64,000 nt of DNA, taken from positions 22,866 through 86,865 of the forward strand of contig CAJWTS010000001.1 of assembly GCA_913047795.1 (NCBI GenBank), given 5' to 3'. Source of the DNA: an uncultured Verrucomicrobiota bacterium. GTDB lineage: Bacteria > Verrucomicrobiota > Kiritimatiellia > CAJWTS01. This document shows positions 1 to 64,000 of this stretch, piece after piece. Positions within the stretch are counted from its first letter, which is position 1; each line of letters begins with the position of its first letter. Both the position numbers and the translations under genes were made by a program. A model generated the notes under the pieces. The model was not told where the DNA came from and made no database searches. It worked only from the letters and a program-made list of their open reading frames with translations.

Positions 1-1371
1 TACACCGAGTTTGGGAAATCGCGCCGCCAGGATGCTGCCTACGCGCGCGGACAGATAGCCAATCACCACCTGGGCAACGGCGCTATTGCGAAGTACGTCG
101 ACTGGGTGGCGCGCAACACGCCGCTCAACCCCGAGGCGGAGGACGCTGAGCTTGCCCAGCGAATCGCCATAGCGGACGATGTCGCTCGTCGCTGGAAAGG
201 CGGCAATTCCGCCGGCCGTGCACGAAGCAAATCAAGGCAGGTCCGGTTGCATCGCGAATACCTGGCCTATGTTCGCGCCACCCGGGAAGATTTCGAGGCG
301 GTCGACCGCGCCTGGGAGTGGCACCGCCGTCACATCGCGGCGGCCGCGCTTGCGGGCGTGTCGGAAAAGAAGGTTTCGCACGCGGATGCGCTGGCGTATC
401 TCGCGGAACGGATGGGCAAGAACGGGGATTGGGCGGTGCACCAGAAGGTGTTGTGGATGCACTTGCACCAGATCCGCGAGACCGGCGGGATTCGCTCGGC
501 GATCCAGGGCGCCATGGTCTTTGTTGATTCGTACAAAGGCGATCGCTGGCCACTTTACGATGCGTTGCTGGCGGCCACGCTCGCGGTCGACCGCGAGTCG
601 GCGCATGTTCCGCGTGTCGCCAATAAGGCGCTCGAATACGCGCACACCGTGAAGCGGCCCGATTCGCAATGGACTTGCTACAGTGGACTGATCGAGCGCT
701 TGCTGGGGCCCCTGGGCGAAGCGGCGATCTGTCAGATCGTACTCGCAAAGGCCAACGAATTTGTGCGGACATCACCGTTGGATGGCGATCGTGATACCCG
801 CCTGGTCTGGCTCTCCGATCAACTGAAGGCGAATGAGTTCTATAAACAGGCGCTACGCCAGTTGGAGCCGGTGACGCACGTGGCCTTGCGCGAGTTCAAG
901 CGTTACGGGATTGTCGGACCCTCGATGGGCGAGTGGAAGAAGGCAATCGACATCCTGATCACGGTCGAAAATACGAACGATGCGCATTACGAACCGTTGG
1001 CCCGTGAGGCGCGCGCGCAGGCGTATAAGCTTCAGCTGAAAGATTTTAAGAAGGCGATCGCGCTCTTTTACGAAATCAGCGATCCGCCGCGTACGCTTTG
1101 GGAGATCCAGGATTGCTACCTGCGCTGGGACCGGCTCAACGACGCCTGCAACACATTGAAGGAGATTGAATCGATGTTCCCGACACAAGCCGCACGTGCC
1201 GCCTGGACACGGACCTCGTATTATCACCGGCAGAAAATTCGACCCAAGACGATTGCTGAGGCACGCCGCATCCTGAAGATTTATCCCAAAACCCGCGAGT
1301 CGTCGCAGGCCCACCAGTTGCTGGAACGCTACGGCATTGCGACGGGCGGCGGTGTTCTGGAGGACGGATAG
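1..1371 (+). CDS. Hypothetical TPR-like protein, 5' partial. The frame is open from base 1; the listed ORF begins at an internal GTG at 106.
   Basis: The reading frame stays open from position 1 to the stop at 1371. The amino-acid composition is protein-like and not a GC shadow. Helical-repeat character continues into the next TPR gene, whose start abuts this stop (TAG then ATG at 1372). Confidence 0.4.
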   Translation, partial: YTEFGKSRRQDAAYARGQIANHHLGNGAIAKYVDWVARNTPLNPEAEDAELAQRIAIADDVARRWKGGNSAGRARSKSRQVRLHREYLAYVRATREDFEAVDRAWEWHRRHIAAAALAGVSEKKVSHADALAYLAERMGKNGDWAVHQKVLWMHLHQIRETGGIRSAIQGAMVFVDSYKGDRWPLYDALLAATLAVDRESAHVPRVANKALEYAHTVKRPDSQWTCYSGLIERLLGPLGEAAICQIVLAKANEFVRTSPLDGDRDTRLVWLSDQLKANEFYKQALRQLEPVTHVALREFKRYGIVGPSMGEWKKAIDILITVENTNDAHYEPLAREARAQAYKLQLKDFKKAIALFYEISDPPRTLWEIQDCYLRWDRLNDACNTLKEIESMFPTQAARAAWTRTSYYHRQKIRPKTIAEARRILKIYPKTRESSQAHQLLERYGIATGGGVLEDG

Positions 1372-3591
1372 ATGATGAGGATATCCGATTTGCACCGGGT
1401 TCTGATCCTGGCCGCCATCGCGGCGACGGCTGTCGTTGCGGCACCGGAGAAGCCGGAGCGCGGGAACGAGGAGTATCGTGCGTATTCGCTCTACAAGCGT
1501 GCGTTGGGCTATCTCGAGACCAAGAATGATGATCAGGCGGAACAGTTGCTGGCGGACATTCCGCGCTTGTTTCCCAAGACGTCTGTGCGTTTCAGGGCGC
1601 GCCTGGCACTGGGCGCCCATTTCGTGCAGACCCGCCGCTTTCCCGAGGCGATCGAGCAATTCCGCGCGCTGAAAGCGTCGGACGAGCCCGATCAGCGTGC
1701 CGAGGCGCTGTATCGCATGGGGATTTGTCATTACGAGATGAATGCGTACGACCAGGCCTTTGTTTCCCTGCGACAGGTGACCACGACCTATCCCTGGAGT
1801 GTCTGGGCCAACGAATCGTACTACTACATCGGCCTCTGCCATTTTCAACTCAAGCGCTGGACGCGCGCCTACGAGGCCCTGAAGCGAGTCGGCCTCAGCG
1901 TCGCTCCCAACCAGGAGCACACGAGCGCGGAAGCCGGGCAGCGACTCTGGATCAAAGTCGCCGATAAGGACCTGGTGTCGGTTCTTCGAACGGATTCCAA
2001 CGGCGTTCCGGTAACCGTGCAGGTCTTGAGTGGCGATCGCGAAGTTTTGCTCCTGCGGCGCAACAACGAAGAGGCCACCGAGAGTATCGCCTCGATCGAG
2101 ACCACGCCGGGCGCACCGGTGCCGGACGACGGGCGGCTGCAACTGATCGGAAACGATCTTGTGACGGTGACCTATGTTGACGAGACGACGGGTGACGGCG
2201 TGCATGACCATAAGGTCGTGGCCTCGATCCGCATGGTGTCCACAGCCGCGGCGGGATTCACGGATGGCGCATATCGCGATTACGCCGACGGCTTGTTCGG
2301 CAACCAGGCGGCCTTTGTCCGCGTCAAGGATCTCGACGAGAACACGACACCGATGCGCGACACGGTTCGGGTGCGTGTTGCAACGGCGTATCGACGCGCG
2401 ATCGAGGAGACCGCGCCGGACGATTTCGCGTCATCCGAACCGATCGACCCCTACGTTGAGCGCGATGTTGTGTTCGTCAATTTGACGGAGAGCGAGAAAC
2501 ACAGCGGGATCTTTCACGGCATGGTCGTGCCGGCTCTGGTGACGAACGAGGTCGACGGCGTGGCGCTGACGCCCGCGCAGTTGGCGCGGTTGATCAATCA
2601 AAAGGACGACATCCTGACGGCGATTGCGGGTGACCGGATTACGATGGAATATGTGGACACGTTGCATCTCGAAGGCGAAGAATCGCGCGCCCTCTCGTAT
2701 TCCACGATCGTCCTGTCCGCTCGCCGGCAGGACGTCGAAGCCACGCAGTGGGTGGTGCGCGATCAGGATCTTCGCGCGCGGAAGAACATTGTTGAAGCCC
2801 AGATCTTTCTGAAGCTCGGCCAGATCTTCAAGGAGGTGGGCTTGCAGGCCAAGGCCGTCGAGAAGGCGTCGCTGGGATTGGACCGCGTGGATGTCGTGAT
2901 TCGCCAGGGCCTGGATCGCAGTGTCGAACGCGTCCTGGTCGAGGAGGCCTTCAGTATCAAGTGGGATCTGCAACTCGTGCAGGATCGACTGCGCGATGCC
3001 GTCACGACCTGTAATGCCCTGCTCAAGCTTTTCCCCGAGTCCACTGTGGCGGACAAGGCGCTACTTAAGATCGGTATCGCGAAGCTGCAGTCAGATTATC
3101 CCGACGAATGGGAAGATGCCGCGTCTGTTTTCCGCTCGATTCAGCGCCTGAAGACATCCGACTTGAAGGCCGAGGCCCAGTTCCGCCTGGCGGAGACGCT
3201 GGAGAAGATCGGGTACGAACGACAGAAGGACGCCGAGAACCCCACGATCAGTTCGGCGGCTATCGTGGCGTACCGCACCTGTGCGAACCGTTGGCCGGAC
3301 ACGGTATTTGCCGGGCTTGCGCTGGAGAAGATCGTGCAGTTCTACATCGACTCCGAGGATTATACGCGCGCGATCGATATGATGGAGATGGTTTTTCAGG
3401 ATTTCGAGGATGCGGCGTTTCTGGATGTGATGCTGCTCAAGTGGGCCATCGCCGCACATCGATTGGGCCATCGCCAGATTGCCCTGGAGAAATTACACCG
3501 CCTGATCGCGGAGTATTCGGACTCGAAAGTCATTCGCACGGCGGTGCGCTTTCGCGAACGGCTTGAACGTGCCGATGTCGGAATGAAATAA
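1372..3591 (+). CDS. Secreted tetratricopeptide-repeat (TPR) protein
   Basis: N-terminal signal peptide (MMRISDLHRVLILAAIAATAVVAAP). Many TPR-like helical repeats, for example AEALYRMGICHYEMNAYDQAF, ESYYYIGLCHFQLKRWTRAYEAL and DKALLKIGIAKLQSDY. 739 aa. Confidence 0.6.
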   Translation: MMRISDLHRVLILAAIAATAVVAAPEKPERGNEEYRAYSLYKRALGYLETKNDDQAEQLLADIPRLFPKTSVRFRARLALGAHFVQTRRFPEAIEQFRALKASDEPDQRAEALYRMGICHYEMNAYDQAFVSLRQVTTTYPWSVWANESYYYIGLCHFQLKRWTRAYEALKRVGLSVAPNQEHTSAEAGQRLWIKVADKDLVSVLRTDSNGVPVTVQVLSGDREVLLLRRNNEEATESIASIETTPGAPVPDDGRLQLIGNDLVTVTYVDETTGDGVHDHKVVASIRMVSTAAAGFTDGAYRDYADGLFGNQAAFVRVKDLDENTTPMRDTVRVRVATAYRRAIEETAPDDFASSEPIDPYVERDVVFVNLTESEKHSGIFHGMVVPALVTNEVDGVALTPAQLARLINQKDDILTAIAGDRITMEYVDTLHLEGEESRALSYSTIVLSARRQDVEATQWVVRDQDLRARKNIVEAQIFLKLGQIFKEVGLQAKAVEKASLGLDRVDVVIRQGLDRSVERVLVEEAFSIKWDLQLVQDRLRDAVTTCNALLKLFPESTVADKALLKIGIAKLQSDYPDEWEDAASVFRSIQRLKTSDLKAEAQFRLAETLEKIGYERQKDAENPTISSAAIVAYRTCANRWPDTVFAGLALEKIVQFYIDSEDYTRAIDMMEMVFQDFEDAAFLDVMLLKWAIAAHRLGHRQIALEKLHRLIAEYSDSKVIRTAVRFRERLERADVGMK

Positions 3592-3635
3592 TCAACGCGT
3601 CGGGCGCGGACCCGTCGAGAGGGAGAATAGACAAG

Positions 3636-4277
3636 ATGCTGCAGTATATTCTGGATGGTGGAGTCATGATGGTGCCGCTGCTGGCGCTTTCGATTCTTGC
3701 GGTAGCGGTCATTATCGACCGCCTACGTGTTTTTCGACTGGCCGATGTCGATAACGACGCGATGCGGGAACGAATTCATACTGGTTTGCGCGGCGGGGCC
3801 ACGGGCGAAGCCGTGCAGGCTTGTCGTGACTTCGAGGGACCGGCCGCGGCCGTGATGCTCGTGGGCCTGCAAGGCTATGACGAGATTAACAGTCGCGGAC
3901 GCGCGCGCGACGAGGTCGAGACCTTCGTCGCGCAGTCCATGCAGGACTATGCACCCCACGTTCTCGACTTGCTGGAGCAACGCTTGAACATCCTGGCGAT
4001 GGTTGGAACCGCGGCGCCCTTGATCGGCATGACCGGCACGGTGGTGGGTATGATCATGTCCTTCAATAGCATGGCCCAGGTTGGCGGATTAGATGCCGGT
4101 GCCGTGGCAAGCGGTATCTCGCTGGCATTGGTGACGACTGCGGCGGGGCTGATCATCGCAATTCCATCGGTGATTTATCACAACGTCTTCTCGCGCAAAG
4201 TGGATCGCCACCGGTTGCAGATCGAGGAATCGGCGAACGCGCTGATCCGATTCATCGCGCTGGAGTCGCGCCCCTAG
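3636..4277 (+). CDS. exbB: MotA/TolQ/ExbB proton-channel family protein
   Basis: Three TM helices. Conserved C-terminal core LIGMTGTVVGMIMSFNSMAQ...ALVTTAAGLIIAIPSVIYHNVF is typical of ExbB/TolQ. Confidence 0.85.
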   Translation: MLQYILDGGVMMVPLLALSILAVAVIIDRLRVFRLADVDNDAMRERIHTGLRGGATGEAVQACRDFEGPAAAVMLVGLQGYDEINSRGRARDEVETFVAQSMQDYAPHVLDLLEQRLNILAMVGTAAPLIGMTGTVVGMIMSFNSMAQVGGLDAGAVASGISLALVTTAAGLIIAIPSVIYHNVFSRKVDRHRLQIEESANALIRFIALESRP

Positions 4278-4293
4278 GCCGCGGCCGAATATC

Positions 4294-4731
4294 GTGAAGT
4301 TACGACCTCCAATTGTCACGCGGGCGAAGCCGACGCCCGAAATCGACATGGTTTCGTTTTCGGATATTGCGTTCCTGCTGATCATCTTCTTTATTTTGAC
4401 CACCACCTTCGTTCGCAACTACGGTCAGGACCTGGACCTGCCATCGGGCACCCGCGACACGCGCGAGGAGCGCGATGGCGTGACGACAATCACGATTTCA
4501 CCGGATGAGCTTTACTATAACGACGAGGAAGAGCCGGTGACATTGAAGGATCTCCGGCAACGCCTGCAGGCACAGCAGTTTGCGGCGCGGCCGGCGGCCG
4601 AGCGTATCGTACTGGTCGAGAGCGCACCATCGGTGCTCTGTGAGAAGTATTACCGGGTGGTCGCTGCCGTTGCGAACGCGGGCGGTGTGCTGGCGATGCT
4701 CGAAGAAGAACGCGAGGGCGAGGGCAAATGA
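4294..4731 (+). CDS. exbD: Biopolymer transport protein ExbD/TolR
   Basis: N-terminal motif PEIDMVSFSDIAFLLIIFFILTTTF (conserved D in the TM helix) followed by a periplasmic domain. The stop overlaps the next start (ATGA at 4728-4731). Confidence 0.8.
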   Translation: MKLRPPIVTRAKPTPEIDMVSFSDIAFLLIIFFILTTTFVRNYGQDLDLPSGTRDTREERDGVTTITISPDELYYNDEEEPVTLKDLRQRLQAQQFAARPAAERIVLVESAPSVLCEKYYRVVAAVANAGGVLAMLEEEREGEGK

Positions 4732-5129
4732 GACTAGCGCAACGCAGCAGGATCCTGCCTCGTGTCCCCCTTGCGCCGATGGGCGATATCGCGTTCCTGC
4801 TGATCATTTTTTTCATGGTGACGTCGGTCTTTATCCGGGAAGCCCACCTCGAGGTGACCCTGCCGGAGGCGGCGGAGATCGAGCGCCTGCGCGACGCGCA
4901 TGTGTCGGTCACCATGGATCGCGACGGGAAGCTGTGGTTACAGGGGGAGCCCTGCGGCGTCCAAGAACTACTGCTGCGACTCGACACCGAACTGGGCACG
5001 CGTGTTGACAAGACTGTGATGTTGAAGATCGATAAGGATGTTCACCAGGCGAGTTTTGCGCCCTTGTTGCGCATCCTGAGCGAAACGGGAGCGCGGATCG
5101 CCTGGCTGGGGCAGGACCGCCGGTACTAA
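4728..5129 (+). CDS. exbD: Biopolymer transport protein ExbD/TolR (second copy)
   Basis: PMGDIAFLLIIFFMVTSVF TM motif, paralogous to the upstream ExbD. Translationally coupled to it. Confidence 0.8.
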   Translation: MRLAQRSRILPRVPLAPMGDIAFLLIIFFMVTSVFIREAHLEVTLPEAAEIERLRDAHVSVTMDRDGKLWLQGEPCGVQELLLRLDTELGTRVDKTVMLKIDKDVHQASFAPLLRILSETGARIAWLGQDRRY

Positions 5130-5156
5130 CCAACCCTGCCATGTGAAGGAGAGCCA

Positions 5157-5552
5157 ATGACAAACGAACAGAACGTTGATCCGGGTGATTTGGTGCAGGG
5201 CCTTCGTGCGGGGCAGCCGCTGTCCGGTGCGCTGGTCAAGTCCCTCGTCATCCATGGCGCGGTTGTCCTCCTGACGTCGATACCGTATCTGGCCAAAGTG
5301 TTGCACTATGGATCCTTCGACATTCGCGCTGCCGCCGCTGTCGAGCAGGCGGTTACGGATGCATCTCCGGCGCCCGCAAAAACCGCAACCGACGCGGAGA
5401 CGAAGCCGGCCATCCAGGCGGATGACGCTCCGTCTGCGCCGGCCGCCGACATGGATAAACCTGTCGTGCCTGACGCGCCGTCTGCCGGCGAGGTGAGCCG
5501 CGAAAAACCCGCCGATTCGAGTATGAATGTCGATGATGAGTATGGCCTCTAG
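5157..5552 (+). CDS. Single-pass membrane protein with a Pro/Ala-rich periplasmic tail. It resembles the TonB N-terminal anchor and spacer but lacks the TonB C-terminal domain.
   Basis: RBS GGAGAG 7 nt upstream of the ATG. One TM helix (LVKSLVIHGAVVLLTSIPYLA), then a spacer of the form AxxAPAPAKTATDAETKPA...APSAPAADMDKPVVPDAPSA. Only 131 aa. Confidence 0.45.
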   Translation: MTNEQNVDPGDLVQGLRAGQPLSGALVKSLVIHGAVVLLTSIPYLAKVLHYGSFDIRAAAAVEQAVTDASPAPAKTATDAETKPAIQADDAPSAPAADMDKPVVPDAPSAGEVSREKPADSSMNVDDEYGL

Positions 5553-5555
5553 TCG

Positions 5556-7187
5556 GTGAACATGTGGCCCTACGTCACCAGCGCTTTCTACGCGATTGCG
5601 GAACAGGTCCACCGCGCGACGGTCGCGGTGCTGACGGTGTTGGCGCGTGCTGCGGACCGCGTCATGCGGCATGTGCCGTGGGTATGGCGGCTGGCCGGTC
5701 TTTCTGCGTTGACCGGCGCGCTGCACCTCTTCGCCGGATTCCGGATCGAGCGCGCCTGGCCGGCCCTTTTCGAAGTTACGGCCGAGCAGCTTAGCGTATT
5801 GTCCAGGGCCGGGTGGATCGAGTCGTTGCGGATTGCGGCGGCCTGTTCGGTCGTTTTGGGCGCGTACAGCATCGCCATCGCCCCGCTCGGTATCCTTCGC
5901 CGCCGCTGGGTTCTGACACTGTACAAGATCGCTGCGGCGGCCAACGCGGTGCTGTCGGTCGTCTTTCTGCACCTGCTTCTTTCCGGGCCCGGCGTTCTGC
6001 TACGGGATGTCCAGGACTTTTCTCGGTTCGTTCGCAACGAGATGTGGCTGGGCGGCCTTGCGATCTGGTTGCCGTTTGGATTTGTTGCCGCGCTGTTCCT
6101 GGTGAGCCTGCTCTGCCGCGGGGCGACGCAGGCGATGGACACCGCGGTCGAGGCACCCGATTGGGGGGATCGCTTTTTTGCCGACATTCGCGAAGGCGGC
6201 GAGGATCCGCGCTACCGCTCCTCGTCATATTGGGCCGGGTTCCTGCATCTTTTTGTGCTCGTGCTGGTCCCGCTGATGATGCGCGGCTGCGGTTGGGAGG
6301 CGCCCTATACCCTGCCCGAAGGCGCCGGCAGCGAGATGATCGTGATGAAGATGAAGAAAATCAAGAAGCCGATCGAACGCGACAAGCTGATCTTGTCGAT
6401 GGACACCGATATTCTCTACTACCAGCCCGACCCGGACGAGAGCGATATCCTGCGGGAGACGGATGTCGAAACCGAACATGAATACGTGGCGCAGGGCGTC
6501 GAGGGGCGCCTGGGCGCGGATGGCGAGGCTGGAGGTTGGCGCAGTGTCTTCAGTGGGCGGGTACGGTTTATCCGGCTCGTATATTCCGGGGGCGACTGGG
6601 ACCAGGATCTCGCGGCGGGCGCCGATCGCAACATGCTGCGCAAATTCAAGGAGGTCACCGGGTATGCGGTCGCACGCCGGACCGAACAGATTGCCGTCAA
6701 CCGCCTGCGGTTTTTCCCAAAAGGCGGCGAACCGCCCTTTGTTTTTATGACGGGCATGGGAGGCGTGAATCTGTCGCGGCACGAGGCCCGCGTCCTGCGC
6801 GATTACTGCCTGCGTGCCGGTGGAATGATTGTCGCGGACAACGGCGGCGGATCGTTTAACGCCAGTTTCCGGGCAGCCATGCGCCGGGTCTTTCCCGATA
6901 AGGAGTGGATCATGTTATCGAACGACGATCCGGTTTTTCGCTATCCTTTTCTGTTTCCTGATGGCGCTCCGCCGCTGTGGCATCACAGTGGGCGCAAGGC
7001 CGTCGGGCTGCGGCACAACGGGCGGCTGATCTGCTTCTACCACCAGGGGGACCTGAACGATGCCTGGAAGGACGGACATTCCGGTGTGAGCGACGGGTTG
7101 GCCAACCAGGCGTACAAACTCGGAATCAACCTGATCTACTACGCGTTCAAGCACTACACCAGTCGCCAGCGGGACGACGTCGACTGA
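5556..7187 (+). CDS. Multi-TM membrane protein with a C-terminal DUF4159-like domain
   Basis: N-terminal ~260 aa has several hydrophobic helices. The C-terminal region carries RFIRLVYSGGDWDQD...FVFMTGMGGVNLS...GGMIVADNGGGSF...LICFYHQGDLNDAW, which resembles the DUF4159 family (GG-W motif). Start is GTG 5556 or ATG 5562. Confidence 0.55.
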   Translation: MNMWPYVTSAFYAIAEQVHRATVAVLTVLARAADRVMRHVPWVWRLAGLSALTGALHLFAGFRIERAWPALFEVTAEQLSVLSRAGWIESLRIAAACSVVLGAYSIAIAPLGILRRRWVLTLYKIAAAANAVLSVVFLHLLLSGPGVLLRDVQDFSRFVRNEMWLGGLAIWLPFGFVAALFLVSLLCRGATQAMDTAVEAPDWGDRFFADIREGGEDPRYRSSSYWAGFLHLFVLVLVPLMMRGCGWEAPYTLPEGAGSEMIVMKMKKIKKPIERDKLILSMDTDILYYQPDPDESDILRETDVETEHEYVAQGVEGRLGADGEAGGWRSVFSGRVRFIRLVYSGGDWDQDLAAGADRNMLRKFKEVTGYAVARRTEQIAVNRLRFFPKGGEPPFVFMTGMGGVNLSRHEARVLRDYCLRAGGMIVADNGGGSFNASFRAAMRRVFPDKEWIMLSNDDPVFRYPFLFPDGAPPLWHHSGRKAVGLRHNGRLICFYHQGDLNDAWKDGHSGVSDGLANQAYKLGINLIYYAFKHYTSRQRDDVD

Positions 7188-7245
7188 GGCGACATTCTGC
7201 GCCCGTCAGCCCAGGCGGCGGTCAACCGTTCCGAACGGAACGCCG

Positions 7246-8442
7246 TCAGGCCTTGATGCAGTCCAGCGGCTGAATGTTCTTGCCGCCGCGCGCGAAGTCG
7301 AAACCGAGGTTCCACCAACGCCGCGAGATCGTCTCGTACAGACAGCGATAATCGAGAGTGTGGTTCATGTCGCCGTCCTTGCGCAAATCCTTGAGCGAAG
7401 GCTGGTGGCCGAAGAAGCCGCCCTTGACCTTGCCGCCCAGGATGAAGTGCGGTGCGCTGGTCCCGTGATCGGTCCCCATGCTGCCGTTCTCCTTCACGCG
7501 ACGTCCGAACTCGGAGTAGGTCATGACCATCACCTTGTCCCAGAGGCCGGCGACTTTCATGGACGACTTGAACGCCGAGATACCGTCGTTCAACTGCGAG
7601 AGTAGTTGTTGGTGACGGTTGGCCTGTCCGGAATGGGTATCGAATCCACCGATCGAAACCTTGATAGCCGCAAAGGGAATCTTCGATACAACCATGTCGG
7701 CGACAAGATTCATCTGTTGGCCGAAGCCATCGTTGCCGAATTCCACCGGGTGCTCCGGCGGCTCTTTCATGCGTGCGCGCAGCATTTCAACGGCCTTTGT
7801 CAGGTCGTTCTCCACGCCCATGATATGCGCGAGGGCGTCGGTCGGGCCCTTGCCCGTGCTTTCGCGCGTATCCTGCGCGCGTTCGATGAATTCTTTTGCG
7901 TCTCGCATAATCAGGCTGCGAATCCCGCGACCGCGCAGCGGGCCGGCATCGCCGCGCCCGATCACGATTCCGTCCGCGACGTTCTCGTCCGGACTCGGGT
8001 TCTCCTGGAACATGCGGGTCAACCAGCCTTCACCCATATACTCATCGCTGTTTGCTGCGGTGTGCCAGATGTCGATCGAGCGGAAATGCGAACGGTTCGG
8101 GTTTTCATAGCCGCAGCCGAGCGCGACCGCCAGTTCGTCGTTACGCCACGACTGATGGAGACTGGCCAACGCCGGGTGCAATCCGAGTTTTTCGTCAAGG
8201 CGCAGCACGCCGTCCCGGTCGAAAGCGATATTTGGCCGAAATTCTTTGTATAGCGGGTCGGCGTATGGAATGACCGTATTCAGCCCGTCATTCCCACCCT
8301 TGAGTTCGATCAGGACCAGGATACGGTCCCAGTTGGGTGTTGATTTGAATGCGGAATCGGCTGTGGCGGCAAACAGGGACGGGGCCCAGATTGCCAGTGG
8401 TGCCGCGGACAGTGTCTTCATGAAGTCGCGTCGTTCGATCAT
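7246..8442 (-). CDS. DUF1501 family protein (Tat-secreted, sulfatase-like fold)
   Basis: Twin-arginine signal MIERRDFMKTLSAAPLAIWAPSLFAA. The body shows LIELKGGNDGLNTVIPY...GFDTH...TYSEFGRR...GTDHG, which is characteristic of DUF1501. Confidence 0.85.
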   Translation of the reverse strand: MIERRDFMKTLSAAPLAIWAPSLFAATADSAFKSTPNWDRILVLIELKGGNDGLNTVIPYADPLYKEFRPNIAFDRDGVLRLDEKLGLHPALASLHQSWRNDELAVALGCGYENPNRSHFRSIDIWHTAANSDEYMGEGWLTRMFQENPSPDENVADGIVIGRGDAGPLRGRGIRSLIMRDAKEFIERAQDTRESTGKGPTDALAHIMGVENDLTKAVEMLRARMKEPPEHPVEFGNDGFGQQMNLVADMVVSKIPFAAIKVSIGGFDTHSGQANRHQQLLSQLNDGISAFKSSMKVAGLWDKVMVMTYSEFGRRVKENGSMGTDHGTSAPHFILGGKVKGGFFGHQPSLKDLRKDGDMNHTLDYRCLYETISRRWWNLGFDFARGGKNIQPLDCIKA

Positions 8443-8502
8443 CGTATTGTCTCCGGTGTTGGCGTCACCCCGTCCGCGAGTCGGGCAGGATGGCTCATTC
8501 GC

Positions 8503-10170
8503 TTATTTTAGTTGAAAAGCGGGGTCGAGCAGAATGGAAGCAACCATATCCGTGCCCATCATCATGTCTTCGATACCGTGGACCGGCGCGATTGGTAGCA
8601 ACGTCTTCACCAAGCGTTTGCGGCCCTTGCCGTCGAGGCCCTTCTCCTTGATCCAGGTGTCCATGTCCATTGGTTTGAGCGATTTGAACTCCATCGCGAC
8701 CTGATCCTCGGGCTTCATCTGGTTGTCGAGGGCCTTGTCCACGGCGATGTCCATATCGCCGCTGGACGAATCCATCGAGATCTCCATGTCGTCGCCACCG
8801 ACCTCCATCATGTCTTCGAGCATGGACTTCTGGCCCTTGAGCAAATGCTCAATTTCGCGGCGCTCGCGGTCGGCACGCAGGCGCGCCAGGCGCCGTTGTT
8901 TCTGCCTGTTCTCGAAATTCTTTACGAATGCCTCGTCCGGCCGGGCCAGTACCAGGCGCGAAAGCTGGTGACGAGTAATCAGGGTATTGGCGTCGATCCA
9001 GTAGGCACCGCTTTTCCAGCCCGAGACATCCGGCGGTTGAAACAGGTTCTGCCCGAGCATGGTGCCGTACGCGCTGATCTGCTGCGACTGTGCCGGATGC
9101 GTTTCGAACATGCGGCAGGCACCGACGACCAGGTCGACCGGCGACTTGATCATGTTTCCGCGGTTCGCGCCGGCGCGAAAGTGATCGGACATCAAGATCG
9201 CGCGTGCCAACACCATCATGTCGTACTTGCTGTCGCGGAACTTCTTGGCAATGCTCTTGATCGCTTTCTCATCCATGTCCTCGGAGATGAAGTATTTCCA
9301 CATCTTCTCCGTCACGAATTCGGCCGTGCGCGGCAGCGCGAGGATGATCTGAACGATGTCGTCTCCGTCAAAATCGCCCGTCTTGCCGATAAACTTCTTC
9401 TCGCCAAAGTCGTGCAAGTTCTTTTCGAACTGGAACTTCTTGTTGAGGTTATTCACGCGCCAGCCGGTAAACGCGCGCGCGGCTTCCCGAACATCCTCTT
9501 CCGTGTAGACATGACCCTCGCCGAGCGTGAACAACTCCATCAGCTCGCGGGCGAAGTTCTCGTTCGGGTTGCCTTTTACGTTCGAGTTGTTGTCCAGGTA
9601 GATGATCATGGCGGCATCTTTTGTCGCCGCCATCACCAGGTCCGCAAAGTTTCCGAGCGCGTTGCTCCGAAACAGCTGGTTCTGTTGAAACATCAACTCC
9701 GCGGAATTGACAACGCTGATCTCCGACGTGAAATGGTTGTGCCAGAACAGCACCATGCGTTCGGTCATGGGCGACCGCGTGCGGATCATTTCGTTCCACC
9801 ACCAGGTTCGCATCTCCGTGATCCGGTTGCGGCGTTGCGCTTCCTGCCGGCGTCGAATGGCTGCGCGTTCGAGTTGCACGTCGGCACCGCGCATGCCTGC
9901 CAGGGCGCGCAGGCGCAGGGTAGAGAGACCGCCGACGGGTTCGTCGGCCCAGTAAGGTTTATCGGTCGTCGGCGCGTTTGTTACCGTGCTGAGAATGCTG
10001 TCAACCGCTTCTGTCCACGACAGTGCCGTCAGCTTTTCGATATCTTCGGGGGTTGCGCCGAAACCGGTGCGGTTTAAAAGGTGCCGCGCATCATCGAAGC
10101 TGATGGCGGAGGCAGACAGGGCGATGAAACAGACGACGGTGGAACAGAGAATGTACCAGCGCTTATACAT
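8503..10170 (-). CDS. DUF1800 family protein
   Basis: ARHLLNRTGFGATPEDIEKL and LFWHNHFTS motifs are typical of DUF1800. A signal peptide begins at MYKRWYILCSTVVCFIALSASA, so the start is placed at 10170, not at the ORF-track start at 10266. Confidence 0.8.
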   Translation of the reverse strand: MYKRWYILCSTVVCFIALSASAISFDDARHLLNRTGFGATPEDIEKLTALSWTEAVDSILSTVTNAPTTDKPYWADEPVGGLSTLRLRALAGMRGADVQLERAAIRRRQEAQRRNRITEMRTWWWNEMIRTRSPMTERMVLFWHNHFTSEISVVNSAELMFQQNQLFRSNALGNFADLVMAATKDAAMIIYLDNNSNVKGNPNENFARELMELFTLGEGHVYTEEDVREAARAFTGWRVNNLNKKFQFEKNLHDFGEKKFIGKTGDFDGDDIVQIILALPRTAEFVTEKMWKYFISEDMDEKAIKSIAKKFRDSKYDMMVLARAILMSDHFRAGANRGNMIKSPVDLVVGACRMFETHPAQSQQISAYGTMLGQNLFQPPDVSGWKSGAYWIDANTLITRHQLSRLVLARPDEAFVKNFENRQKQRRLARLRADRERREIEHLLKGQKSMLEDMMEVGGDDMEISMDSSSGDMDIAVDKALDNQMKPEDQVAMEFKSLKPMDMDTWIKEKGLDGKGRKRLVKTLLPIAPVHGIEDMMMGTDMVASILLDPAFQLK

Positions 10171-10348
10171 CAGACACTCCTTGGTTTTGACACTCCCCAG
10201 TGCAAAGCTTGTGCAACGACTAGCCGCTGCATTCATTATGGAAAAGCATCCGCGGCTGATTGTCAAGAAATATCAAGAAAACACAGCCGCGCGCAGAATG
10301 CTTGAGCGACCGCGGTCCGCCCCTGTAAGATCAAAAGATGCCATATCG

Positions 10349-12430
10349 ATGCTGAATCAACCCCATAGGCCCCCTAGTCCGATCCTTTTGATCGCCCGGT
10401 GGCCGGCTCTCGGGCTGGCCGGCCTGCTGCTTCTGGCTGTGGGCTGCGGACGCAAAGAGTCCCCGCGCGTGCCGCTGAACGTGCTTTTGATCAGCATCGA
10501 CACCTGCCGGGCGGATTACCTGGGTTGTTACGGAGCGGCCGTCAAAACGCCGGCAATCGACGCCCTGGCCGCCGACGGGGTTCTGTTCGAGACCGCGATT
10601 GCCCCCGTCCCGATCACCCTGCCGTCGCACGCAACGATGCTGACCGGTACGATTCCGCCCTTTCACGGCGTGCATGACAACAATGATCATCGCCTTGGTA
10701 AAGGCGCCACGACGCTGGCCGGACTCTTGAAGCCACGCGGCTACCGCACCGGCGCCATCGTTAGCGCCTTCGTGCTCGACCGACAGTTCGGACTGGACCA
10801 GGGGTTTGACACCTATGTGGATCGTTTCGGCGCGACGCGCGATGCGCCAACGGCGGAGCGCGTCGGCACCGAGACGAGCCGGCTCGCCCGGGACTGGCTC
10901 GACGGCAATTCCGGTCGCCCGTTCTTCCTGTTCGTCCACTTCTTCGATCCTCATTTTCCCTATGCCGCGCCGGCGCCGTTCGCGGAACGGCATACGGGGC
11001 GCCATGCGGCCTACGGCGGCGAGGTTTCGTATGCGGATCATTGCGTGGGCCAGGTGATCGAGCATCTTCGCGAGCGCGGACTCTATGATTCAACACTGAT
11101 CATCGTCACCTCTGACCACGGCGAGATGCTGGGCGAGCATGGCGAAGATTCGCACGGCTACCTTCTCTACCAGGGCGCGCTGCGCGTCCCGTTGGTTGTG
11201 CGATTGCCCCGCGGCGCGTCCGGCACGAGGGTCTCTGAACCCGTCGGCCTGGTCGATCTTGCCCCAACGGTCTGCGGCGTGCTCGACCTGCCTGTGCCGG
11301 AGGAAATGCACGGCTACCCACTCGTCGATTATCTGCGTGGCGGTCAGCCGAAGGAGTCCCTGCGCCTGTACTATTGCGAGAGCCTCTATGCGACGCGCTA
11401 CGGTGCGGCGCCACTGATCGGACTCGTCGCCGGGCGGTACAAGTACATCCATGCCCCGCGCCCGGAGTTGTATGACATTGCCGATGACCCGGCCGAGGCC
11501 CGCAATCTCTACGCCTGGCAGCGCGAGCAGGCCGCGGAGTATAAGAACGGTTTGCAGGGCATGCTGGATCGGTTCGCCCGCCCGGCCCCGATCGCGCAGT
11601 CCATCATGCTGAGCGAGCAGGATCGCGAACGGCTGGCAGCCATCGGCTATCTCGGCAGCGGGCAGGCCGCTGCCGACGGTGCCTTGCGGCTCGACCAGGA
11701 GGGTGATGACCCCAAGGACGTGTTGCCCTTCCATCGCATGAACGTGGAGGTGCCCCTTCTGATTGCTCAGGGCAAACACGCGCAGGCGCGACGCATCTGC
11801 GAGAACATGCTCGTCCGGCGCCCCGGCGTGTTCGACACCTTCATTCATCTTGCCGATATCGGCGCCGCTCTCGACGATCTGCCACGCATGGAGAACGCGC
11901 TGCGCATGGCACTTGCAATTAAACCCGATCATCCGCAGTCGCTGGTGCGCATCGGCATCGCCATATCGCGGCAAGAGCGCTTTGCCGAGGCGCGCGAACA
12001 TTTTTCGCGCGCGCTGCGGGTGCGGCCCGGCTACGTCTTTGCACTGGATAGTCTCGGCGTCTGCGTAGCCGAAGCGTCCCGCGCCGCGAAAGATCCCGCC
12101 CTGCGGCACAAGGGCCTGCGCGAAGCGGCAGGGCATTTCGAGGACGCGTTGGCCGCAGACCCCGATTATGCACCGTCCATGCGCAACCTGGGGGCAGCCT
12201 ACATGGACCTCGGCCGCAGCGATGATGCCATCCTTCAGTTCCGAAACGCGCTGCGACTCGTGCCGCGTGACGCTGACCTGCATACCCATCTCGCCCTGGC
12301 GCTGGAGGAAACGGGTGCGCGCAGTCAGGCTATGGCCCATCTGCGCAAGGCGCTTGAGATTCGCCCCATGTTCACCGCCGCGCGGCAGCACCTGATCAAG
12401 CTGGAGCAGAAAGGGGGCTCGGGCGAGTGA
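10349..12430 (+). CDS. Lipoprotein sulfatase (alkaline-phosphatase superfamily) with a C-terminal TPR domain
   Basis: Lipobox LLLAVGC after the start at 10349. Sulfatase core includes SIDTCRADYLGCYG (formylglycine C-x-x-R site), FLFVHFFDPHFPY and IIVTSDHGEMLGEHG. The C-terminal 250 aa are TPR-like (ALRMALAIKPDHPQSL..., NLGAAYMDLGRSDDAILQF). The ORF-track start at 9986 would overlap the DUF1800 gene on the opposite strand. Confidence 0.8.
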   Translation: MLNQPHRPPSPILLIARWPALGLAGLLLLAVGCGRKESPRVPLNVLLISIDTCRADYLGCYGAAVKTPAIDALAADGVLFETAIAPVPITLPSHATMLTGTIPPFHGVHDNNDHRLGKGATTLAGLLKPRGYRTGAIVSAFVLDRQFGLDQGFDTYVDRFGATRDAPTAERVGTETSRLARDWLDGNSGRPFFLFVHFFDPHFPYAAPAPFAERHTGRHAAYGGEVSYADHCVGQVIEHLRERGLYDSTLIIVTSDHGEMLGEHGEDSHGYLLYQGALRVPLVVRLPRGASGTRVSEPVGLVDLAPTVCGVLDLPVPEEMHGYPLVDYLRGGQPKESLRLYYCESLYATRYGAAPLIGLVAGRYKYIHAPRPELYDIADDPAEARNLYAWQREQAAEYKNGLQGMLDRFARPAPIAQSIMLSEQDRERLAAIGYLGSGQAAADGALRLDQEGDDPKDVLPFHRMNVEVPLLIAQGKHAQARRICENMLVRRPGVFDTFIHLADIGAALDDLPRMENALRMALAIKPDHPQSLVRIGIAISRQERFAEAREHFSRALRVRPGYVFALDSLGVCVAEASRAAKDPALRHKGLREAAGHFEDALAADPDYAPSMRNLGAAYMDLGRSDDAILQFRNALRLVPRDADLHTHLALALEETGARSQAMAHLRKALEIRPMFTAARQHLIKLEQKGGSGE

Positions 12431-12561
12431 TGACCGATCGCGTACGCATCGTCGATCCTGCTTACGGAGGAAGATGGGCACCGTTACACGGAGGCCGCCA
12501 TCCGGGCGCAAATGAGCAGGGATAGTGCGGGGTAGGCGTCCCGCGCGTTCGGAACGCGAGC

Positions 12562-14799
12562 ATGACAACAAAGTCATCCTATCTGCGGTTGGTGGCCGGC
12601 CGGCCCTGCCTGGTCGCCGGCGATGCGATCCTGGCGCCGATATACTCGGAAACGTTCGCGGATGGCATGCATCGGCGCAATGCCTTGATGGCTGCCGCGG
12701 GCATCCATGTGTTTACACTTATCGTGCGCGGATTGCGCGAGGGCGATTATCATACGACGCCGTTCTGGACCGGTCTCGACGCCTATGGCGACGAAACGGG
12801 AAGGGATGACGGCCTGTCCCTCCACGACCAGGCGTCCGCGATTCTCGATGCGCAGCCGGATGCGCGCTTCGTCCTGCGCTGGTCCTCTAAGGTTCCCGCG
12901 GCCTGGGCTGAGGAACGGCCGGACGATCTGCAGGTAGCCGACGGGCCACCGCGCCGTGAATCGTCCTACGCCTCGCAGGCGGCCGCAGAGGGACGCGCCG
13001 CGATGGCGCGCCGGATCGTGGCCTACGTCGAGAAACAGGCCTGGGCGGACCGGGTGCTCGGGTACCTGCTCTATGCGCAGGATGAAGGCACCCTTCATCT
13101 GGTGAACGAAGAATCAATGTTCGACCGCTCGCCCGTGATGCGCGCTGCGTTCCGCGCGTTCCTGGCCGAGGCTTACGGCGACGACAATGGATTGCAGCGC
13201 GCCTGGGGCGATCCGGCGGTGGGACTCGCCGATGTGCAAGCACCAACGCAGACGGAGTGGGTGCGTGACCGATCGAAGGGGCAACACTGGCCGGACCCGG
13301 GCGCGACGCGGCGCTATCGTGACTATTTCCTGTGCGTGCGCAAACAGCTGCAGATGCAGCGGCGCATGGAACTGGCGGCGGTCCGTGACGCCGCGTCCCG
13401 ACCGGTCTTCGCGGCGACCGACGCGTTCAAGCAGGCGATGTTCGGGTGGCTGCTCAGAGACGCCTTCCAGGCCGCGGGCGACGGTATGCATTGGCGCAAC
13501 AATTTGCTGGGCTCCGGCTCGGTCGACGTCGGCTCCATGCTGGACATGCCGGAGTTGGACGCGCTGGTGACACCGGCGGATTACTCCGCGCGATCGATCG
13601 GGTTCGGCTGGGAGCCGGAGGGAATCGGGGACTCGATGGTGCTGCGCGGCAAGACGATATTCATTGAAGACGACGCGCGTAGCTGGGTTGCGCAAGACGC
13701 GGCGACACAGGGCGCATGGCGCGATCCGGGAGAGGCCCGCGCCGGCCTCTTGCGTAACGCGGCTGTTGCGGCCAGTCGCGGATTCATTCCGTTCTGGATG
13801 AACATCGGCAGCAAGCAGTACGAGGACCCCGCGCTGCGCGGGGTGATCGAAGAACTTGTGCCGGTCCAGCAGCGACTCTTTGGGCGTCCGCACGGGCATA
13901 CTGAACACGCGATCGCGATGATCATCGACGATACGAGCCCGCTCGAGGAGGACTTCACCAGCGGGTACCAGAACCTCGCGGTTCTGCGGCAGCGCGTGGA
14001 TCACCTGGCGCTGACGGGGCTGCCGTATCGTGTCTACCTGTTAACGGATCTTGAACGCGATGATTTCCCTGTCTTTCGCGCGTACCTCTTGCCGAACCTG
14101 TTTCGCCTCGACCCCGAACGCCTCGAGCTTATCCGCGCCCGCCTGATGCGCAATGGTTCGGTCGTGATTTTCGGACCGGCGACCGGCGTCAGCGACGGGC
14201 ATCACCTGAGCGCCGAACCCGCCCAGGCGTTATTCGGGATGCCGATGGAGCTTGTCGAGCGCGAGGTTGCGCGGCGCGTAATGGTTCGGCCCGCGCCGGA
14301 GCTGCCGGGTCTGGCTGCTGCGATGACCTACGGGGACAGCCATGTATACGGACCCATCTTGCAGCCGGTCGTGAACGCGTTGCCTGATTCGGTCATCGAG
14401 TTGGGCCGCTGCTCAAGCTGGTACGGCTACAACGGGCCCGGCCTGTGCCTGCGTTCGTGTGGCCATGGCGCGTCGGGGAACGGCCTGGCGGGTGTCCGCG
14501 CAGCCGGTGATTGCGCGCTCGTCTTCTCCATGGCCGTACCTCTTCCGGCCGCGGTATTGCGCGCGCTCGCGATTCTCGGGGGCTGTAATCCCTGGTCGGC
14601 ACTGGGTGATGTGGTCGCCGCCGATGCGCACATGGTCGCGGTGCATAGTGCAGCCGGTGGGCAGCGGCAGATCAGGCTTCCCGAGGCGATGCGCGTCGTG
14701 GACGCGGTCAGCGGTGTCGAGCTTGATTCGGCCTGTCGAACCGTCGACATAGCGCTCGAAAGTCCTGATACGCGGATCCTGTTGACGGATCATCCATAG
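12562..14799 (+). CDS. Large hypothetical protein (745 aa); possibly glycoside-hydrolase-like, function unknown
   Basis: Long ORF with balanced protein-like composition; the antisense ORFs inside it are Arg/Pro-rich shadows. No motif I can assign with confidence. Confidence 0.5.
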   Translation: MTTKSSYLRLVAGRPCLVAGDAILAPIYSETFADGMHRRNALMAAAGIHVFTLIVRGLREGDYHTTPFWTGLDAYGDETGRDDGLSLHDQASAILDAQPDARFVLRWSSKVPAAWAEERPDDLQVADGPPRRESSYASQAAAEGRAAMARRIVAYVEKQAWADRVLGYLLYAQDEGTLHLVNEESMFDRSPVMRAAFRAFLAEAYGDDNGLQRAWGDPAVGLADVQAPTQTEWVRDRSKGQHWPDPGATRRYRDYFLCVRKQLQMQRRMELAAVRDAASRPVFAATDAFKQAMFGWLLRDAFQAAGDGMHWRNNLLGSGSVDVGSMLDMPELDALVTPADYSARSIGFGWEPEGIGDSMVLRGKTIFIEDDARSWVAQDAATQGAWRDPGEARAGLLRNAAVAASRGFIPFWMNIGSKQYEDPALRGVIEELVPVQQRLFGRPHGHTEHAIAMIIDDTSPLEEDFTSGYQNLAVLRQRVDHLALTGLPYRVYLLTDLERDDFPVFRAYLLPNLFRLDPERLELIRARLMRNGSVVIFGPATGVSDGHHLSAEPAQALFGMPMELVEREVARRVMVRPAPELPGLAAAMTYGDSHVYGPILQPVVNALPDSVIELGRCSSWYGYNGPGLCLRSCGHGASGNGLAGVRAAGDCALVFSMAVPLPAAVLRALAILGGCNPWSALGDVVAADAHMVAVHSAAGGQRQIRLPEAMRVVDAVSGVELDSACRTVDIALESPDTRILLTDHP

Positions 14800-14832
14800 A
14801 CAGGCCTCGCGGCCGGTTGTATCATTTAAGCA

Positions 14833-16047
14833 ATGGAACTCTACCGCGTTCGACAGCATCTGGTATCGAACCCCATCGCCGACGTCACGGCGGAGGTGCG
14901 CGCCCGGCTTGACGCAGCCGAGCTCGACGTGCCGCGCGGCGAAATTGCCATCACGGCCGGCAGCCGCGGCATCGCCAATATCGCGGCGATAACGCGTGCC
15001 GTCGGCGACTGGCTGAAGGACCGCGGTGCAAAACCCTTCATCGTTCCCGCCATGGGTTCCCACAACGGGGCCACGGCGGAAGGTCAGCAGAACATGATCG
15101 AGTCCTTTGGCATCACCGAAGACGCGATGCAGATGCCGATTCGCGCGAGCATGGAGGTCGTCGAACTCGGTCGCGTGGCAACGGGACCGGTATTCATGGA
15201 TAAGTTCTGCCATGAATCGGCGGGTGTGATGGCGATCAATCGTATCAAGCTCCACACCTGTTTTGCAGGCGCGATCCAGAGCGGGCTGACGAAGATGACC
15301 GTGATCGGCATGGGTAAGATTCAATCCGCCGAGACGTTTCATTCGACACCGACGCCGGTCATGAAAGAGATGTTGACCCAGATGGGACAGGTGATCGTTG
15401 ACTCCGGAAAAGTGATCGGAGGGGTTGCCATCCTGGAGGACGGCTTCGACCAGACAGCGGAGATCCATGCCCTGCGCGGCGCGGAGATCCTACGGCGCGA
15501 GCCGGACCTCGTGGAGCGGCACAAGGCCTACTTTCCCCGCCTGCCCGTCGATGAATTGCGCGTGTTGGTTGTGGAGGAGATGGGCAAAAATTTCAGCGGG
15601 ACGGGCATGGACCCGAATGTCATCGGCTACCGGGGTGTAAAGGACTACGACGGCACCGAAGATCCCAGCATCCAAATCATTGCCGCGCTGCGCCTGCATG
15701 CCAAATCGCAGGGCAACGCGATCGGTGTCGGGCTTGCCGATTTTATCACGCGTGAGCTGCGCGATGCGATCGACGAGCAGAAGACGTTTATCAACGTCTT
15801 CACCACGGGCGAAATGATTCGGATGAAGATTCCCGCGACGCTGCCTTCGGATGAGGATGTCGTAAACACGATTCGCGGTCGCTACGGAGACGAGGGCTGG
15901 ATGTTCATTCCGAACACCTTGCACCTCGAAGAACTTTATATCTCGTCGGACCTGCGCGACGAGGTGGGGGCGCGAAATTGTGACGTCGATGGCGAGCCGA
16001 CAGAACTCACGTTCAGCGGCGGACGGCAGCAGCTCGCGTTTGCCTAG
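14833..16047 (+). CDS. Hypothetical protein, possibly LarA/DUF2088-like (uncertain)
   Basis: 404 aa with diverse composition. An antisense 351-aa ORF over it was rejected. A weak resemblance to lactate-racemase-like N-terminal domains is a guess only. Confidence 0.4.
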   Translation: MELYRVRQHLVSNPIADVTAEVRARLDAAELDVPRGEIAITAGSRGIANIAAITRAVGDWLKDRGAKPFIVPAMGSHNGATAEGQQNMIESFGITEDAMQMPIRASMEVVELGRVATGPVFMDKFCHESAGVMAINRIKLHTCFAGAIQSGLTKMTVIGMGKIQSAETFHSTPTPVMKEMLTQMGQVIVDSGKVIGGVAILEDGFDQTAEIHALRGAEILRREPDLVERHKAYFPRLPVDELRVLVVEEMGKNFSGTGMDPNVIGYRGVKDYDGTEDPSIQIIAALRLHAKSQGNAIGVGLADFITRELRDAIDEQKTFINVFTTGEMIRMKIPATLPSDEDVVNTIRGRYGDEGWMFIPNTLHLEELYISSDLRDEVGARNCDVDGEPTELTFSGGRQQLAFA

Positions 16048-16427
16048 AACGGCATCTCGTCGATATCGCCGGGAGGCGGCTCAAGGTTTTCCAGTGGCGG
16101 GCCGCTGCCGGGCGAATCTGACGGGCCGTTGCCGGGCGAATCGCCGGGCGCGCCCGCGTCTTCCGGCACAACCTTCCATGCGGTTAGGTTCACGTAGTAG
16201 CGGCCGTTATACTCGTTGCCGCGCAGATCGAAACTGACGGCGACGCGGTGGCCGGGCTGTACCTGGTCAAGGAGCGATACCTTGTCCTTTACACACTCAA
16301 GCTTGATTTCCTGGGGGTAGCGTTCCCCTTCGGTTGTCACCACGAATTCGCGCTTCGTGAAGCCGCTTTCAAAGGTCTGCGGGTCCATAACGAGCTTAAC
16401 GGTTCCGGTCATATCGAAGCTGGGCAT
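16044..16427 (-). CDS. DUF3127 family protein
   Basis: MPSFDMTGTVKLVMDPQTFESGFTKREFVVTTEGERYPQEIKLECVKDK matches the conserved DUF3127 N-terminal block. C-terminal Gly/Pro/Ser-rich low-complexity tail. Confidence 0.7.
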   Translation of the reverse strand: MPSFDMTGTVKLVMDPQTFESGFTKREFVVTTEGERYPQEIKLECVKDKVSLLDQVQPGHRVAVSFDLRGNEYNGRYYVNLTAWKVVPEDAGAPGDSPGNGPSDSPGSGPPLENLEPPPGDIDEMPF

Positions 16428-16507
16428 TGGGGTCCTCCGCAGGGTTCAAAAGATGGTGCTGACTATAGCCCGGAGCGGCCGGAGTGTCGAACATTCAATT
16501 TGGCCGG

Positions 16508-19500
16508 TCAGGGCGCGAGTTCAACCCCGATCCGGTACATACGTAGCGCGGGCGCATTGCTGTCGATGAAGAAATCGTTGGAGCCGCTGCCCGGGATGTC
16601 GGTGTAGACGGGGTGGTTGGAGAACGGAATCGCGATGAGGTCATCGCTGAATTCGAGCGTATAGAATCGCCCGGTTGACGAATCGAATTGGATGGTGGCC
16701 GGGCTGTTGATCGTCAGGTCCTCGATGTTGAAGAAGCTGTTTGAACGCTGGGGATCCGTGTCCGCGATATACTCCTGCAGGTCGGTAAAGTCGTCGCCAT
16801 CCGCGTTTCCGTTCGCATTCGCAACCTTGGGGTCGAGATTATTGGCGATTTCCCAATCGTCCGGCATGCCGTCGTCGTCGTCGTCCGGGTCGTCGAAGTC
16901 GGGCCAGCCGTCGCCGTCGGTGTCCGGGATCGTGGTTGTTTCAGCGGTAAGGTTGTTAAGCAGATTCGTGTCGCTCTCCGCAGCGGTTACCGAGGCGAAG
17001 TTGGTTACGGTACCCACCGTTGAGGTCGCGACGTTGACGGCGACAACGACGGTGGTGATCGCCCCGGGGGCAAGCGGACCGAGCGGGCAGGTCACGACGC
17101 CCACGGATTCGGTGCAGCCGACGCTGCTGCCGGTGAACGAGAACGTCACGCCTGCGGGTAGCGAGTCGGTAACCACCAGTCCCGTTGCGATAGACGGGCC
17201 GATATTCGAGACCGTAATCGTGTAGGTGATGGCGTTGCCGTTGGTCAGTGGATCCTGCGAATCGCTCTTCTCGACGGCTAGGTCGACGAATGGAGCCGTG
17301 TCCGTGCAGCACGAAACTGCATCCTGTGCGACGCAGATCGAAACGTCGCGCGCGTCGCCACTGTCGTTGGGGTAGACATCGGCGATGTTGACGGTCCACG
17401 TGCCGTTCGGATCCTCCCCGTCGAAGGCGGACAACGCCTGGTCAGGGGTGAACGTGCCGCTGAACGGGCCCGTGTCGCCGATGGACTGGATGGAAGCGCC
17501 CCCGCCGTCGTCGTCCAGTGTTGCCTGGCAGAAATCCTCGCCACTCGAACCGGAGGTCCCGCTGCCGGGGCGATCCAACAACGTGACGGTCGTACTCTGG
17601 GGAGACGTCAGCGTAATAATGAGATCGCCGACCCAGGTATGATTGATGCCATTGTCCGTGCCCGTGCATGTTTCGCCGCCGATCTTGAAATCAAGATCGG
17701 TAATCGTGCCGCTCAGGTTGCTCACGACGATGCTGAGGTCCACGCCACTGACATTGTTGTCCGGGATCGCGACCGGAGGGCCGCTGTAGCTGAATTCCTG
17801 GGTCCCGCCCAGGGACCCGCCCAGCACAATGGGGAAATCGATGATTCCGAGATCCAGCGCGCCGTCTTGCAGCGAAAGCCGGGCAGTTACGACACTGCCG
17901 CAGGTGCCGGTGGGCGTAAACGTAAAGGTTTGTGCGACCTCGACCCCGGATGTGTCGACGATGCCGTAGGTCTGCGGGGCGCCTGGCAACGTGATGCCAC
18001 CGTACGTCAGCAGCGTGGCGACCAGGCCGGTGGTCGGCCGGGTCCCGGTATTACGCAACGAAAATGCTATCGCGACGGCTTCGTCCGGATCAGCCGCATT
18101 GTTCGTTGGTGTGCAGGTTTCCGCGACGAGTGTTGACGTGACAGCCTCGAGGATCGATGTGAAGGCCAGGACGTCCAGTGTCACCGATCGGCCCTGGCCG
18201 ACTTGCGATGTCAGGTTGCTGAAGTTCACCGTGTCGTTATGCGTGTCGACGCCGAGCCCATTGGCGATGTCATTGATACAGACGTTAACCGTTGTCGTGG
18301 CGCCGGCTGCCAGCGGTCCGCCGCCCGGCACAACGTCTACCCATGCCTGGCTGTTGCGTGCCGTCCAGGTGATCCCGCCGCCGCCGCTGTTGATTACGCG
18401 GTAGGGTAGACAGGTGGGGGCGAAAGGGCCGCCTTCGATGCCTGCGGACGACAATCCGGTGGTCGGTTCGATCAGCATCTCGTCGGTCAGCTCGATGGTG
18501 AAGTCCGCATCCGAGACATCGAAGAAGATGTTACCCGCGCCCTGGACTTTGACACGCGCCGTCCCCGCGTCGATATTGGGCAGGGTCACCGAATGCGTAC
18601 CGTCATTCGGCGTATTGGATGCGAGCACGATGTCGAAAGAGGCGCCACCGTTTGTTGACAGCAGTATGTTCACGTTAGCGGCGTTCACGGACCCGCCGGT
18701 TGTTCCGGCGACGTCCCAGGTCACGGTCTGGGAACCCGATAAGGTGACCGCCGTATTGGGCGCCGTCACGAGGAAGGGCCCCGTCACCGCGTCGACGGTC
18801 ACGACCATTTCGTCCATGTCGTAAGCGCCGCCGCCAGCGACATTGTCGCGTACCGTAACGCGGAAGTTCAACGTGCGGCTCAGCGTGGGCAAGCGTTCGC
18901 CGGTCGGCGTCGTGTTGTTGAGCAGGTCCTGCAGGCGCGGAAACGTACGCACCGGGTTTGTGGTCGGTGTCCACGAGCGAAACAGGGGGCTGGTCGTGTT
19001 TTGCGCGCCGGTCAGGGCCTGTTGCGGGCCCAAATCCATTTCTTCCCATGCGAAGGTCAGGACATCGGGGTCGGGATCGGCACCGGACGCGGTGAGTTCG
19101 AACGGGGTGCCCTGCGGAATCGTGAAATCGGCGCCGGCATCCGCGGTGGGAACGTTGTTGCCGGTAGCTGTGTTGGACGAGCAGGTGCCGCCTCCGAAGG
19201 TGACATAGGTGCTGATCTCATCGAGGCTGATAAAGTGGAAATAGGGATCCGAGTTGGACTGCAGATTGTCGGCACCGCAGATGCCGGCGTAAGCCAGGAT
19301 CGTGGATCCGCTGCCGGGTTCGTAGGCTGTCGGCGACGATCGCCCGCTGCAGCCGGCGCCGTTGAAACAATGGTTGGCATTGAACTGATGGCCTATCTCG
19401 TGTGCCACGTAGTCCACATAGAAAGGATCTCCAATGGGAGCCGCCTGTCCGGTTGCACCCTGCGCCTTGCTGGCCGCGTTGCAGACAAGCCCGGGCGCGT

Positions 19501-28329: not shown

Positions 28330-28552
28330 GGCCGTGCCGTATAAAGAGATTCAGTATCTTGCCGACGAGCAGGACCCAAGCCTGACGATTGAGACGCGAG
28401 ACCTGGTCGCGAAGGTCATCGACAACACGGGTCTTGCGTTGACTACCAACGAGGGCACTACATCCCATTTCGGCCGATACGGAATGAACAGCCCGCTTTC
28501 TTTCAGCCATCATCTGGGCTATCACGGCCTGCGTGCGCTGTACGACAAGTAG
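28318..28552 (+). CDS. Small hypothetical protein (78 aa), translationally coupled to the upstream FAD oxidoreductase
   Basis: The ATG at 28318 lies 12 nt inside the upstream gene in another frame (ATGGCGTGTGA). Composition is rich in K/E/I/Y/T/N, unlike GC shadow ORFs; third codon positions are mostly G/C. Confidence 0.35.
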
Positions 28553-28880
28553 GAACGGCGCAACCTGGTGGTGCCGCTCGCGTCGTGGCTGAATCTGCGG
28601 AGTCAACCTGCAGGGGATCAAACTCGCCCCGGTCGCCGACCGGACACGGGACCGGTGCGCTTCAGCGCCGCTGTTGCTCCGTCCCTCGAATGCGTCGCCA
28701 GGGCCCGGCGTTATCGCGCAACCTTACGGTTAATATCCACCTCTCTCCGGAAGACGAGGCCTTTTCGAGTTCCCAATATTGCTTTGCCCATGGCGAGCAA
28801 TGTCAGATTGCCCACATCCAACACGGAACGCTCAATGTCCATGTTCAGAGAAAGACACAGCGCCCCGTCATTTCCCCCTT

Positions 28881-30506
28881 CTACTCCCACGCTTGCCCTA
28901 TGCTGTAGAGCGCCTTGACGTCCGATTCGGGAAGCGGACGGTCGTACAGGCGAAGGTCGTCGATCGAGCCCTGGAACGGTTTTGCGGCCCCGACGGGCAG
29001 GTCCAGGGCAAGACATACTTGCTCGGGCGTGACTTCGACCGCCACTTCCGCGCCCGCTTCGAACTCGGCTGTTGAATCGAACCTCCCGTCAACGAAGAGA
29101 TTCGCCGTCCCACGCAGCCGGTTTACGGTCACGACGGCATGTGTCCAGCGTCCGGCTTCCACCGTTGCGGCCGAAGTCGTCTTTACGTACGCCGTTCCAT
29201 CACCGAGGAAGTGAAGAAACGAAAGCCTTCCTTCGGCGTCCATGACCAGACCCATCTGCCACTCGATTTTCTTCACGATGCCCCAGAAATCTGCGGGTGT
29301 TTCGTCACTCGGTTTCCGGGTGGGGTTGATCCAGATCGACAGGCTGTAATCGCCCTCATGCAAGGCCAGTAACTCCGGAGTCGGCTCGAGCCGCAAGCCG
29401 CGTTGGCCCTCGATCTTCCACCCGCGCGCGGCGAGCTGAGCGCCATCCGGGTCCTTGAACATGCTGACGCCGACGCGTCCCACCTCGAGCCTGCCGGATT
29501 CCTGCGCGGCGAGCGCGCGCGTGCTTCTCGCCCCCCACGCGGCAATGTCCGCGTTCGCTGATTCGGCTGCTCGACGCGCATACTCACGAAGGCTCACCAT
29601 CGCGTTCACGTCCCCAACCCATTCGTTCAACTCTTCATCAATCCGCCGCGTCCTGACCTGGTAGATGAACCCGAGGAAGCCGGCCAGGTGCCGCGCCGAG
29701 AAATCCGAATCACCGGCCACGCGCCGATAGACCGCGGCCAGCGAACGATCATCCAATTCGCCACGAATCCTCTGACGCAGCACGCCAAGAAACTCGTCCC
29801 TTTCCTCAACCGTGTCCCGCGTTACGGCATGCTCGTACAGGGCCGGTAAGCGATGCGTACTGAGTTGAGCGTAATGATCGCTCAGGTATTTCATGCATGC
29901 CGACCGCAGCGTGGTCTCCGGCCGGGCGCGCAATCTTCGGAAGCACGCGCCCGCAATGCGTTCATCGTTAAGCTTAATCAAGAGTTCCAGCGCCTTCCCG
30001 GCGACCTCGTCCGTCTCGTTTTCGACGGCCCGCCTCAATGTCTGTCGTCCCGTGTCCCCGGCGGCCAGGATCCGCCTGTTCGCCGTGCCTGACTCCGAGG
30101 GGTCCGCCGAGCTCAGCGTCCGCACCGCGAACATAAGTTCTGGCATCGATCGTTTGCTGTCCGGCAGACGCGCGAGCAGTGGTACGAGCTCGTCGGCACG
30201 ATCTCCGCGTGAGAACTTGGATCTCAGCGTCCGGCAGAGACGCAAGGCCTTTGCGAAGTCGCCCTCTTGTTCAAGGGCCAGAATTTCGGCGAGGTGATCG
30301 TCCAGTGACAGCCCATCGCCCGATGCTTTCGCGGGCCCCGGGTTGGTCGCGCCTGTCGTCACCTTCGGCACCTGCTGCGAATTCTTTGTTTCAGAGGGTT
30401 CCGGTGCGGTCACGGAAGGCGCCGCTTTGCGTGGCGGCGCGGGAACGGTCTCCTGCCTGCAACCCGTCAGGGCGACGAGCAGTATAAGAACGTGCAAGGT
30501 CTTCAT
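28881..30506 (-). CDS. Lipoprotein with a C-terminal LamG/concanavalin-A-like lectin domain
   Basis: Start MKTLHVLILLVALTGC (lipobox) with a GGAAGG-like RBS. The C-terminal ~180 aa (...WTHAVVTVNRLRGTANLFVDG...GSIDDLRLYDRPL) is LamG-like. Confidence 0.6.
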   Translation of the reverse strand: MKTLHVLILLVALTGCRQETVPAPPRKAAPSVTAPEPSETKNSQQVPKVTTGATNPGPAKASGDGLSLDDHLAEILALEQEGDFAKALRLCRTLRSKFSRGDRADELVPLLARLPDSKRSMPELMFAVRTLSSADPSESGTANRRILAAGDTGRQTLRRAVENETDEVAGKALELLIKLNDERIAGACFRRLRARPETTLRSACMKYLSDHYAQLSTHRLPALYEHAVTRDTVEERDEFLGVLRQRIRGELDDRSLAAVYRRVAGDSDFSARHLAGFLGFIYQVRTRRIDEELNEWVGDVNAMVSLREYARRAAESANADIAAWGARSTRALAAQESGRLEVGRVGVSMFKDPDGAQLAARGWKIEGQRGLRLEPTPELLALHEGDYSLSIWINPTRKPSDETPADFWGIVKKIEWQMGLVMDAEGRLSFLHFLGDGTAYVKTTSAATVEAGRWTHAVVTVNRLRGTANLFVDGRFDSTAEFEAGAEVAVEVTPEQVCLALDLPVGAAKPFQGSIDDLRLYDRPLPESDVKALYSIGQAWE

Positions 30507-30568
30507 GATGCCTTCCATACATAAAAGACTATTCCCATACCGGACCTTCGTATAGCGTTTAGAACGAA

Positions 30569-31672
30569 ATGATTTCAAACAAGTCTGTCTGTGTCCTCAC
30601 GCTCATTTTCGCGGCCACGTTGCCGCTGCATGCCCAGACCAACGCGCCCGGCAGCGCGGTGTGGACGGGCAAGGGCGACGGGAAGAACTGGTCCGATGCC
30701 CGGAACTGGCAGCCGAGCGGGGTGCCCACCAATACGGCTACGATCGGCGAACCCGATGAACCGAGGGTGATCGTCGTGGACAAGGCGGCCCAGGTGGACG
30801 TGCTTAGGTTCGTTCCGGTTAACAAAAACACGCTGCTGCTGCTGGGGGGCCTGACGGTCCGTAGCCTGGTCATGATCCAGAAATCACCCTACGAACACGC
30901 GAACATCGACGTCGGCAATCACACCCTGACCCTGTCCGAAAGCTCGCGCTCCTATCTGCCGAAATTACGGGGCAAGGGCCTGCTCGTGAAGACCGGCACG
31001 GGCACCTGCTACGCCCCAACCGATACGAAGGCCTATTCAGGCGACTACGTCGTGCGAAGCGGGACCCTTATCTTCTGGGGCGGAAACATGGGGGCAGGCG
31101 GGTCCACCAACCTGACGATCCACAACGGCGCCACCGTGCGGGTCATGAATCCTTCGCCTGAACCTGTCTCGTTCCCCTCCAACGTCGTGGTCTACGGTGT
31201 CGGCGAAGGGGACGGCGTCCTGTCTTTTGATTACTCGGATTTCGGCTTCGCCAGCAACCTGAGGGCCGCCTCGGACGCGAAAGTGTCGGCAAAAGCCAAC
31301 GTGACCTGGCACGGCCACATCCGAGGGCCGGGCATGCTCACGTTTGAAGCCGCGCCAGGAAAGACAAACAGGCTGGACGGCGCCTTTCACTGCGCTGTCA
31401 ATGGCACGGCCGCAAACCGGATGGCCGTGGGTAGCGGCGTCCTGGACATTGCAGGCTGCGCTCTGACCGTCGAGGGCAGCGACACCGCCACCACCGAGGA
31501 ATACGTCCTGATTGACTACTCGTCGGAGGGCGGGTCCGTGACCGGACGCTTCGCGACCACAGACAGCATGCCGAAGCGATGGTCTGTCGCGTACGCCGGA
31601 ACGGACGACAATCCCAAGTGTGTCGTGCTCGTCAACCCCCCGGCCGCCGATGCGGCCGTGACGATTCCGTAG
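30569..31672 (+). CDS. Secreted beta-helix repeat protein (autotransporter-associated beta-strand-repeat-like)
   Basis: Signal peptide MISNKSVCVLTLIFAATLPLHAQ. The WTGKGDGKNWSDARNWQPSGVPT opener is typical of PVC beta-helical proteins. Repetitive G/T/N-rich strands follow. Confidence 0.55.
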   Translation: MISNKSVCVLTLIFAATLPLHAQTNAPGSAVWTGKGDGKNWSDARNWQPSGVPTNTATIGEPDEPRVIVVDKAAQVDVLRFVPVNKNTLLLLGGLTVRSLVMIQKSPYEHANIDVGNHTLTLSESSRSYLPKLRGKGLLVKTGTGTCYAPTDTKAYSGDYVVRSGTLIFWGGNMGAGGSTNLTIHNGATVRVMNPSPEPVSFPSNVVVYGVGEGDGVLSFDYSDFGFASNLRAASDAKVSAKANVTWHGHIRGPGMLTFEAAPGKTNRLDGAFHCAVNGTAANRMAVGSGVLDIAGCALTVEGSDTATTEEYVLIDYSSEGGSVTGRFATTDSMPKRWSVAYAGTDDNPKCVVLVNPPAADAAVTIP

Positions 31673-31774
31673 CGAGCGCCATAGCCCCGGAGAAGGGGTC
31701 AGCCGTGCAAATTGTAAAGCTTTCGACCTGCAGGGACTCGGTCGAGCAGCTCGCCGAAATATGCACGAGCAGAA

Positions 31775-33322
31775 TTAGACCCACAGCTGTCGGTCAAGGG
31801 TCCGGTACTGGATGGCCTCGGAGATGTGTTCCGCATCGATGTCGGTGCTGGCCGCCAGGTCGGCGATGGTGCGCGCGACCTTAAGGATGCGATCGTACGC
31901 GCGCGCGCTGAGGTTGAGCTCGTTCATCGCCATTTTCAGAAGTTCGCGCGCGTCACTGCCCAGCACGCAGAAAGACTGCATCGCCTTGGCATCCATGGCT
32001 GCGTTGCAATGCAGTCCGTTACGCCCGGCATAACGATTCTGCTGAACGGCGCGTGCCGTGGTGGCGCGTTCTCGAATGGCGGCCGATGGTTCGCCCGGCG
32101 CCAGGGTCGTCAACTCGTCGTACTCGATCGACGGCACCTCCACGTGGATGTCGATGCGGTCAAGCAGCGGACCGGAAATCTTGTTACGGTAGTTCTGTAT
32201 CTGGCGATGCGTACAGCGACACTCGCGCCGCAGGTCACCGTAGAACCCGCAAGGGCAGGGGTTCATGGCCGCGACGAGCATGAACTGGCAGGGGAAGGTC
32301 ACGCTTGCGGCGGCGCGCGAGATCGACACCACGCCGTCTTCGAGTGGTTGGCGCAGGACCTCCAGCACGTTACGGTGGAACTCGGGCAATTCGTCCAGGA
32401 AGAGCACGCCGCGATGGGCCAGGCTCACCTCGCCCGGCGAAGGGTGTGCGCCACCGCCCAGCAGTCCGGCGTCGGAGATCGTGTGGTGCGGCGATCGAAA
32501 CGTTCGATTCACAATCAAGGCCGTCTGCGGCGCCAGCGTGCCGGCAATGCTGTGGATGCGCGTTGCTTCGAGGGCTTCTTCAAGTGTCATCGGCGGCAGG
32601 ATCGACGGAATGCGCTTGGCCAGCATCGATTTGCCGGTGCCGGGCGCGCCGATCGCCAACAGATTATGGCCGCCGGCAACAGCTACCTCGAAAGCACGCT
32701 TGGCCTGTTCCTGGCCCTTGACGTCGGCGAAGTCCACGGGGTACTCGCCGAGGTGACCGGAAACCTCCGACATGTTGACGCCGTAAGCGGCAAGTTCCAG
32801 GTTGCCCGCGAGGAAGTCGGTGGCTTCACGCAGGTTGCGCACAGGGTAGACGGCAATGCCGTCTACCACGGCGGCCTCGTCCGCGTTCTCGGCGGGAACG
32901 AGGAAGCCGTGGCGCCCCTCGTCGCGCATGCGCATCGCGATCGGCAGCACGCCCTTGACGCGGCGCACCTCGCCGCTGAGAGCGAGTTCGCCGATGATGG
33001 CGTATTGCTGAAGCGCTTCGGCGGGTATTTCACCCTGCGCGGCCAGCATGCCGATTGCGATCGGCAGGTCGAAATTCGGCCCCTCCTTCTTGATGTCGGC
33101 CGGGGCGAGATTGACCGTGATGCGGCCTGATTTGGAGAACAGGCCGGAATTATTGATGGCAGTGTAGACGCGGTCCTTGCTCTCGCGGACCGCCGCATCG
33201 GGCAATCCGACAATCACCATCTGGGGGTCGCCATGGCCGGCGTTGACCTCTATCTCGACCGGATAGGCGTCGACGCCATAGACCGCTCCCGAAAATACCC
33301 GCGCTAACATGTTTCCTTCCAA
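31775..33322 (-). CDS. yifB: YifB/ComM family Mg-chelatase-like AAA+ ATPase
   Basis: Lon-like N-terminal domain, Walker A LLAIGAPGTGKSM, sensor motifs, and a C-terminal Mg-chelatase subunit ChlI domain. Confidence 0.9.
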   Translation of the reverse strand: MEGNMLARVFSGAVYGVDAYPVEIEVNAGHGDPQMVIVGLPDAAVRESKDRVYTAINNSGLFSKSGRITVNLAPADIKKEGPNFDLPIAIGMLAAQGEIPAEALQQYAIIGELALSGEVRRVKGVLPIAMRMRDEGRHGFLVPAENADEAAVVDGIAVYPVRNLREATDFLAGNLELAAYGVNMSEVSGHLGEYPVDFADVKGQEQAKRAFEVAVAGGHNLLAIGAPGTGKSMLAKRIPSILPPMTLEEALEATRIHSIAGTLAPQTALIVNRTFRSPHHTISDAGLLGGGAHPSPGEVSLAHRGVLFLDELPEFHRNVLEVLRQPLEDGVVSISRAAASVTFPCQFMLVAAMNPCPCGFYGDLRRECRCTHRQIQNYRNKISGPLLDRIDIHVEVPSIEYDELTTLAPGEPSAAIRERATTARAVQQNRYAGRNGLHCNAAMDAKAMQSFCVLGSDARELLKMAMNELNLSARAYDRILKVARTIADLAASTDIDAEHISEAIQYRTLDRQLWV

Positions 33323-33481
33323 CCCTTGGCTACACCGCCGGGTGCATATTAGATCAGGGCCCGGATTGGAACCAGCAGAAACGGATGGGACCGGTGCGGG
33401 AGGGTGATTGATTTCGCTGGCCCTGTCACCCCATTCTGCGGTATGCTAGCGGCAGCGTCACCGCATAGATTGCAGAGGAAT

Positions 33482-33640
33482 ATGACACTGAATCGAATCA
33501 AGATGCTGTTGAAAGGGTTCGCCGTTCTGGCGCTGATCGCGTGCGCCGGATGCGCCAGCCCTTATGAGCGTGTTGACGTCAATGAAGCGTACGATTTGAA
33601 GACGATGGATCGACGCGATGGTCGCGTGATGTACCAATAG
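33482..33640 (+). CDS. Small putative lipoprotein (52 aa)
   Basis: MTLNRIKMLLKGFAVLALIACAGC fits signal peptidase II lipobox context. Very short, so uncertain. Confidence 0.3.
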   Translation: MTLNRIKMLLKGFAVLALIACAGCASPYERVDVNEAYDLKTMDRRDGRVMYQ

Positions 33641-33690
33641 TCCGGAGTGGCGATTAGCCGCCCCACGAACGCGAGCAGGAGTATGGCAAC

Positions 33691-34086
33691 ATGATCAAGA
33701 CACAGCTGACATTGTACATGGAGAATCGATACGGCCAGCTCGCGCAGGCAACCCGCCTGCTCGAAAAGGCGAACGTTAACCTGGAGGCGATCTCGGTGGC
33801 GGAAGCGTCGGCCGCGAGCCTGGTGCAGATCATCGTCGATAGCCCACGTCGGGCACGCGAGGTGCTCAAGGATTCCGGCATTCCGGTGGCGGAGGAAAAA
33901 GTGAATGTCGTGCTGCTGGATAATAAGCCCGGTGCGCTCGCGCACGTCGCCAACAGGCTCGCTCGGAAGAAGGTCAATATCAACTACCTCTATGCCACCA
34001 CGACGCCGGGCAAGGGCGCGGAGCAGACGGCCGTGGTCATCAGCGCCGACGATCCGCAGGCGATCGAAGACTTCTTTGCCGACTGA
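33691..34086 (+). CDS. ACT-domain protein
   Basis: Two beta-alpha-beta-beta-alpha-beta-like halves (IKTQLTLYMENRYGQLAQ... and VNVVLLDNKPGALAHV...), typical of tandem ACT domains. Confidence 0.55.
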   Translation: MIKTQLTLYMENRYGQLAQATRLLEKANVNLEAISVAEASAASLVQIIVDSPRRAREVLKDSGIPVAEEKVNVVLLDNKPGALAHVANRLARKKVNINYLYATTTPGKGAEQTAVVISADDPQAIEDFFAD

Positions 34087-34132
34087 TCGCAGGGCATCGT
34101 GCGGCCCATGGTGCAACAGAGAGGCGCCTGAC

Positions 34133-35353
34133 ATGTCGACCACGGAGGATCTTCTACGGGACATCATGCAGCTCAGCCTGAGCAGCAGTCCCGAGCAGAT
34201 GCTGGAGAAGGCCCTGACGGCCTGTATCACCATTGCCGGCGCGCGTGGCGGCTCGATCCTTGCTGAAGAGGGCCCGTACATGCAGTTCCTCTTCGCCGAT
34301 GTGCCCGACCTGGTGGGCGTGCGTGTTCCGCACGACAGTATCGCGGGAAGTTCGGCCGCGGACAACCTGGTGATTTACACATACGCGCCGTACGACAAAC
34401 GACACTTCAAGGGCGTCGACGATCAAATTGAAGTCCCGACGCGCCACCTGCTGAGCATTCCGATCCCGTCTATCCATCGTTCGGTGGACGATGAGCGGAC
34501 CATCAATTCGGCGGTGTTGCAGCTCTTGTTTGACCACAACATCATGGTTGAACTTGACGCGGAGCAGGGCCCGCATGAGTTCGATGTGGCTGACTTCCGA
34601 AGGGATCCCGCTTGCGAACAGCATTTCAGCGACTTGTTCTGGATACTGCCCAACATTGCGCTTGGCCTGGAAGTCATGAAGCTGCGTCAAACGTCCTACC
34701 AGGCGATCCACGAGTTGAAGAACAAGATGATCGGCGCCCTGTCCTGGTGCCATTACCTTAAGGACGACCTGGCCGAACGCGACGCGGCACTGTTGGAGGA
34801 CGAGAGCATCAGCGAGGATCTTGCGCTGACCGAGTCCACGATCCGCGAGGGGGCCGAGCTCGCGAAGACGTATCTTCAGTTTACGACAATCTATAGCCCG
34901 CAATTCGCGCCCGGCGACGTCAACGATGTCTTGCGCCATACGGCGGCTTCCGCTCGTGTTCTGGCGCGCGAGACCGGGGATCATGCGATCGACGTGCAGG
35001 AAGAATTCGGCGATGGATTGCCGGTGCGCACGATCGACGCCGAGCAGTTGAAGATGGCGTTCTTCAACCTTTGCAAGAATGCGGTCGAGGCGATGATCGA
35101 GCATTGTGTTGCCGATGCCGTCCTGCGTCTCTCATCAGCCGTGGGGCCAACAGGAGTCACGATAACGATCAGCGACAGCGGGCCCGGCATGCCCGAGGAA
35201 ATTGCCGACAATCTATTTATCGCCTTCAAAACGAAAAAAGAAGGCGGCACCGGACTGGGCTTGACGATCACCAAAAAGATCATCGATGTTCATGGGGGAC
35301 AGATTCGGTGCGCAACCGGCACCGAGGGCACCACTTTTGTCGTGACGCTATAG
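34133..35353 (+). CDS. GAF-domain sensor histidine kinase
   Basis: Start at MSTTEDLL (ATG 34133). H-box HELKNKM, N-box FNLCKNAVEAM, and G-boxes ISDSGPGMP and GGTGLGL. The earlier part of the listed ORF overlaps the ACT gene in another frame. Confidence 0.75.
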   Translation: MSTTEDLLRDIMQLSLSSSPEQMLEKALTACITIAGARGGSILAEEGPYMQFLFADVPDLVGVRVPHDSIAGSSAADNLVIYTYAPYDKRHFKGVDDQIEVPTRHLLSIPIPSIHRSVDDERTINSAVLQLLFDHNIMVELDAEQGPHEFDVADFRRDPACEQHFSDLFWILPNIALGLEVMKLRQTSYQAIHELKNKMIGALSWCHYLKDDLAERDAALLEDESISEDLALTESTIREGAELAKTYLQFTTIYSPQFAPGDVNDVLRHTAASARVLARETGDHAIDVQEEFGDGLPVRTIDAEQLKMAFFNLCKNAVEAMIEHCVADAVLRLSSAVGPTGVTITISDSGPGMPEEIADNLFIAFKTKKEGGTGLGLTITKKIIDVHGGQIRCATGTEGTTFVVTL

Positions 35354-35441
35354 GGCCCAGCTAACCTGTAACACGCCTTTGGCGATCAATCCACTAAACC
35401 GTAAATCCGCCTGCGGCGGACAAGCCCATGAGGAGACAGAG

Positions 35442-35999
35442 ATGAATGACGAGTTTGTGACAGACGACCCCGAGAGCCTGGCGATTCATGAGAGCTACGA
35501 GCAGGTGGTGGAGACCATTCGGCGGAACCTGGACCCGCACAGCAACACGGTCCTGATCGTTGACGATGAAAAATCCATACGCAAGAAAGTCGCCCGCGAC
35601 GTGCGCGGCTGTGCGCCGGGCCTGGTGATTTTCGAGGCCGGCAATGGAGAGGAAGGCCTGCGTAAGTTAGCCGACATTCGCAACAAGTACGTCAACGACC
35701 CGCTGTTGATTATCTCCGACCTCAATATGCCCGTGATGGATGGCTGGGAATTTATCAAGCGTCTCCGCGAGGACTACGAGGCCCGCGGCAAGAAGTCCGG
35801 CATTCCGATGCTCGTGCTCTCATCAACCAGCGGCGAGAAGAGCGTTGCTGTCGTGATGAAGAAAAGCGTGCACGCGGGCAAGTCGGGCTATGTTCCACTC
35901 GTGACTGTTGCGAAGGAAACGTGTGCGGATGGCAGTCGCTACGACGCGTCCGGCGACAAGGGCTTACTGGACTGGCTGGACCACTTCGTTAATGGGTGA
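35442..35999 (+). CDS. Response-regulator receiver-domain protein (CheY-like, no output domain)
   Basis: GAGGAG RBS before ATG 35442. VLIVDDE, the phospho-acceptor region IISDLNMPVMDG, and the conserved K in GKSGYVP. Confidence 0.7.
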   Translation: MNDEFVTDDPESLAIHESYEQVVETIRRNLDPHSNTVLIVDDEKSIRKKVARDVRGCAPGLVIFEAGNGEEGLRKLADIRNKYVNDPLLIISDLNMPVMDGWEFIKRLREDYEARGKKSGIPMLVLSSTSGEKSVAVVMKKSVHAGKSGYVPLVTVAKETCADGSRYDASGDKGLLDWLDHFVNG

Positions 36000-36007
36000 C
36001 GGACCGG

Positions 36008-36772
36008 CTACTTGTTCAGGCGCAACAGGTAGTCCTCGCCGCTGGACTGCAGGTATCCGAGTTGGCCGTCCGGTTCCGGGTAGAGAAAGAAAGAATTGAG
36101 CGGGCGGACGCTGCCGTCGGCGAATGCGGCAGTGCACAGCCCGCCGTGGCGAAAGTGAAATTTGGGCGTCGGCTCGGCGTCGAGGATATAGTGTTCCTGG
36201 ATCATGGGGTTCTGCGGGGACGCCTCCCCTTCGGTGGTATTCAGCAATGCGCAATCCGCCCAGGTGATCGTCTGGGCGGGCAGCGGAATCAGGTCGAAGT
36301 TCTGGACGGACGATCCCATGTTCTGTGCGGTTCCTTTGAGCATGTATGCGTTCAGGCCGTACGCGTACGTGGGCGTCGTGAATTGGGCCAGGTGATAGCC
36401 CTCGCCGTACGGAAACGTGGGGCAGGTCTGCACCCCGCCGCTGTGCTCGAAATAGGGTGACAGCCGCGCGCGGGTCATGTCCAACACGCGGTCGCCCGGT
36501 GACCCGGAGGTAACCTCGAAGCCAATATAGAAATGGCTGCTGCCCTGGACGTCCTCAACGTACGGGAAAAAGCGACCGTTGTTCTCCTGGTAGTACATCG
36601 CAAGCGCCGTATTCAAGTTGCGCAGGTTGCTGATACAGTGCGTTCGGTTTGCTGCGACGAGCCCCTTTTGAATCGCCGGAAAAAGCAAAACGGCGAGAAT
36701 CGAAATGACGGCGATAGTGACAAGCAATTCGACCAGCGTAAAAGCCAATGCTGAATGTTTCCGCGCGCTCAT
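36008..36772 (-). CDS. Prepilin-type N-terminal cleavage/methylation domain protein with a DUF1559 (H-X9-DG) domain
   Basis: N-terminus MSARKHSALAFTLVELLVTIAVISILAVLLFPAIQ is pseudopilin-like. The C-terminus FHFRHGGLCTAAFADGSVRPL carries the H-X9-DG signature common in Planctomycetes. Confidence 0.8.
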   Translation of the reverse strand: MSARKHSALAFTLVELLVTIAVISILAVLLFPAIQKGLVAANRTHCISNLRNLNTALAMYYQENNGRFFPYVEDVQGSSHFYIGFEVTSGSPGDRVLDMTRARLSPYFEHSGGVQTCPTFPYGEGYHLAQFTTPTYAYGLNAYMLKGTAQNMGSSVQNFDLIPLPAQTITWADCALLNTTEGEASPQNPMIQEHYILDAEPTPKFHFRHGGLCTAAFADGSVRPLNSFFLYPEPDGQLGYLQSSGEDYLLRLNK

Positions 36773-36782
36773 GTTGCCCGGA

Positions 36783-38732
36783 TCATACAAACCCGCCACG
36801 GTCGACTTCAAGCAACTCCGGAGGGATCTCCTCGACAAATCGCGACGGCAGGCAATACATGACACCGCCATCCTGCATGCGGCGCACTTCGGGCGAACAG
36901 ATACACAATTCGTCCTTGGCACGCGTAATTGCCACGTAGAAGAGCCGGCGCTCTTCGGCCTCACCTCCGGGCGACTCGTTCATCGAGCGACTGGAAGGAA
37001 ACAGGCCGTCCGCCGCCCAGAGAATGATGACCACCGGCCACTCCAGCCCCTTCGCCTGGTGAACGGTGCTCAGGCGTAGTTGATCGCCATCGGCCGCGGC
37101 GTCGGTCTCCGCCTCCGCCTCCGCATCGAGATTGGTCAATAACGCCACGTCATTAAGGAACGACGCGGCGGTCTCGAAGCGCTGCATGAAAATCGTGAGT
37201 TCGTTGATATCATCGAGGCGTTGGCGGTAGTCTTCGAATGCATCGAACGCGTAACGCTCATAATAAGCGGCTACGAATTCGTGGATGACATCCCCGGGAT
37301 CGTGCTCCACGGTTTCGAAGACGCGGGCGATGTCCTGCCAGGCGGCCCGTGCCGCGGCGGGCAAGGCTTCCGCCAGTCGCGCGCGTTGTGCGGCATCGAG
37401 CAGGGCGAATGATTCGCCCATGCGGGTCCAGGCTTTCTGTGCGGTGACCTCGCCCACGCCGGGCAGCAATTGCATCACGCGTAGAAAGGCGAGTTCGTCG
37501 TCGGCGCTGACCATGAGGCGAACCAGGCAAAGCACGTCCTTGATGTGCGCCTTCTCGAAGAACCGCACACCGGACATGATGACGTAGGGCACTTGCTCGG
37601 ACGCCAGCTCGTGTTCGAGTTCGATGGCGTGGTAATGCGCGCGGTAGAGTACGGCGATGTCGGAGAGGCGGTAGCCTTCGCGCCGAAGCGCGCGGATGCG
37701 CGCCACGACCGACCGCGCCTGCTCCGCGCCATCGCGCATGCGGGCCAGGACGGGCCGGTGGTGCGATTCGCGGGTGGCACGTAGTTCCTTGGGAAACTGG
37801 TCCGGATTGGACGCGATGCAGGCGTTCGCGACCTTGAGTATCTCGGGCGTGCTGCGGTAGTTGGTCTCGAGCTTGTAGATCGCGGCATCCGCATAGCGAT
37901 CGGGAAAGGACATGATGTTTCGAAAGTCGGCGCCGCGCCACGAATAGATGCTCTGGAAGTCGTCACCCACCACGACCACGTTGCGGTGGCCGGCGCCGAT
38001 GAGATCGACCCACTGCGCCTGCAGCGGATTGGTGTCCTGGTACTCATCCACCAGCACGTGCTGGAACTGTTGTTGATAGCGGGCCAGGATGTCCGGGTGC
38101 TCTTTATAGAGCCGCAGTCCGTTCAGTAGCAGGTCGTCAAAATCCATCGCACCCAGCCCGCGCTTGCGCGACTCGTAGGCCTCGAGGACGCGCACGACGA
38201 TTTCGGGATCGACGGTGAACTTATCCGTCTCAAGCTGTTCGTAGCGATCCTGGACGACGTCCGCGATGGCGCGTTGCGTATTCTTGGCTTCTCCGACGAG
38301 GCCCATCAGGACCGGTGCCCGCGGGAACTCCTTGGCCTTGAGCTTGAGCGCTTTGATGCTGGCGCGGATCAGCGACAACGAGTCGTCCCGGTCGAGAATC
38401 GCGTAGTCGAGGCGATAACCCAATGCCGTTGCATGCCGCCGCAACATGCGGTTGGCAAGGTGGTGAAAGGTTCCGCCCCACATGCCGCCGACACCGCCGT
38501 GGATCAAGTGTTGCGCTCGATCCAGCATTTCGCGCGCGGCCTTGTTGGTGAAGGTCAGCAACAGGATGCGGTCGGCGTCAATTCCGCGTTCAACCAGGTG
38601 CGCGACGCGATAGACCAGCGTGCGTGTCTTGCCGGTGCCCGCCGCCGCCAGGATTAGGGCCGGCCCGTCGGGAGCCGTCGCGGCCGCGAGTTGCTCCTGG
38701 TTCAGTGCGTCGTCAAATTGGATCGTCGGCAT
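36783..38732 (-). CDS. uvrD: ATP-dependent DNA helicase, UvrD/PcrA/Rep family
   Basis: Q-motif and Walker A AAAGTGKTRTLVYRVAHLV. Motifs II (DEYQDTN), III, V and VI (VAITRAKDEL) are present. Confidence 0.9.
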   Translation of the reverse strand: MPTIQFDDALNQEQLAAATAPDGPALILAAAGTGKTRTLVYRVAHLVERGIDADRILLLTFTNKAAREMLDRAQHLIHGGVGGMWGGTFHHLANRMLRRHATALGYRLDYAILDRDDSLSLIRASIKALKLKAKEFPRAPVLMGLVGEAKNTQRAIADVVQDRYEQLETDKFTVDPEIVVRVLEAYESRKRGLGAMDFDDLLLNGLRLYKEHPDILARYQQQFQHVLVDEYQDTNPLQAQWVDLIGAGHRNVVVVGDDFQSIYSWRGADFRNIMSFPDRYADAAIYKLETNYRSTPEILKVANACIASNPDQFPKELRATRESHHRPVLARMRDGAEQARSVVARIRALRREGYRLSDIAVLYRAHYHAIELEHELASEQVPYVIMSGVRFFEKAHIKDVLCLVRLMVSADDELAFLRVMQLLPGVGEVTAQKAWTRMGESFALLDAAQRARLAEALPAAARAAWQDIARVFETVEHDPGDVIHEFVAAYYERYAFDAFEDYRQRLDDINELTIFMQRFETAASFLNDVALLTNLDAEAEAETDAAADGDQLRLSTVHQAKGLEWPVVIILWAADGLFPSSRSMNESPGGEAEERRLFYVAITRAKDELCICSPEVRRMQDGGVMYCLPSRFVEEIPPELLEVDRGGFV

Positions 38733-38744
38733 TGGTCGCGTGGG

Positions 38745-40277
38745 CTATCCGGTGTGGGCGATCGTTCCGCCCGTGTCATCGTCAGACGCGTGGGCCAGCA
38801 GCCGGTCGCTTTCCTCGCGCAGCCCCTCCAGGCCCAGGTCACGCGGGCCGGCGCCGGCCCGCATCATCGCTTCGACGACGTCCTTCTTGCGAACGTCGTC
38901 GGGTGCTCGCAGCAGGGCGTAGTGATCCTGCTGCCCGGCGATGGCGGCCACGAATCCGGCGGCGACCAACTCGTCGAGCACCTCGTTGAGCAGACGTACC
39001 GGTATCTGGCGCGCCTGTGCGTATTCAGCGGCGTCGAATGCGCCGTTCCGGTCTTGTACCGTGCGGATGGCTTCGGAGATGATCGCCATTGCCAGCAGAA
39101 CGCGCGATTCGGTGCTCGCCCGCCGCGCCGTCTGTTCCATGCGATAGGTCGCGCAATTCTGCACCGCGAACGCGATTTCGGTCCCCAGCAGGATGATCTG
39201 CCAGCTGACCAGGACCCAGAGCAGCAGAATCGGGAGGATCGCGAAACTGCCGTAGACCGCACCCTGACGTGCCACGCCGACCTGTAGCCGGATACAGATC
39301 CAGATCCAGGCGATAAACAGGATCGCGGCGGCGGTGCCGCCGCAGAACGCCGGCGCGAACCGTACGCGCGTATTGGGCATGATCATCATGAAGATCGCGA
39401 ACGATAGCGCGACCAACATCAGCATGGCGATGTGCTTCAGGATGTCGGACTCGAGCACGCTCAAGACGGATCCGGCCACGCCGGCCGGCAGGAATTTGTA
39501 TGCCAGCTCCACCGCGGGCAGCGATGACGAGAGAATGATCAGGATGGGCGTCAGGACAAGCACGCCGAGATAGTCCGTGAACTTTCGAAAGATGTTGCGC
39601 TGCGTGGCCACGCCCCAGACGCGATTGAACGAGAGCTCAACACGGCCCAGGCCGGCGATCACGCTCCATATCAGGAGCACAAGGCCAACGCCGCTCAGGG
39701 CGCCGAAGCTGACGTTGTTGACGTACCCGAAAATCTCGTCGATGACGGCTTCCACTTGCGTGACGATATCCTCCACATCGTTCGCCGCCGGCGGGTCTGC
39801 GTCACCCGCGGCCGGATCAGGGCCCGTCACCAGGCTCTCGGCCGCGTTCGTGATGGCTTGCGCGTCGACGACGAGGGGTGGCGAATTCAAGGCCGTCGCG
39901 TTCGTTTGGGGCGCGGTCGCCTCATCCGTCTCGATCGTATCGACCTGATTGGTTACCGCGGGTGCGTCGAACTGCCGAAGCTGTTCACGGACGAAGGTCC
40001 GGATCTGTTTCTCGACGACTTCCCCGGCCCCGAACCCCTTGGCGATAGATAACGACAGCGCCAGTACCGGCACCAGGGACATCAAGGTGTAGAAGGTCAG
40101 TGCCGATGCGTGCAGGGGACATTGGTCGTCGCGGAAACCGCGCAGAACGAGGTGCACAACGCGGATCGTGCTGACGCCGAACCGGCGCAGGCCTGATAGC
40201 GAACGCAGTTCGACGTCCCAGACGCCTTCCGTGAGAAAGCGCCTGACGCGCGAGACTCTTGACTCATCGTCCGGCAT
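38745..40277 (-). CDS. YihY/BrkB (virulence factor BrkB) family membrane protein
   Basis: LTFYTLMSLVPVLALSLSIA and multiple TM helices are typical of YihY. Start chosen at MPDDESRV (40277). The upstream Arg/Ser/Thr-rich extension was rejected. Confidence 0.75.
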   Translation of the reverse strand: MPDDESRVSRVRRFLTEGVWDVELRSLSGLRRFGVSTIRVVHLVLRGFRDDQCPLHASALTFYTLMSLVPVLALSLSIAKGFGAGEVVEKQIRTFVREQLRQFDAPAVTNQVDTIETDEATAPQTNATALNSPPLVVDAQAITNAAESLVTGPDPAAGDADPPAANDVEDIVTQVEAVIDEIFGYVNNVSFGALSGVGLVLLIWSVIAGLGRVELSFNRVWGVATQRNIFRKFTDYLGVLVLTPILIILSSSLPAVELAYKFLPAGVAGSVLSVLESDILKHIAMLMLVALSFAIFMMIMPNTRVRFAPAFCGGTAAAILFIAWIWICIRLQVGVARQGAVYGSFAILPILLLWVLVSWQIILLGTEIAFAVQNCATYRMEQTARRASTESRVLLAMAIISEAIRTVQDRNGAFDAAEYAQARQIPVRLLNEVLDELVAAGFVAAIAGQQDHYALLRAPDDVRKKDVVEAMMRAGAGPRDLGLEGLREESDRLLAHASDDDTGGTIAHTG

Positions 40278-41274
40278 ACATTTTCTCGTAGTAGGCGACG
40301 TATTCACCGCTACGCGTGTGGGCGACCCAGTCCGGGTTCGCCCGGTACCAGTCGATCGTGTCCTGGATCGCGGCGTCGAAGGTGTGCGCGGGCTGCCAGC
40401 CCAGTTCCTGTTCGATCCGCGAGGAATCGATCGCATAACGACGGTCGTGGCCGGGTCGGTCCGTTACAAAGGTGATCAGGCTTTCAGGCTTATCGAGCAG
40501 CCGCAGGATCGTCTTCACGATCTCGAGGTTTGGAACGTCGTAACTGCCGCCGATGTTGTACACCTCGCCCGCGATGCCATTGCGCATGACGCAGTCGATG
40601 CCCGCACAGTGGTCCTCGACGTAAATCCAGTCGCGAATTTGCATGCCGTCGCCGTACACCGGCAAGTCCTTGTCCTCGAGCGCGTTGGCGATGATCAGCG
40701 GGATCAGTTTTTCGGGGAACTGGTAGGGGCCGAAGTTGTTCGAGCATCGCGTGATGACCGCGTCGAGGCCGTGACAGCGAACCGCCGCGCGGACCAGGCA
40801 GTCGCCGCCCGCCTTGCTTGCCGAATACGGGTTGTTGGGTTGCAGCGGTGTCGTCTCCGTGAAGCGTCCGTCCGGCCCCAGCGTACCGTAGACCTCGTCC
40901 GTGGAGACCTGAACCAGACGTGGCACCGCGTGTTGCTGCACCGCGTCGATCAACGCCTGCGTGCCCGCTACGTTGGTGCTTACAAATGGGCCGGCGTCGA
41001 CCAGGCTGCGGTCGACATGTGTCTCGGCAGCGAAATTTAGAACGGCGTCGAACGGGCTCGCGTCGAAAATCGCATCCAGGTCGGCCCGTGCGGTGATATC
41101 ACCCCGCACGAAGGCATATCGCTTTTCGTCTTCGATGCCGGCCAGGTTCTCGAGGTTGCCGGCATACGTCAGCGCGTCGAAATTGACGATTTCGACGTCG
41201 TCGTAACGCTTCAGCATGAAACGTATGAAATTACTGCCGATGAAACCGGCACCACCTGTTACGAGTAATTTCAT
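40264..41274 (-). CDS. rfbB: dTDP-glucose 4,6-dehydratase
   Basis: MKLLVTGGAGFIGSNF, catalytic YSASKAGGD, and DYVFDG-type blocks of RmlB. Confidence 0.9.
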   Translation of the reverse strand: MKLLVTGGAGFIGSNFIRFMLKRYDDVEIVNFDALTYAGNLENLAGIEDEKRYAFVRGDITARADLDAIFDASPFDAVLNFAAETHVDRSLVDAGPFVSTNVAGTQALIDAVQQHAVPRLVQVSTDEVYGTLGPDGRFTETTPLQPNNPYSASKAGGDCLVRAAVRCHGLDAVITRCSNNFGPYQFPEKLIPLIIANALEDKDLPVYGDGMQIRDWIYVEDHCAGIDCVMRNGIAGEVYNIGGSYDVPNLEIVKTILRLLDKPESLITFVTDRPGHDRRYAIDSSRIEQELGWQPAHTFDAAIQDTIDWYRANPDWVAHTRSGEYVAYYEKMYAGR

Positions 41275-41326
41275 TGCCGTGATCTCCTCATTTTCCGAAT
41301 GTTTGGCTGGTTGCGTTCAGCGCAGG

Positions 41327-42181
41327 TCAGGCATCGATACGACTATGTGCTTCCTCAAGGTAAGCGTCGAGACCCTCGCGCCAGGAGGGTAAACAATGTC
41401 CGGTCAAACTTTCATAAAGGCTCTTATCCAGCACCGCGTTGAGCGGGCGCCGCGCGGGAGTCGGGTACGCGGACGTGGGCACCGCCTCGATCGGCCACTC
41501 CGAACCGGTGCGGGCCGCTATGGCACAGGCCAATTCGTACCATGAACAACTGCCGGATGCCGATGCATGAACCACGCCGGAACATTCCACGGCGATCAGG
41601 TGCTGCAGGGCAACCGCGAGATGTCCGGTATAGGTCGGACAGGTGGATTGATCTTCAATCACACGCACAGCTTCATCCGCCCGGCCGCAGGCCGCCATGA
41701 TGGCGCGCACGAAATGGCGACCGTGGACCCCGAAAAGCGCCTGGGTACGCACCACCGTGGCCGTCGGCAAAGCATCCAAAACCGCTATTTCGCCGTCAAG
41801 CTTGTCGGTGCCGTAAGCGCTCAGCGGGCCGGTCGCATCGTTCTCGCGGTAGGGGCGATCGCTTTCGCCGTCAAACACGTAGTCCGAGCCGATGTGGAAC
41901 ATACGGATGCCCTGCTCTGCGCAACATGCGGCAACCGTACCGGCGCCGGCGACGTTCACGGCCTGCGAGATTTCGCGTTCCGTCTCGGCATCATCGACAC
42001 GGGTGAAGGCGGCACAGTTGATGACGATATCCGCGCCGGCAATCTGCCGGGCGACGGATGCCCTGTCGCGAACGTCGCAGGTCGTCGAGGCCAATGCGCG
42101 CACTTCGATGCCCGCCGCCGCCAGCACGCGCGCCAGATCCCGGCCGAGCATCCCTGTTCCCCCTGGGATCGTGACGATCAT
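41327..42181 (-). CDS. rfbD: dTDP-4-dehydrorhamnose reductase
   Basis: MIVTIPGGTGMLGRDL Rossmann start. INCAAFTRVDDAE and YGTDKLDGE are RmlD-like. Confidence 0.85.
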   Translation of the reverse strand: MIVTIPGGTGMLGRDLARVLAAAGIEVRALASTTCDVRDRASVARQIAGADIVINCAAFTRVDDAETEREISQAVNVAGAGTVAACCAEQGIRMFHIGSDYVFDGESDRPYRENDATGPLSAYGTDKLDGEIAVLDALPTATVVRTQALFGVHGRHFVRAIMAACGRADEAVRVIEDQSTCPTYTGHLAVALQHLIAVECSGVVHASASGSCSWYELACAIAARTGSEWPIEAVPTSAYPTPARRPLNAVLDKSLYESLTGHCLPSWREGLDAYLEEAHSRIDA

Positions 42182-42231
42182 CCTCTCTCCAATTCAAATC
42201 TTGCAAACACGTGTTTTTCAGCTTAGCTTAA

Positions 42232-43608
<1,377 letters not shown>

Positions 43609-43631
43609 GGCGCGGTACCACTGATCGATCC

Positions 43632-43934
43632 ATGAAATTCTGGATCACGATATACCGATTCTCCTGGGGCCTCTTTGTCCTGCTCTGCGCGATCTGCGTC
43701 TTGTGTTTCTTTGTCCCGAAATTGCGTCAGCACGACAAGCTGCAACGCGACAAGGCGGCGAAGGTTGAAGAGATCCACGATACGCAGGCCAAAATTGCCG
43801 AATTGCAGCGTCGCCAGGAACAGTTCAGCACGGATCCCCGTTACGTGGAGCATATCGCTCGCCAGCGCGGTATGGTAAAGGCGAACGAACTGGTCGTGCG
43901 TATCGGCTCGTCGTCTGCAGGAAAATCCCCATGA
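43632..43934 (+). CDS. ftsB: Septum-formation initiator FtsB/DivIC-like protein
   Basis: N-terminal TM helix followed by a coiled coil (KLRQHDKLQRDKAAKVEEIHDTQAKIAELQRRQEQ). It sits directly downstream of eno, which is the widely conserved eno-ftsB arrangement. Confidence 0.6.
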   Translation: MKFWITIYRFSWGLFVLLCAICVLCFFVPKLRQHDKLQRDKAAKVEEIHDTQAKIAELQRRQEQFSTDPRYVEHIARQRGMVKANELVVRIGSSSAGKSP

Positions 43935-44692
43935 ACCGCTCCGCGAGTTTTCGCAGGGTCCGCCGCATGGCGTTCGCGGTCTTGGTGCTGGTCTTCTGCG
44001 CCGGCTGTGTTTCGATCGACCAGACGCTGACGCTCAACGCCGACGGCTCCGCCGATGTCGAATTGCGGTACGAACTCTCCAACGCCCTCAGGGAAAAGTT
44101 TACTCGTGTTTTCGACCTCGCGGACGACCTTGCGGCGGCTTCGGGCAAGGATCCGATGTCGCCGGCGGCACGTCGCGCCGCTTTCCCGTACATTACGGAC
44201 GAAAAAGAGCTGAAGAAGATGTTTACGGCGTACAAGGAATGGGGCGTGCGTGTCAGCACGCTCGAGGTCAATCGCATCGGCAACATGGATAAGGTAACGC
44301 TGGAGTACACGGTCCCCGACCTTCGCGTGCTGGCCAAGACGGCTTTTTTCGCCCAGCAGTCCTTTTCCGTCAATCGAACGCGTGACGGCGATTACGAGTT
44401 CAAGCTGTCGTTGGGTTCACGGTCCGCCGACGCCTTGCCCGACCTGTCGGATCCTAATGTGCAGGATATTCTTCGTCCCATGCTCGAGGGCTTTCGCGTC
44501 GTCTCGACCATAAAGACACCGGGAAAGATTATCTATACGAGTTCGCCACGCGCGACGGCGCGCATGGCCGTCTGGTCCTACGATTTCTCGCAGGATCTCA
44601 ATGCGCTGGCCAATCTCCAGCGCCGTGTGCAGCGGCTGACGATTGCCGGCCGCGGGCTGAACATGCGCGGCCTGTCCTACGAAGCGCCCTGA
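43931..44692 (+). CDS. Hypothetical lipoprotein
   Basis: Lipobox LVLVFCAGC after MNRSASFRRVRRMAFAV. The start overlaps the ftsB stop (ATGA). Confidence 0.5.
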   Translation: MNRSASFRRVRRMAFAVLVLVFCAGCVSIDQTLTLNADGSADVELRYELSNALREKFTRVFDLADDLAAASGKDPMSPAARRAAFPYITDEKELKKMFTAYKEWGVRVSTLEVNRIGNMDKVTLEYTVPDLRVLAKTAFFAQQSFSVNRTRDGDYEFKLSLGSRSADALPDLSDPNVQDILRPMLEGFRVVSTIKTPGKIIYTSSPRATARMAVWSYDFSQDLNALANLQRRVQRLTIAGRGLNMRGLSYEAP

Positions 44693-45285
44693 TCCGGGCG
44701 CTTCAGGATTTCGCCCCACGCTGCGATCGCGGCCGCCAGGGCGCGGCCGCGATGCGAAATGCCGTTCTTTTGCGGCACGCTTAATTCAGCGAATGTCTCG
44801 TCGTGGCCATCCGGCTGGAAGATCGGGTCATAGCCGAACCCTTCCGCGCCGCGCCCTTCGCGGGTGATGATCCCCGGGCAGACGCCATCCACCGTTTGTG
44901 CATCGCCCGCGGGGTTGCTGAGCGCGATGACGCAGCGAAAGCGTGCCTTGCGATCGTCATGGTCCGCCATCTCCGCGAGCAGTTTGCGACAGTTGTCCTC
45001 GTAGGTGACGTCTTCGCCCGCGTAGCGTGCGGAGTAGACGCCCGGCGCGCCGTTCAGCGCGGCGACTTCGAGTCCGGTGTCGTCGGCCAGGGACCAGAGG
45101 CCGGTTTCTCGCGCGAGTGTCGTCGCTTTCTTGATCGCGTTCTCTTCCAGCGTGTCGCCATCCTCGACAACCTCGGGAATGTGCGGAACGTCTGCGGCGG
45201 TCAGGAACTCGAGATCAAGGAAATCGAATGCCGCCCGAATCTCGGTGATTTTGTCGGCATTGTTGCTGGCCAGAAGGAGTTGCAT
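44677..45285 (-). CDS. rdgB: Non-canonical purine NTP pyrophosphatase (dITP/XTP pyrophosphatase, Ham1 family)
   Basis: MQLLLASNNADK...SARYAGE...KARFRCVIAL...GFGYDPIF...HRG motifs of RdgB. The longer upstream ORF extension runs across the tRNA gene and was rejected. Confidence 0.85.
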   Translation of the reverse strand: MQLLLASNNADKITEIRAAFDFLDLEFLTAADVPHIPEVVEDGDTLEENAIKKATTLARETGLWSLADDTGLEVAALNGAPGVYSARYAGEDVTYEDNCRKLLAEMADHDDRKARFRCVIALSNPAGDAQTVDGVCPGIITREGRGAEGFGYDPIFQPDGHDETFAELSVPQKNGISHRGRALAAAIAAWGEILKRPDQGAS

Positions 45286-45427
45286 CGGCGTGGCTAACTG
45301 CTTTGTTGATCTGTCCGGTGTGCGGCGCGTGTGCTTGCACGGACACGGTCGTGGAAACGGGTCAATGGTTCGCGGCTCAAAGTTTGTTGGGCTAGCGTCG
45401 GGTGATGAGGCACCGCGCCGTCGACAC

Positions 45428-45512
45428 ATGCTCGGGGTGGGACTTGAACCCACACAGCCAATAAAGGCCACCAGGCCCTCAACCTGGCGCGTCTGCCATT
45501 CCGCCACCCGAG
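45428..45512 (-). tRNA. tRNA-Leu (anticodon GAG)
   Basis: Reverse complement GCTCGGGTGGCGGAATGGCAGACGCGCCAGGTTGAGGGCCTGGTGGCCTTTATTGGCTGTGTGGGTTCAAGTCCCACCCCGAGCA folds as a class II tRNA. It has a 7-bp acceptor stem, a D-arm matching E. coli tRNA-Leu, the anticodon loop TTGAGGG (anticodon GAG), a long variable arm, and a GTGGG/TTCAAGT/CCCAC T-arm. No CCA is encoded. Confidence 0.85.
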
Positions 45513-45594
45513 CGGTGGTATCGATGAAAACAAGGGTGCACCCCGTTGTGATCCTTCGGAAGCGGCCGTACTGTACGGCCGCCATCGGGCCAGT

Positions 45595-47241
45595 TCAAGG
45601 AATTTCCCGGCCGAGCAGGAACCCGATGTTGGCCTCACTATCGGTCACGTCCAGCGCGACCTTCAGTTCGCCGAGGGGCGCCAGTTGCTCGAGCATGGTG
45701 ACGGATCGTGCCATCACGGTGCGGTCGATCGCGACCCGCGCGCCAAAGACGGAAGCGAACGATGCCAGGGCGGCCATTTGCTTTATTGGCGCGGTCGCGG
45801 TGACGATGTCGAACCAAATCAATGCGGTGCCGGATTGTCCGGACATCGCCTGCCGCCAGCGGCCCGTGCCGGCCGCATCCTCCGCCTCTCCGCGGTCGTA
45901 GCGCGCCAGCAGCTTGCGCAAGGTTTCTGCGTTTGAGCAGAGCAGAAGCCAGCCGTCGCAGACGGCGTAGGCGATCCGTTCGTCCTCGGTCAGGTTGGTA
46001 TAAAAATTTTTGCGCGTTCCTTCCAGTACGTGCATGAAGCGATCACCAACGGGTACGCGGCTGGGTATCAGTCCCCAGCGTCGCGCGGCGTTGAGTTGGT
46101 CGACCGTCGTGCCCATGCCCGCGAGTGCTGTCGCGGCACTGCTGATGCGCGCACCCACGAGCAGCGCCGGCACACGCAGGCCGCGGCCCATCAGCAACGT
46201 GATTCCGCGCCCGATATGCGACCCGTACTCGCCGGCGAAGAAAGAGAGAAACATCTCGTGGCGCGGGCCGTCCAATGCGAGCGTTTTAGGTAGACGCTGC
46301 AGCAGGTGGTTCCATAATTTCGAATCCTCATGGGAGACGGCGACGTCGAGATATGCGTGTGGAAAGAGAACGACGCCTAGCGGCAGATCGCCGAGCAGCC
46401 GGCCTATTGAATCCCAGCGCTTGGGCGATGTATCCAGGCGTGGAACGTCGGGAAGGTCGTGCCGGCCGCGGGCCGACCCACGCAGTTGGCGTGCGTCGGC
46501 CGAGGCGATGGCGAAGCGGTAGGGTCGGGCCACGGATGTGCCGTTGACGTTCCAGCGGATCATGGCCACCCCGCGATCGGCCGCCGCCGCCTTCATCAAT
46601 CCGTCGTCCTCGGCCCAGCGCGACATCCGGCGCCGCTGCATACCCGATCGGACGCGATCCACGATCTCCATATCCACGGAATAACATGCGATCAACGCGC
46701 CATGCGCCAGCGCAAAGGTCAGGCGGCCCCGCGAAGAATCGATATCGTCACCGGTATAGACCCAGGTCGCATGGGAACCCGCTCCGCTGATGCGTTCGAC
46801 ATCGTCGATTAGTCCGAGCGTAAGGAGCCACCGGAGCCGACGTTCGTAGGCGCCGATCCAGGATGCCAGGATGATGGCATCGTCGCCTCGCGCGCCGGCG
46901 TGTGGCACATAGGCCAGGCAGGCGGGTCCGGATGCAAGGCGCTGGACCCAGGCTCCAATCTCGGGATCACCGACCGTTTCTGCCATGTCCTCTTCGCTCA
47001 CGCCGGCGGCGGATAGTGCGGCTCGTACCGCCGGATTCGCCGCGATGTCCGTCCATCGCGCGGACAAGTTTTCGTGTACGGTGACGTAGGTCGCGTTGGC
47101 TGGAATGCCGTAGATCAATCGATGCGAGTTGTCGGGCGTGTAACTGATCCACCACAGGCAGACGAGAATGAACCCGGCCAATATGATGCCGAACACCGTG
47201 CGCCGGCCGCGTGCCGGAGGAGTTTCTTGTGGGACGGCCAT
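45595..47241 (-). CDS. Hypothetical N-terminally anchored membrane protein (548 aa)
   Basis: One N-terminal TM helix (VFGIILAGFILVCLWWI). Composition is protein-like. Abuts the der stop, so it is probably co-transcribed. Confidence 0.5.
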   Translation of the reverse strand: MAVPQETPPARGRRTVFGIILAGFILVCLWWISYTPDNSHRLIYGIPANATYVTVHENLSARWTDIAANPAVRAALSAAGVSEEDMAETVGDPEIGAWVQRLASGPACLAYVPHAGARGDDAIILASWIGAYERRLRWLLTLGLIDDVERISGAGSHATWVYTGDDIDSSRGRLTFALAHGALIACYSVDMEIVDRVRSGMQRRRMSRWAEDDGLMKAAAADRGVAMIRWNVNGTSVARPYRFAIASADARQLRGSARGRHDLPDVPRLDTSPKRWDSIGRLLGDLPLGVVLFPHAYLDVAVSHEDSKLWNHLLQRLPKTLALDGPRHEMFLSFFAGEYGSHIGRGITLLMGRGLRVPALLVGARISSAATALAGMGTTVDQLNAARRWGLIPSRVPVGDRFMHVLEGTRKNFYTNLTEDERIAYAVCDGWLLLCSNAETLRKLLARYDRGEAEDAAGTGRWRQAMSGQSGTALIWFDIVTATAPIKQMAALASFASVFGARVAIDRTVMARSVTMLEQLAPLGELKVALDVTDSEANIGFLLGREIP

Positions 47242-47242
47242 G

Positions 47243-48598
47243 CTATCGACGCTTGTCCTCCTTGTGGCGTGACCGGAAACGCAAGACTAGTGGCGCACCC
47301 TCCAGGCCAAAATGACTCCGGATCTCACGTTCGATATACGTGCGATAGGCCGGTTGAATACCGCGCGGTGCGTTGACAAACATTTCGATCCGCAGCGGTT
47401 GCCGGCCGACCTGTGTGCAGTAGTAGACCTTCAGCGGCCGTCCCTTGACGACCGGCGCCTGGACGCGATCGAAGGCGTCGTGCACCACGCGGTTCAAGAC
47501 GCCCGTGGGCAATTGGGCCTGAATTTGGGCCGCGACGTGGTCTACGGCCTCGACGCTCTTGCGGATGTTGTAACCGGTCTTCGCGGACAGGTAGACCACC
47601 GGTATGTCACGCAAGAAGAAGAGGTCCTTGTAAAGTTGGGGGCCAAACGTTCGTTGTGTGGTTCCGTCCATGCAGTCCCACTTGTTGACCACGAGCAGGC
47701 AGCCGCGGTTCTCGCGCTGGATCAGGCCCGCGATCTTCTTGTCCTGTGCGGTCGCGCCGGTCGTCGCGTCGATCATCATGATCACGACGTCCGCACGCTT
47801 GATGCTGCTCTCCGCGCGCATCGAGCTGAATTTTTCGACCGCGGTCGAGACTTTGCCTCGGCGCCGAATGCCGGCTGTATCGGTCAGAACGTAATGGCGT
47901 GCTTGCGGCCCGAGCCCGAGTTGGAAAGGAACGTCGATGCTGTCGCGCGTGGTGCCGGGGGTGTCCGAGACGATAACCCGGTCGCTGCGCAAGAGGCGAT
48001 TGACATACGAGGACTTGCCGACGTTGGGGCGGCCGACAATCGCGACCCGAAGCGGGTCGTCGAGGCTTTCGTTCGCCGTCTCAGGCAGCATGGCGAGAAC
48101 GGCATCCATCAGGTCGCCGAATCCGCGATTGTGCAAGGCCGATACGGGGAAGGTGTCAAATCCCAGGTCGCGTGCCGAATCGGCCAGGTCGTCGTGCTGG
48201 ACCGTGTCGGCCTTATTCGCCGCGACGAAGACCGTTCGTCCGCTTTCGCGCAAGAGGCGTGCGACCTCTTCGTCAAGTGGCTGCACGCCGACGGATAAAT
48301 CGACAACAAAGATGACCACCGACGCGTCTTCCAGGGCGATGTCGACCTGCTCACGCACCCCACGCTCGATCTGGTCGGCGCTTGTCGCCCGATCGATGTT
48401 GCCCACGCCGCCGGTATCGATCAGGTTGAATCGATCCTGTGACCAGCGTGCTTCGGCGACGAGCCGGTCCCGCGTGACGCCACTCTCCTCGTGCACGATG
48501 GCCAGCCGGCGACCGACGAGACGGTTGAAGATCGAGGACTTACCCACGTTGGGTCGTCCAACAATCGCCACCAGTCGATTTAAAGATTCGTCACTCAT
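47243..48598 (-). CDS. der: Ribosome-associated GTPase Der (EngA)
   Basis: Two tandem GTPase domains with G1 motifs GRPNVGKSS (twice), DTGG/DTAG and NKxD, plus a C-terminal KH-like domain. Start at MSDESLNRL (48598). Confidence 0.9.
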   Translation of the reverse strand: MSDESLNRLVAIVGRPNVGKSSIFNRLVGRRLAIVHEESGVTRDRLVAEARWSQDRFNLIDTGGVGNIDRATSADQIERGVREQVDIALEDASVVIFVVDLSVGVQPLDEEVARLLRESGRTVFVAANKADTVQHDDLADSARDLGFDTFPVSALHNRGFGDLMDAVLAMLPETANESLDDPLRVAIVGRPNVGKSSYVNRLLRSDRVIVSDTPGTTRDSIDVPFQLGLGPQARHYVLTDTAGIRRRGKVSTAVEKFSSMRAESSIKRADVVIMMIDATTGATAQDKKIAGLIQRENRGCLLVVNKWDCMDGTTQRTFGPQLYKDLFFLRDIPVVYLSAKTGYNIRKSVEAVDHVAAQIQAQLPTGVLNRVVHDAFDRVQAPVVKGRPLKVYYCTQVGRQPLRIEMFVNAPRGIQPAYRTYIEREIRSHFGLEGAPLVLRFRSRHKEDKRR

Positions 48599-48665
48599 CG
48601 TATACTTCGGCGAATCGCGCCGGTCGCAGGGAGGAAAGACTCCATCCGGCCGCGCGACCAATTAA

Positions 48666-49997
48666 TCATGTGGCCGGGTCTCCGTCTGCGTAAGTTTCCA
48701 GCGTGCGATCGATCCGCGTCAGGACACGGTCGCGGCCGATGACTTCCAGCATTTCGAACAGGCCGGGCCCCTGCATCGTGCCGGAGACCGCGACGCGGAT
48801 GGGATGGATCAACTGGCCAGGGGAGGCCTCACCTGCCTCCGCGGCCTCGCGAATGCAGGTCTCCGTGGTGGCTGCGTCAAAATCGGGTAGGGTCGCAAGG
48901 GCGTCGCGAATTTCCGCAAGTGTCTCGCGTGCGCCTTCCTTTAAGAGGCGCTTACGAACGGCCTTCGCGTCGTAGGGATAGTCCTCGCAGAAGAAATAGC
49001 CGGCGGCGGCCGGTACGTTAGCGTACAAGCTCGTGCGCTCGTGCATCAGGCGCGCGACGGCCGCCAGGTAGTCAGGCGCCACGTCCAGGTTGAGGCCCGC
49101 CGCGCCCCGCAGGGCCTGTTCGAACTGTTGCCGGAATTCGTCCGGGTCGAGGGCGCGGATATATTCGCCGTTCATCCACTCGCATTTTCGAACATCCATT
49201 TGCGCGGGAGACGAATGAATCCGGTCAAAATCGAAGAGGGCGATCATCTCGTCGCGGCTCAGCACCTCGCGGTCGTCGCCGGGCGACCAGCCCAGCAGGA
49301 CAAGAAAGTTGAAAAAGGCCTGCGGCAAGAATCCCTGGTCACGGAATTCTCCAACGAACGCGGCCCCGTCCCGCTTCGAGTAGGGCTTTTTCTGTTCGTT
49401 GACGATCATCGGCAGGTGCGCATAGATCGGGGGCTCGGCACCGAGTGCCGCGAAGAGCGCGAGATGCCGGAAGGTGTTTTCGACGTGATCGTCGCCACGG
49501 ATGATGTGCGTGATGCCCATCTCAATGTCGTCCACGACGTTGGCCAGGTGGAAAACCGGCGTGCCGTTGGAGCGCACGATAACGAGGTCCTGCATGTCTT
49601 CGCCGCGCTTCTGCAACGGGCCCTTAACCGCGTCTTCGAAGCGGCGGTCGTCCGCGGGCATTCGGAAGACGATGCATTCGCCCGGGTCGTTTTCTCCACG
49701 TCGTTCGCGATAGGCCAGGTCGCGCGCAAGGAGGTCCTCCGCGGCTGCGAGATGCGCTTCGCGCCGGGCGGATTGGTACATCGGTTCCGCGTCAGCCCCG
49801 AGACCCAGCCAGGCCATGGCGTCGGTGACGGCCTGCACGGCTTCGGGCGTTGAACGTTCGCGGTCGGTATCTTCGATGCGCAGCAGAAAGCGACCGTTCG
49901 TATGGCGCGCGTACAGCCAGTTGTAAATGGCGACGCGGATGTTGCCAATATGAACCTGTCCCGTGGGGCTTGGTGCAAATCGAACAATGGTGGTCAT
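48666..49997 (-). CDS. gltX: Glutamate--tRNA ligase
   Basis: RFAPSPTGQVHIGN (HIGH motif) at the N-terminus and class I GluRS blocks (IEDTDRERS). Start at MTTIVRF (49997). Confidence 0.85.
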   Translation of the reverse strand: MTTIVRFAPSPTGQVHIGNIRVAIYNWLYARHTNGRFLLRIEDTDRERSTPEAVQAVTDAMAWLGLGADAEPMYQSARREAHLAAAEDLLARDLAYRERRGENDPGECIVFRMPADDRRFEDAVKGPLQKRGEDMQDLVIVRSNGTPVFHLANVVDDIEMGITHIIRGDDHVENTFRHLALFAALGAEPPIYAHLPMIVNEQKKPYSKRDGAAFVGEFRDQGFLPQAFFNFLVLLGWSPGDDREVLSRDEMIALFDFDRIHSSPAQMDVRKCEWMNGEYIRALDPDEFRQQFEQALRGAAGLNLDVAPDYLAAVARLMHERTSLYANVPAAAGYFFCEDYPYDAKAVRKRLLKEGARETLAEIRDALATLPDFDAATTETCIREAAEAGEASPGQLIHPIRVAVSGTMQGPGLFEMLEVIGRDRVLTRIDRTLETYADGDPAT

Positions 49998-50255
49998 GCT
50001 GTTGGCGCCCTTCGCGCGGTCACATTGCCGCCCTTCGCGGCGGGGTAGACGCGCTCGATTACGAATGCTTCCTGATTCGGAAGCCGCGTAACGTACACCA
50101 GCCTGCGAGGCCGGTCGAGCGCAAGATATGCGGCGCCGGTGGATGCCTCCGAATGGCGTATTCCCGCTTGCTCCGAGGCGACCAATAATGCCATAGATGG
50201 GTGTCACGGTGTTGGCCGATTGGGAGCCGGCACCGAATCACGGAGAGGCCGAGAA

Positions 50256-51527
50256 ATGATCCCTAAAACAGACGATCAGTCGATTGAACGCGCCTATCCG
50301 GAGGCGCGTGAACGCTACGCGGCCTACGGCGTCGATACGGACCGCGCCATTCAGCGGCTCGCGGACATCGCTATCTCGTTGCATTGCTGGCAGGGCGATG
50401 ATGTCGGCGGCTTTGACTCGGACCGCGAGCTGAGCGGCGGCATACTGTCGACCGGCAACTACCCGGGCAAGGCCCGAACGGCGGACGAGCTGCGCGGCGA
50501 CCTGGATAAGACCCTTGCGCTCATTCCCGGGACACACCGCCTGAGCCTGCACGCGATGTACGCCGAGACCGGCGGCGCTGTGGATCGCAACGCATTGCAG
50601 CCGGAACATTTCGCATCGTGGATCGACTGGGCGCGCGGCCAGGGGATCGGAATGGATTTCAATGGATCGTTTTTCTCACACCCGAAGGCGGATGAGGGGT
50701 TTACGCTGGCCAGCAACGACGCCGGGATTCGCCAGTTCTGGATCGAACATGCCATCGCCTGCCGCAAGATTGGCGAACACATGGGGCGCGAACTGGGCAG
50801 CGTATCGATCAACAACCTCTGGATCCCGGATGGACTGAAAGATATGCCGGCCGATCGCAAGGCGCCGCGCGAACGGTTGCGGGAGTCGCTGGACACGATC
50901 TTCGCGGAGAAGATCGACCCCACCGTTTATCGCGACGCGATCGAGAGCAAGCTGTTCGGGATCGGCTCGGAAAGCTATGTGGTCGGATCCTTCGAGTTTT
51001 ACTATGGCTACGCGGTCGCCAACGAGCTGATCCTCTGCCTGGACGCCGGACACTTTCATCCGACCGAGGTCATCTCGGACAAGATATCGTCCGTGCTTCT
51101 TTACATCGATGAGCTCCTGCTGCACGTCAGCCGCGGCGTCCGATGGGATAGCGACCACGTCGTCCTGCTCACCGATGAATTGCGGGCCATCGGAGAGGAA
51201 CTGGTGCGCGGGGAATTTCTCGACCGGGTTCACGTCGGCCTCGACTTCTTCGACGCCAGCATCAATCGCCTGGCGGCGTGGACGATCGGCACCCGCGCGA
51301 CGCTGAAATCGTTGTTGCTCGCCCTGCTCGAGCCGCGTGCCCAGCTGATGGAATTCGAAGCGAGCGGCGATTTCACCTCACGGCTGGCCTTGCTCGAGGA
51401 GCTGAAGCAGTTGCCCCAGGGCGCGGTCTGGGATTACCACTGCCGCGCGCAAGATGTGCCGGCCGGCCTTGATTGGCTTGACGAGATCAAGCAGTACGAG
51501 AAGGACGTGCTCTCGGCCCGGGACTAG
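50256..51527 (+). CDS. rhaA: L-rhamnose isomerase
   Basis: Alignable by eye to E. coli RhaA over its whole length: [81 protein letters not shown] before ATG 50256. Confidence 0.9.
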
Positions 51528-51566
51528 TCCTGTCGGGCCGGACTCTCGGTGCCTCGGAAAAGCGAC

Positions 51567-52778
51567 ATGGACCTGCAGCTTCTGGAGCGTACCCGGCAAT
51601 CGTTCCGCGAACGCTTCGATCGCGACGCGACCGTGCATGCCTATGCGCCCGGACGAATTGAGGTGCTGGGGAACCACACCGACTACAACGAGGGATTCGT
51701 CTTGTCTGCCGCCATCGACCGGGGCACCTATTTCCTGGCCGCTCCCGCTGCCGGTCCCGACGTGTGCCTCGTGGCCCGTGATCTCGAGGACGAGGTTGTC
51801 TTTCCGGTTGCGCAGCCCGGACGCAGCAAGGCCGGTGCCTGGTCTAACTACGTCCGTGGCGTCTGTGCGAAATGTCTCGCCGACCCCTCGCCGGGATTCG
51901 ATGCGATGATCGCCGGTGATCTGCCGCTTGGCGCGGGTCTTTCCAGTTCGGCCGCGCTGGAAATGTCCACGGGCCTTGCCTTGCTGGATCTCTACGCGCT
52001 CCCGTATGACCGCATCGCGCTTGCCCGGGCCGGGCAGGCCGCGGAGCACGAATACGCCGGCGCGAAGTGCGGCCTGCTCGACCAGGTCACGAGCCTGTTC
52101 GGTCGCGCCGGTCACCTGGTTATGACGGACTTCCGGAGTCTCGAGATCGAAACCATGCCGCTCCGAGCAAACAGCCGGTTTCTTGTGTGCAATACGGGTG
52201 TGCAACACAGTCTTGTTGAATCGGAATACAACGCGCGTCGGGAGGACTGTGAAGCGGCCGCCGCGGCCTTTGCCCGGGTCTGTGACCAGTCCGTCGCAGC
52301 CCTGCGCGACGTCACGCCGGACGACTGGCGAGTGCACAGCAGCGGCATGGACGAACGCATGGCGCGCCGGGCGGCGCACGTCATCGGTGAAAACGAGCGG
52401 GTGCTGGTCGGCCGCGCCATGCTCCAGGCCGGCGATTTGGAAGGGTTCGGCGCGAGTCTGTATGCGTCGCATGCGAGCTCGCAGAACAATTTCGAGAATT
52501 CCTGCGCGGAACTCGATACACTTGTTGAGGCCGCGCGGAGCATCGCGGGTATATACGGGGCACGGCTGTCCGGAGGTGGTTTTGGCGGCAGTGTCATTGT
52601 GTTGGTGGATGCGGCGGCCGTTGAAGCGGCGTCGGTCGAATTGCGCGCCGCGTACGCGCGCGAATATGGTGTGGAATGCGAGGTTGTGACCGTGACAGCG
52701 GCCGCGGGCGCGGCGTTGCTGACACCGGAGGGTCAGCCGCGTACAATCAATGGAGAACAGCAGAATGAAGTTACTTGA
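51567..52778 (+). CDS. GHMP-family sugar kinase, galactokinase-like
   Basis: Galactokinase signature PGRIEVLGNHTDYNEGFVL and GHMP ATP-binding motif GAGLSSSAALE. The first ATG at 51549 is an alternative start. Confidence 0.75.
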   Translation: MDLQLLERTRQSFRERFDRDATVHAYAPGRIEVLGNHTDYNEGFVLSAAIDRGTYFLAAPAAGPDVCLVARDLEDEVVFPVAQPGRSKAGAWSNYVRGVCAKCLADPSPGFDAMIAGDLPLGAGLSSSAALEMSTGLALLDLYALPYDRIALARAGQAAEHEYAGAKCGLLDQVTSLFGRAGHLVMTDFRSLEIETMPLRANSRFLVCNTGVQHSLVESEYNARREDCEAAAAAFARVCDQSVAALRDVTPDDWRVHSSGMDERMARRAAHVIGENERVLVGRAMLQAGDLEGFGASLYASHASSQNNFENSCAELDTLVEAARSIAGIYGARLSGGGFGGSVIVLVDAAAVEAASVELRAAYAREYGVECEVVTVTAAAGAALLTPEGQPRTINGEQQNEVT

Positions 52779-53811
52779 AACATTGACCCAGACGCCCGGC
52801 ATTGCCGGACGCGAGCAGCGCATGCGAGACCTGATCCTGCGCGAGACCAGGGGGCTTTTTGACGAGACCCGTGTGGACCCGATCGGCAACCTGATTGCGG
52901 TTCGCCACGCCCGCCCGCCGAAGAGCACGGCAAAAAAGAAAAAACCGGTCAAGATCATGCTCGCCGCACACATGGACCAGATTGGATTCATGGTGCGTCA
53001 TGTCGACGACGATGGATTTTTGTGGCTCCAGGCGGTCGGCGGATTTGATACGCGCAATTTGTTTGCGCGCATGGTGACCGTTTGCACGGAGGACGGCGAC
53101 ATTCCGGGGGTACTGAACCCGGGCGGCAAGCCGATCCACATCGCCTCGGCGGAGGACCGAAAGAAGGTCCCGGACCTTGACGCCTTCTTCGTGGATCTGG
53201 GCCTGACCGGGCGACAGGTGAGCAAGCGGGTGCGCATCGGAGACATGGTCGTCATCCGCGCACCGTTCACACGGGTCGGCCGCATGATCACGGCGCAGGC
53301 GTTGGACAACCGGATTGCCTGCTGGGTAGCCATTCGCGCGATCGAGCAATTGAAGGCGCACCATTGCGAGATTCACTGTGCGTTTACGTCGCAGGAAGAG
53401 GTCGGTTGCCGCGGCGCCGGCCCGGCGGCGGACTCGATCCAGCCCGATATTGCGATCGCGCTGGATACAACGCTCTGTTGCGACACGCCCGGTGTGCCAT
53501 CGACCGACTCCGTTACGCGCCAGGGAGAGGGCGCCGGCTTGATGGTGATGGACTCCTCGACGATCAATGATGAGGAGCTGCTGCGGACGTTTGAATCGCT
53601 TGCCGCCAAACGAAAAATCAAGGCCCAGCGCACGATTCTGCCGCGCGGCGGGACCGACGCTTCGACGATCCAGCGCAAGGCCGCCGGCCATCGCGTGATG
53701 ACCGTTGTTTGTCCCGTGCGCTACATTCACACCGTAACGGAAACGACACACCTCGACGATCTCCACGCCTGTCGGGATCTCGTGGCGGCCTATCTCGCCT
53801 CGGTGCGGTGA
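52765..53811 (+). CDS. M42 family metallopeptidase (FrvX/YsdC-like aminopeptidase/endoglucanase family)
   Basis: MKLLETLTQTPGIAGRE opener typical of M42. Metal-ligand blocks AHMDQIGF, DNR and EEVG. GGAGAA RBS. Overlaps the kinase stop by 14 nt. Confidence 0.75.
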   Translation: MKLLETLTQTPGIAGREQRMRDLILRETRGLFDETRVDPIGNLIAVRHARPPKSTAKKKKPVKIMLAAHMDQIGFMVRHVDDDGFLWLQAVGGFDTRNLFARMVTVCTEDGDIPGVLNPGGKPIHIASAEDRKKVPDLDAFFVDLGLTGRQVSKRVRIGDMVVIRAPFTRVGRMITAQALDNRIACWVAIRAIEQLKAHHCEIHCAFTSQEEVGCRGAGPAADSIQPDIAIALDTTLCCDTPGVPSTDSVTRQGEGAGLMVMDSSTINDEELLRTFESLAAKRKIKAQRTILPRGGTDASTIQRKAAGHRVMTVVCPVRYIHTVTETTHLDDLHACRDLVAAYLASVR

Positions 53812-55409
53812 GCAACGGCCTGCTCCAGCGCCTCGGGGGTGAGACCCGGTTCGACGTCGTGGTCGTCGGCGGTGGAATCAACGGCGCCGGCATCGTGCGT
53901 GACGCCGCGATCCGCGGTTACAAAGTCCTGTTGGTCGAGGCGCATGATTTCGCTTCGGGCACCAGTTCGCGATCCAGCAAATTGATTCACGGCGGACTGC
54001 GATACCTGGAGCACGGCGAATTCCGCCTGGTTTTTGAATCCTGTCGGGAACGCTTCGTGCTCGCGCAACAACTGCCGCATCTCGTGCGCCCGATCCGGAT
54101 TACGATCCCGGTCTACACGGGTGCGCGTCGCAACGCCCTGTTGATCCGTACCGGGGTTGCCCTCTATGACCTGCTCGCCGGAACACGGGGCCTCGGGCGC
54201 GGACGTTCGGTCAATCGTCAGGATCTGATCGACGAGCGTCTCGTCGCGGACGGACTCACGGGCGGCGTATCTTTTGTCGATTGCCAGATGGACGACGCTC
54301 GGGTCTGTCTCGAAACGCTGATCGATGCCGAGGGCCGTTCCGCGCGATGCTTGAACTACGTGCGCGCCGACGCCCTGGCGGAGACGGACACCGGGGAGCG
54401 GACCCTTTCGCTCCGGGACGAGCGCTCCGGCGATCGCCAGGACGTCACCGCGCGAGTTGTGGTTAATGCCACGGGGCCCTGGTCCGATATCACGGCGCAG
54501 TCTCTGACAGGCACGAGGACCGGCCGTCTGCAGTTGAATCGCGGATGTCACATCGTTACTCGCCGACCGATCTCCCGGCGCGCCCTGCTGTTGCCCTCGC
54601 GCGACGACCGTCGCGTGTTCTTTGTCTTGCCGTTTCGGTCAACGACGTTGATTGGAACAACGGAATCGGCCGTGGATTCGGCCGAGGACTTTGACCGGGT
54701 ATCCGCGGGCGAGATCGACTATCTGCTCCGCAATGTCAATGCGTACATGCCGGACCTCGGCATGACGCGGGACGACATCGCATTTGCGTTTGCCGGCACG
54801 CGGCCGCTGGCCTCCGGCCGCAGTCGTGGCGGCCTGTCCGAGGTCTCGCGCCGACACCAGGTGGTCGAGCAGGGCAATTTGCTGACCGTCATCGGGGGCA
54901 AGTATTCGACCTTTCGCGCCATCGCGGCCGATGCCGTCAACCGGATTGCGCGCCGACTCTCGGCCGAAGCGCCTGGTTGCCGCACGCTGACGACGCCGTT
55001 TGCCTGCGCCCGTTTTCGCGACTTCGAAACGTATGCATCGCATACCGTTGCGTCATACGTTGCCGGGGGCATGGCGGAAGGTTCGGCGCGGCACATCGTG
55101 CAGACCTATGGCAGTCGTCACGTGGAGATCGAGCGCCGCCTGGCGCGCGCCGGCCTCGCGGAGCCGCTGGCGGAAGGCGTGCCGCATCTGGCCGCGGAAC
55201 TGGTAACGGCCTTCGATGTTGAGCATGCCGCGACGCTGGAAGACTTCATGATTCGGCGCTCGGGACTGGCCTACCATCCCGATAACATGCGCCTTGCCGG
55301 TGCGGTCGCGGAGAAGGCAATTGCGCTCGGTCTGTTGGGAGAGGCCGCGGCCGAAGAACAGCTCGACGAGTTTCGCGAGACAGTCGAGGGGCCGCTCCGG
55401 CGCGCCTGA
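53808..55409 (+). CDS. FAD-dependent glycerol-3-phosphate dehydrogenase-like oxidoreductase
   Basis: GTG start overlapping the upstream stop (GTGA). FDVVVVGGGINGAGIVRDAAIRGYKVLLVE dinucleotide fold and GlpD-like blocks (SKLIHGGLRYLE). Confidence 0.75.
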   Translation: MSNGLLQRLGGETRFDVVVVGGGINGAGIVRDAAIRGYKVLLVEAHDFASGTSSRSSKLIHGGLRYLEHGEFRLVFESCRERFVLAQQLPHLVRPIRITIPVYTGARRNALLIRTGVALYDLLAGTRGLGRGRSVNRQDLIDERLVADGLTGGVSFVDCQMDDARVCLETLIDAEGRSARCLNYVRADALAETDTGERTLSLRDERSGDRQDVTARVVVNATGPWSDITAQSLTGTRTGRLQLNRGCHIVTRRPISRRALLLPSRDDRRVFFVLPFRSTTLIGTTESAVDSAEDFDRVSAGEIDYLLRNVNAYMPDLGMTRDDIAFAFAGTRPLASGRSRGGLSEVSRRHQVVEQGNLLTVIGGKYSTFRAIAADAVNRIARRLSAEAPGCRTLTTPFACARFRDFETYASHTVASYVAGGMAEGSARHIVQTYGSRHVEIERRLARAGLAEPLAEGVPHLAAELVTAFDVEHAATLEDFMIRRSGLAYHPDNMRLAGAVAEKAIALGLLGEAAAEEQLDEFRETVEGPLRRA

Positions 55410-55416
55410 CACGCCG

Positions 55417-56526
55417 TCAGTTGTAGAAGGCCGTGATCATCTCGACCACGTAGTTCGCCTGGTCGCCGCTGAGTTCAGGGTAGACAGGGATCGCCACGGT
55501 TTCACGTGCCGCCCGTTCGCTTTCCGGGAAATCACCTTCGCCGTGCCCGAGGCCGGCAAAACATTCCTGCCGATGCAGCGGTACCGGGTAATAGATCTCG
55601 CAACCGATTCCGGCGTCCTTGAGATGGGCCATCAGTTCGTCGCGACGGTCGGCGCGCAGGATATACTGGTTGTAGATGTGGCGATCGTCCGTTTCGGCCG
55701 GCAGGGTGACCTGCCCGTCGAGTCCGGACTGCGCAAAGAGCGCGGCGTAACGGCGGGCGTTCTGTTGCCGGGCTTCTGTCCAGGCGTCGAGATGACGCAG
55801 CTTGACCGCGACCACGGCGGCCTGGATCGCGTCCAGTCGAAAATTGCCACCGATGACGTGGTGATAGTACTTGGGCTTTCCGCCGTGTACGCGCAGAACG
55901 CGGAGACGCTCTGCCCGTTCGGCGTCGTTTGTTACGACCATGCCACCGTCGCCTGCACCGCCCAGGTTTTTGGAGGGGAAAAAGGACAGGCACCCGTAGT
56001 CACCGATCGATCCAGCGCGCCGCCCGTTGTATTCGGCACCGATCGCCTGCGCGGCGTCCTCGATGACGACCAGGTCATGATCGCGCGCCACCTGCATGAC
56101 CGGGTCCATGTCGGCCATGCGTCCATAGAGATGGACCGGTATGATCGCCTTGCAGCGTGGCGTGACGGCGGCGGCGAGAGCCGTGACATCCATGTTGAAA
56201 CTCTCCGGATCGATATCGACGAAAACCGGCGTTGCGCCGAGGCGCGTGACGGCTCCGGCCGTTGCAAAGAAGGTGTACGGCGTCGTGATCACCTCGTCTC
56301 CGGCGCCGATCCCCTCGGCCATCAACGCAACAAGGAGCGCATCGGAACCCGAGGAGACGCCGACCGCATGATCGCAGTTCGAATAGGCGGCCACGGCGGT
56401 TTCGCATTCTACGACGACCGGGCCGAGGATGAAGTGTTGCGACGCGAAGACGGTGGCGACGGCAGCGTCCACTTCCTCCTTGATGGAGCGGTATTGCGCG
56501 CGGAGATCGAGAAGCGGAACGTCCAT
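55417..56526 (-). CDS. DegT/DnrJ/EryC1/StrS family sugar aminotransferase (PLP-dependent)
   Basis: Fold-type I sugar aminotransferase blocks: [22 protein letters not shown], and the lysine region SFFPSKNLG. Confidence 0.85.
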
Positions 56527-56530
56527 GGGC

Positions 56531-58138
56531 TTAAGCGTCCAGGGGCGCGTCCTCGTTTTTGTCGAGGCAGCGCAGTTCGCCTGAGGGGGACTCCTCGTAG
56601 CGCCAGCCGCTCTCGACGCAGGTCATCGTGCCGTCCGCATCGGGAACCAGTCGATGTCCGTGCCGGCTGACCCAGCCGATTTGCTTCGCCGGAACGCCGA
56701 CCATGAACCCGTAATCGGGCACATCATCACGCACGACGGCACCGGCTCCGATCATTGCGAATCGTCCGATCGTGATGCCGCAGATGATGGTGCAGTTTGC
56801 GCCTAACGTCGCGCCGCGCCGCACGAGTGTGGGGCGCACTTCATCCATGCGCGGAATCTCGCTGCGCGGATTGTAGACGTTGGTGAAGACCATCGAGGGT
56901 CCGCAAAAGACGTGGTCCTCCAGCGTGACGCCCTTGTAGACGGATACGTTGTTCTGGATCTTGACGCCCTTGCCGATTGCGACGTCCGGGCCGATCACGC
57001 AGTTCTGCCCGATCTTACAATGTGTGCCCAGTGTTGAGCCACGCAGGACGTGCGTGAAATGCCAAATCGTGGTGTCCGCCCCGATCTCGGCACCGTCGTC
57101 GATCACGGCCGTTGCATGCGTCGTGTAGTCAGTCGCAAGATCCGCCGCGATGCCCCGCTCGCGTTCGGCACGCAGTGACCGTTCGCTTTGATCGAGGACG
57201 CGCAGCACGCGCAGGCCCTCCTCGCCGTCCGTCCGCGGCTTGGCGCGTGTTCGGATACAGTCGAGGAAGTGGCGGCATTCGGCATTCAGGGGTTCCTCCA
57301 TTTCGAACGGGATGGGAATGGCATCGGCCTTGTTGGCGACCGGCATACGGTTCTGCCACTCCACGGCGTGCGGGTAGCGCAGCAGCTTGTCCGAGTCGGC
57401 GACATCATTGAAGGAAATCATCTGTTTATCGCCCACGATAACCAGGCGCTGCTCCTTGTGCGGATGCAGCCAGGAGACGAAGATGTGGGCCCGCACACCG
57501 TTAGCGAAGGACAACAGGCTCACGGTCGAGTCCGCGATCTTGTCGTCCAGGTAATACCCGCCCTGGGAGCGCACGGATTCCGGCATCTCGCCGAGCAGTC
57601 CGAGGATGACGGAGATATCGTGCGGCGCAAACGACCACAGGATGTTCTCCTCGTGGCGAATTTTCCCGAAGTTCAGCCGATTGGAATAGATGTATTGCAC
57701 CCGCCCGAGCTCGCCGCTGTCGACGAATTCCTTCAGCTTGAGCACAGCGGGGTGATACCAGAGGATGTGGCCGACCATCAGGATTCGATCGGTCTGCGCC
57801 GCAAGGTCAACCAGTTGCTGCCCCCGCGCGACGGAGAGACAAAGCGGCTTTTCGACAAACACGTCCTTGCCCGCTTCAAGCGCGCGCTCGACGACGTCGG
57901 CGTGCGTTTCGGTGGGCGTGGCGATCACCACGCCCGCGACGTCCGGGTCGGCGAATACGGCATCCGGATCCGTCGTGGTGGTTACGCCCGCCAGGCCCTG
58001 CGTGACCTCTTTCAGCGTATCGGGATTCGCATCGCAGACGGATCGCAGGGCGGCCAGTTCGTGGAAGTTGCGGACGTGGTTGCGCCCCCAATATCCCGCG
58101 CCGATAACACTGATGCTGGGAGTCTGTTCGGGGGACAT
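56531..58138 (-). CDS. Bifunctional protein: Gfo/Idh/MocA NAD-binding oxidoreductase (N-terminal) fused to a left-handed beta-helix hexapeptide acyltransferase (C-terminal)
   Basis: N-terminus [17 protein letters not shown]...EKPL (Gfo/Idh/MocA). The C-terminal ~190 aa carry repeated [LIV]G-x-x-x-x hexapeptides ([13 protein letters not shown]...[25 protein letters not shown]...[13 protein letters not shown]). Confidence 0.8.
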
Positions 58139-58281
58139 GTTCGGCCGCTCAAGCTGCGTTAATAAAAACCATCTGAACAGAGCCGGAAGTTGATGTCAAG
58201 CTGCCCTCGGCGGGTCGCGCCGCTTTACCCTTTCGCGAGGGTGATGGTTGATTCATACTGTGATTCAAGATCAGAAAGTCC

Positions 58282-59094
58282 ATGTCCAGCCTATCATTTA
58301 CTTTAACACGCGTGTGGGGCATTCCCATCAAGTTGCACGTCACGTTGATTCTGTTGCTGCCGCTGTTTTCGCATCGTTTTGGACTGACCATCGAGGCCGC
58401 GATTATCTGCGCCGGTGTCATGGCGAGCATCGTGCTGCATGAACTTGGGCATTCGCTGGTCGCGATTCGAAAGGGTTGCCGTGTGCGCGAGATTCTGTTG
58501 ACCCCCATCGGCGGCGTTGCACAGATGGAGCGCATCCCGTCGCGCCCGCGAGACGAGTTCCTCATGGCGATCGCGGGACCCCTCGTCAGCCTGGCGCTCT
58601 TCTTCATGCTCGATTTTGCGGGGGATCACATGCGGCCGACCTTCATTCTTCAGGGCGTGCCGTTTAACGTGCTGACGTTTCTGGGCATGGTCAACCTGGG
58701 TCTCGTGCTCTTCAATATGATTCCCGCCTTTCCGATGGATGGTGGGCGCATCTTCCGGGCGCTGCTCGCGTCGCGCGTGGGTAGATTGAAGGCCACCTTG
58801 GTCGCGTCGCGCCTGGGGCGGGTCTTCGCTGTATTATTCGGAATTCTCGGCCTGTACTGGATGCTGGAGTCCGGCCAGGGGCTTGTTCTTATCTTCATCG
58901 CTTTCTTTATATTCATGGCGGCCGGCAGCGAGTATCGTTCCGTGCGCGCGCAGGAGGAGCTTCAGCAGGCCGTCTATTCCTCGTGGCACCGCGAGCCTCC
59001 GCCGCGCCGCGCCGCTGGAGATGACGACGTCGTTATCAGTCCGCCGCCTTTTCGAGAGGGACCGGACTCGCGGTCCGACATCGAACGTATGTGA
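58282..59094 (+). CDS. Site-2 protease family (M50) zinc metalloprotease
   Basis: HELGH HExxH motif within a TM helix and the LFNMIPAFPMDGG (LDG-like) motif. Multi-pass membrane protein. Confidence 0.75.
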   Translation: MSSLSFTLTRVWGIPIKLHVTLILLLPLFSHRFGLTIEAAIICAGVMASIVLHELGHSLVAIRKGCRVREILLTPIGGVAQMERIPSRPRDEFLMAIAGPLVSLALFFMLDFAGDHMRPTFILQGVPFNVLTFLGMVNLGLVLFNMIPAFPMDGGRIFRALLASRVGRLKATLVASRLGRVFAVLFGILGLYWMLESGQGLVLIFIAFFIFMAAGSEYRSVRAQEELQQAVYSSWHREPPPRRAAGDDDVVISPPPFREGPDSRSDIERM

Positions 59095-59115
59095 CCGGTA
59101 CGGACGCCAGGCGGT

Positions 59116-59853
59116 ATGTCGCAGAATGCTCCAATCGGGACCGACGGGACGGCGATCCAGCCGGAACTTTTTTCGCACGGCCCGAGCCGGACACGGCACG
59201 AACTGGAAGAGCTGTTCAATCGTCGCCGCCGCGTTCGTGTGCGGATCACCCTGACGCGCAATCGCGTATCCATGTTGTCCGTGGAATTCAAGCCCATCGC
59301 TCTTATTCGCGTTCGCATGCACGAGCGGTTTCTTGATGCGCCCGCGGACGTGATTGAGGCACTGGACTTATATCTCCGTAAGCGGGACCGCGCGGCCTGG
59401 CGTGTCGTGGTTCGGCACGCGCAGACGATTGTGCCGGCGGTGCCGGCGGCCCGACGTACACGCCTGCGCAAGAAGGGACGGCATTATGACCTGGGGACCA
59501 TCTACGACGAAGTGAACGGCGAATACTTCAGCGACAGCCTGCGTTGCCGCATCGGCTGGGGCTCGCGGCCGCGGGCGATGGGCCGTGGGGGTCGGCGATC
59601 GATTCGTTACGGCTCCTTCCGCGACGAAGACCAGTCGATTCGCATTCATCCCTCCCTGGATGACGCGTGTGTGCCCCCTGAGTTCATCCGATACATTGTT
59701 TATCACGAGATGCTGCATGCCGTGGTGCCGAGCGAGGAGCGCAACGGCCGCCATCTGCATCATCCGCCCGCTTTTCGGCGGCTCGAGGCGTGCTATCCGG
59801 ATATCGCACGCATGCGACGACTCTGTAAGGAGTTGATACCGGTGTTGGCGTGA
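59116..59853 (+). CDS. SprT-like/DUF45-like putative zinc metallopeptidase
   Basis: C-terminal YIVYHEMLHAVVP (HExxH) in an Arg-rich, otherwise unremarkable protein. Confidence 0.45.
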   Translation: MSQNAPIGTDGTAIQPELFSHGPSRTRHELEELFNRRRRVRVRITLTRNRVSMLSVEFKPIALIRVRMHERFLDAPADVIEALDLYLRKRDRAAWRVVVRHAQTIVPAVPAARRTRLRKKGRHYDLGTIYDEVNGEYFSDSLRCRIGWGSRPRAMGRGGRRSIRYGSFRDEDQSIRIHPSLDDACVPPEFIRYIVYHEMLHAVVPSEERNGRHLHHPPAFRRLEACYPDIARMRRLCKELIPVLA

Positions 59854-60078
59854 GTCGCAGCGCCCCCGCAACATCGTGATTATTGGAAGCGGTTCAGGAT
59901 GCTTGCAGCATCGTGTTGACCGCGCAAGACCTCAGGGCTCGTTGGGTTCCCCCTTTGGTATCCAGGCGTTCTTTCGCAGAAAAGTCTTCGGCAGCCATAT
60001 CCAGACGGCCGCTTCTCGTTTTCCTGTGTGCACACTGGAATAAATGGCAGAACCTTCCGGACACGATCCACGCTCAAT

Positions 60079-61680
60079 TTACTCCGTCGCGCCGCGTCGA
60101 TTCGCGCGATACCAGTCGATCAGCGTGTTGGTCGAGGTGTCGTGGCTTTCGGCCGCAGCGCCCGATTGCAACTCCGGCAGAATCGTCCGCGCGAGCGATT
60201 TGCCAAGTTCGACACCCCATTGGTCGAACGAGTTGATGCCCCACACCGCTCCCTGCACGAAGACCGAGTGCTCGTAGAGCGCGATCAGCGACCCCAATAC
60301 GTGGGGTGACAGTTCCTCGGCAACGATCGTCGTGCTTGGCCGGTTACCATCGAAGGTGCGGTGCGCTGCCAGTTCCGCAGGGATGCCTTCGGCCAGCGCT
60401 TCATCGGTGGTGCGTCCGAACGCCAGCGCTTCGCCCTGGGCCACAACGTTGGCGAAGAGTTTGTCGTGATGTTCGCCCTGCGGGTTCTGTGAGCGCGCGA
60501 ATGCGATGAAGTCGGCAGGGACCAGTCGCGTGCCCTGGTGCAGCAGTTGGTAGAACGAATGCTGGCCATTGGTCCCGGGCTCGCCCCAGACGATGGCGCC
60601 CGTTTCATAGTCAACCGCCTCGCCATCCATGCGCGTCCGTTTGCCGTTGCTCTCCATCTCGAGTTGCTGCAGGTAGGCCGGAAAGCGGGCCAGGTACTGA
60701 TCGTAGGGCAGCACCGCGTGCGTTGTTGCGCCAAGAAAATTTCCGTACCAGATGCGCAGCAGACCGAGTAGCGCCGGTACGTTGCGTTCCAGTTCAGTAT
60801 CCCGAAAATGGCGATCGACGGCGTTGAAGCCCTGCAGCATGGCACCGAAATGATCGGGACCGACGGCCACCATTAACGGCAGGCCAATGGCCGAGCATAA
60901 CGAATAGCGTCCGCCGACCCAGTCCCAGAATTCGAAGACGTTTTCGGGACGGATGCCGAAGGCACCCGTTCGTTCCGGATTCGCGGAGACCGCGGCGAAG
61001 TGATCCGCGACAGCCGCTTCACCGAGTGAATCCGTGATCCACGCGCGAGCGGATGCGGCGTTGGTCAACGTCTCGTCAGTCGTGAACGTCTTTGAAGCCA
61101 CGATGAAGAGCGTGCTCGCGGGCTCCAGATCACGCACCGCTTCGACAAGATCGCTGGCATCCACATTCGACACGAAACGGACGGTGAGGGCACGGTCGCA
61201 GAAAGGACGCAAGGCCTGCGTCGCCATGGCGGGACCGAGATCCGAACCGCCGATACCAATGTTGATGACGTTGCGAATGGGTTCGCCAGTGTGTCCGGAC
61301 CGCGCACCGCTGCGAATAGACTTGGCGAAGGTCGCCATTTGCTGTTGAACCGTTGCGACCGCCGCCGCATCGCCGCAGGGATCGCGCAGGGCGACGTGCA
61401 GGACCGGGCGGTTCTCGGTGGAATTGATCGGTTCACCGGCAAACATAGCCTGGATACGTTCGGGGATCGCCATGGCGCGGGCAAGGGCGGTCAACCGGGA
61501 TAAGGTGTCGGCCGTTACCCGGTTTTTGGAGAAGTCGACGCGCAGGCCGGCGAGATTCAGGCACAAGTGTTCGGCACGCTGCGGGTCGTCGGCGAAAAGC
61601 TCGCGCAGGTGAACGGCCTCCATCGCGCCCGCATGTTCCGCGAGCGATTGCCATTCGGTGGTATCGATCGGGTTGGGCAC
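60079..61680 (-). CDS. pgi: Glucose-6-phosphate isomerase
   Basis: PGI blocks: [17 protein letters not shown], the catalytic region [12 protein letters not shown], and [14 protein letters not shown]. Confidence 0.9.
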
Positions 61681-61697
61681 GGTTCAGCCAGTTGTTC

Positions 61698-62426
61698 TCA
61701 GAATCGGTAGCCGAGGCTGCCGCCCGCGGAGAGTTCTTCGAATACGGTGATCTGAATGCCAAACGTCAGCCGGTCCCGCCAGCCGGTCTCCAGCCCGGCC
61801 GTCCATCCGAACGATTCGTTCTCTTCGAACGCGGTCGTTCCGCCGGAGGTGCCGTCGATCGTCGAGTTAACAAGCCCGCCGTATATGAACGTGTGGTAGC
61901 GCCTGTCGGGACCCAGTGTGCCCCGGTCGATGGCGACCATGTCGTATCCCACGATGAGGTCGACGCGGATATCGTCCCAGGCCAGGGCCAGGCCGGCCCG
62001 GTCGCCTTCGAAATCGCTGTACGAGATGCGTGCGGCAACGCGGAGATTAGCCTCTTCGAATGTCTCGTTTTCGGTCGGCATATCGATCAATGCAAGATGG
62101 AGGCCCAGGCCGAGATACGACTCGTCTGTATCGCCGCCACCGCTGCCGATTTCGCCCTCCACATCCGGCGTGCCGCCGGCGACCATGAGCGTCAGCCATG
62201 ATGTGGCCTCGTAAGCGACGTAACCAAGGGTCAGGTTCACCTCGAGCAGGTCGTCCGCTGTGCCGCCCATCACGATCGCGCGCTCCGTTTGTTCGTGTCC
62301 CAGGCCGATCTGAAAGCCGCCGCCGCCGGGAAGGCCGCCAAAGGACGCGTCCGGTACGGGCGCAGGACCGGCCACAAGGGATATGGGAATGATCGCGATT
62401 GCAAGGCAGGCGGTCTGAAATTTCAT
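61698..62426 (-). CDS. Putative outer-membrane beta-barrel protein
   Basis: Signal peptide (MKFQTACLAIAIIPISLVAG), alternating hydrophobic beta-strand pattern, Gly-rich loops, and a C-terminal aromatic residue (…LGYRF). Confidence 0.5.
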   Translation of the reverse strand: MKFQTACLAIAIIPISLVAGPAPVPDASFGGLPGGGGFQIGLGHEQTERAIVMGGTADDLLEVNLTLGYVAYEATSWLTLMVAGGTPDVEGEIGSGGGDTDESYLGLGLHLALIDMPTENETFEEANLRVAARISYSDFEGDRAGLALAWDDIRVDLIVGYDMVAIDRGTLGPDRRYHTFIYGGLVNSTIDGTSGGTTAFEENESFGWTAGLETGWRDRLTFGIQITVFEELSAGGSLGYRF

Positions 62427-62467
62427 CTATCGTATTGTCCTTCCTAATCGCAAGTCTAGCACAGGTG

Positions 62468-63547
62468 TCAGTCGTTGAGGCTAACAACTTGTCCGGTGCG
62501 ATACGCTTCATCGGCGGCGAGAACGATCCGCAGGCTGTTGATCGCGTCGGCCATGTGCTGCGCTAAATCATGGTCCTCCCGGACCGCGCGAATGAAATAG
62601 GCCTGTTCGCGGTCGCATAGCGCCTGGTGGTCCGGTTCATCCACCGTGTCGATCACCTCATCCGCGTGCGCGTACTCGCCGGACGAGGTGCACGCGCTAC
62701 GGTGGACGCGTAGCGCGTTGGTAACCGTGTGGGAGTTGATATCGGAGGAGCCCCCCACGGCCACGTCTGTCTTGGCGACCATGCTGACACAGCCCCGGGG
62801 TCCGACGACATCCTTCACAAAGAACGCCTCCTGGCTCATCATCGGGCCCCAGCCGGCTTCGTACCAGCCGCAGGAGCCATCATCGAAGGTGACGTGTAGG
62901 TGGCCGTAGTTGTACATGCCCTCGACAAGTTCGTCAGAGAGGCGCGCGCCGATTGCCCCGACACGGATGGGCTTCGCACCGGTCATCTGGCACATCACGT
63001 CCACATAGTGCACGCCGCAGTCGACAATGGGCGACTGGGTCTCCATCAGGCGCTTGTGCGCGGCCCATTCCGCGCCGGTGCTCTGTTGATTCAGGCTCAT
63101 GCGCATGACGAGCGGTTTGCCGAGCGCGCGGGCATGCTCGATGAAGGTGATCCACGACGGATGGTGGCGCAGAATGTAGCCGACCACGAGTTTGCGCGCC
63201 TGCCGCTGTGCGGTGGCGACCACCTGCTTCGCCTGCGCAACCGAAAGCGCCATTGGTTTCTCGACAAACACATGTGCGCCGGCGTCCAGTGACCGAATGG
63301 CATACTCGGCGTGCGTCGCGGTGTGCGTGTTGATCGAGACGGCGTCCGGACGGGTCGCATCGAGTGCCGCGCCAAATTCGTCGAACGTCGGCCTGCCACC
63401 GAGTTCGTTCGACAGCGCGTCGCGGGTATCCGGCGAGCGGCTCACGAGGCCGACGATCTCGACGTCGTGCATGCGCGCGTATGCGCGCGCATGCGAAGCG
63501 CCCATCGTGCCGCACCCGACGACCAGAATTCTCAACTTCGCGCTCAT
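62468..63547 (-). CDS. Gfo/Idh/MocA family oxidoreductase
   Basis: Start at MSAKLRILVVGCGTMGASHARA (Rossmann fold). EKP motif (HVFVEKPMA). Confidence 0.75.
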   Translation of the reverse strand: MSAKLRILVVGCGTMGASHARAYARMHDVEIVGLVSRSPDTRDALSNELGGRPTFDEFGAALDATRPDAVSINTHTATHAEYAIRSLDAGAHVFVEKPMALSVAQAKQVVATAQRQARKLVVGYILRHHPSWITFIEHARALGKPLVMRMSLNQQSTGAEWAAHKRLMETQSPIVDCGVHYVDVMCQMTGAKPIRVGAIGARLSDELVEGMYNYGHLHVTFDDGSCGWYEAGWGPMMSQEAFFVKDVVGPRGCVSMVAKTDVAVGGSSDINSHTVTNALRVHRSACTSSGEYAHADEVIDTVDEPDHQALCDREQAYFIRAVREDHDLAQHMADAINSLRIVLAADEAYRTGQVVSLND

Positions 63548-63666
63548 GCGTGGTGCGAGACCGTGCCTCAAGGGATTAAACTCACCGCGTGCGTAGCGGC
63601 GACAGGGCAGTTTAGAGTCGCAATGCAACACCTATCATGTATGATCCGCAGCTGCCAATATTGAAT

Positions 63667-64000
63667 ATGAAAGTTCTTGTTACAGGCGGTGCCGGCTTTG
63701 TCGGAAGTCACGCGGCGGAGCACTACGCCAACGCGGGAGACGACGTGGTCGTCTATGATAATCTTTCGCGTGCAAAGCTGCTGCAGCAAAACGATACCAA
63801 TGCACGACACAACTGGGAATACCTGTCCGCGCGCAAAGAAATCGCCATGGTTGAAGGCGATGTTCGCGATTACGACTTGCTCAAGCCGTACGTGGCGGAT
63901 GCCGATGTGATCCTGCACACGGCGGGCCAGACCGCCGTGACAACTTCGGTGACGGACCCGGAGCCCGATTTCATGGTCAACGCACTGGGCACGTTCAACG
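63667..64000 (+). CDS. NAD-dependent epimerase/dehydratase (SDR), 3' partial at the window edge
   Basis: MKVLVTGGAGFVGSHAAEHY Rossmann start. The frame is open to the end of the window. Confidence 0.7.
   Translation, partial: MKVLVTGGAGFVGSHAAEHYANAGDDVVVYDNLSRAKLLQQNDTNARHNWEYLSARKEIAMVEGDVRDYDLLKPYVADADVILHTAGQTAVTTSVTDPEPDFMVNALGTFN

Follow-up and report, generated by a model that had tools for sequence, protein, structure and literature searches.

The Agl-Glt machinery of Myxococcus combines a TolQ-like protein with two different TolR-like proteins, the TonB-like proteins GltG/J and the TPR proteins GltD/E, and TonB too is commonly served by ExbB-ExbD-ExbD operons. The closest prior art for the locus considered here is a set of PVC loci with the order TPR-tolQ-tolR-tolR, published in 2025 in Mol Biol Evol, in which a single chain joins a TM helix containing a His, by way of a linker, to a C-terminal vWA domain; these His-anchored vWA proteins were singled out as force transducers of a new class whose function is unknown, and in AF3 models of this sister PVC family the TM helix with the His sits at the rim of the motor (PMC12204202). 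[quoted passage not shown] An earlier note on this DNA had spoken of an envelope machine of undescribed function; the machine is indeed probably not of the TonB type, but 'undescribed' was too strong, since related PVC loci had been flagged in that report.

The locus lies in a window (the whole stretch of DNA that was analysed) of 64,000 nucleotides from an uncultured Verrucomicrobiota bacterium. All five ORFs of 3636-7187 are present at the coordinates given below, in the order TolQ/ExbB-like gene, two diverged ExbD/TolR paralogues, gene for a 131-aa single-TM protein and gene for a 543-aa DUF4159 protein. The two ExbD genes overlap by 4 nt, the remaining gaps are 3-44 nt, and the gene next downstream of the DUF4159 gene is on the opposite strand; the proposal of a single operon is in keeping with this spacing and with the behaviour of the genes as one conserved unit. 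The features are as follows.

1..1371, + strand: 3' part (456 codons) of the gene for a 640-aa secreted TPR protein with YbgF/BamD-like TPRs, cut by the window edge
1372..3591, + strand: 739-aa secreted protein (TPR at about 29-171, beta-rich Ig-like region at 184-448, TPR at 465-738)
3636..4277, + strand: TolQ/ExbB-like proton-channel subunit, 213 aa (MotA_ExbB, PF01618, E=1.4e-30), presumed pentameric part of a 5:2 motor
4294..4731, + strand: ExbD/TolR paralogue 1, 145 aa (PF02472, E=3.6e-18)
4728..5129, + strand: ExbD/TolR paralogue 2, 133 aa (PF02472, E=1.4e-21)
5157..5552, + strand: 131-aa 'stub' TolA/TonB-like protein, with one TM helix between its cytoplasmic N-terminus and a Pro/Ala-rich linker, ending in a short acidic motif
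5226..5288, + strand: stub TM helix, residues 24-44 (...KSLVIHGAVVLLTSIPY...), with S29-x3-H33; His33 codon at 5253-5255
5508..5549, + strand: stub C-terminal motif, P118...NVDDEYGL, acidic/hydrophobic, a putative docking peptide
5556..7187, + strand: 543-aa five-TM protein of the inner membrane (AF2 pLDDT 84), its DUF4159 domain (PF13709, 9.8e-35) predicted to face the periplasm
5682..6284, + strand: five-TM bundle, residues 43-243 (pLDDT 90-98)
6564..7148, + strand: DUF4159 domain, residues 337-531, with a class-I glutamine-amidotransferase-like alpha/beta fold lacking the catalytic Cys

Two TPR proteins had been placed upstream, at 1-3591. TPR genes are indeed found there, but the first is only part of a gene: ORF 106-1371 is incomplete, its frame being open from base 1 and its true start lying 552 nt upstream of the window, and 1..1371 is identical to part of the locus L005:8078-10000, which encodes a 640-aa protein with a signal-peptide-like N-terminus and a sub-threshold match to TIGR02795 (E=7.8e-12). 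The position of this gene directly upstream of the 739-aa gene is kept in 30 class-1 loci. It is preceded in turn by a TPR-containing gene of 2473 aa, so that the conserved cluster exceeds its earlier description and comprises eight genes, five core genes and three upstream TPR genes. All three TPR proteins (2473, 640 and 739 aa) have signal-peptide-like N-termini, and the best matches of their TPR modules are YbgF/CpoB.

Among related loci in named genomes for which 2.5 kb or more of upstream sequence was available (n=68), ExbB, ExbD and ExbD genes stand in that order directly upstream of the DUF4159 gene in every case (68/68), an arrangement far beyond chance, and TPR genes lie directly upstream of the motor genes in 51 of 56 loci. 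The hosts are labelled nearly all as PVC (Lentisphaerae, Kiritimatiellia, Verrucomicrobiota, Planctomycetota). This neighbourhood survey, which had been proposed as a check, confirms that the cluster is real and strongly conserved in Planctomycetes-Verrucomicrobia-type bacteria, from lineages whose source habitats are diverse (marine, gut and other metagenomes). The loci fall into two paralogous classes, at times within one MAG; their presence in one genome suggests at least two distinct roles, and a single housekeeping function is not assured.

The description of an exbB gene followed by two translationally coupled exbD genes holds, with one match to PF01618 and two to PF02472. Against NCBIfam the 213-aa protein scored best with TolQ (TIGR02796; 111.9 bits, under the cut-off of 221) versus 73.7 bits for ExbB, and its best PDB match was E. 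coli TolQ over its full length (8odt, 1.3e-16), with which its pore Thr residues and TM3 Pro align; the roles of these residues are taken from PMC12905483. The two ExbD paralogues are 25% identical. The first, which corresponds by position to the leading ExbD gene of every surveyed locus, has its Asp within the TM motif SDIAFLLIIFF, and the second matches ExbD of PDB 7ajq (2.6e-4), its TM Asp aligning to an Asp of the ExbD TM helix; Asp25 is an essential residue of ExbD (PMC12905483). TolR is the best NCBIfam match of both, far under the cut-off, and the equivalog scores of all motor proteins fall under their cut-offs. By these comparisons the motor appears nearer TolQ than ExbB, and the TolQ-like channel and two TolR/ExbD paralogues, each with a TM Asp, have by sequence the makings of a 5:2 proton-driven motor.

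The earlier note described the next protein as a TonB-like anchor with a Pro/Ala-rich spacer and no TonB C-terminal domain, and this description stands. Pfam searches of 5157-5552 and 5556-7187 returned DUF4159 and no TonB_C; the stub matches no Pfam family at E<=1 and no NCBIfam family, and neither a TonB_C nor a TolA C-terminal domain was found by Pfam or NCBIfam in the stub or towards the N-terminus of the 543-aa protein. The stub is too short to house a globular domain such as TolA domain III, and the absence of TonB_C is conserved across orthologues. One stub-type ORF fills the gap between ExbD2 and the DUF4159 gene in nearly all loci, and the architecture is kept, with its own C-terminal motif, in about 60 loci from four phylum-level lineages; the stub is therefore not a truncation. 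The TM His occupies the same position in 63 of the 64 orthologues that have a TM helix, with Ser or Ala four residues earlier, and His33 and Ser41 are invariant (40/40 aligned orthologues). The helix also aligns without gaps to the E. coli TolA and TonB anchors. Compared with the SHLS motif, Ser-3X-His-6X-Leu-3X-Ser, whose role in the transducer TM helix has been described (PMC12905483), S29-x3-H33 is present, the Leu and second Ser are off the canonical spacing, and an invariant Ser lies at His+8. A profile of 40 stub proteins searched against PDB did not retrieve TolA or TonB chains; the probable homology of the anchor to TolA/TonB rests on the short motif, the architecture and synteny.

The linker of the stub is Pro/Ala-rich in the window and K/E/A-rich in relatives. 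In the alignment the C-terminus consists of a near-invariant Pro118 and a hydrophobic-x-hydrophobic-D/E-D/E ending, which takes the form F-E-Y-G-D-D-L-S-L-D or NVDDEYGL in class 1 and DDLGISIDDTN in class 2. In the 17 loci from which both segments could be extracted, the stub tail has a mean net charge of -2.7 and the segment that follows TM5 in the DUF4159 protein a mean of +5.2.

The last core protein is, as had been claimed, polytopic with a C-terminal DUF4159 domain. Residues 337-531 pass the PF13709 gathering score and share the fold of PDB 4i66. The five-TM bundle includes a conserved cytoplasmic loop (188-223, GDR...GG.DPR.R.S), and a search of 1.84 billion representative proteins found the bundle in no other family. 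An N-in topology fits the hydropathy and K+R counts of 73 sequences and agrees with the N-terminal FHA fusions of some homologues; the DUF4159 domain is accordingly predicted to be periplasmic, although the Lys-rich stretch after TM5, taken alone, speaks for a cytoplasmic location. A first search gave 110 full-length homologues, and paralogous class 2 comprises more than 1000 clusters. The earlier note tied DUF4159 to ExbBD; the link holds for the multi-TM subfamily (five-TM in class 1) but not for every DUF4159 protein, the domain occurring also outside this context, for example in the 209-residue chain of 4i66.

Of the systems compared, Tol-Pal offers the best analogy, because the motor appears nearer to TolQ than to ExbB and the TPR modules look most like YbgF/CpoB. 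The two appear to share a TolQ-type motor protein similar over its full length, TolR/ExbD partners with a TM Asp, a single-TM partner with an S-x3-H anchor and a periplasmic linker, and secreted TPR proteins. Here, however, there are two TolR paralogues rather than one, the TolA-like protein lacks domain III, three very large TPR proteins replace the small CpoB, and a five-TM DUF4159 protein is added. The gene lists of the loci examined (window/L001/L005, L002-L004 and L081) contained no gene for TolB, Pal, a beta-barrel or a TonB-dependent receptor or transporter. The view that the logic is Tol-Pal-like rather than TonB-dependent is supported.

Our current working hypothesis, to which we give a probability of about 0.55, is that the five core and three TPR genes encode a Tol-like envelope machine driven by the proton motive force, most likely with a Tol-Pal-like role in envelope or outer-membrane maintenance. 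The S-x3-H helix of the stub would dock on the rim of the 5:2 motor, as in TolA and TonB, and the stub would act as force transducer, its Pro/Ala-rich linker reaching into the periplasm. The conserved acidic tail of about 10 residues probably docks, by adding a strand or by entering a TPR groove, on another product of the operon. There are two candidates: the predicted periplasmic DUF4159 domain, which has a conserved basic stretch and which the five TM helices would tether to the inner membrane, and the three secreted CpoB/BamD-like TPR proteins, which may together form a periplasm-spanning scaffold. Proton flow would cyclically pull on this scaffold and remodel it. Such a machine could serve envelope or outer-membrane upkeep in PVC bacteria with reduced canonical Tol-Pal, a system described as 'largely reduced' in Planctomycetes (PMC8871954). 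That no outer-membrane component was seen in the loci with genes examined speaks against this hypothesis. The FHA fusions of the DUF4159 protein and the zinc-ribbon fusions found on the stub in relatives suggest that the machine may be under cytoplasmic control.

It is possible, though doubtful, that the machine instead powers the import of macromolecules, for instance sulfated polysaccharides or mucin glycans, to the periplasm without TonB-dependent receptors, as a PVC counterpart of 'selfish' uptake, with the TPR/Ig-like scaffold handling cargo and the DUF4159 (GIFT/ThuA-like) domain binding sugar. The PVC hosts would suit such a role, as would the sulfatase genes found near the cluster, both in the window and in L002/L003, the DUF1501/DUF1800 genes in the window and the distant relationship of the DUF4159 fold to ThuA and the GIFT domain of IFT52. 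A parallel may be drawn with MUL1 of Akkermansia muciniphila, likewise a PVC bacterium, whose Mul1A we take to be a TPR protein. There, mul1A (Amuc_0544) is described as a gene for mucin transport that mucin use requires (PMC12570417), and two genes further along Amuc_0546, a gene of ExbB/D type, appears as a 'biopolymer' transporter (PMC11480725); glycans are also reported to accumulate in the periplasm of Verrucomicrobiota (PMC13174399). Yet the sole sequence link to MUL1 is one weak NCBIfam match to Mul1B (labelled 'putative transporter subunit'; E=0.017) that recurs in 0/10 orthologues, and aquatic Akkermansiaceae are reported without MUL1 synteny (PMC13174399). No CAZyme or transporter was found as a conserved member of the cluster, and the genes downstream vary from locus to locus.

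In a further reading, which we think quite unlikely, the system has the DUF4159 protein as its output: the motor would switch the periplasmic domain of what would be an enzyme or a signal receiver, making the system a PMF-coupled sensor rather than a mechanical machine, with FHA-fused variants relaying its state to cytoplasmic Ser/Thr phospho-signalling. The domain does have invariant polar residues (R340, D349, D357, H496, D499, D502 and N525), and the conserved cytoplasmic loop and the FHA fusions point the same way, but the domain lacks the catalytic Cys-His-Glu triad of class I glutamine amidotransferases, the Cys of the GATase fold being absent, and in the alignment with 4i66, the one DUF4159 structure solved so far, His496 is replaced. 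A sensor would also leave the three giant secreted TPR scaffold proteins hard to account for.

A machine for surface motility or adhesin transport, on the lines of Agl-Glt, is highly unlikely. The logic is shared, namely a TolQ-like protein with a heterologous TolR pair, TonB-like single-TM proteins and large TPR proteins, and gliding has been raised as a possibility for the sister vWA family (PMC12204202). The NCBIfam matches to GltE (E=0.007-0.023) and GltG (E=0.52), however, all stay far under their cut-offs and involve low-complexity or TPR regions, no sequence match is significant, no genes for Glt outer-membrane barrel proteins or adhesin are present in the loci with genes examined, and Agl-Glt has no DUF4159 protein. 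The hosts come from diverse habitats, and we know of no report of gliding in lineages carrying the DUF4159 motor cluster.

That we are dealing with an ordinary TonB system, with the 131-aa protein as a TonB that has degenerated or been mis-called, the transporters encoded elsewhere and the DUF4159 gene an unrelated neighbour, is very improbable, for all that the MotA_ExbB and ExbD proteins of an ExbB-ExbD-ExbD operon, the Ser-x3-His anchor and the Pro-rich spacer are in its favour, since the widely kept TonB_C-less stub ends in its own short conserved acidic peptide, the DUF4159 gene follows the motor genes at all 68 loci, no TBDT gene is present in the loci with genes examined, and the motor is closer to TolQ.

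Zorya or another MotAB-based defence system was also considered and rejected, PADLOC having given a marginal ZorB match on ExbD1 (E=0.0055) and nothing else of ZorA/ZorB or ZorC/D-type effectors. Public gene calls for the cluster start slightly later than ours, with ExbD1 beginning at 4348 (127 aa) and the DUF4159 protein at the ATG at 5562 (541 aa).

The five genes at 3636–7187 add up to what appears, from their sequences, to be a Tol/Ton-type proton-driven machine of the 5:2-motor kind with an unusual output. Open reading frames had been placed in the earlier note at coordinates that were borne out here, and the exbB gene and two exbD genes it described were recovered as Pfam MotA_ExbB, ExbD and ExbD matches:

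3636–4277, + strand: MotA_ExbB (TolQ/ExbB-like motor protein; Pfam E=1.4e-30)
4294–4731, + strand: ExbD, paralogue 1 (Pfam 3.6e-18)
4728–5129, + strand: ExbD, paralogue 2 (Pfam 1.4e-21)
5157–5552, + strand: stub protein, a 131-aa single-TM TolA/TonB-like protein without a globular C-terminal domain (no Pfam family at E<=1)
5556–7187, + strand: 543-aa membrane protein with DUF4159 at residues 337–531 (Pfam 9.8e-35)

The tight or overlapping spacing of these genes also held, the ExbD genes sharing 4 nt and the remaining gaps being 3–44 nt; the next gene downstream is convergent. Scans for promoters and terminators gave matches no more numerous than in shuffled sequence. In NCBIfam the motor protein matched TolQ best (111.9 bits, with ExbB at 73.7), none of the core-gene scores reaching the equivalog cut-offs, and an alignment with Escherichia coli TolQ spans its full length (1.3e-16) and matches the pore threonines and the TM3 proline. 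ExbD1 and ExbD2 are 25% identical and have a DIAFLLIIFF motif in common, and the transmembrane Asp is conserved in ExbD2 when aligned to ExbD. Each paralogue keeps a constant position from locus to locus and the duplication is therefore old; the axle is probably an ExbD1/ExbD2 heterodimer. A 334-aa antisense ORF (4968–5972, − strand) overlaps ExbD2 and the stub gene together with the first part of the DUF4159 gene; it is rich in Arg and Pro, as spurious ORFs in GC-rich DNA typically are.

Synteny is nearly universal across the family. Contigs labelled Planctomycetota, Verrucomicrobia and Lentisphaerae carry full-length homologues of the 543-aa protein. When 185,579 genomes, each representing one species, were scanned, at least 462 related loci emerged, the best 80 of which carry labels that are almost all Lentisphaerae/Victivallales, Kiritimatiellia, Verrucomicrobiota or Planctomycetota. 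The exbB-exbD-exbD-DUF4159 neighbourhood survey that had been proposed earlier was run by tblastn, and ExbB-ExbD-ExbD stood in this order, directly before the DUF4159 gene, in 68/68 loci with at least 2.5 kb of upstream sequence. By the same method, the window's arrangement (class 1) was found in 30 of the 56 loci with enough further flank, a paralogous cluster type (class 2) in which ExbB immediately follows one giant TPR gene in 21, and the core five genes with no TPR gene next to them in 5. The eight-gene order is identical in three diverse contigs; in one permuted locus (L046), the ExbB-ExbD-ExbD-stub-DUF4159 core comes first and giant, 640-like and 739-like TPR genes follow it. The labels Anaerovoracaceae, Anaerolineales, Nealsonbacteria or Magnetococcus attached to five contigs (L032, L070, L073, L077, L082) and one protein (P0217) are probably due to mis-binning and not true occurrences, since the distribution is otherwise strictly PVC. 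No conserved genes were found downstream of the class-1 cluster across the loci compared, and the unit is therefore taken to end at 7187. Class 2, a large family of >1000 protein clusters, has a conserved extra gene 3' of the DUF4159 gene:

L081:11410–12399, and the equivalent position in ~20 class-2 loci: 329-aa protein with two N-terminal TM helices, directly after the DUF4159 gene

This protein matched no Pfam or NCBIfam family, and in L081 and another locus (L072) the next gene encodes a DUF6785/DUF6784 membrane protein. Both classes are present in several single MAGs (contig pairs L006 and L057, L011 and L058, L014 and L069), which argues for two non-redundant functions.

The scaffold of the window derives from the mesopelagic at Tara Oceans station 85, and a further 10 kb of its upstream sequence (L005) was available. 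Two TPR proteins had been described upstream of the core; TPR genes are indeed present, but the ORF at 106–1371 is only the 3' portion of a gene encoding 640 aa, whose start lies 552 nt before the first base of the window, and a third gene precedes it:

L005:657–8078, upstream of the window: 2473-aa secreted protein, first in the cluster

All three of the upstream TPR proteins have signal-peptide-like N-termini, and the best matches of their TPR modules are YbgF/CpoB and BamD. In the 2473-aa protein a TPR lies near residue 1112, weak Ig-like matches to an anammox S-layer protein fall at ~2063–2179, and the YbgF-like C-terminus scores 99.6 bits against TIGR02795, above the curated cut-off of 90.1; the 739-aa protein scores 84.2 bits. 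Just 5' of the giant TPR gene is a 113-aa DUF6787 protein (L005:256–597), a gene not conserved beside the cluster in the other loci examined. As DUF6784/6785 adjoin class-2 clusters, this run of DUF numbers, DUF6787 included, may share a neighbourhood.

Nearly every locus has one ORF of 130–240 aa in the gap that separates ExbD2 from the DUF4159 gene. The lack of a TonB C-terminal domain noted earlier was upheld by the HMM searches that had been proposed: neither TonB_C nor TolA_C (Pfam, NCBIfam) was found in the 131-aa protein or in the N-terminus of the 543-aa protein. Among the gap ORFs with a TM helix, 63/64 carry a His at the same helix position, and His33 and Ser41 are invariant in an alignment of 40 sequences; the residue four before the His is Ser in class 1 and mostly Ala in class 2. 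The stub helix can be aligned to the E. coli TolA and TonB anchors with no gap. In cryo-EM structures, TonB and TolA contact TM1 of ExbB/TolQ through an SHLS motif, Ser-3X-His-6X-Leu-3X-Ser (PMC12905483), and the Ser-3X-His of the stub corresponds to the first half of this motif, the Leu and second Ser not standing at their canonical spacing. The window's stub has a linker rich in Pro and Ala, most relatives one rich in Lys, Glu and Ala, and after a near-invariant Pro the C-terminus bears a conserved acidic/hydrophobic motif, which in class 1 reads NVDDEYGL or FEYGDDLSLD and in class 2 DDLGISIDDTN. A profile of 40 stub proteins gave only low-complexity matches in the PDB and did not retrieve TolA or TonB; the TolA/TonB assignment therefore rests on motif, architecture and synteny. 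Longer stubs (197–441 aa) with a zinc-ribbon-like CxxC...CxxC cytoplasmic extension at the N-terminus occur in eight loci (L009, L013, L018, L019, L039, L060, L068, L076).

The proposed HMM search also confirmed DUF4159 on the polytopic protein. From hydropathy and K+R counts in 73 sequences it is assigned five TM helices and a cytoplasmic N-terminus, in agreement with the N-terminal FHA domains of a subset of homologues. This topology predicts a periplasmic DUF4159 domain, against which only a Lys-rich stretch immediately following TM5 speaks. The FHA domains (PF00498/PF16697; L004:8001–9989; P0069, P0070, P0075, P0078, P0079, P0081–P0083, P0087) imply control from the cytoplasm that depends on Ser/Thr phosphorylation. 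Multi-TM layout, a cytoplasmic loop motif and the Lys-rich stretch are common to the class-2 proteins. Among 1.84 billion representative proteins the five-TM domain is restricted to the DUF4159 membrane-protein family, with no fusion to other periplasmic domains, and vWA is absent among the 60 best matches listed for the 543-aa protein. The polar residues R340, D349, D357, H496, D499, D502 and N525 are conserved. No Cys is conserved in the domain, which rules out an active glutamine amidotransferase. In the literature searched, DUF4159 appears by name in the Pfam paper only.

Gram-negatives have, to our knowledge, two described routes for carrying inner-membrane proton energy to the outer envelope, Tol-Pal and TonB. 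Among the PVC bacteria are abundant glycan degraders of the sea and the gut, and the Planctomycetes cell plan is atypical. Our preferred reading, to which we give a probability of about 0.55, is that the His-anchored stub transmits motor force to an operon-encoded partner in a Tol-like role. The His helix would dock on the motor, the linker would carry the force, and the terminal acidic peptide would engage the partner, for which the DUF4159 protein and a CpoB/BamD-like TPR scaffold are candidates. The machine as a whole would maintain the envelope in a Tol-like manner where the canonical Tol-Pal, reported to be reduced in Planctomycetes (PMC8871954), is diminished. No outer-membrane component was identified in the loci examined. 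The earlier reading of a PMF-driven envelope machine, Tol-Pal-like in logic and not for TonB uptake, was essentially right, the motor scoring nearest to TolQ and TonB_C being absent. The function had also been called undescribed; the system itself is new in make-up, but a 2025 description of PVC vWA loci of unknown function, in which AF3 puts a His-bearing helix at the motor rim, had already foreshadowed some of the logic (PMC12204202). The window's system shares synteny and the His anchor with those loci; unlike them it has its parts split, the anchored protein being without a head domain and DUF4159 forming the globular domain of a separate five-TM protein.

Alternatively, the machine might serve polymer uptake, which we consider unlikely. 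At the Akkermansia MUL1 locus, a 'biopolymer' transporter gene is reported two genes from mul1A (Amuc_0544) (PMC12570417, PMC11480725). The sequence link to MUL1 is a single weak NCBIfam Mul1B match, absent from 10/10 orthologues checked, and this lead is as yet unsupported. PMF-coupled sensing or an enzymatic output through DUF4159 seems improbable. Gliding or adhesin transport is slightly less probable again, and an ordinary TonB system, with TonB_C absent, is very improbable. Models of defence systems gave nothing meaningful at the locus.

Beyond the preferred reading of a Tol-like force transmitter, it is tempting, if decidedly speculative, to see in the eight-gene module and class 2 the PVC's own trans-envelope energy coupler, replacing the missing TolA-TolB-Pal and/or TonB-receptor logic. 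A transducer reduced to a docking peptide would pull a giant TPR/Ig-like periplasmic scaffold via its DUF4159 membrane partner, and might be the long-sought engine by which Planctomycetes and Verrucomicrobia bring polymers into their enlarged periplasm independently of receptors. The module spans four PVC lineages and joins a Tol-like motor to DUF4159 and a transducer that lost its head domain; it may bear on PVC envelope biology. It extends the catalogue of 5:2-motor machines, gives DUF4159, whose structure is solved, its first strong functional context, and names concrete genes for knock-out in a tractable PVC species.

Convergent to the cluster is a DUF1501/DUF1800 gene pair (7246–8442 and 8503–10266, both −), common in PVC and not conserved beside the cluster in other loci. 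A sulfatase with a fused C-terminal TPR region follows (9986–12430, +; 693 aa in the public gene call), and sulfatases unrelated to it lie near the cluster in some other loci. The two proteins of 745 and 404 aa at 12562–16047 (+) matched no Pfam family, and none of the compared loci has a counterpart of either. A probable secreted protease of 1357 aa is encoded at 16508–20581 (−), a reprolysin-like metallopeptidase of family M12B that carries PKD-like, P-domain and DUF11 modules. The run of genes at 20628–25959 (+), possibly a cluster for the modification of sugars or inositol, encodes three xylose-isomerase-like TIM-barrel proteins, a fatty-acid desaturase and an NAD-dependent epimerase.

Follow-up and report, generated by a model that had tools for sequence, protein, structure and literature searches.

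In the window, by which we mean the whole 64-kb stretch of DNA analysed, two adjacent genes on the minus strand encode a bifunctional protein of 535 aa and an aminotransferase of the DegT family. The features of the locus are as follows.

56531..58138 (including the stop codon), minus strand: fused gene for a 535-aa bifunctional dehydrogenase::N-acetyltransferase (ORF with an ATG start; Pfam)
57146..58138, minus strand: predicted Gfo/Idh/MocA sugar 3-dehydrogenase domain, residues 1-331 (Pfam, NCBIfam, PDB, Foldseek)
57125..57145, minus strand: interdomain linker, residues ~332-338, after a long helix at residues 305-331 (alignment, pLDDT)
56534..57124, minus strand: predicted left-handed beta-helix N-acetyltransferase domain of the WlbB/WbpD type, residues 339-535 (PDB 3MQG, Hexapep repeats)
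56527..56530, minus strand: 4-nt spacer, GCCC, from the stop of the fused gene to the ATG of the aminotransferase gene (sequence)
55417..56526, minus strand: gene for a DegT-family PLP aminotransferase of 369 aa, predicted to be a sugar 3-aminotransferase (ORF with an ATG start; Pfam PF01041)
58139..58281, no strand assigned: divergent intergenic region of 143 bp that separates the fused gene from a gene for an M50 peptidase, the presumed promoter region of a two-gene operon (ORF layout)

The earlier note on this DNA placed the DegT gene 4 nt downstream of the fused gene, and the junction, which reads ...GACGCT TAA GCCC ATG GAC... from the stop of the fused gene to the start of the DegT gene, agrees with it. 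The 4-nt spacer implies co-transcription, and we infer a small operon of the two. Long plus-strand ORFs overlap the same DNA (55294-56670 and 57188-58162). As GC3 is high in both minus-strand frames (0.79 for the fused gene and 0.75 for the DegT gene), these are probably antisense ORFs that arise in high-GC DNA and do not code for protein. A scan for promoters and terminators across 55000-58700 gave no signal exceeding the shuffled expectation, and no match to the sigma-70 consensus was found in the intergenic region, the presumed site of the promoter.

Pfam confirmed both domains of the fused protein, which the earlier note had described as a Gfo/Idh/MocA dehydrogenase joined to a hexapeptide N-acetyltransferase in one 535-aa polypeptide. 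The N-terminal half matches GFO_IDH_MocA (PF01408) at residues 9-124 (E 7e-26), GFO_IDH_MocA_C3 (PF22725) at residues 133-241, and GFO_IDH_MocA_C (PF02894) at residues 136-321. It carries a Rossmann motif (G13-x-G15-x-x-G18), an EKP motif containing K97, and the pair H173-D174; K97, H173, and D174 are invariant in an alignment of 69 homologues. The two-domain Gfo/Idh/MocA fold and the EKP lysine are also found in WbpB/WlbA. By sequence comparison, however, the dehydrogenase half is a member of a different Gfo/Idh/MocA lineage and not a WbpB/WlbA orthologue. In particular, WlbA (3Q2K) matches it at E 1.3e-11 with 20% identity and takes rank 39 in Foldseek, and the WbpB/WlbA structures 3O9Z and 3OA2 are not among its 60 best PDB matches. 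By contrast, a genuine WbpB-type protein, encoded in the canonical Wbp cluster of a Phycisphaerae locus (L015), scores 1.6e-113 and 2.8e-109 against 3O9Z and 3OA2, respectively, and aligns with the window domain at 32% identity over 69 aa only.

Among characterised proteins, the dehydrogenase half is closest to GnnA of Acidithiobacillus ferrooxidans, a UDP-GlcNAc 3-dehydrogenase, and to the family described by the NCBIfam model NF040723. In the PDB search, GnnA (7BVJ) was matched at E 1e-23, and the sole match scoring higher was the uncharacterised 3C1A (E 9e-32). Foldseek aligned the domain with GnnA (7BVJ/7BVK) at TM 0.87-0.90, rmsd 2.3-3.4 Å, and 26% identity. The AlphaFold2 (AF2) model of the whole protein has pLDDT mostly >90 in the dehydrogenase domain and was used solely for the fold search of this domain, because the beta-helix domain is poorly modelled as a monomer (pLDDT 45-60); for the same reason, the model supports no structural statement on the interdomain arrangement. 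NF040723, which represents archaeal UDP-GlcNAc 3-dehydrogenases, was the best NCBIfam model, scoring 163 bits where its cut-off is 450, and inositol 2-dehydrogenase was the runner-up at 130 bits. As the dehydrogenase half falls under all curated NCBIfam cut-offs, the C3 regiochemistry and the UDP-sugar substrate are deduced from context and nearest neighbours.

The C-terminal half contains three Hexapep stretches from residue 349 (E 4e-19), plus Hexapep_2, and its residues 339-514 match residues 5-182 of the WlbB chain in 3MQG at E 5e-69. In blastp, it is 60% identical to WlbB of B. petrii over 178 aa; the WbpD orthologues of P. aeruginosa and T. thermophilus, both of them functional, likewise share 60% identity (PMC10622841). 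As a clear homologue, this half is a predicted sugar 3-N-acetyltransferase of the WlbB/WbpD type (QdtC-like). We dropped the idea that it resembles free-standing WlbB more than other fused proteins, as the median identity to fused homologues is 65%, compared to 60% for WlbB. N420, in the motif FTNVYNPR, aligns with the asparagine of the same motif in WlbB and is invariant in 69 homologues; we take the WlbB residue to be Asn84, assuming a two-residue tag offset in the PDB chain. H341, H360, and H363 are invariant in the fused family. The earlier note made an active-site histidine the criterion for a functional acetyltransferase. This criterion is invalid here, because enzymes of the QdtC type do without a general base from the protein; in QdtC itself, Asn159 orients the 3-amino group of the sugar (PMC2943079). 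A beta-rich tail ends the domain. The linker preceding it is unconserved in the family alignment, and pLDDT is <50 for residues 333-345.

The downstream gene product matches DegT_DnrJ_EryC1 (PF01041) over residues 14-364 (E 2.7e-120); like the Pfam matches of the fused protein, this is much too strong to arise by chance. Its best PDB matches are 7B0D (3e-104), 2OGA (4e-93), QdtB (8e-88), and WbpE (1e-82); the first of them is a structure without an assigned function, and 2OGA is presumably DesV, a C3-aminotransferase. All C4 enzymes in the PDB search (perosamine synthase, ArnB, PseC-like) rank below 2OGA, QdtB, and WbpE, and all C4-type NCBIfam equivalog models remain below cut-off. K186, in the motif SFFPSK, aligns with the lysine of the SFFPSK motif in WbpE, which we take to be Lys185. 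The protein is 58% identical to the DegT aminotransferase of the canonical Wbp cluster in L015. Both QdtB (PMC2943079) and WbpE (PMC10622841) act on 3-keto sugars, and the window enzyme is predicted to be a C3-specific sugar aminotransferase. The earlier note had left the product as either a 3-acetamido or a 4-acetamido sugar. The former stands, while the latter finds no support, as the characterised relatives GnnA, WlbA, QdtB, WbpE, and WbpD all act at C3.

The fusion itself could be an artefact of assembly, frameshift or gene calling, a concern already raised in the earlier note. In Acidobacteria, the dehydrogenase and acetyltransferase genes are separate, and at three acidobacterial loci (L003, L005, and L013) both lie in one frame with a single stop codon between them at the linker position, an arrangement in which one base error could mimic a fusion. 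Against this, at least five contigs from independent ENA, JGI, and NCBI marine metagenome assemblies carry the identical 535-aa protein beside the same neighbours, and every one of the 120 best homologues, which come from many studies and phyla and measure 514-695 aa, is fused. Moreover, the frame in the window is uninterrupted across a linker whose length is typical of the family. The independent contigs and the fused homologues effectively refute an artefact, which we regard as next to impossible. A search for the same fusion in other genomes, suggested in the earlier note, returned thousands of full-length fused homologues in many phyla, and among the 150 best representatives of clusters formed at 50% identity, at least 38 cover both domains in one alignment. 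The fusion is real and very common in environmental bacteria, and ranks with the most frequent architectures in which these two enzymes occur.

Gene neighbourhoods support a functional link to DegT: in six of the ten genomic contexts, representing several phyla, the fused gene is directly followed by a DegT gene. Three of the ten have no adjacent DegT gene, and around the unfused pairs of Acidobacteria none was found within 6 kb. All three activities are also found in one polypeptide, in two domain orders: dehydrogenase::acetyltransferase::DegT (P0140) and DegT::dehydrogenase::acetyltransferase (P0181). In the canonical Wbp cluster of L015, unfused genes follow the same order, dehydrogenase - acetyltransferase - aminotransferase. 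In other phyla, the fused gene is part of O-antigen or polysaccharide clusters that also encode Wzy, flippases, and glycosyltransferases. AsnB-like amidotransferase genes are present in five of the ten contexts, and Epimerase_2 genes in two. A WbpA-like 6-dehydrogenase was found in none of the ten within 6-10 kb, which is suggestive only, as such genes can lie elsewhere; nor was one found at the six unfused acidobacterial loci with full 6-kb flanks or in the 64-kb window. WbpA-like genes are present in L015 and L023, both having a WbpB-type dehydrogenase, and in L018. A full-text search of the published literature returned no description of a dehydrogenase::acetyltransferase fusion, and no enzymology for members of the fused family was found in the literature searched. 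The family is a common variant of the Wbp pathway, annotated in databases but apparently never characterised.

We consider it likely that the pair, as an operon, makes a UDP-2,3-diacetamido-2,3-dideoxy-hexose. With NAD+, the N-terminal Gfo/Idh/MocA domain would oxidise a UDP-2-acetamido sugar at C3; of the two candidate substrates, UDP-GlcNAc and UDP-GlcNAcA, we slightly favour the former. The DegT enzyme, with PLP on K186, would convert the 3-keto sugar to a 3-amino sugar, and the C-terminal WlbB-type beta-helix domain would then acetylate the 3-amine with acetyl-CoA, probably, like QdtC and WlbB, without the help of a general base from the protein, and with the conserved N420 orienting the amine. 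Thus, the fused protein would perform the first and the third steps around a free-standing aminotransferase. The fusion may keep the bracketing activities at 1:1 and close together, and the irreversible acetylation could pull the unfavourable oxidation and the reversible transamination forward.

The same order of 3-oxidation, 3-transamination, and 3-N-acetylation of a UDP-2-acetamido sugar is known from WbpB/WbpE/WbpD, and WbpB/WlbA enzymes use UDP-GlcNAcA, some of them re-oxidising NADH with alpha-ketoglutarate (PMC10622841). The earlier note had invoked this logic, and its core reading, in which the fused protein and the DegT enzyme jointly yield a 3-acetamido-3-deoxy UDP-sugar, agreed with every test that was run. 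The acetyltransferase and the aminotransferase are homologous to their Wbp counterparts; the dehydrogenase is not an orthologue of WbpB, its nearest characterised relative being GnnA. Compared to the UDP-ManNAc3NAcA pathway of Pseudomonas aeruginosa and Bordetella (WbpB/WbpE/WbpD, or WlbA/WlbC/WlbB), the window system resembles it in the proposed order of reactions, the acetyltransferase, and the DegT enzyme. It differs in having a dehydrogenase from another lineage, covalently fused to the acetyltransferase, and in lacking WbpA and WbpI genes near the pair in the window; its substrate, too, may be UDP-GlcNAc instead of UDP-GlcNAcA.

Glycosyltransferases with genes elsewhere in the genome would presumably use the product to build a surface glycan. 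The earlier note listed other sugar genes in the window, and they exist: an RfbB-like SDR of the 4,6-dehydratase type (40264-41274, minus strand), an RmlD-like gene (41327-42181, minus strand), an SDR epimerase/dehydratase (25156-25959, plus strand), and an SDR N-terminus with a GGAGFVG motif starting at 63667 (plus strand). To the earlier note they suggested an elaborate glycan; they are scattered among housekeeping genes. The 64-kb window contains no glycosyltransferase, flippase or polymerase, and a search for a glycan assembly cluster in it found none; hence the window gives no evidence as to which glycan is made.

The canonical Wbp chemistry on a uronic acid differs from the preferred reading solely in the C6 state of the substrate. 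Here, a UDP-GlcNAc 6-dehydrogenase encoded elsewhere would supply UDP-GlcNAcA, and the fused protein and DegT would convert it to UDP-GlcNAc3NAcA, maybe 2-epimerised or amidated later. The pointers to C6 conflict, as the acetyltransferase and the aminotransferase resemble uronic-acid enzymes, while the dehydrogenase resembles UDP-GlcNAc enzymes. Thus, WlbB, to which the acetyltransferase half is so similar, acts on UDP-GlcNAc3NA (pathway in PMC10622841), and the closely related DegT of L015 belongs to a cluster with WbpB-type and WbpA-like genes. The AsnB-like genes fit as well, since such amidotransferases, e.g., WbpS, amidate uronic acids (PMC7468200), and so do the Epimerase_2 genes and the JGI family name, UDP-2-acetamido-3-amino-2,3-dideoxy-glucuronate N-acetyltransferase. 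However, the dehydrogenase half is too distant from WbpB/WlbA to be an orthologue (E 1e-11 and 20% identity to 3Q2K, where the WbpB-type protein of L015 matches 3O9Z at 1e-113), its closest characterised relatives use UDP-GlcNAc, and the fused contexts, the unfused acidobacterial loci, and the window are all devoid of a WbpA-like gene nearby. On this evidence, the uronic-acid route is quite possible, yet we would not bet on it.

A role in lipid A is far less credible. GnnA is stand-alone; its partner is the DegT aminotransferase GnnB, and the product amine is fatty-acylated for lipid A rather than acetylated. A pathway of this type would yield UDP-GlcNAc3N for a 2,3-diamino-glucose backbone, with the beta-helix being an acyltransferase or regulatory. 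The relatedness of the dehydrogenase half to GnnA and the position of the pair, which stands alone in the window away from any O-antigen cluster, are compatible with such a role. The beta-helix repeats even match the LpxA and LpxD models, although at 50-65 bits, over few repeats, and far below the cut-offs, whereas the match to WlbB extends over the whole length. In addition, the fused gene resides elsewhere in O-antigen and polysaccharide clusters, and acetylation at N3 would block lipid A acylation. We therefore hold the lipid A pathway to be very improbable.

Returning to the preferred reading, a two-protein synthesis of a UDP-2,3-diacetamido sugar with the flanking steps fused, its division of labour resembles ArnA/ArnB of the L-Ara4N modification of lipid A, where a bifunctional oxidising and N-acylating protein has the separate DegT-family enzyme ArnB acting in between (PMC12650200). 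ArnB (1MDO) is homologous to the window DegT (E 1.7e-45). The bifunctional proteins are not homologous, neither Pfam nor PDB matches revealing an SDR or a formyltransferase, the domains of ArnA, in the 535-aa protein, and the resemblance is one of pathway logic only. ArnA combines, in the opposite domain order, an SDR decarboxylating dehydrogenase with a formyltransferase using N10-formyl-THF, and the chemistry takes place at C4 of a pentose. The C-terminal half also matches 4MZU, a 'WxcM-like protein' (E 6e-34), which is presumably the bifunctional 3,4-ketoisomerase/N-acetyltransferase FdtD from Shewanella denitrificans. It may be a second precedent for such a fusion, weaker than ArnA/ArnB. 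The second domain of FdtD makes a 3-keto sugar, which is then aminated by a separate aminotransferase; unlike in the window protein, this domain is a cupin ketoisomerase and not a dehydrogenase, and the substrates are dTDP-6-deoxy sugars.

A bolder and, in our view, rather doubtful extension is that the fused family represents a widespread, hitherto uncharacterised second route to UDP-2,3-diacetamido sugars, starting directly from UDP-GlcNAc with a GnnA-like, non-WbpB dehydrogenase. A dimeric dehydrogenase tied to a trimeric beta-helix might form a mixed-symmetry assembly that recruits the aminotransferase in a physical complex and channels the labile 3-keto intermediate. The arrangement would be convergent with ArnA/ArnB, and the rare triple fusions would be its extreme form.

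For the host, a marine bacterium of the PVC group, the assignment, if true, says only that a surface glycan probably contains a 2,3-diacetamido sugar. Next to ArnA/ArnB, the family would be a second case in nature in which the steps flanking an aminotransferase are fused, and could help to test channelling versus stoichiometry. Automated annotation names one half of the protein each, the JGI family name referring to the N-acetyltransferase and the NCBI name to a Gfo/Idh/MocA oxidoreductase; in that case the annotation of a very large family would be half wrong either way. The fused family could also provide a compact two-protein tool for the chemo-enzymatic synthesis of UDP-GlcNAc3NAc(A).

The earlier note placed here a Gfo/Idh/MocA dehydrogenase fused to a hexapeptide acetyltransferase, with a DegT-family aminotransferase gene 4 nt downstream. 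ORF calls, the sequence and Pfam bear out the positions and the gap, and the Pfam domains agree with the fusion and its neighbour:

56531-58138, minus strand: fused gene, 535 aa (ORF call)
Between the two genes, minus strand: spacer GCCC, 4 nt, from the fused-gene stop to the DegT ATG (sequence)
55417-56526, minus strand: DegT gene, 369 aa (ORF call)
53709-55409: glycerol-3-phosphate-dehydrogenase-like gene, convergent with the DegT gene
Residues 9-124 of the 535-aa protein: GFO_IDH_MocA (Pfam, E 7e-26)
Residues 133-241 of the 535-aa protein: GFO_IDH_MocA_C3 (Pfam)
Residues 136-321 of the 535-aa protein: GFO_IDH_MocA_C (Pfam)
From residue 349 of the 535-aa protein: hexapeptide repeats (Pfam, E 4e-19)
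Residues 14-364 of the 369-aa protein: DegT_DnrJ_EryC1 (Pfam, E 2.7e-120)

The GC content of the DNA here is 62-64%. As GC3 in the minus-strand frames is 0.79 for the fused gene and 0.75 for the DegT gene, the long opposite-strand ORFs covering them are probably non-coding antisense ORFs of high-GC DNA. The pair diverges from an M50 peptidase gene and converges with the glycerol-3-phosphate-dehydrogenase-like gene, the stop codon of which lies 7 nt from that of the DegT gene (55409-55417). No terminator-like hairpin above the shuffled expectation was found between or near these two stops.

The fusion is real, as identical copies, the best homologues and more distant cluster representatives all show it. 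Independent marine assemblies carry the identical 535-aa sequence on at least five contigs; they include two ENA/TARA assemblies, one JGI metagenome and one 109-kb NCBI contig. The neighbours are constant across these contigs: PGI, a SprT-like protein and the M50 peptidase to one side, the glycerol-3-phosphate-dehydrogenase-like protein with an M42 peptidase to the other. A frameshift artefact joining two genes is effectively ruled out. The same fusion was also found in other genomes, where the earlier note had proposed to look for it: the best 120 of at least 8000 candidates scored in a word-indexed search are all two-domain proteins of 514-695 aa, 55-65% identical to the window protein except for one 99% near-copy, and come from Nitrospira, Abditibacteriaceae, Omnitrophota and many metagenomic bacteria. 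An exhaustive HMMER search over 1.84 billion cluster representatives (50% identity) yielded 3155 with E <= 1e-30, and in at least 38 of the best 150 a single alignment covers both domains, with identity as low as 32-37%.

Blastocatellia and Chloracidobacterium carry the dehydrogenase and acetyltransferase as neighbouring but unfused genes. In three Blastocatellia MAGs (loci L003, L005, and L013), the two genes are in-frame and one stop codon apart, at the position of the window linker; no DegT gene was found within 6 kb of these loci. Fusion and fission of this gene pair are evidently easy events in evolution. Our full-text search found no literature describing or assaying this dehydrogenase::acetyltransferase fusion. 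Neither the chemistry nor any of the enzyme classes is new, and databases contain the fusion in abundance; the fused protein is thus an uncharacterised variant on a known theme, of which the window gene is an ordinary example that would not surprise a specialist.

The ACETYLTRANSFERASE half (residues 339-514) matches Bordetella petrii WlbB (3MQG/3MQH) with E 5e-69, ungapped in the catalytic core. Weaker matches are 4MZU (E 6e-34), which we take to be a bifunctional ketoisomerase/N-acetyltransferase, the 165-aa N-acetyltransferases 7S43 and 7S3U, and QdtC. The identity to WlbB (60% over 178 aa, blastp) is at the same level as that between the WbpD orthologues of P. aeruginosa and Thermus thermophilus, both of which are functional (PMC10622841). 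The earlier note held that lack of an active-site histidine would speak against this assignment. This test is not applicable, as in QdtC mutation of the histidine equivalent to PglD His125, and of other candidates, merely reduced activity, and the mechanism proposed there needs no protein base, with an asparagine orienting the amine and the CoA sulfur accepting the proton (PMC2943079). N420, the asparagine of the FTNVYNPR motif shared with WlbB, does not vary among 69 homologues, and neither do the histidines H341, H360, and H363. The WlbB structure paper reportedly reached the same base-free conclusion, with Asn84.

The tail following the beta-helix (window 56534-56670, residues ~489-535) carries four cysteines in 115 of the 120 fused homologues (CxC...CxxC, zinc-ribbon-like; query positions 491, 493, 507, and 510). 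These positions are S-H-C-S in the window protein and S-H-C-T in B. petrii WlbB; therefore, a putative metal site has been lost in the window lineage.

In the dehydrogenase half, the Rossmann glycines, the EKP motif (K97) and H173-D174 are present and invariant in the family (69 homologues). This half is not orthologous to WbpB/WlbA. Among its best 60 PDB matches, the only WlbA structure is 3Q2K (E 1.3e-11; by Foldseek, 20% identity, TM 0.72-0.79, rank 39), and the WbpB structures 3O9Z and 3OA2 are absent. By comparison, the WbpB-type protein encoded beside a WlbB-like gene in L015, a Phycisphaerae locus with a canonical unfused Wbp cluster, matches 3O9Z with E 1.6e-113 and 3OA2 with E 2.8e-109, and is only 32% identical to the window domain over 69 aa. 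The closest characterised relative is GnnA, the UDP-GlcNAc 3-dehydrogenase of Acidithiobacillus ferrooxidans (7BVJ/7BVK; E 1e-23, TM 0.87-0.90, rmsd 2.3-3.4 Å, 26% identity), outscored by a single structure, the uncharacterised 3C1A. The top NCBIfam model, NF040723 (archaeal UDP-GlcNAc 3-dehydrogenase), gives 163 bits, far short of its 450-bit cut-off, followed by inositol 2-dehydrogenase with 130 bits; no WbpB- or WlbB-specific NCBIfam model matches the fused protein. With GnnA the closest characterised relative, NF040723 below cut-off and WbpB/WlbA remote, this half represents a distinct Gfo/Idh/MocA lineage, for which "GnnA-like" is the best description. Of the WbpB/WbpE/WbpD logic suggested by the earlier note, the WlbB-like acetyltransferase and the DegT protein close to WbpE stand, while the dehydrogenase of the fusion is a non-orthologous replacement of WbpB. 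In a Desulfurivibrionaceae MAG (L001), the gene immediately upstream of the fused one (4290-5258) encodes a second dehydrogenase of the same type as in the fusion, unfused and sharing 58% identity with the window N-domain.

The top solved match of the DegT protein is 7B0D (E 3e-104), named simply "transaminase", followed by 2OGA (E 4e-93), QdtB (E 8e-88), and WbpE (E 1e-82). We take 2OGA to be DesV, which acts at C3. QdtB (PMC2943079) and WbpE (PMC10622841) aminate 3-keto sugars. Enzymes acting at C4 (such as perosamine synthase, ArnB and PseC-like proteins) rank below these matches, and all C4-type NCBIfam equivalog models score the protein under cut-off. In the alignment with WbpE, K186 falls on the lysine of the SFFPSK motif, and the identity to the DegT protein of the canonical L015 cluster is 58%.

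To see whether the three activities belong together, ten fused-gene contexts were compared (the window, L001, L029, L032, L033, L034, L036, L037, L038, and L039). The DegT gene is immediately 3' of the fused gene in six (L001, L029, L036, L037, L039, and the window), where the two genes overlap by 4 nt at the closest and lie about 40 nt apart at the widest; one gene intervenes in L032, and in L033, L034, and L038 DegT is displaced or absent within 10 kb. Two cluster representatives are triple fusions with different domain orders: DH::AcT::DegT in P0140 (892 aa; L035, 369-3047), a complete gene whose contig was found in two samples, and DegT::DH::AcT in P0181 (910 aa). In L015, where the genes are unfused, the WbpB-type dehydrogenase comes first, then the WlbB-like acetyltransferase and DegT, with a UDP-sugar 6-dehydrogenase 1.7 kb beyond; therefore, the window pair represents the same module, except that a dehydrogenase of another lineage is joined to the acetyltransferase.

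The best-supported scheme is 3-oxidation, transamination and acetylation. The N-domain would oxidise the sugar at C3 with NAD+ as the cofactor, DegT would transaminate the 3-keto sugar, and the C-domain would acetylate the 3-amine with acetyl-CoA, yielding a UDP-2,3-diacetamido-2,3-dideoxy-hexose. The fused protein would thus perform the first and third steps, with the free aminotransferase acting in between. Exactly the same logic is seen in ArnA/ArnB, and also in FdtD. The dehydrogenase and formyltransferase domains of ArnA work before and after ArnB, and channelling has been proposed, not demonstrated (PMC12650200). We infer that the fusion likely pays off by keeping the two activities in a fixed ratio and close together; irreversible acetylation would then pull the unfavourable oxidation and the reversible transamination forward.

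The substrate may be UDP-GlcNAc, not oxidised at C6, which is used by the nearest characterised relatives of the dehydrogenase, or it may be the uronate UDP-GlcNAcA, given that the acetyltransferase and the aminotransferase are near uronate-using enzymes. Consistent with UDP-GlcNAc, WbpA-like genes were found in none of the ten fused contexts (the 64-kb window, or within 6-10 kb) and in none of the six acidobacterial loci with unfused genes for which the 6-kb flanks are complete; they occur in L015, L023, and L018. Consistent with the uronate, five of the ten contexts contain genes for AsnB-like amidotransferases, of the kind that amidates uronic acids (PMC7468200).

In Nitrospira-like and Abditibacteria genomes, unlike in the window, the fused gene lies within typical O-antigen or polysaccharide clusters. 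In three Nitrospira-like clusters (L029, L033, and L039), it is preceded by NusG-like and HTH_24 regulator genes, a pairing that suggests operon-specific antitermination of the polysaccharide cluster. The sugar genes cited by the earlier note elsewhere in the window do exist (one RfbB-like, one RmlD-like and two SDR genes), in the company of enolase, UvrD-type helicase, PGI, galactokinase, rhamnose isomerase, sulfatase, DUF1501, and DUF4159 genes, among others. The 64-kb window showed no gene for a glycosyltransferase, flippase, polymerase, 6-dehydrogenase or 2-epimerase. Among named hits, the enolase is closest to Verrucomicrobia, Kiritimatiellae and Lentisphaerae MAGs (73-76% identity), and one cluster member bears a TARA mesopelagic sample label; the source is therefore a marine bacterium of the PVC superphylum. 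A 563-aa ORF (38745-40436, minus strand), with a BrkB-like membrane domain and a weak, sub-cut-off C-terminal Rrf2-like HTH match, shares its 5' part with the end of the RfbB-like ORF and therefore probably starts later than the ORF call puts it.

A second Gfo/Idh/MocA oxidoreductase gene (62468-63631, minus strand, 387 aa) is divergent from the start of an SDR epimerase/dehydratase gene cut by the window end (63667-64000, plus strand), and the two may form another sugar-modifying pair. Three successive xylose-isomerase-like TIM-barrel genes, a class II aldolase, a fatty-acid-desaturase-family gene and an SDR gene (20628-25959) look like a sugar or inositol-type conversion cluster with no relation to the fused gene and DegT. 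Beside it, 16508-20581 (minus strand) encodes a predicted 1357-aa protein with a reprolysin-like metalloprotease domain, a proprotein-convertase P-domain and a DUF11 domain.
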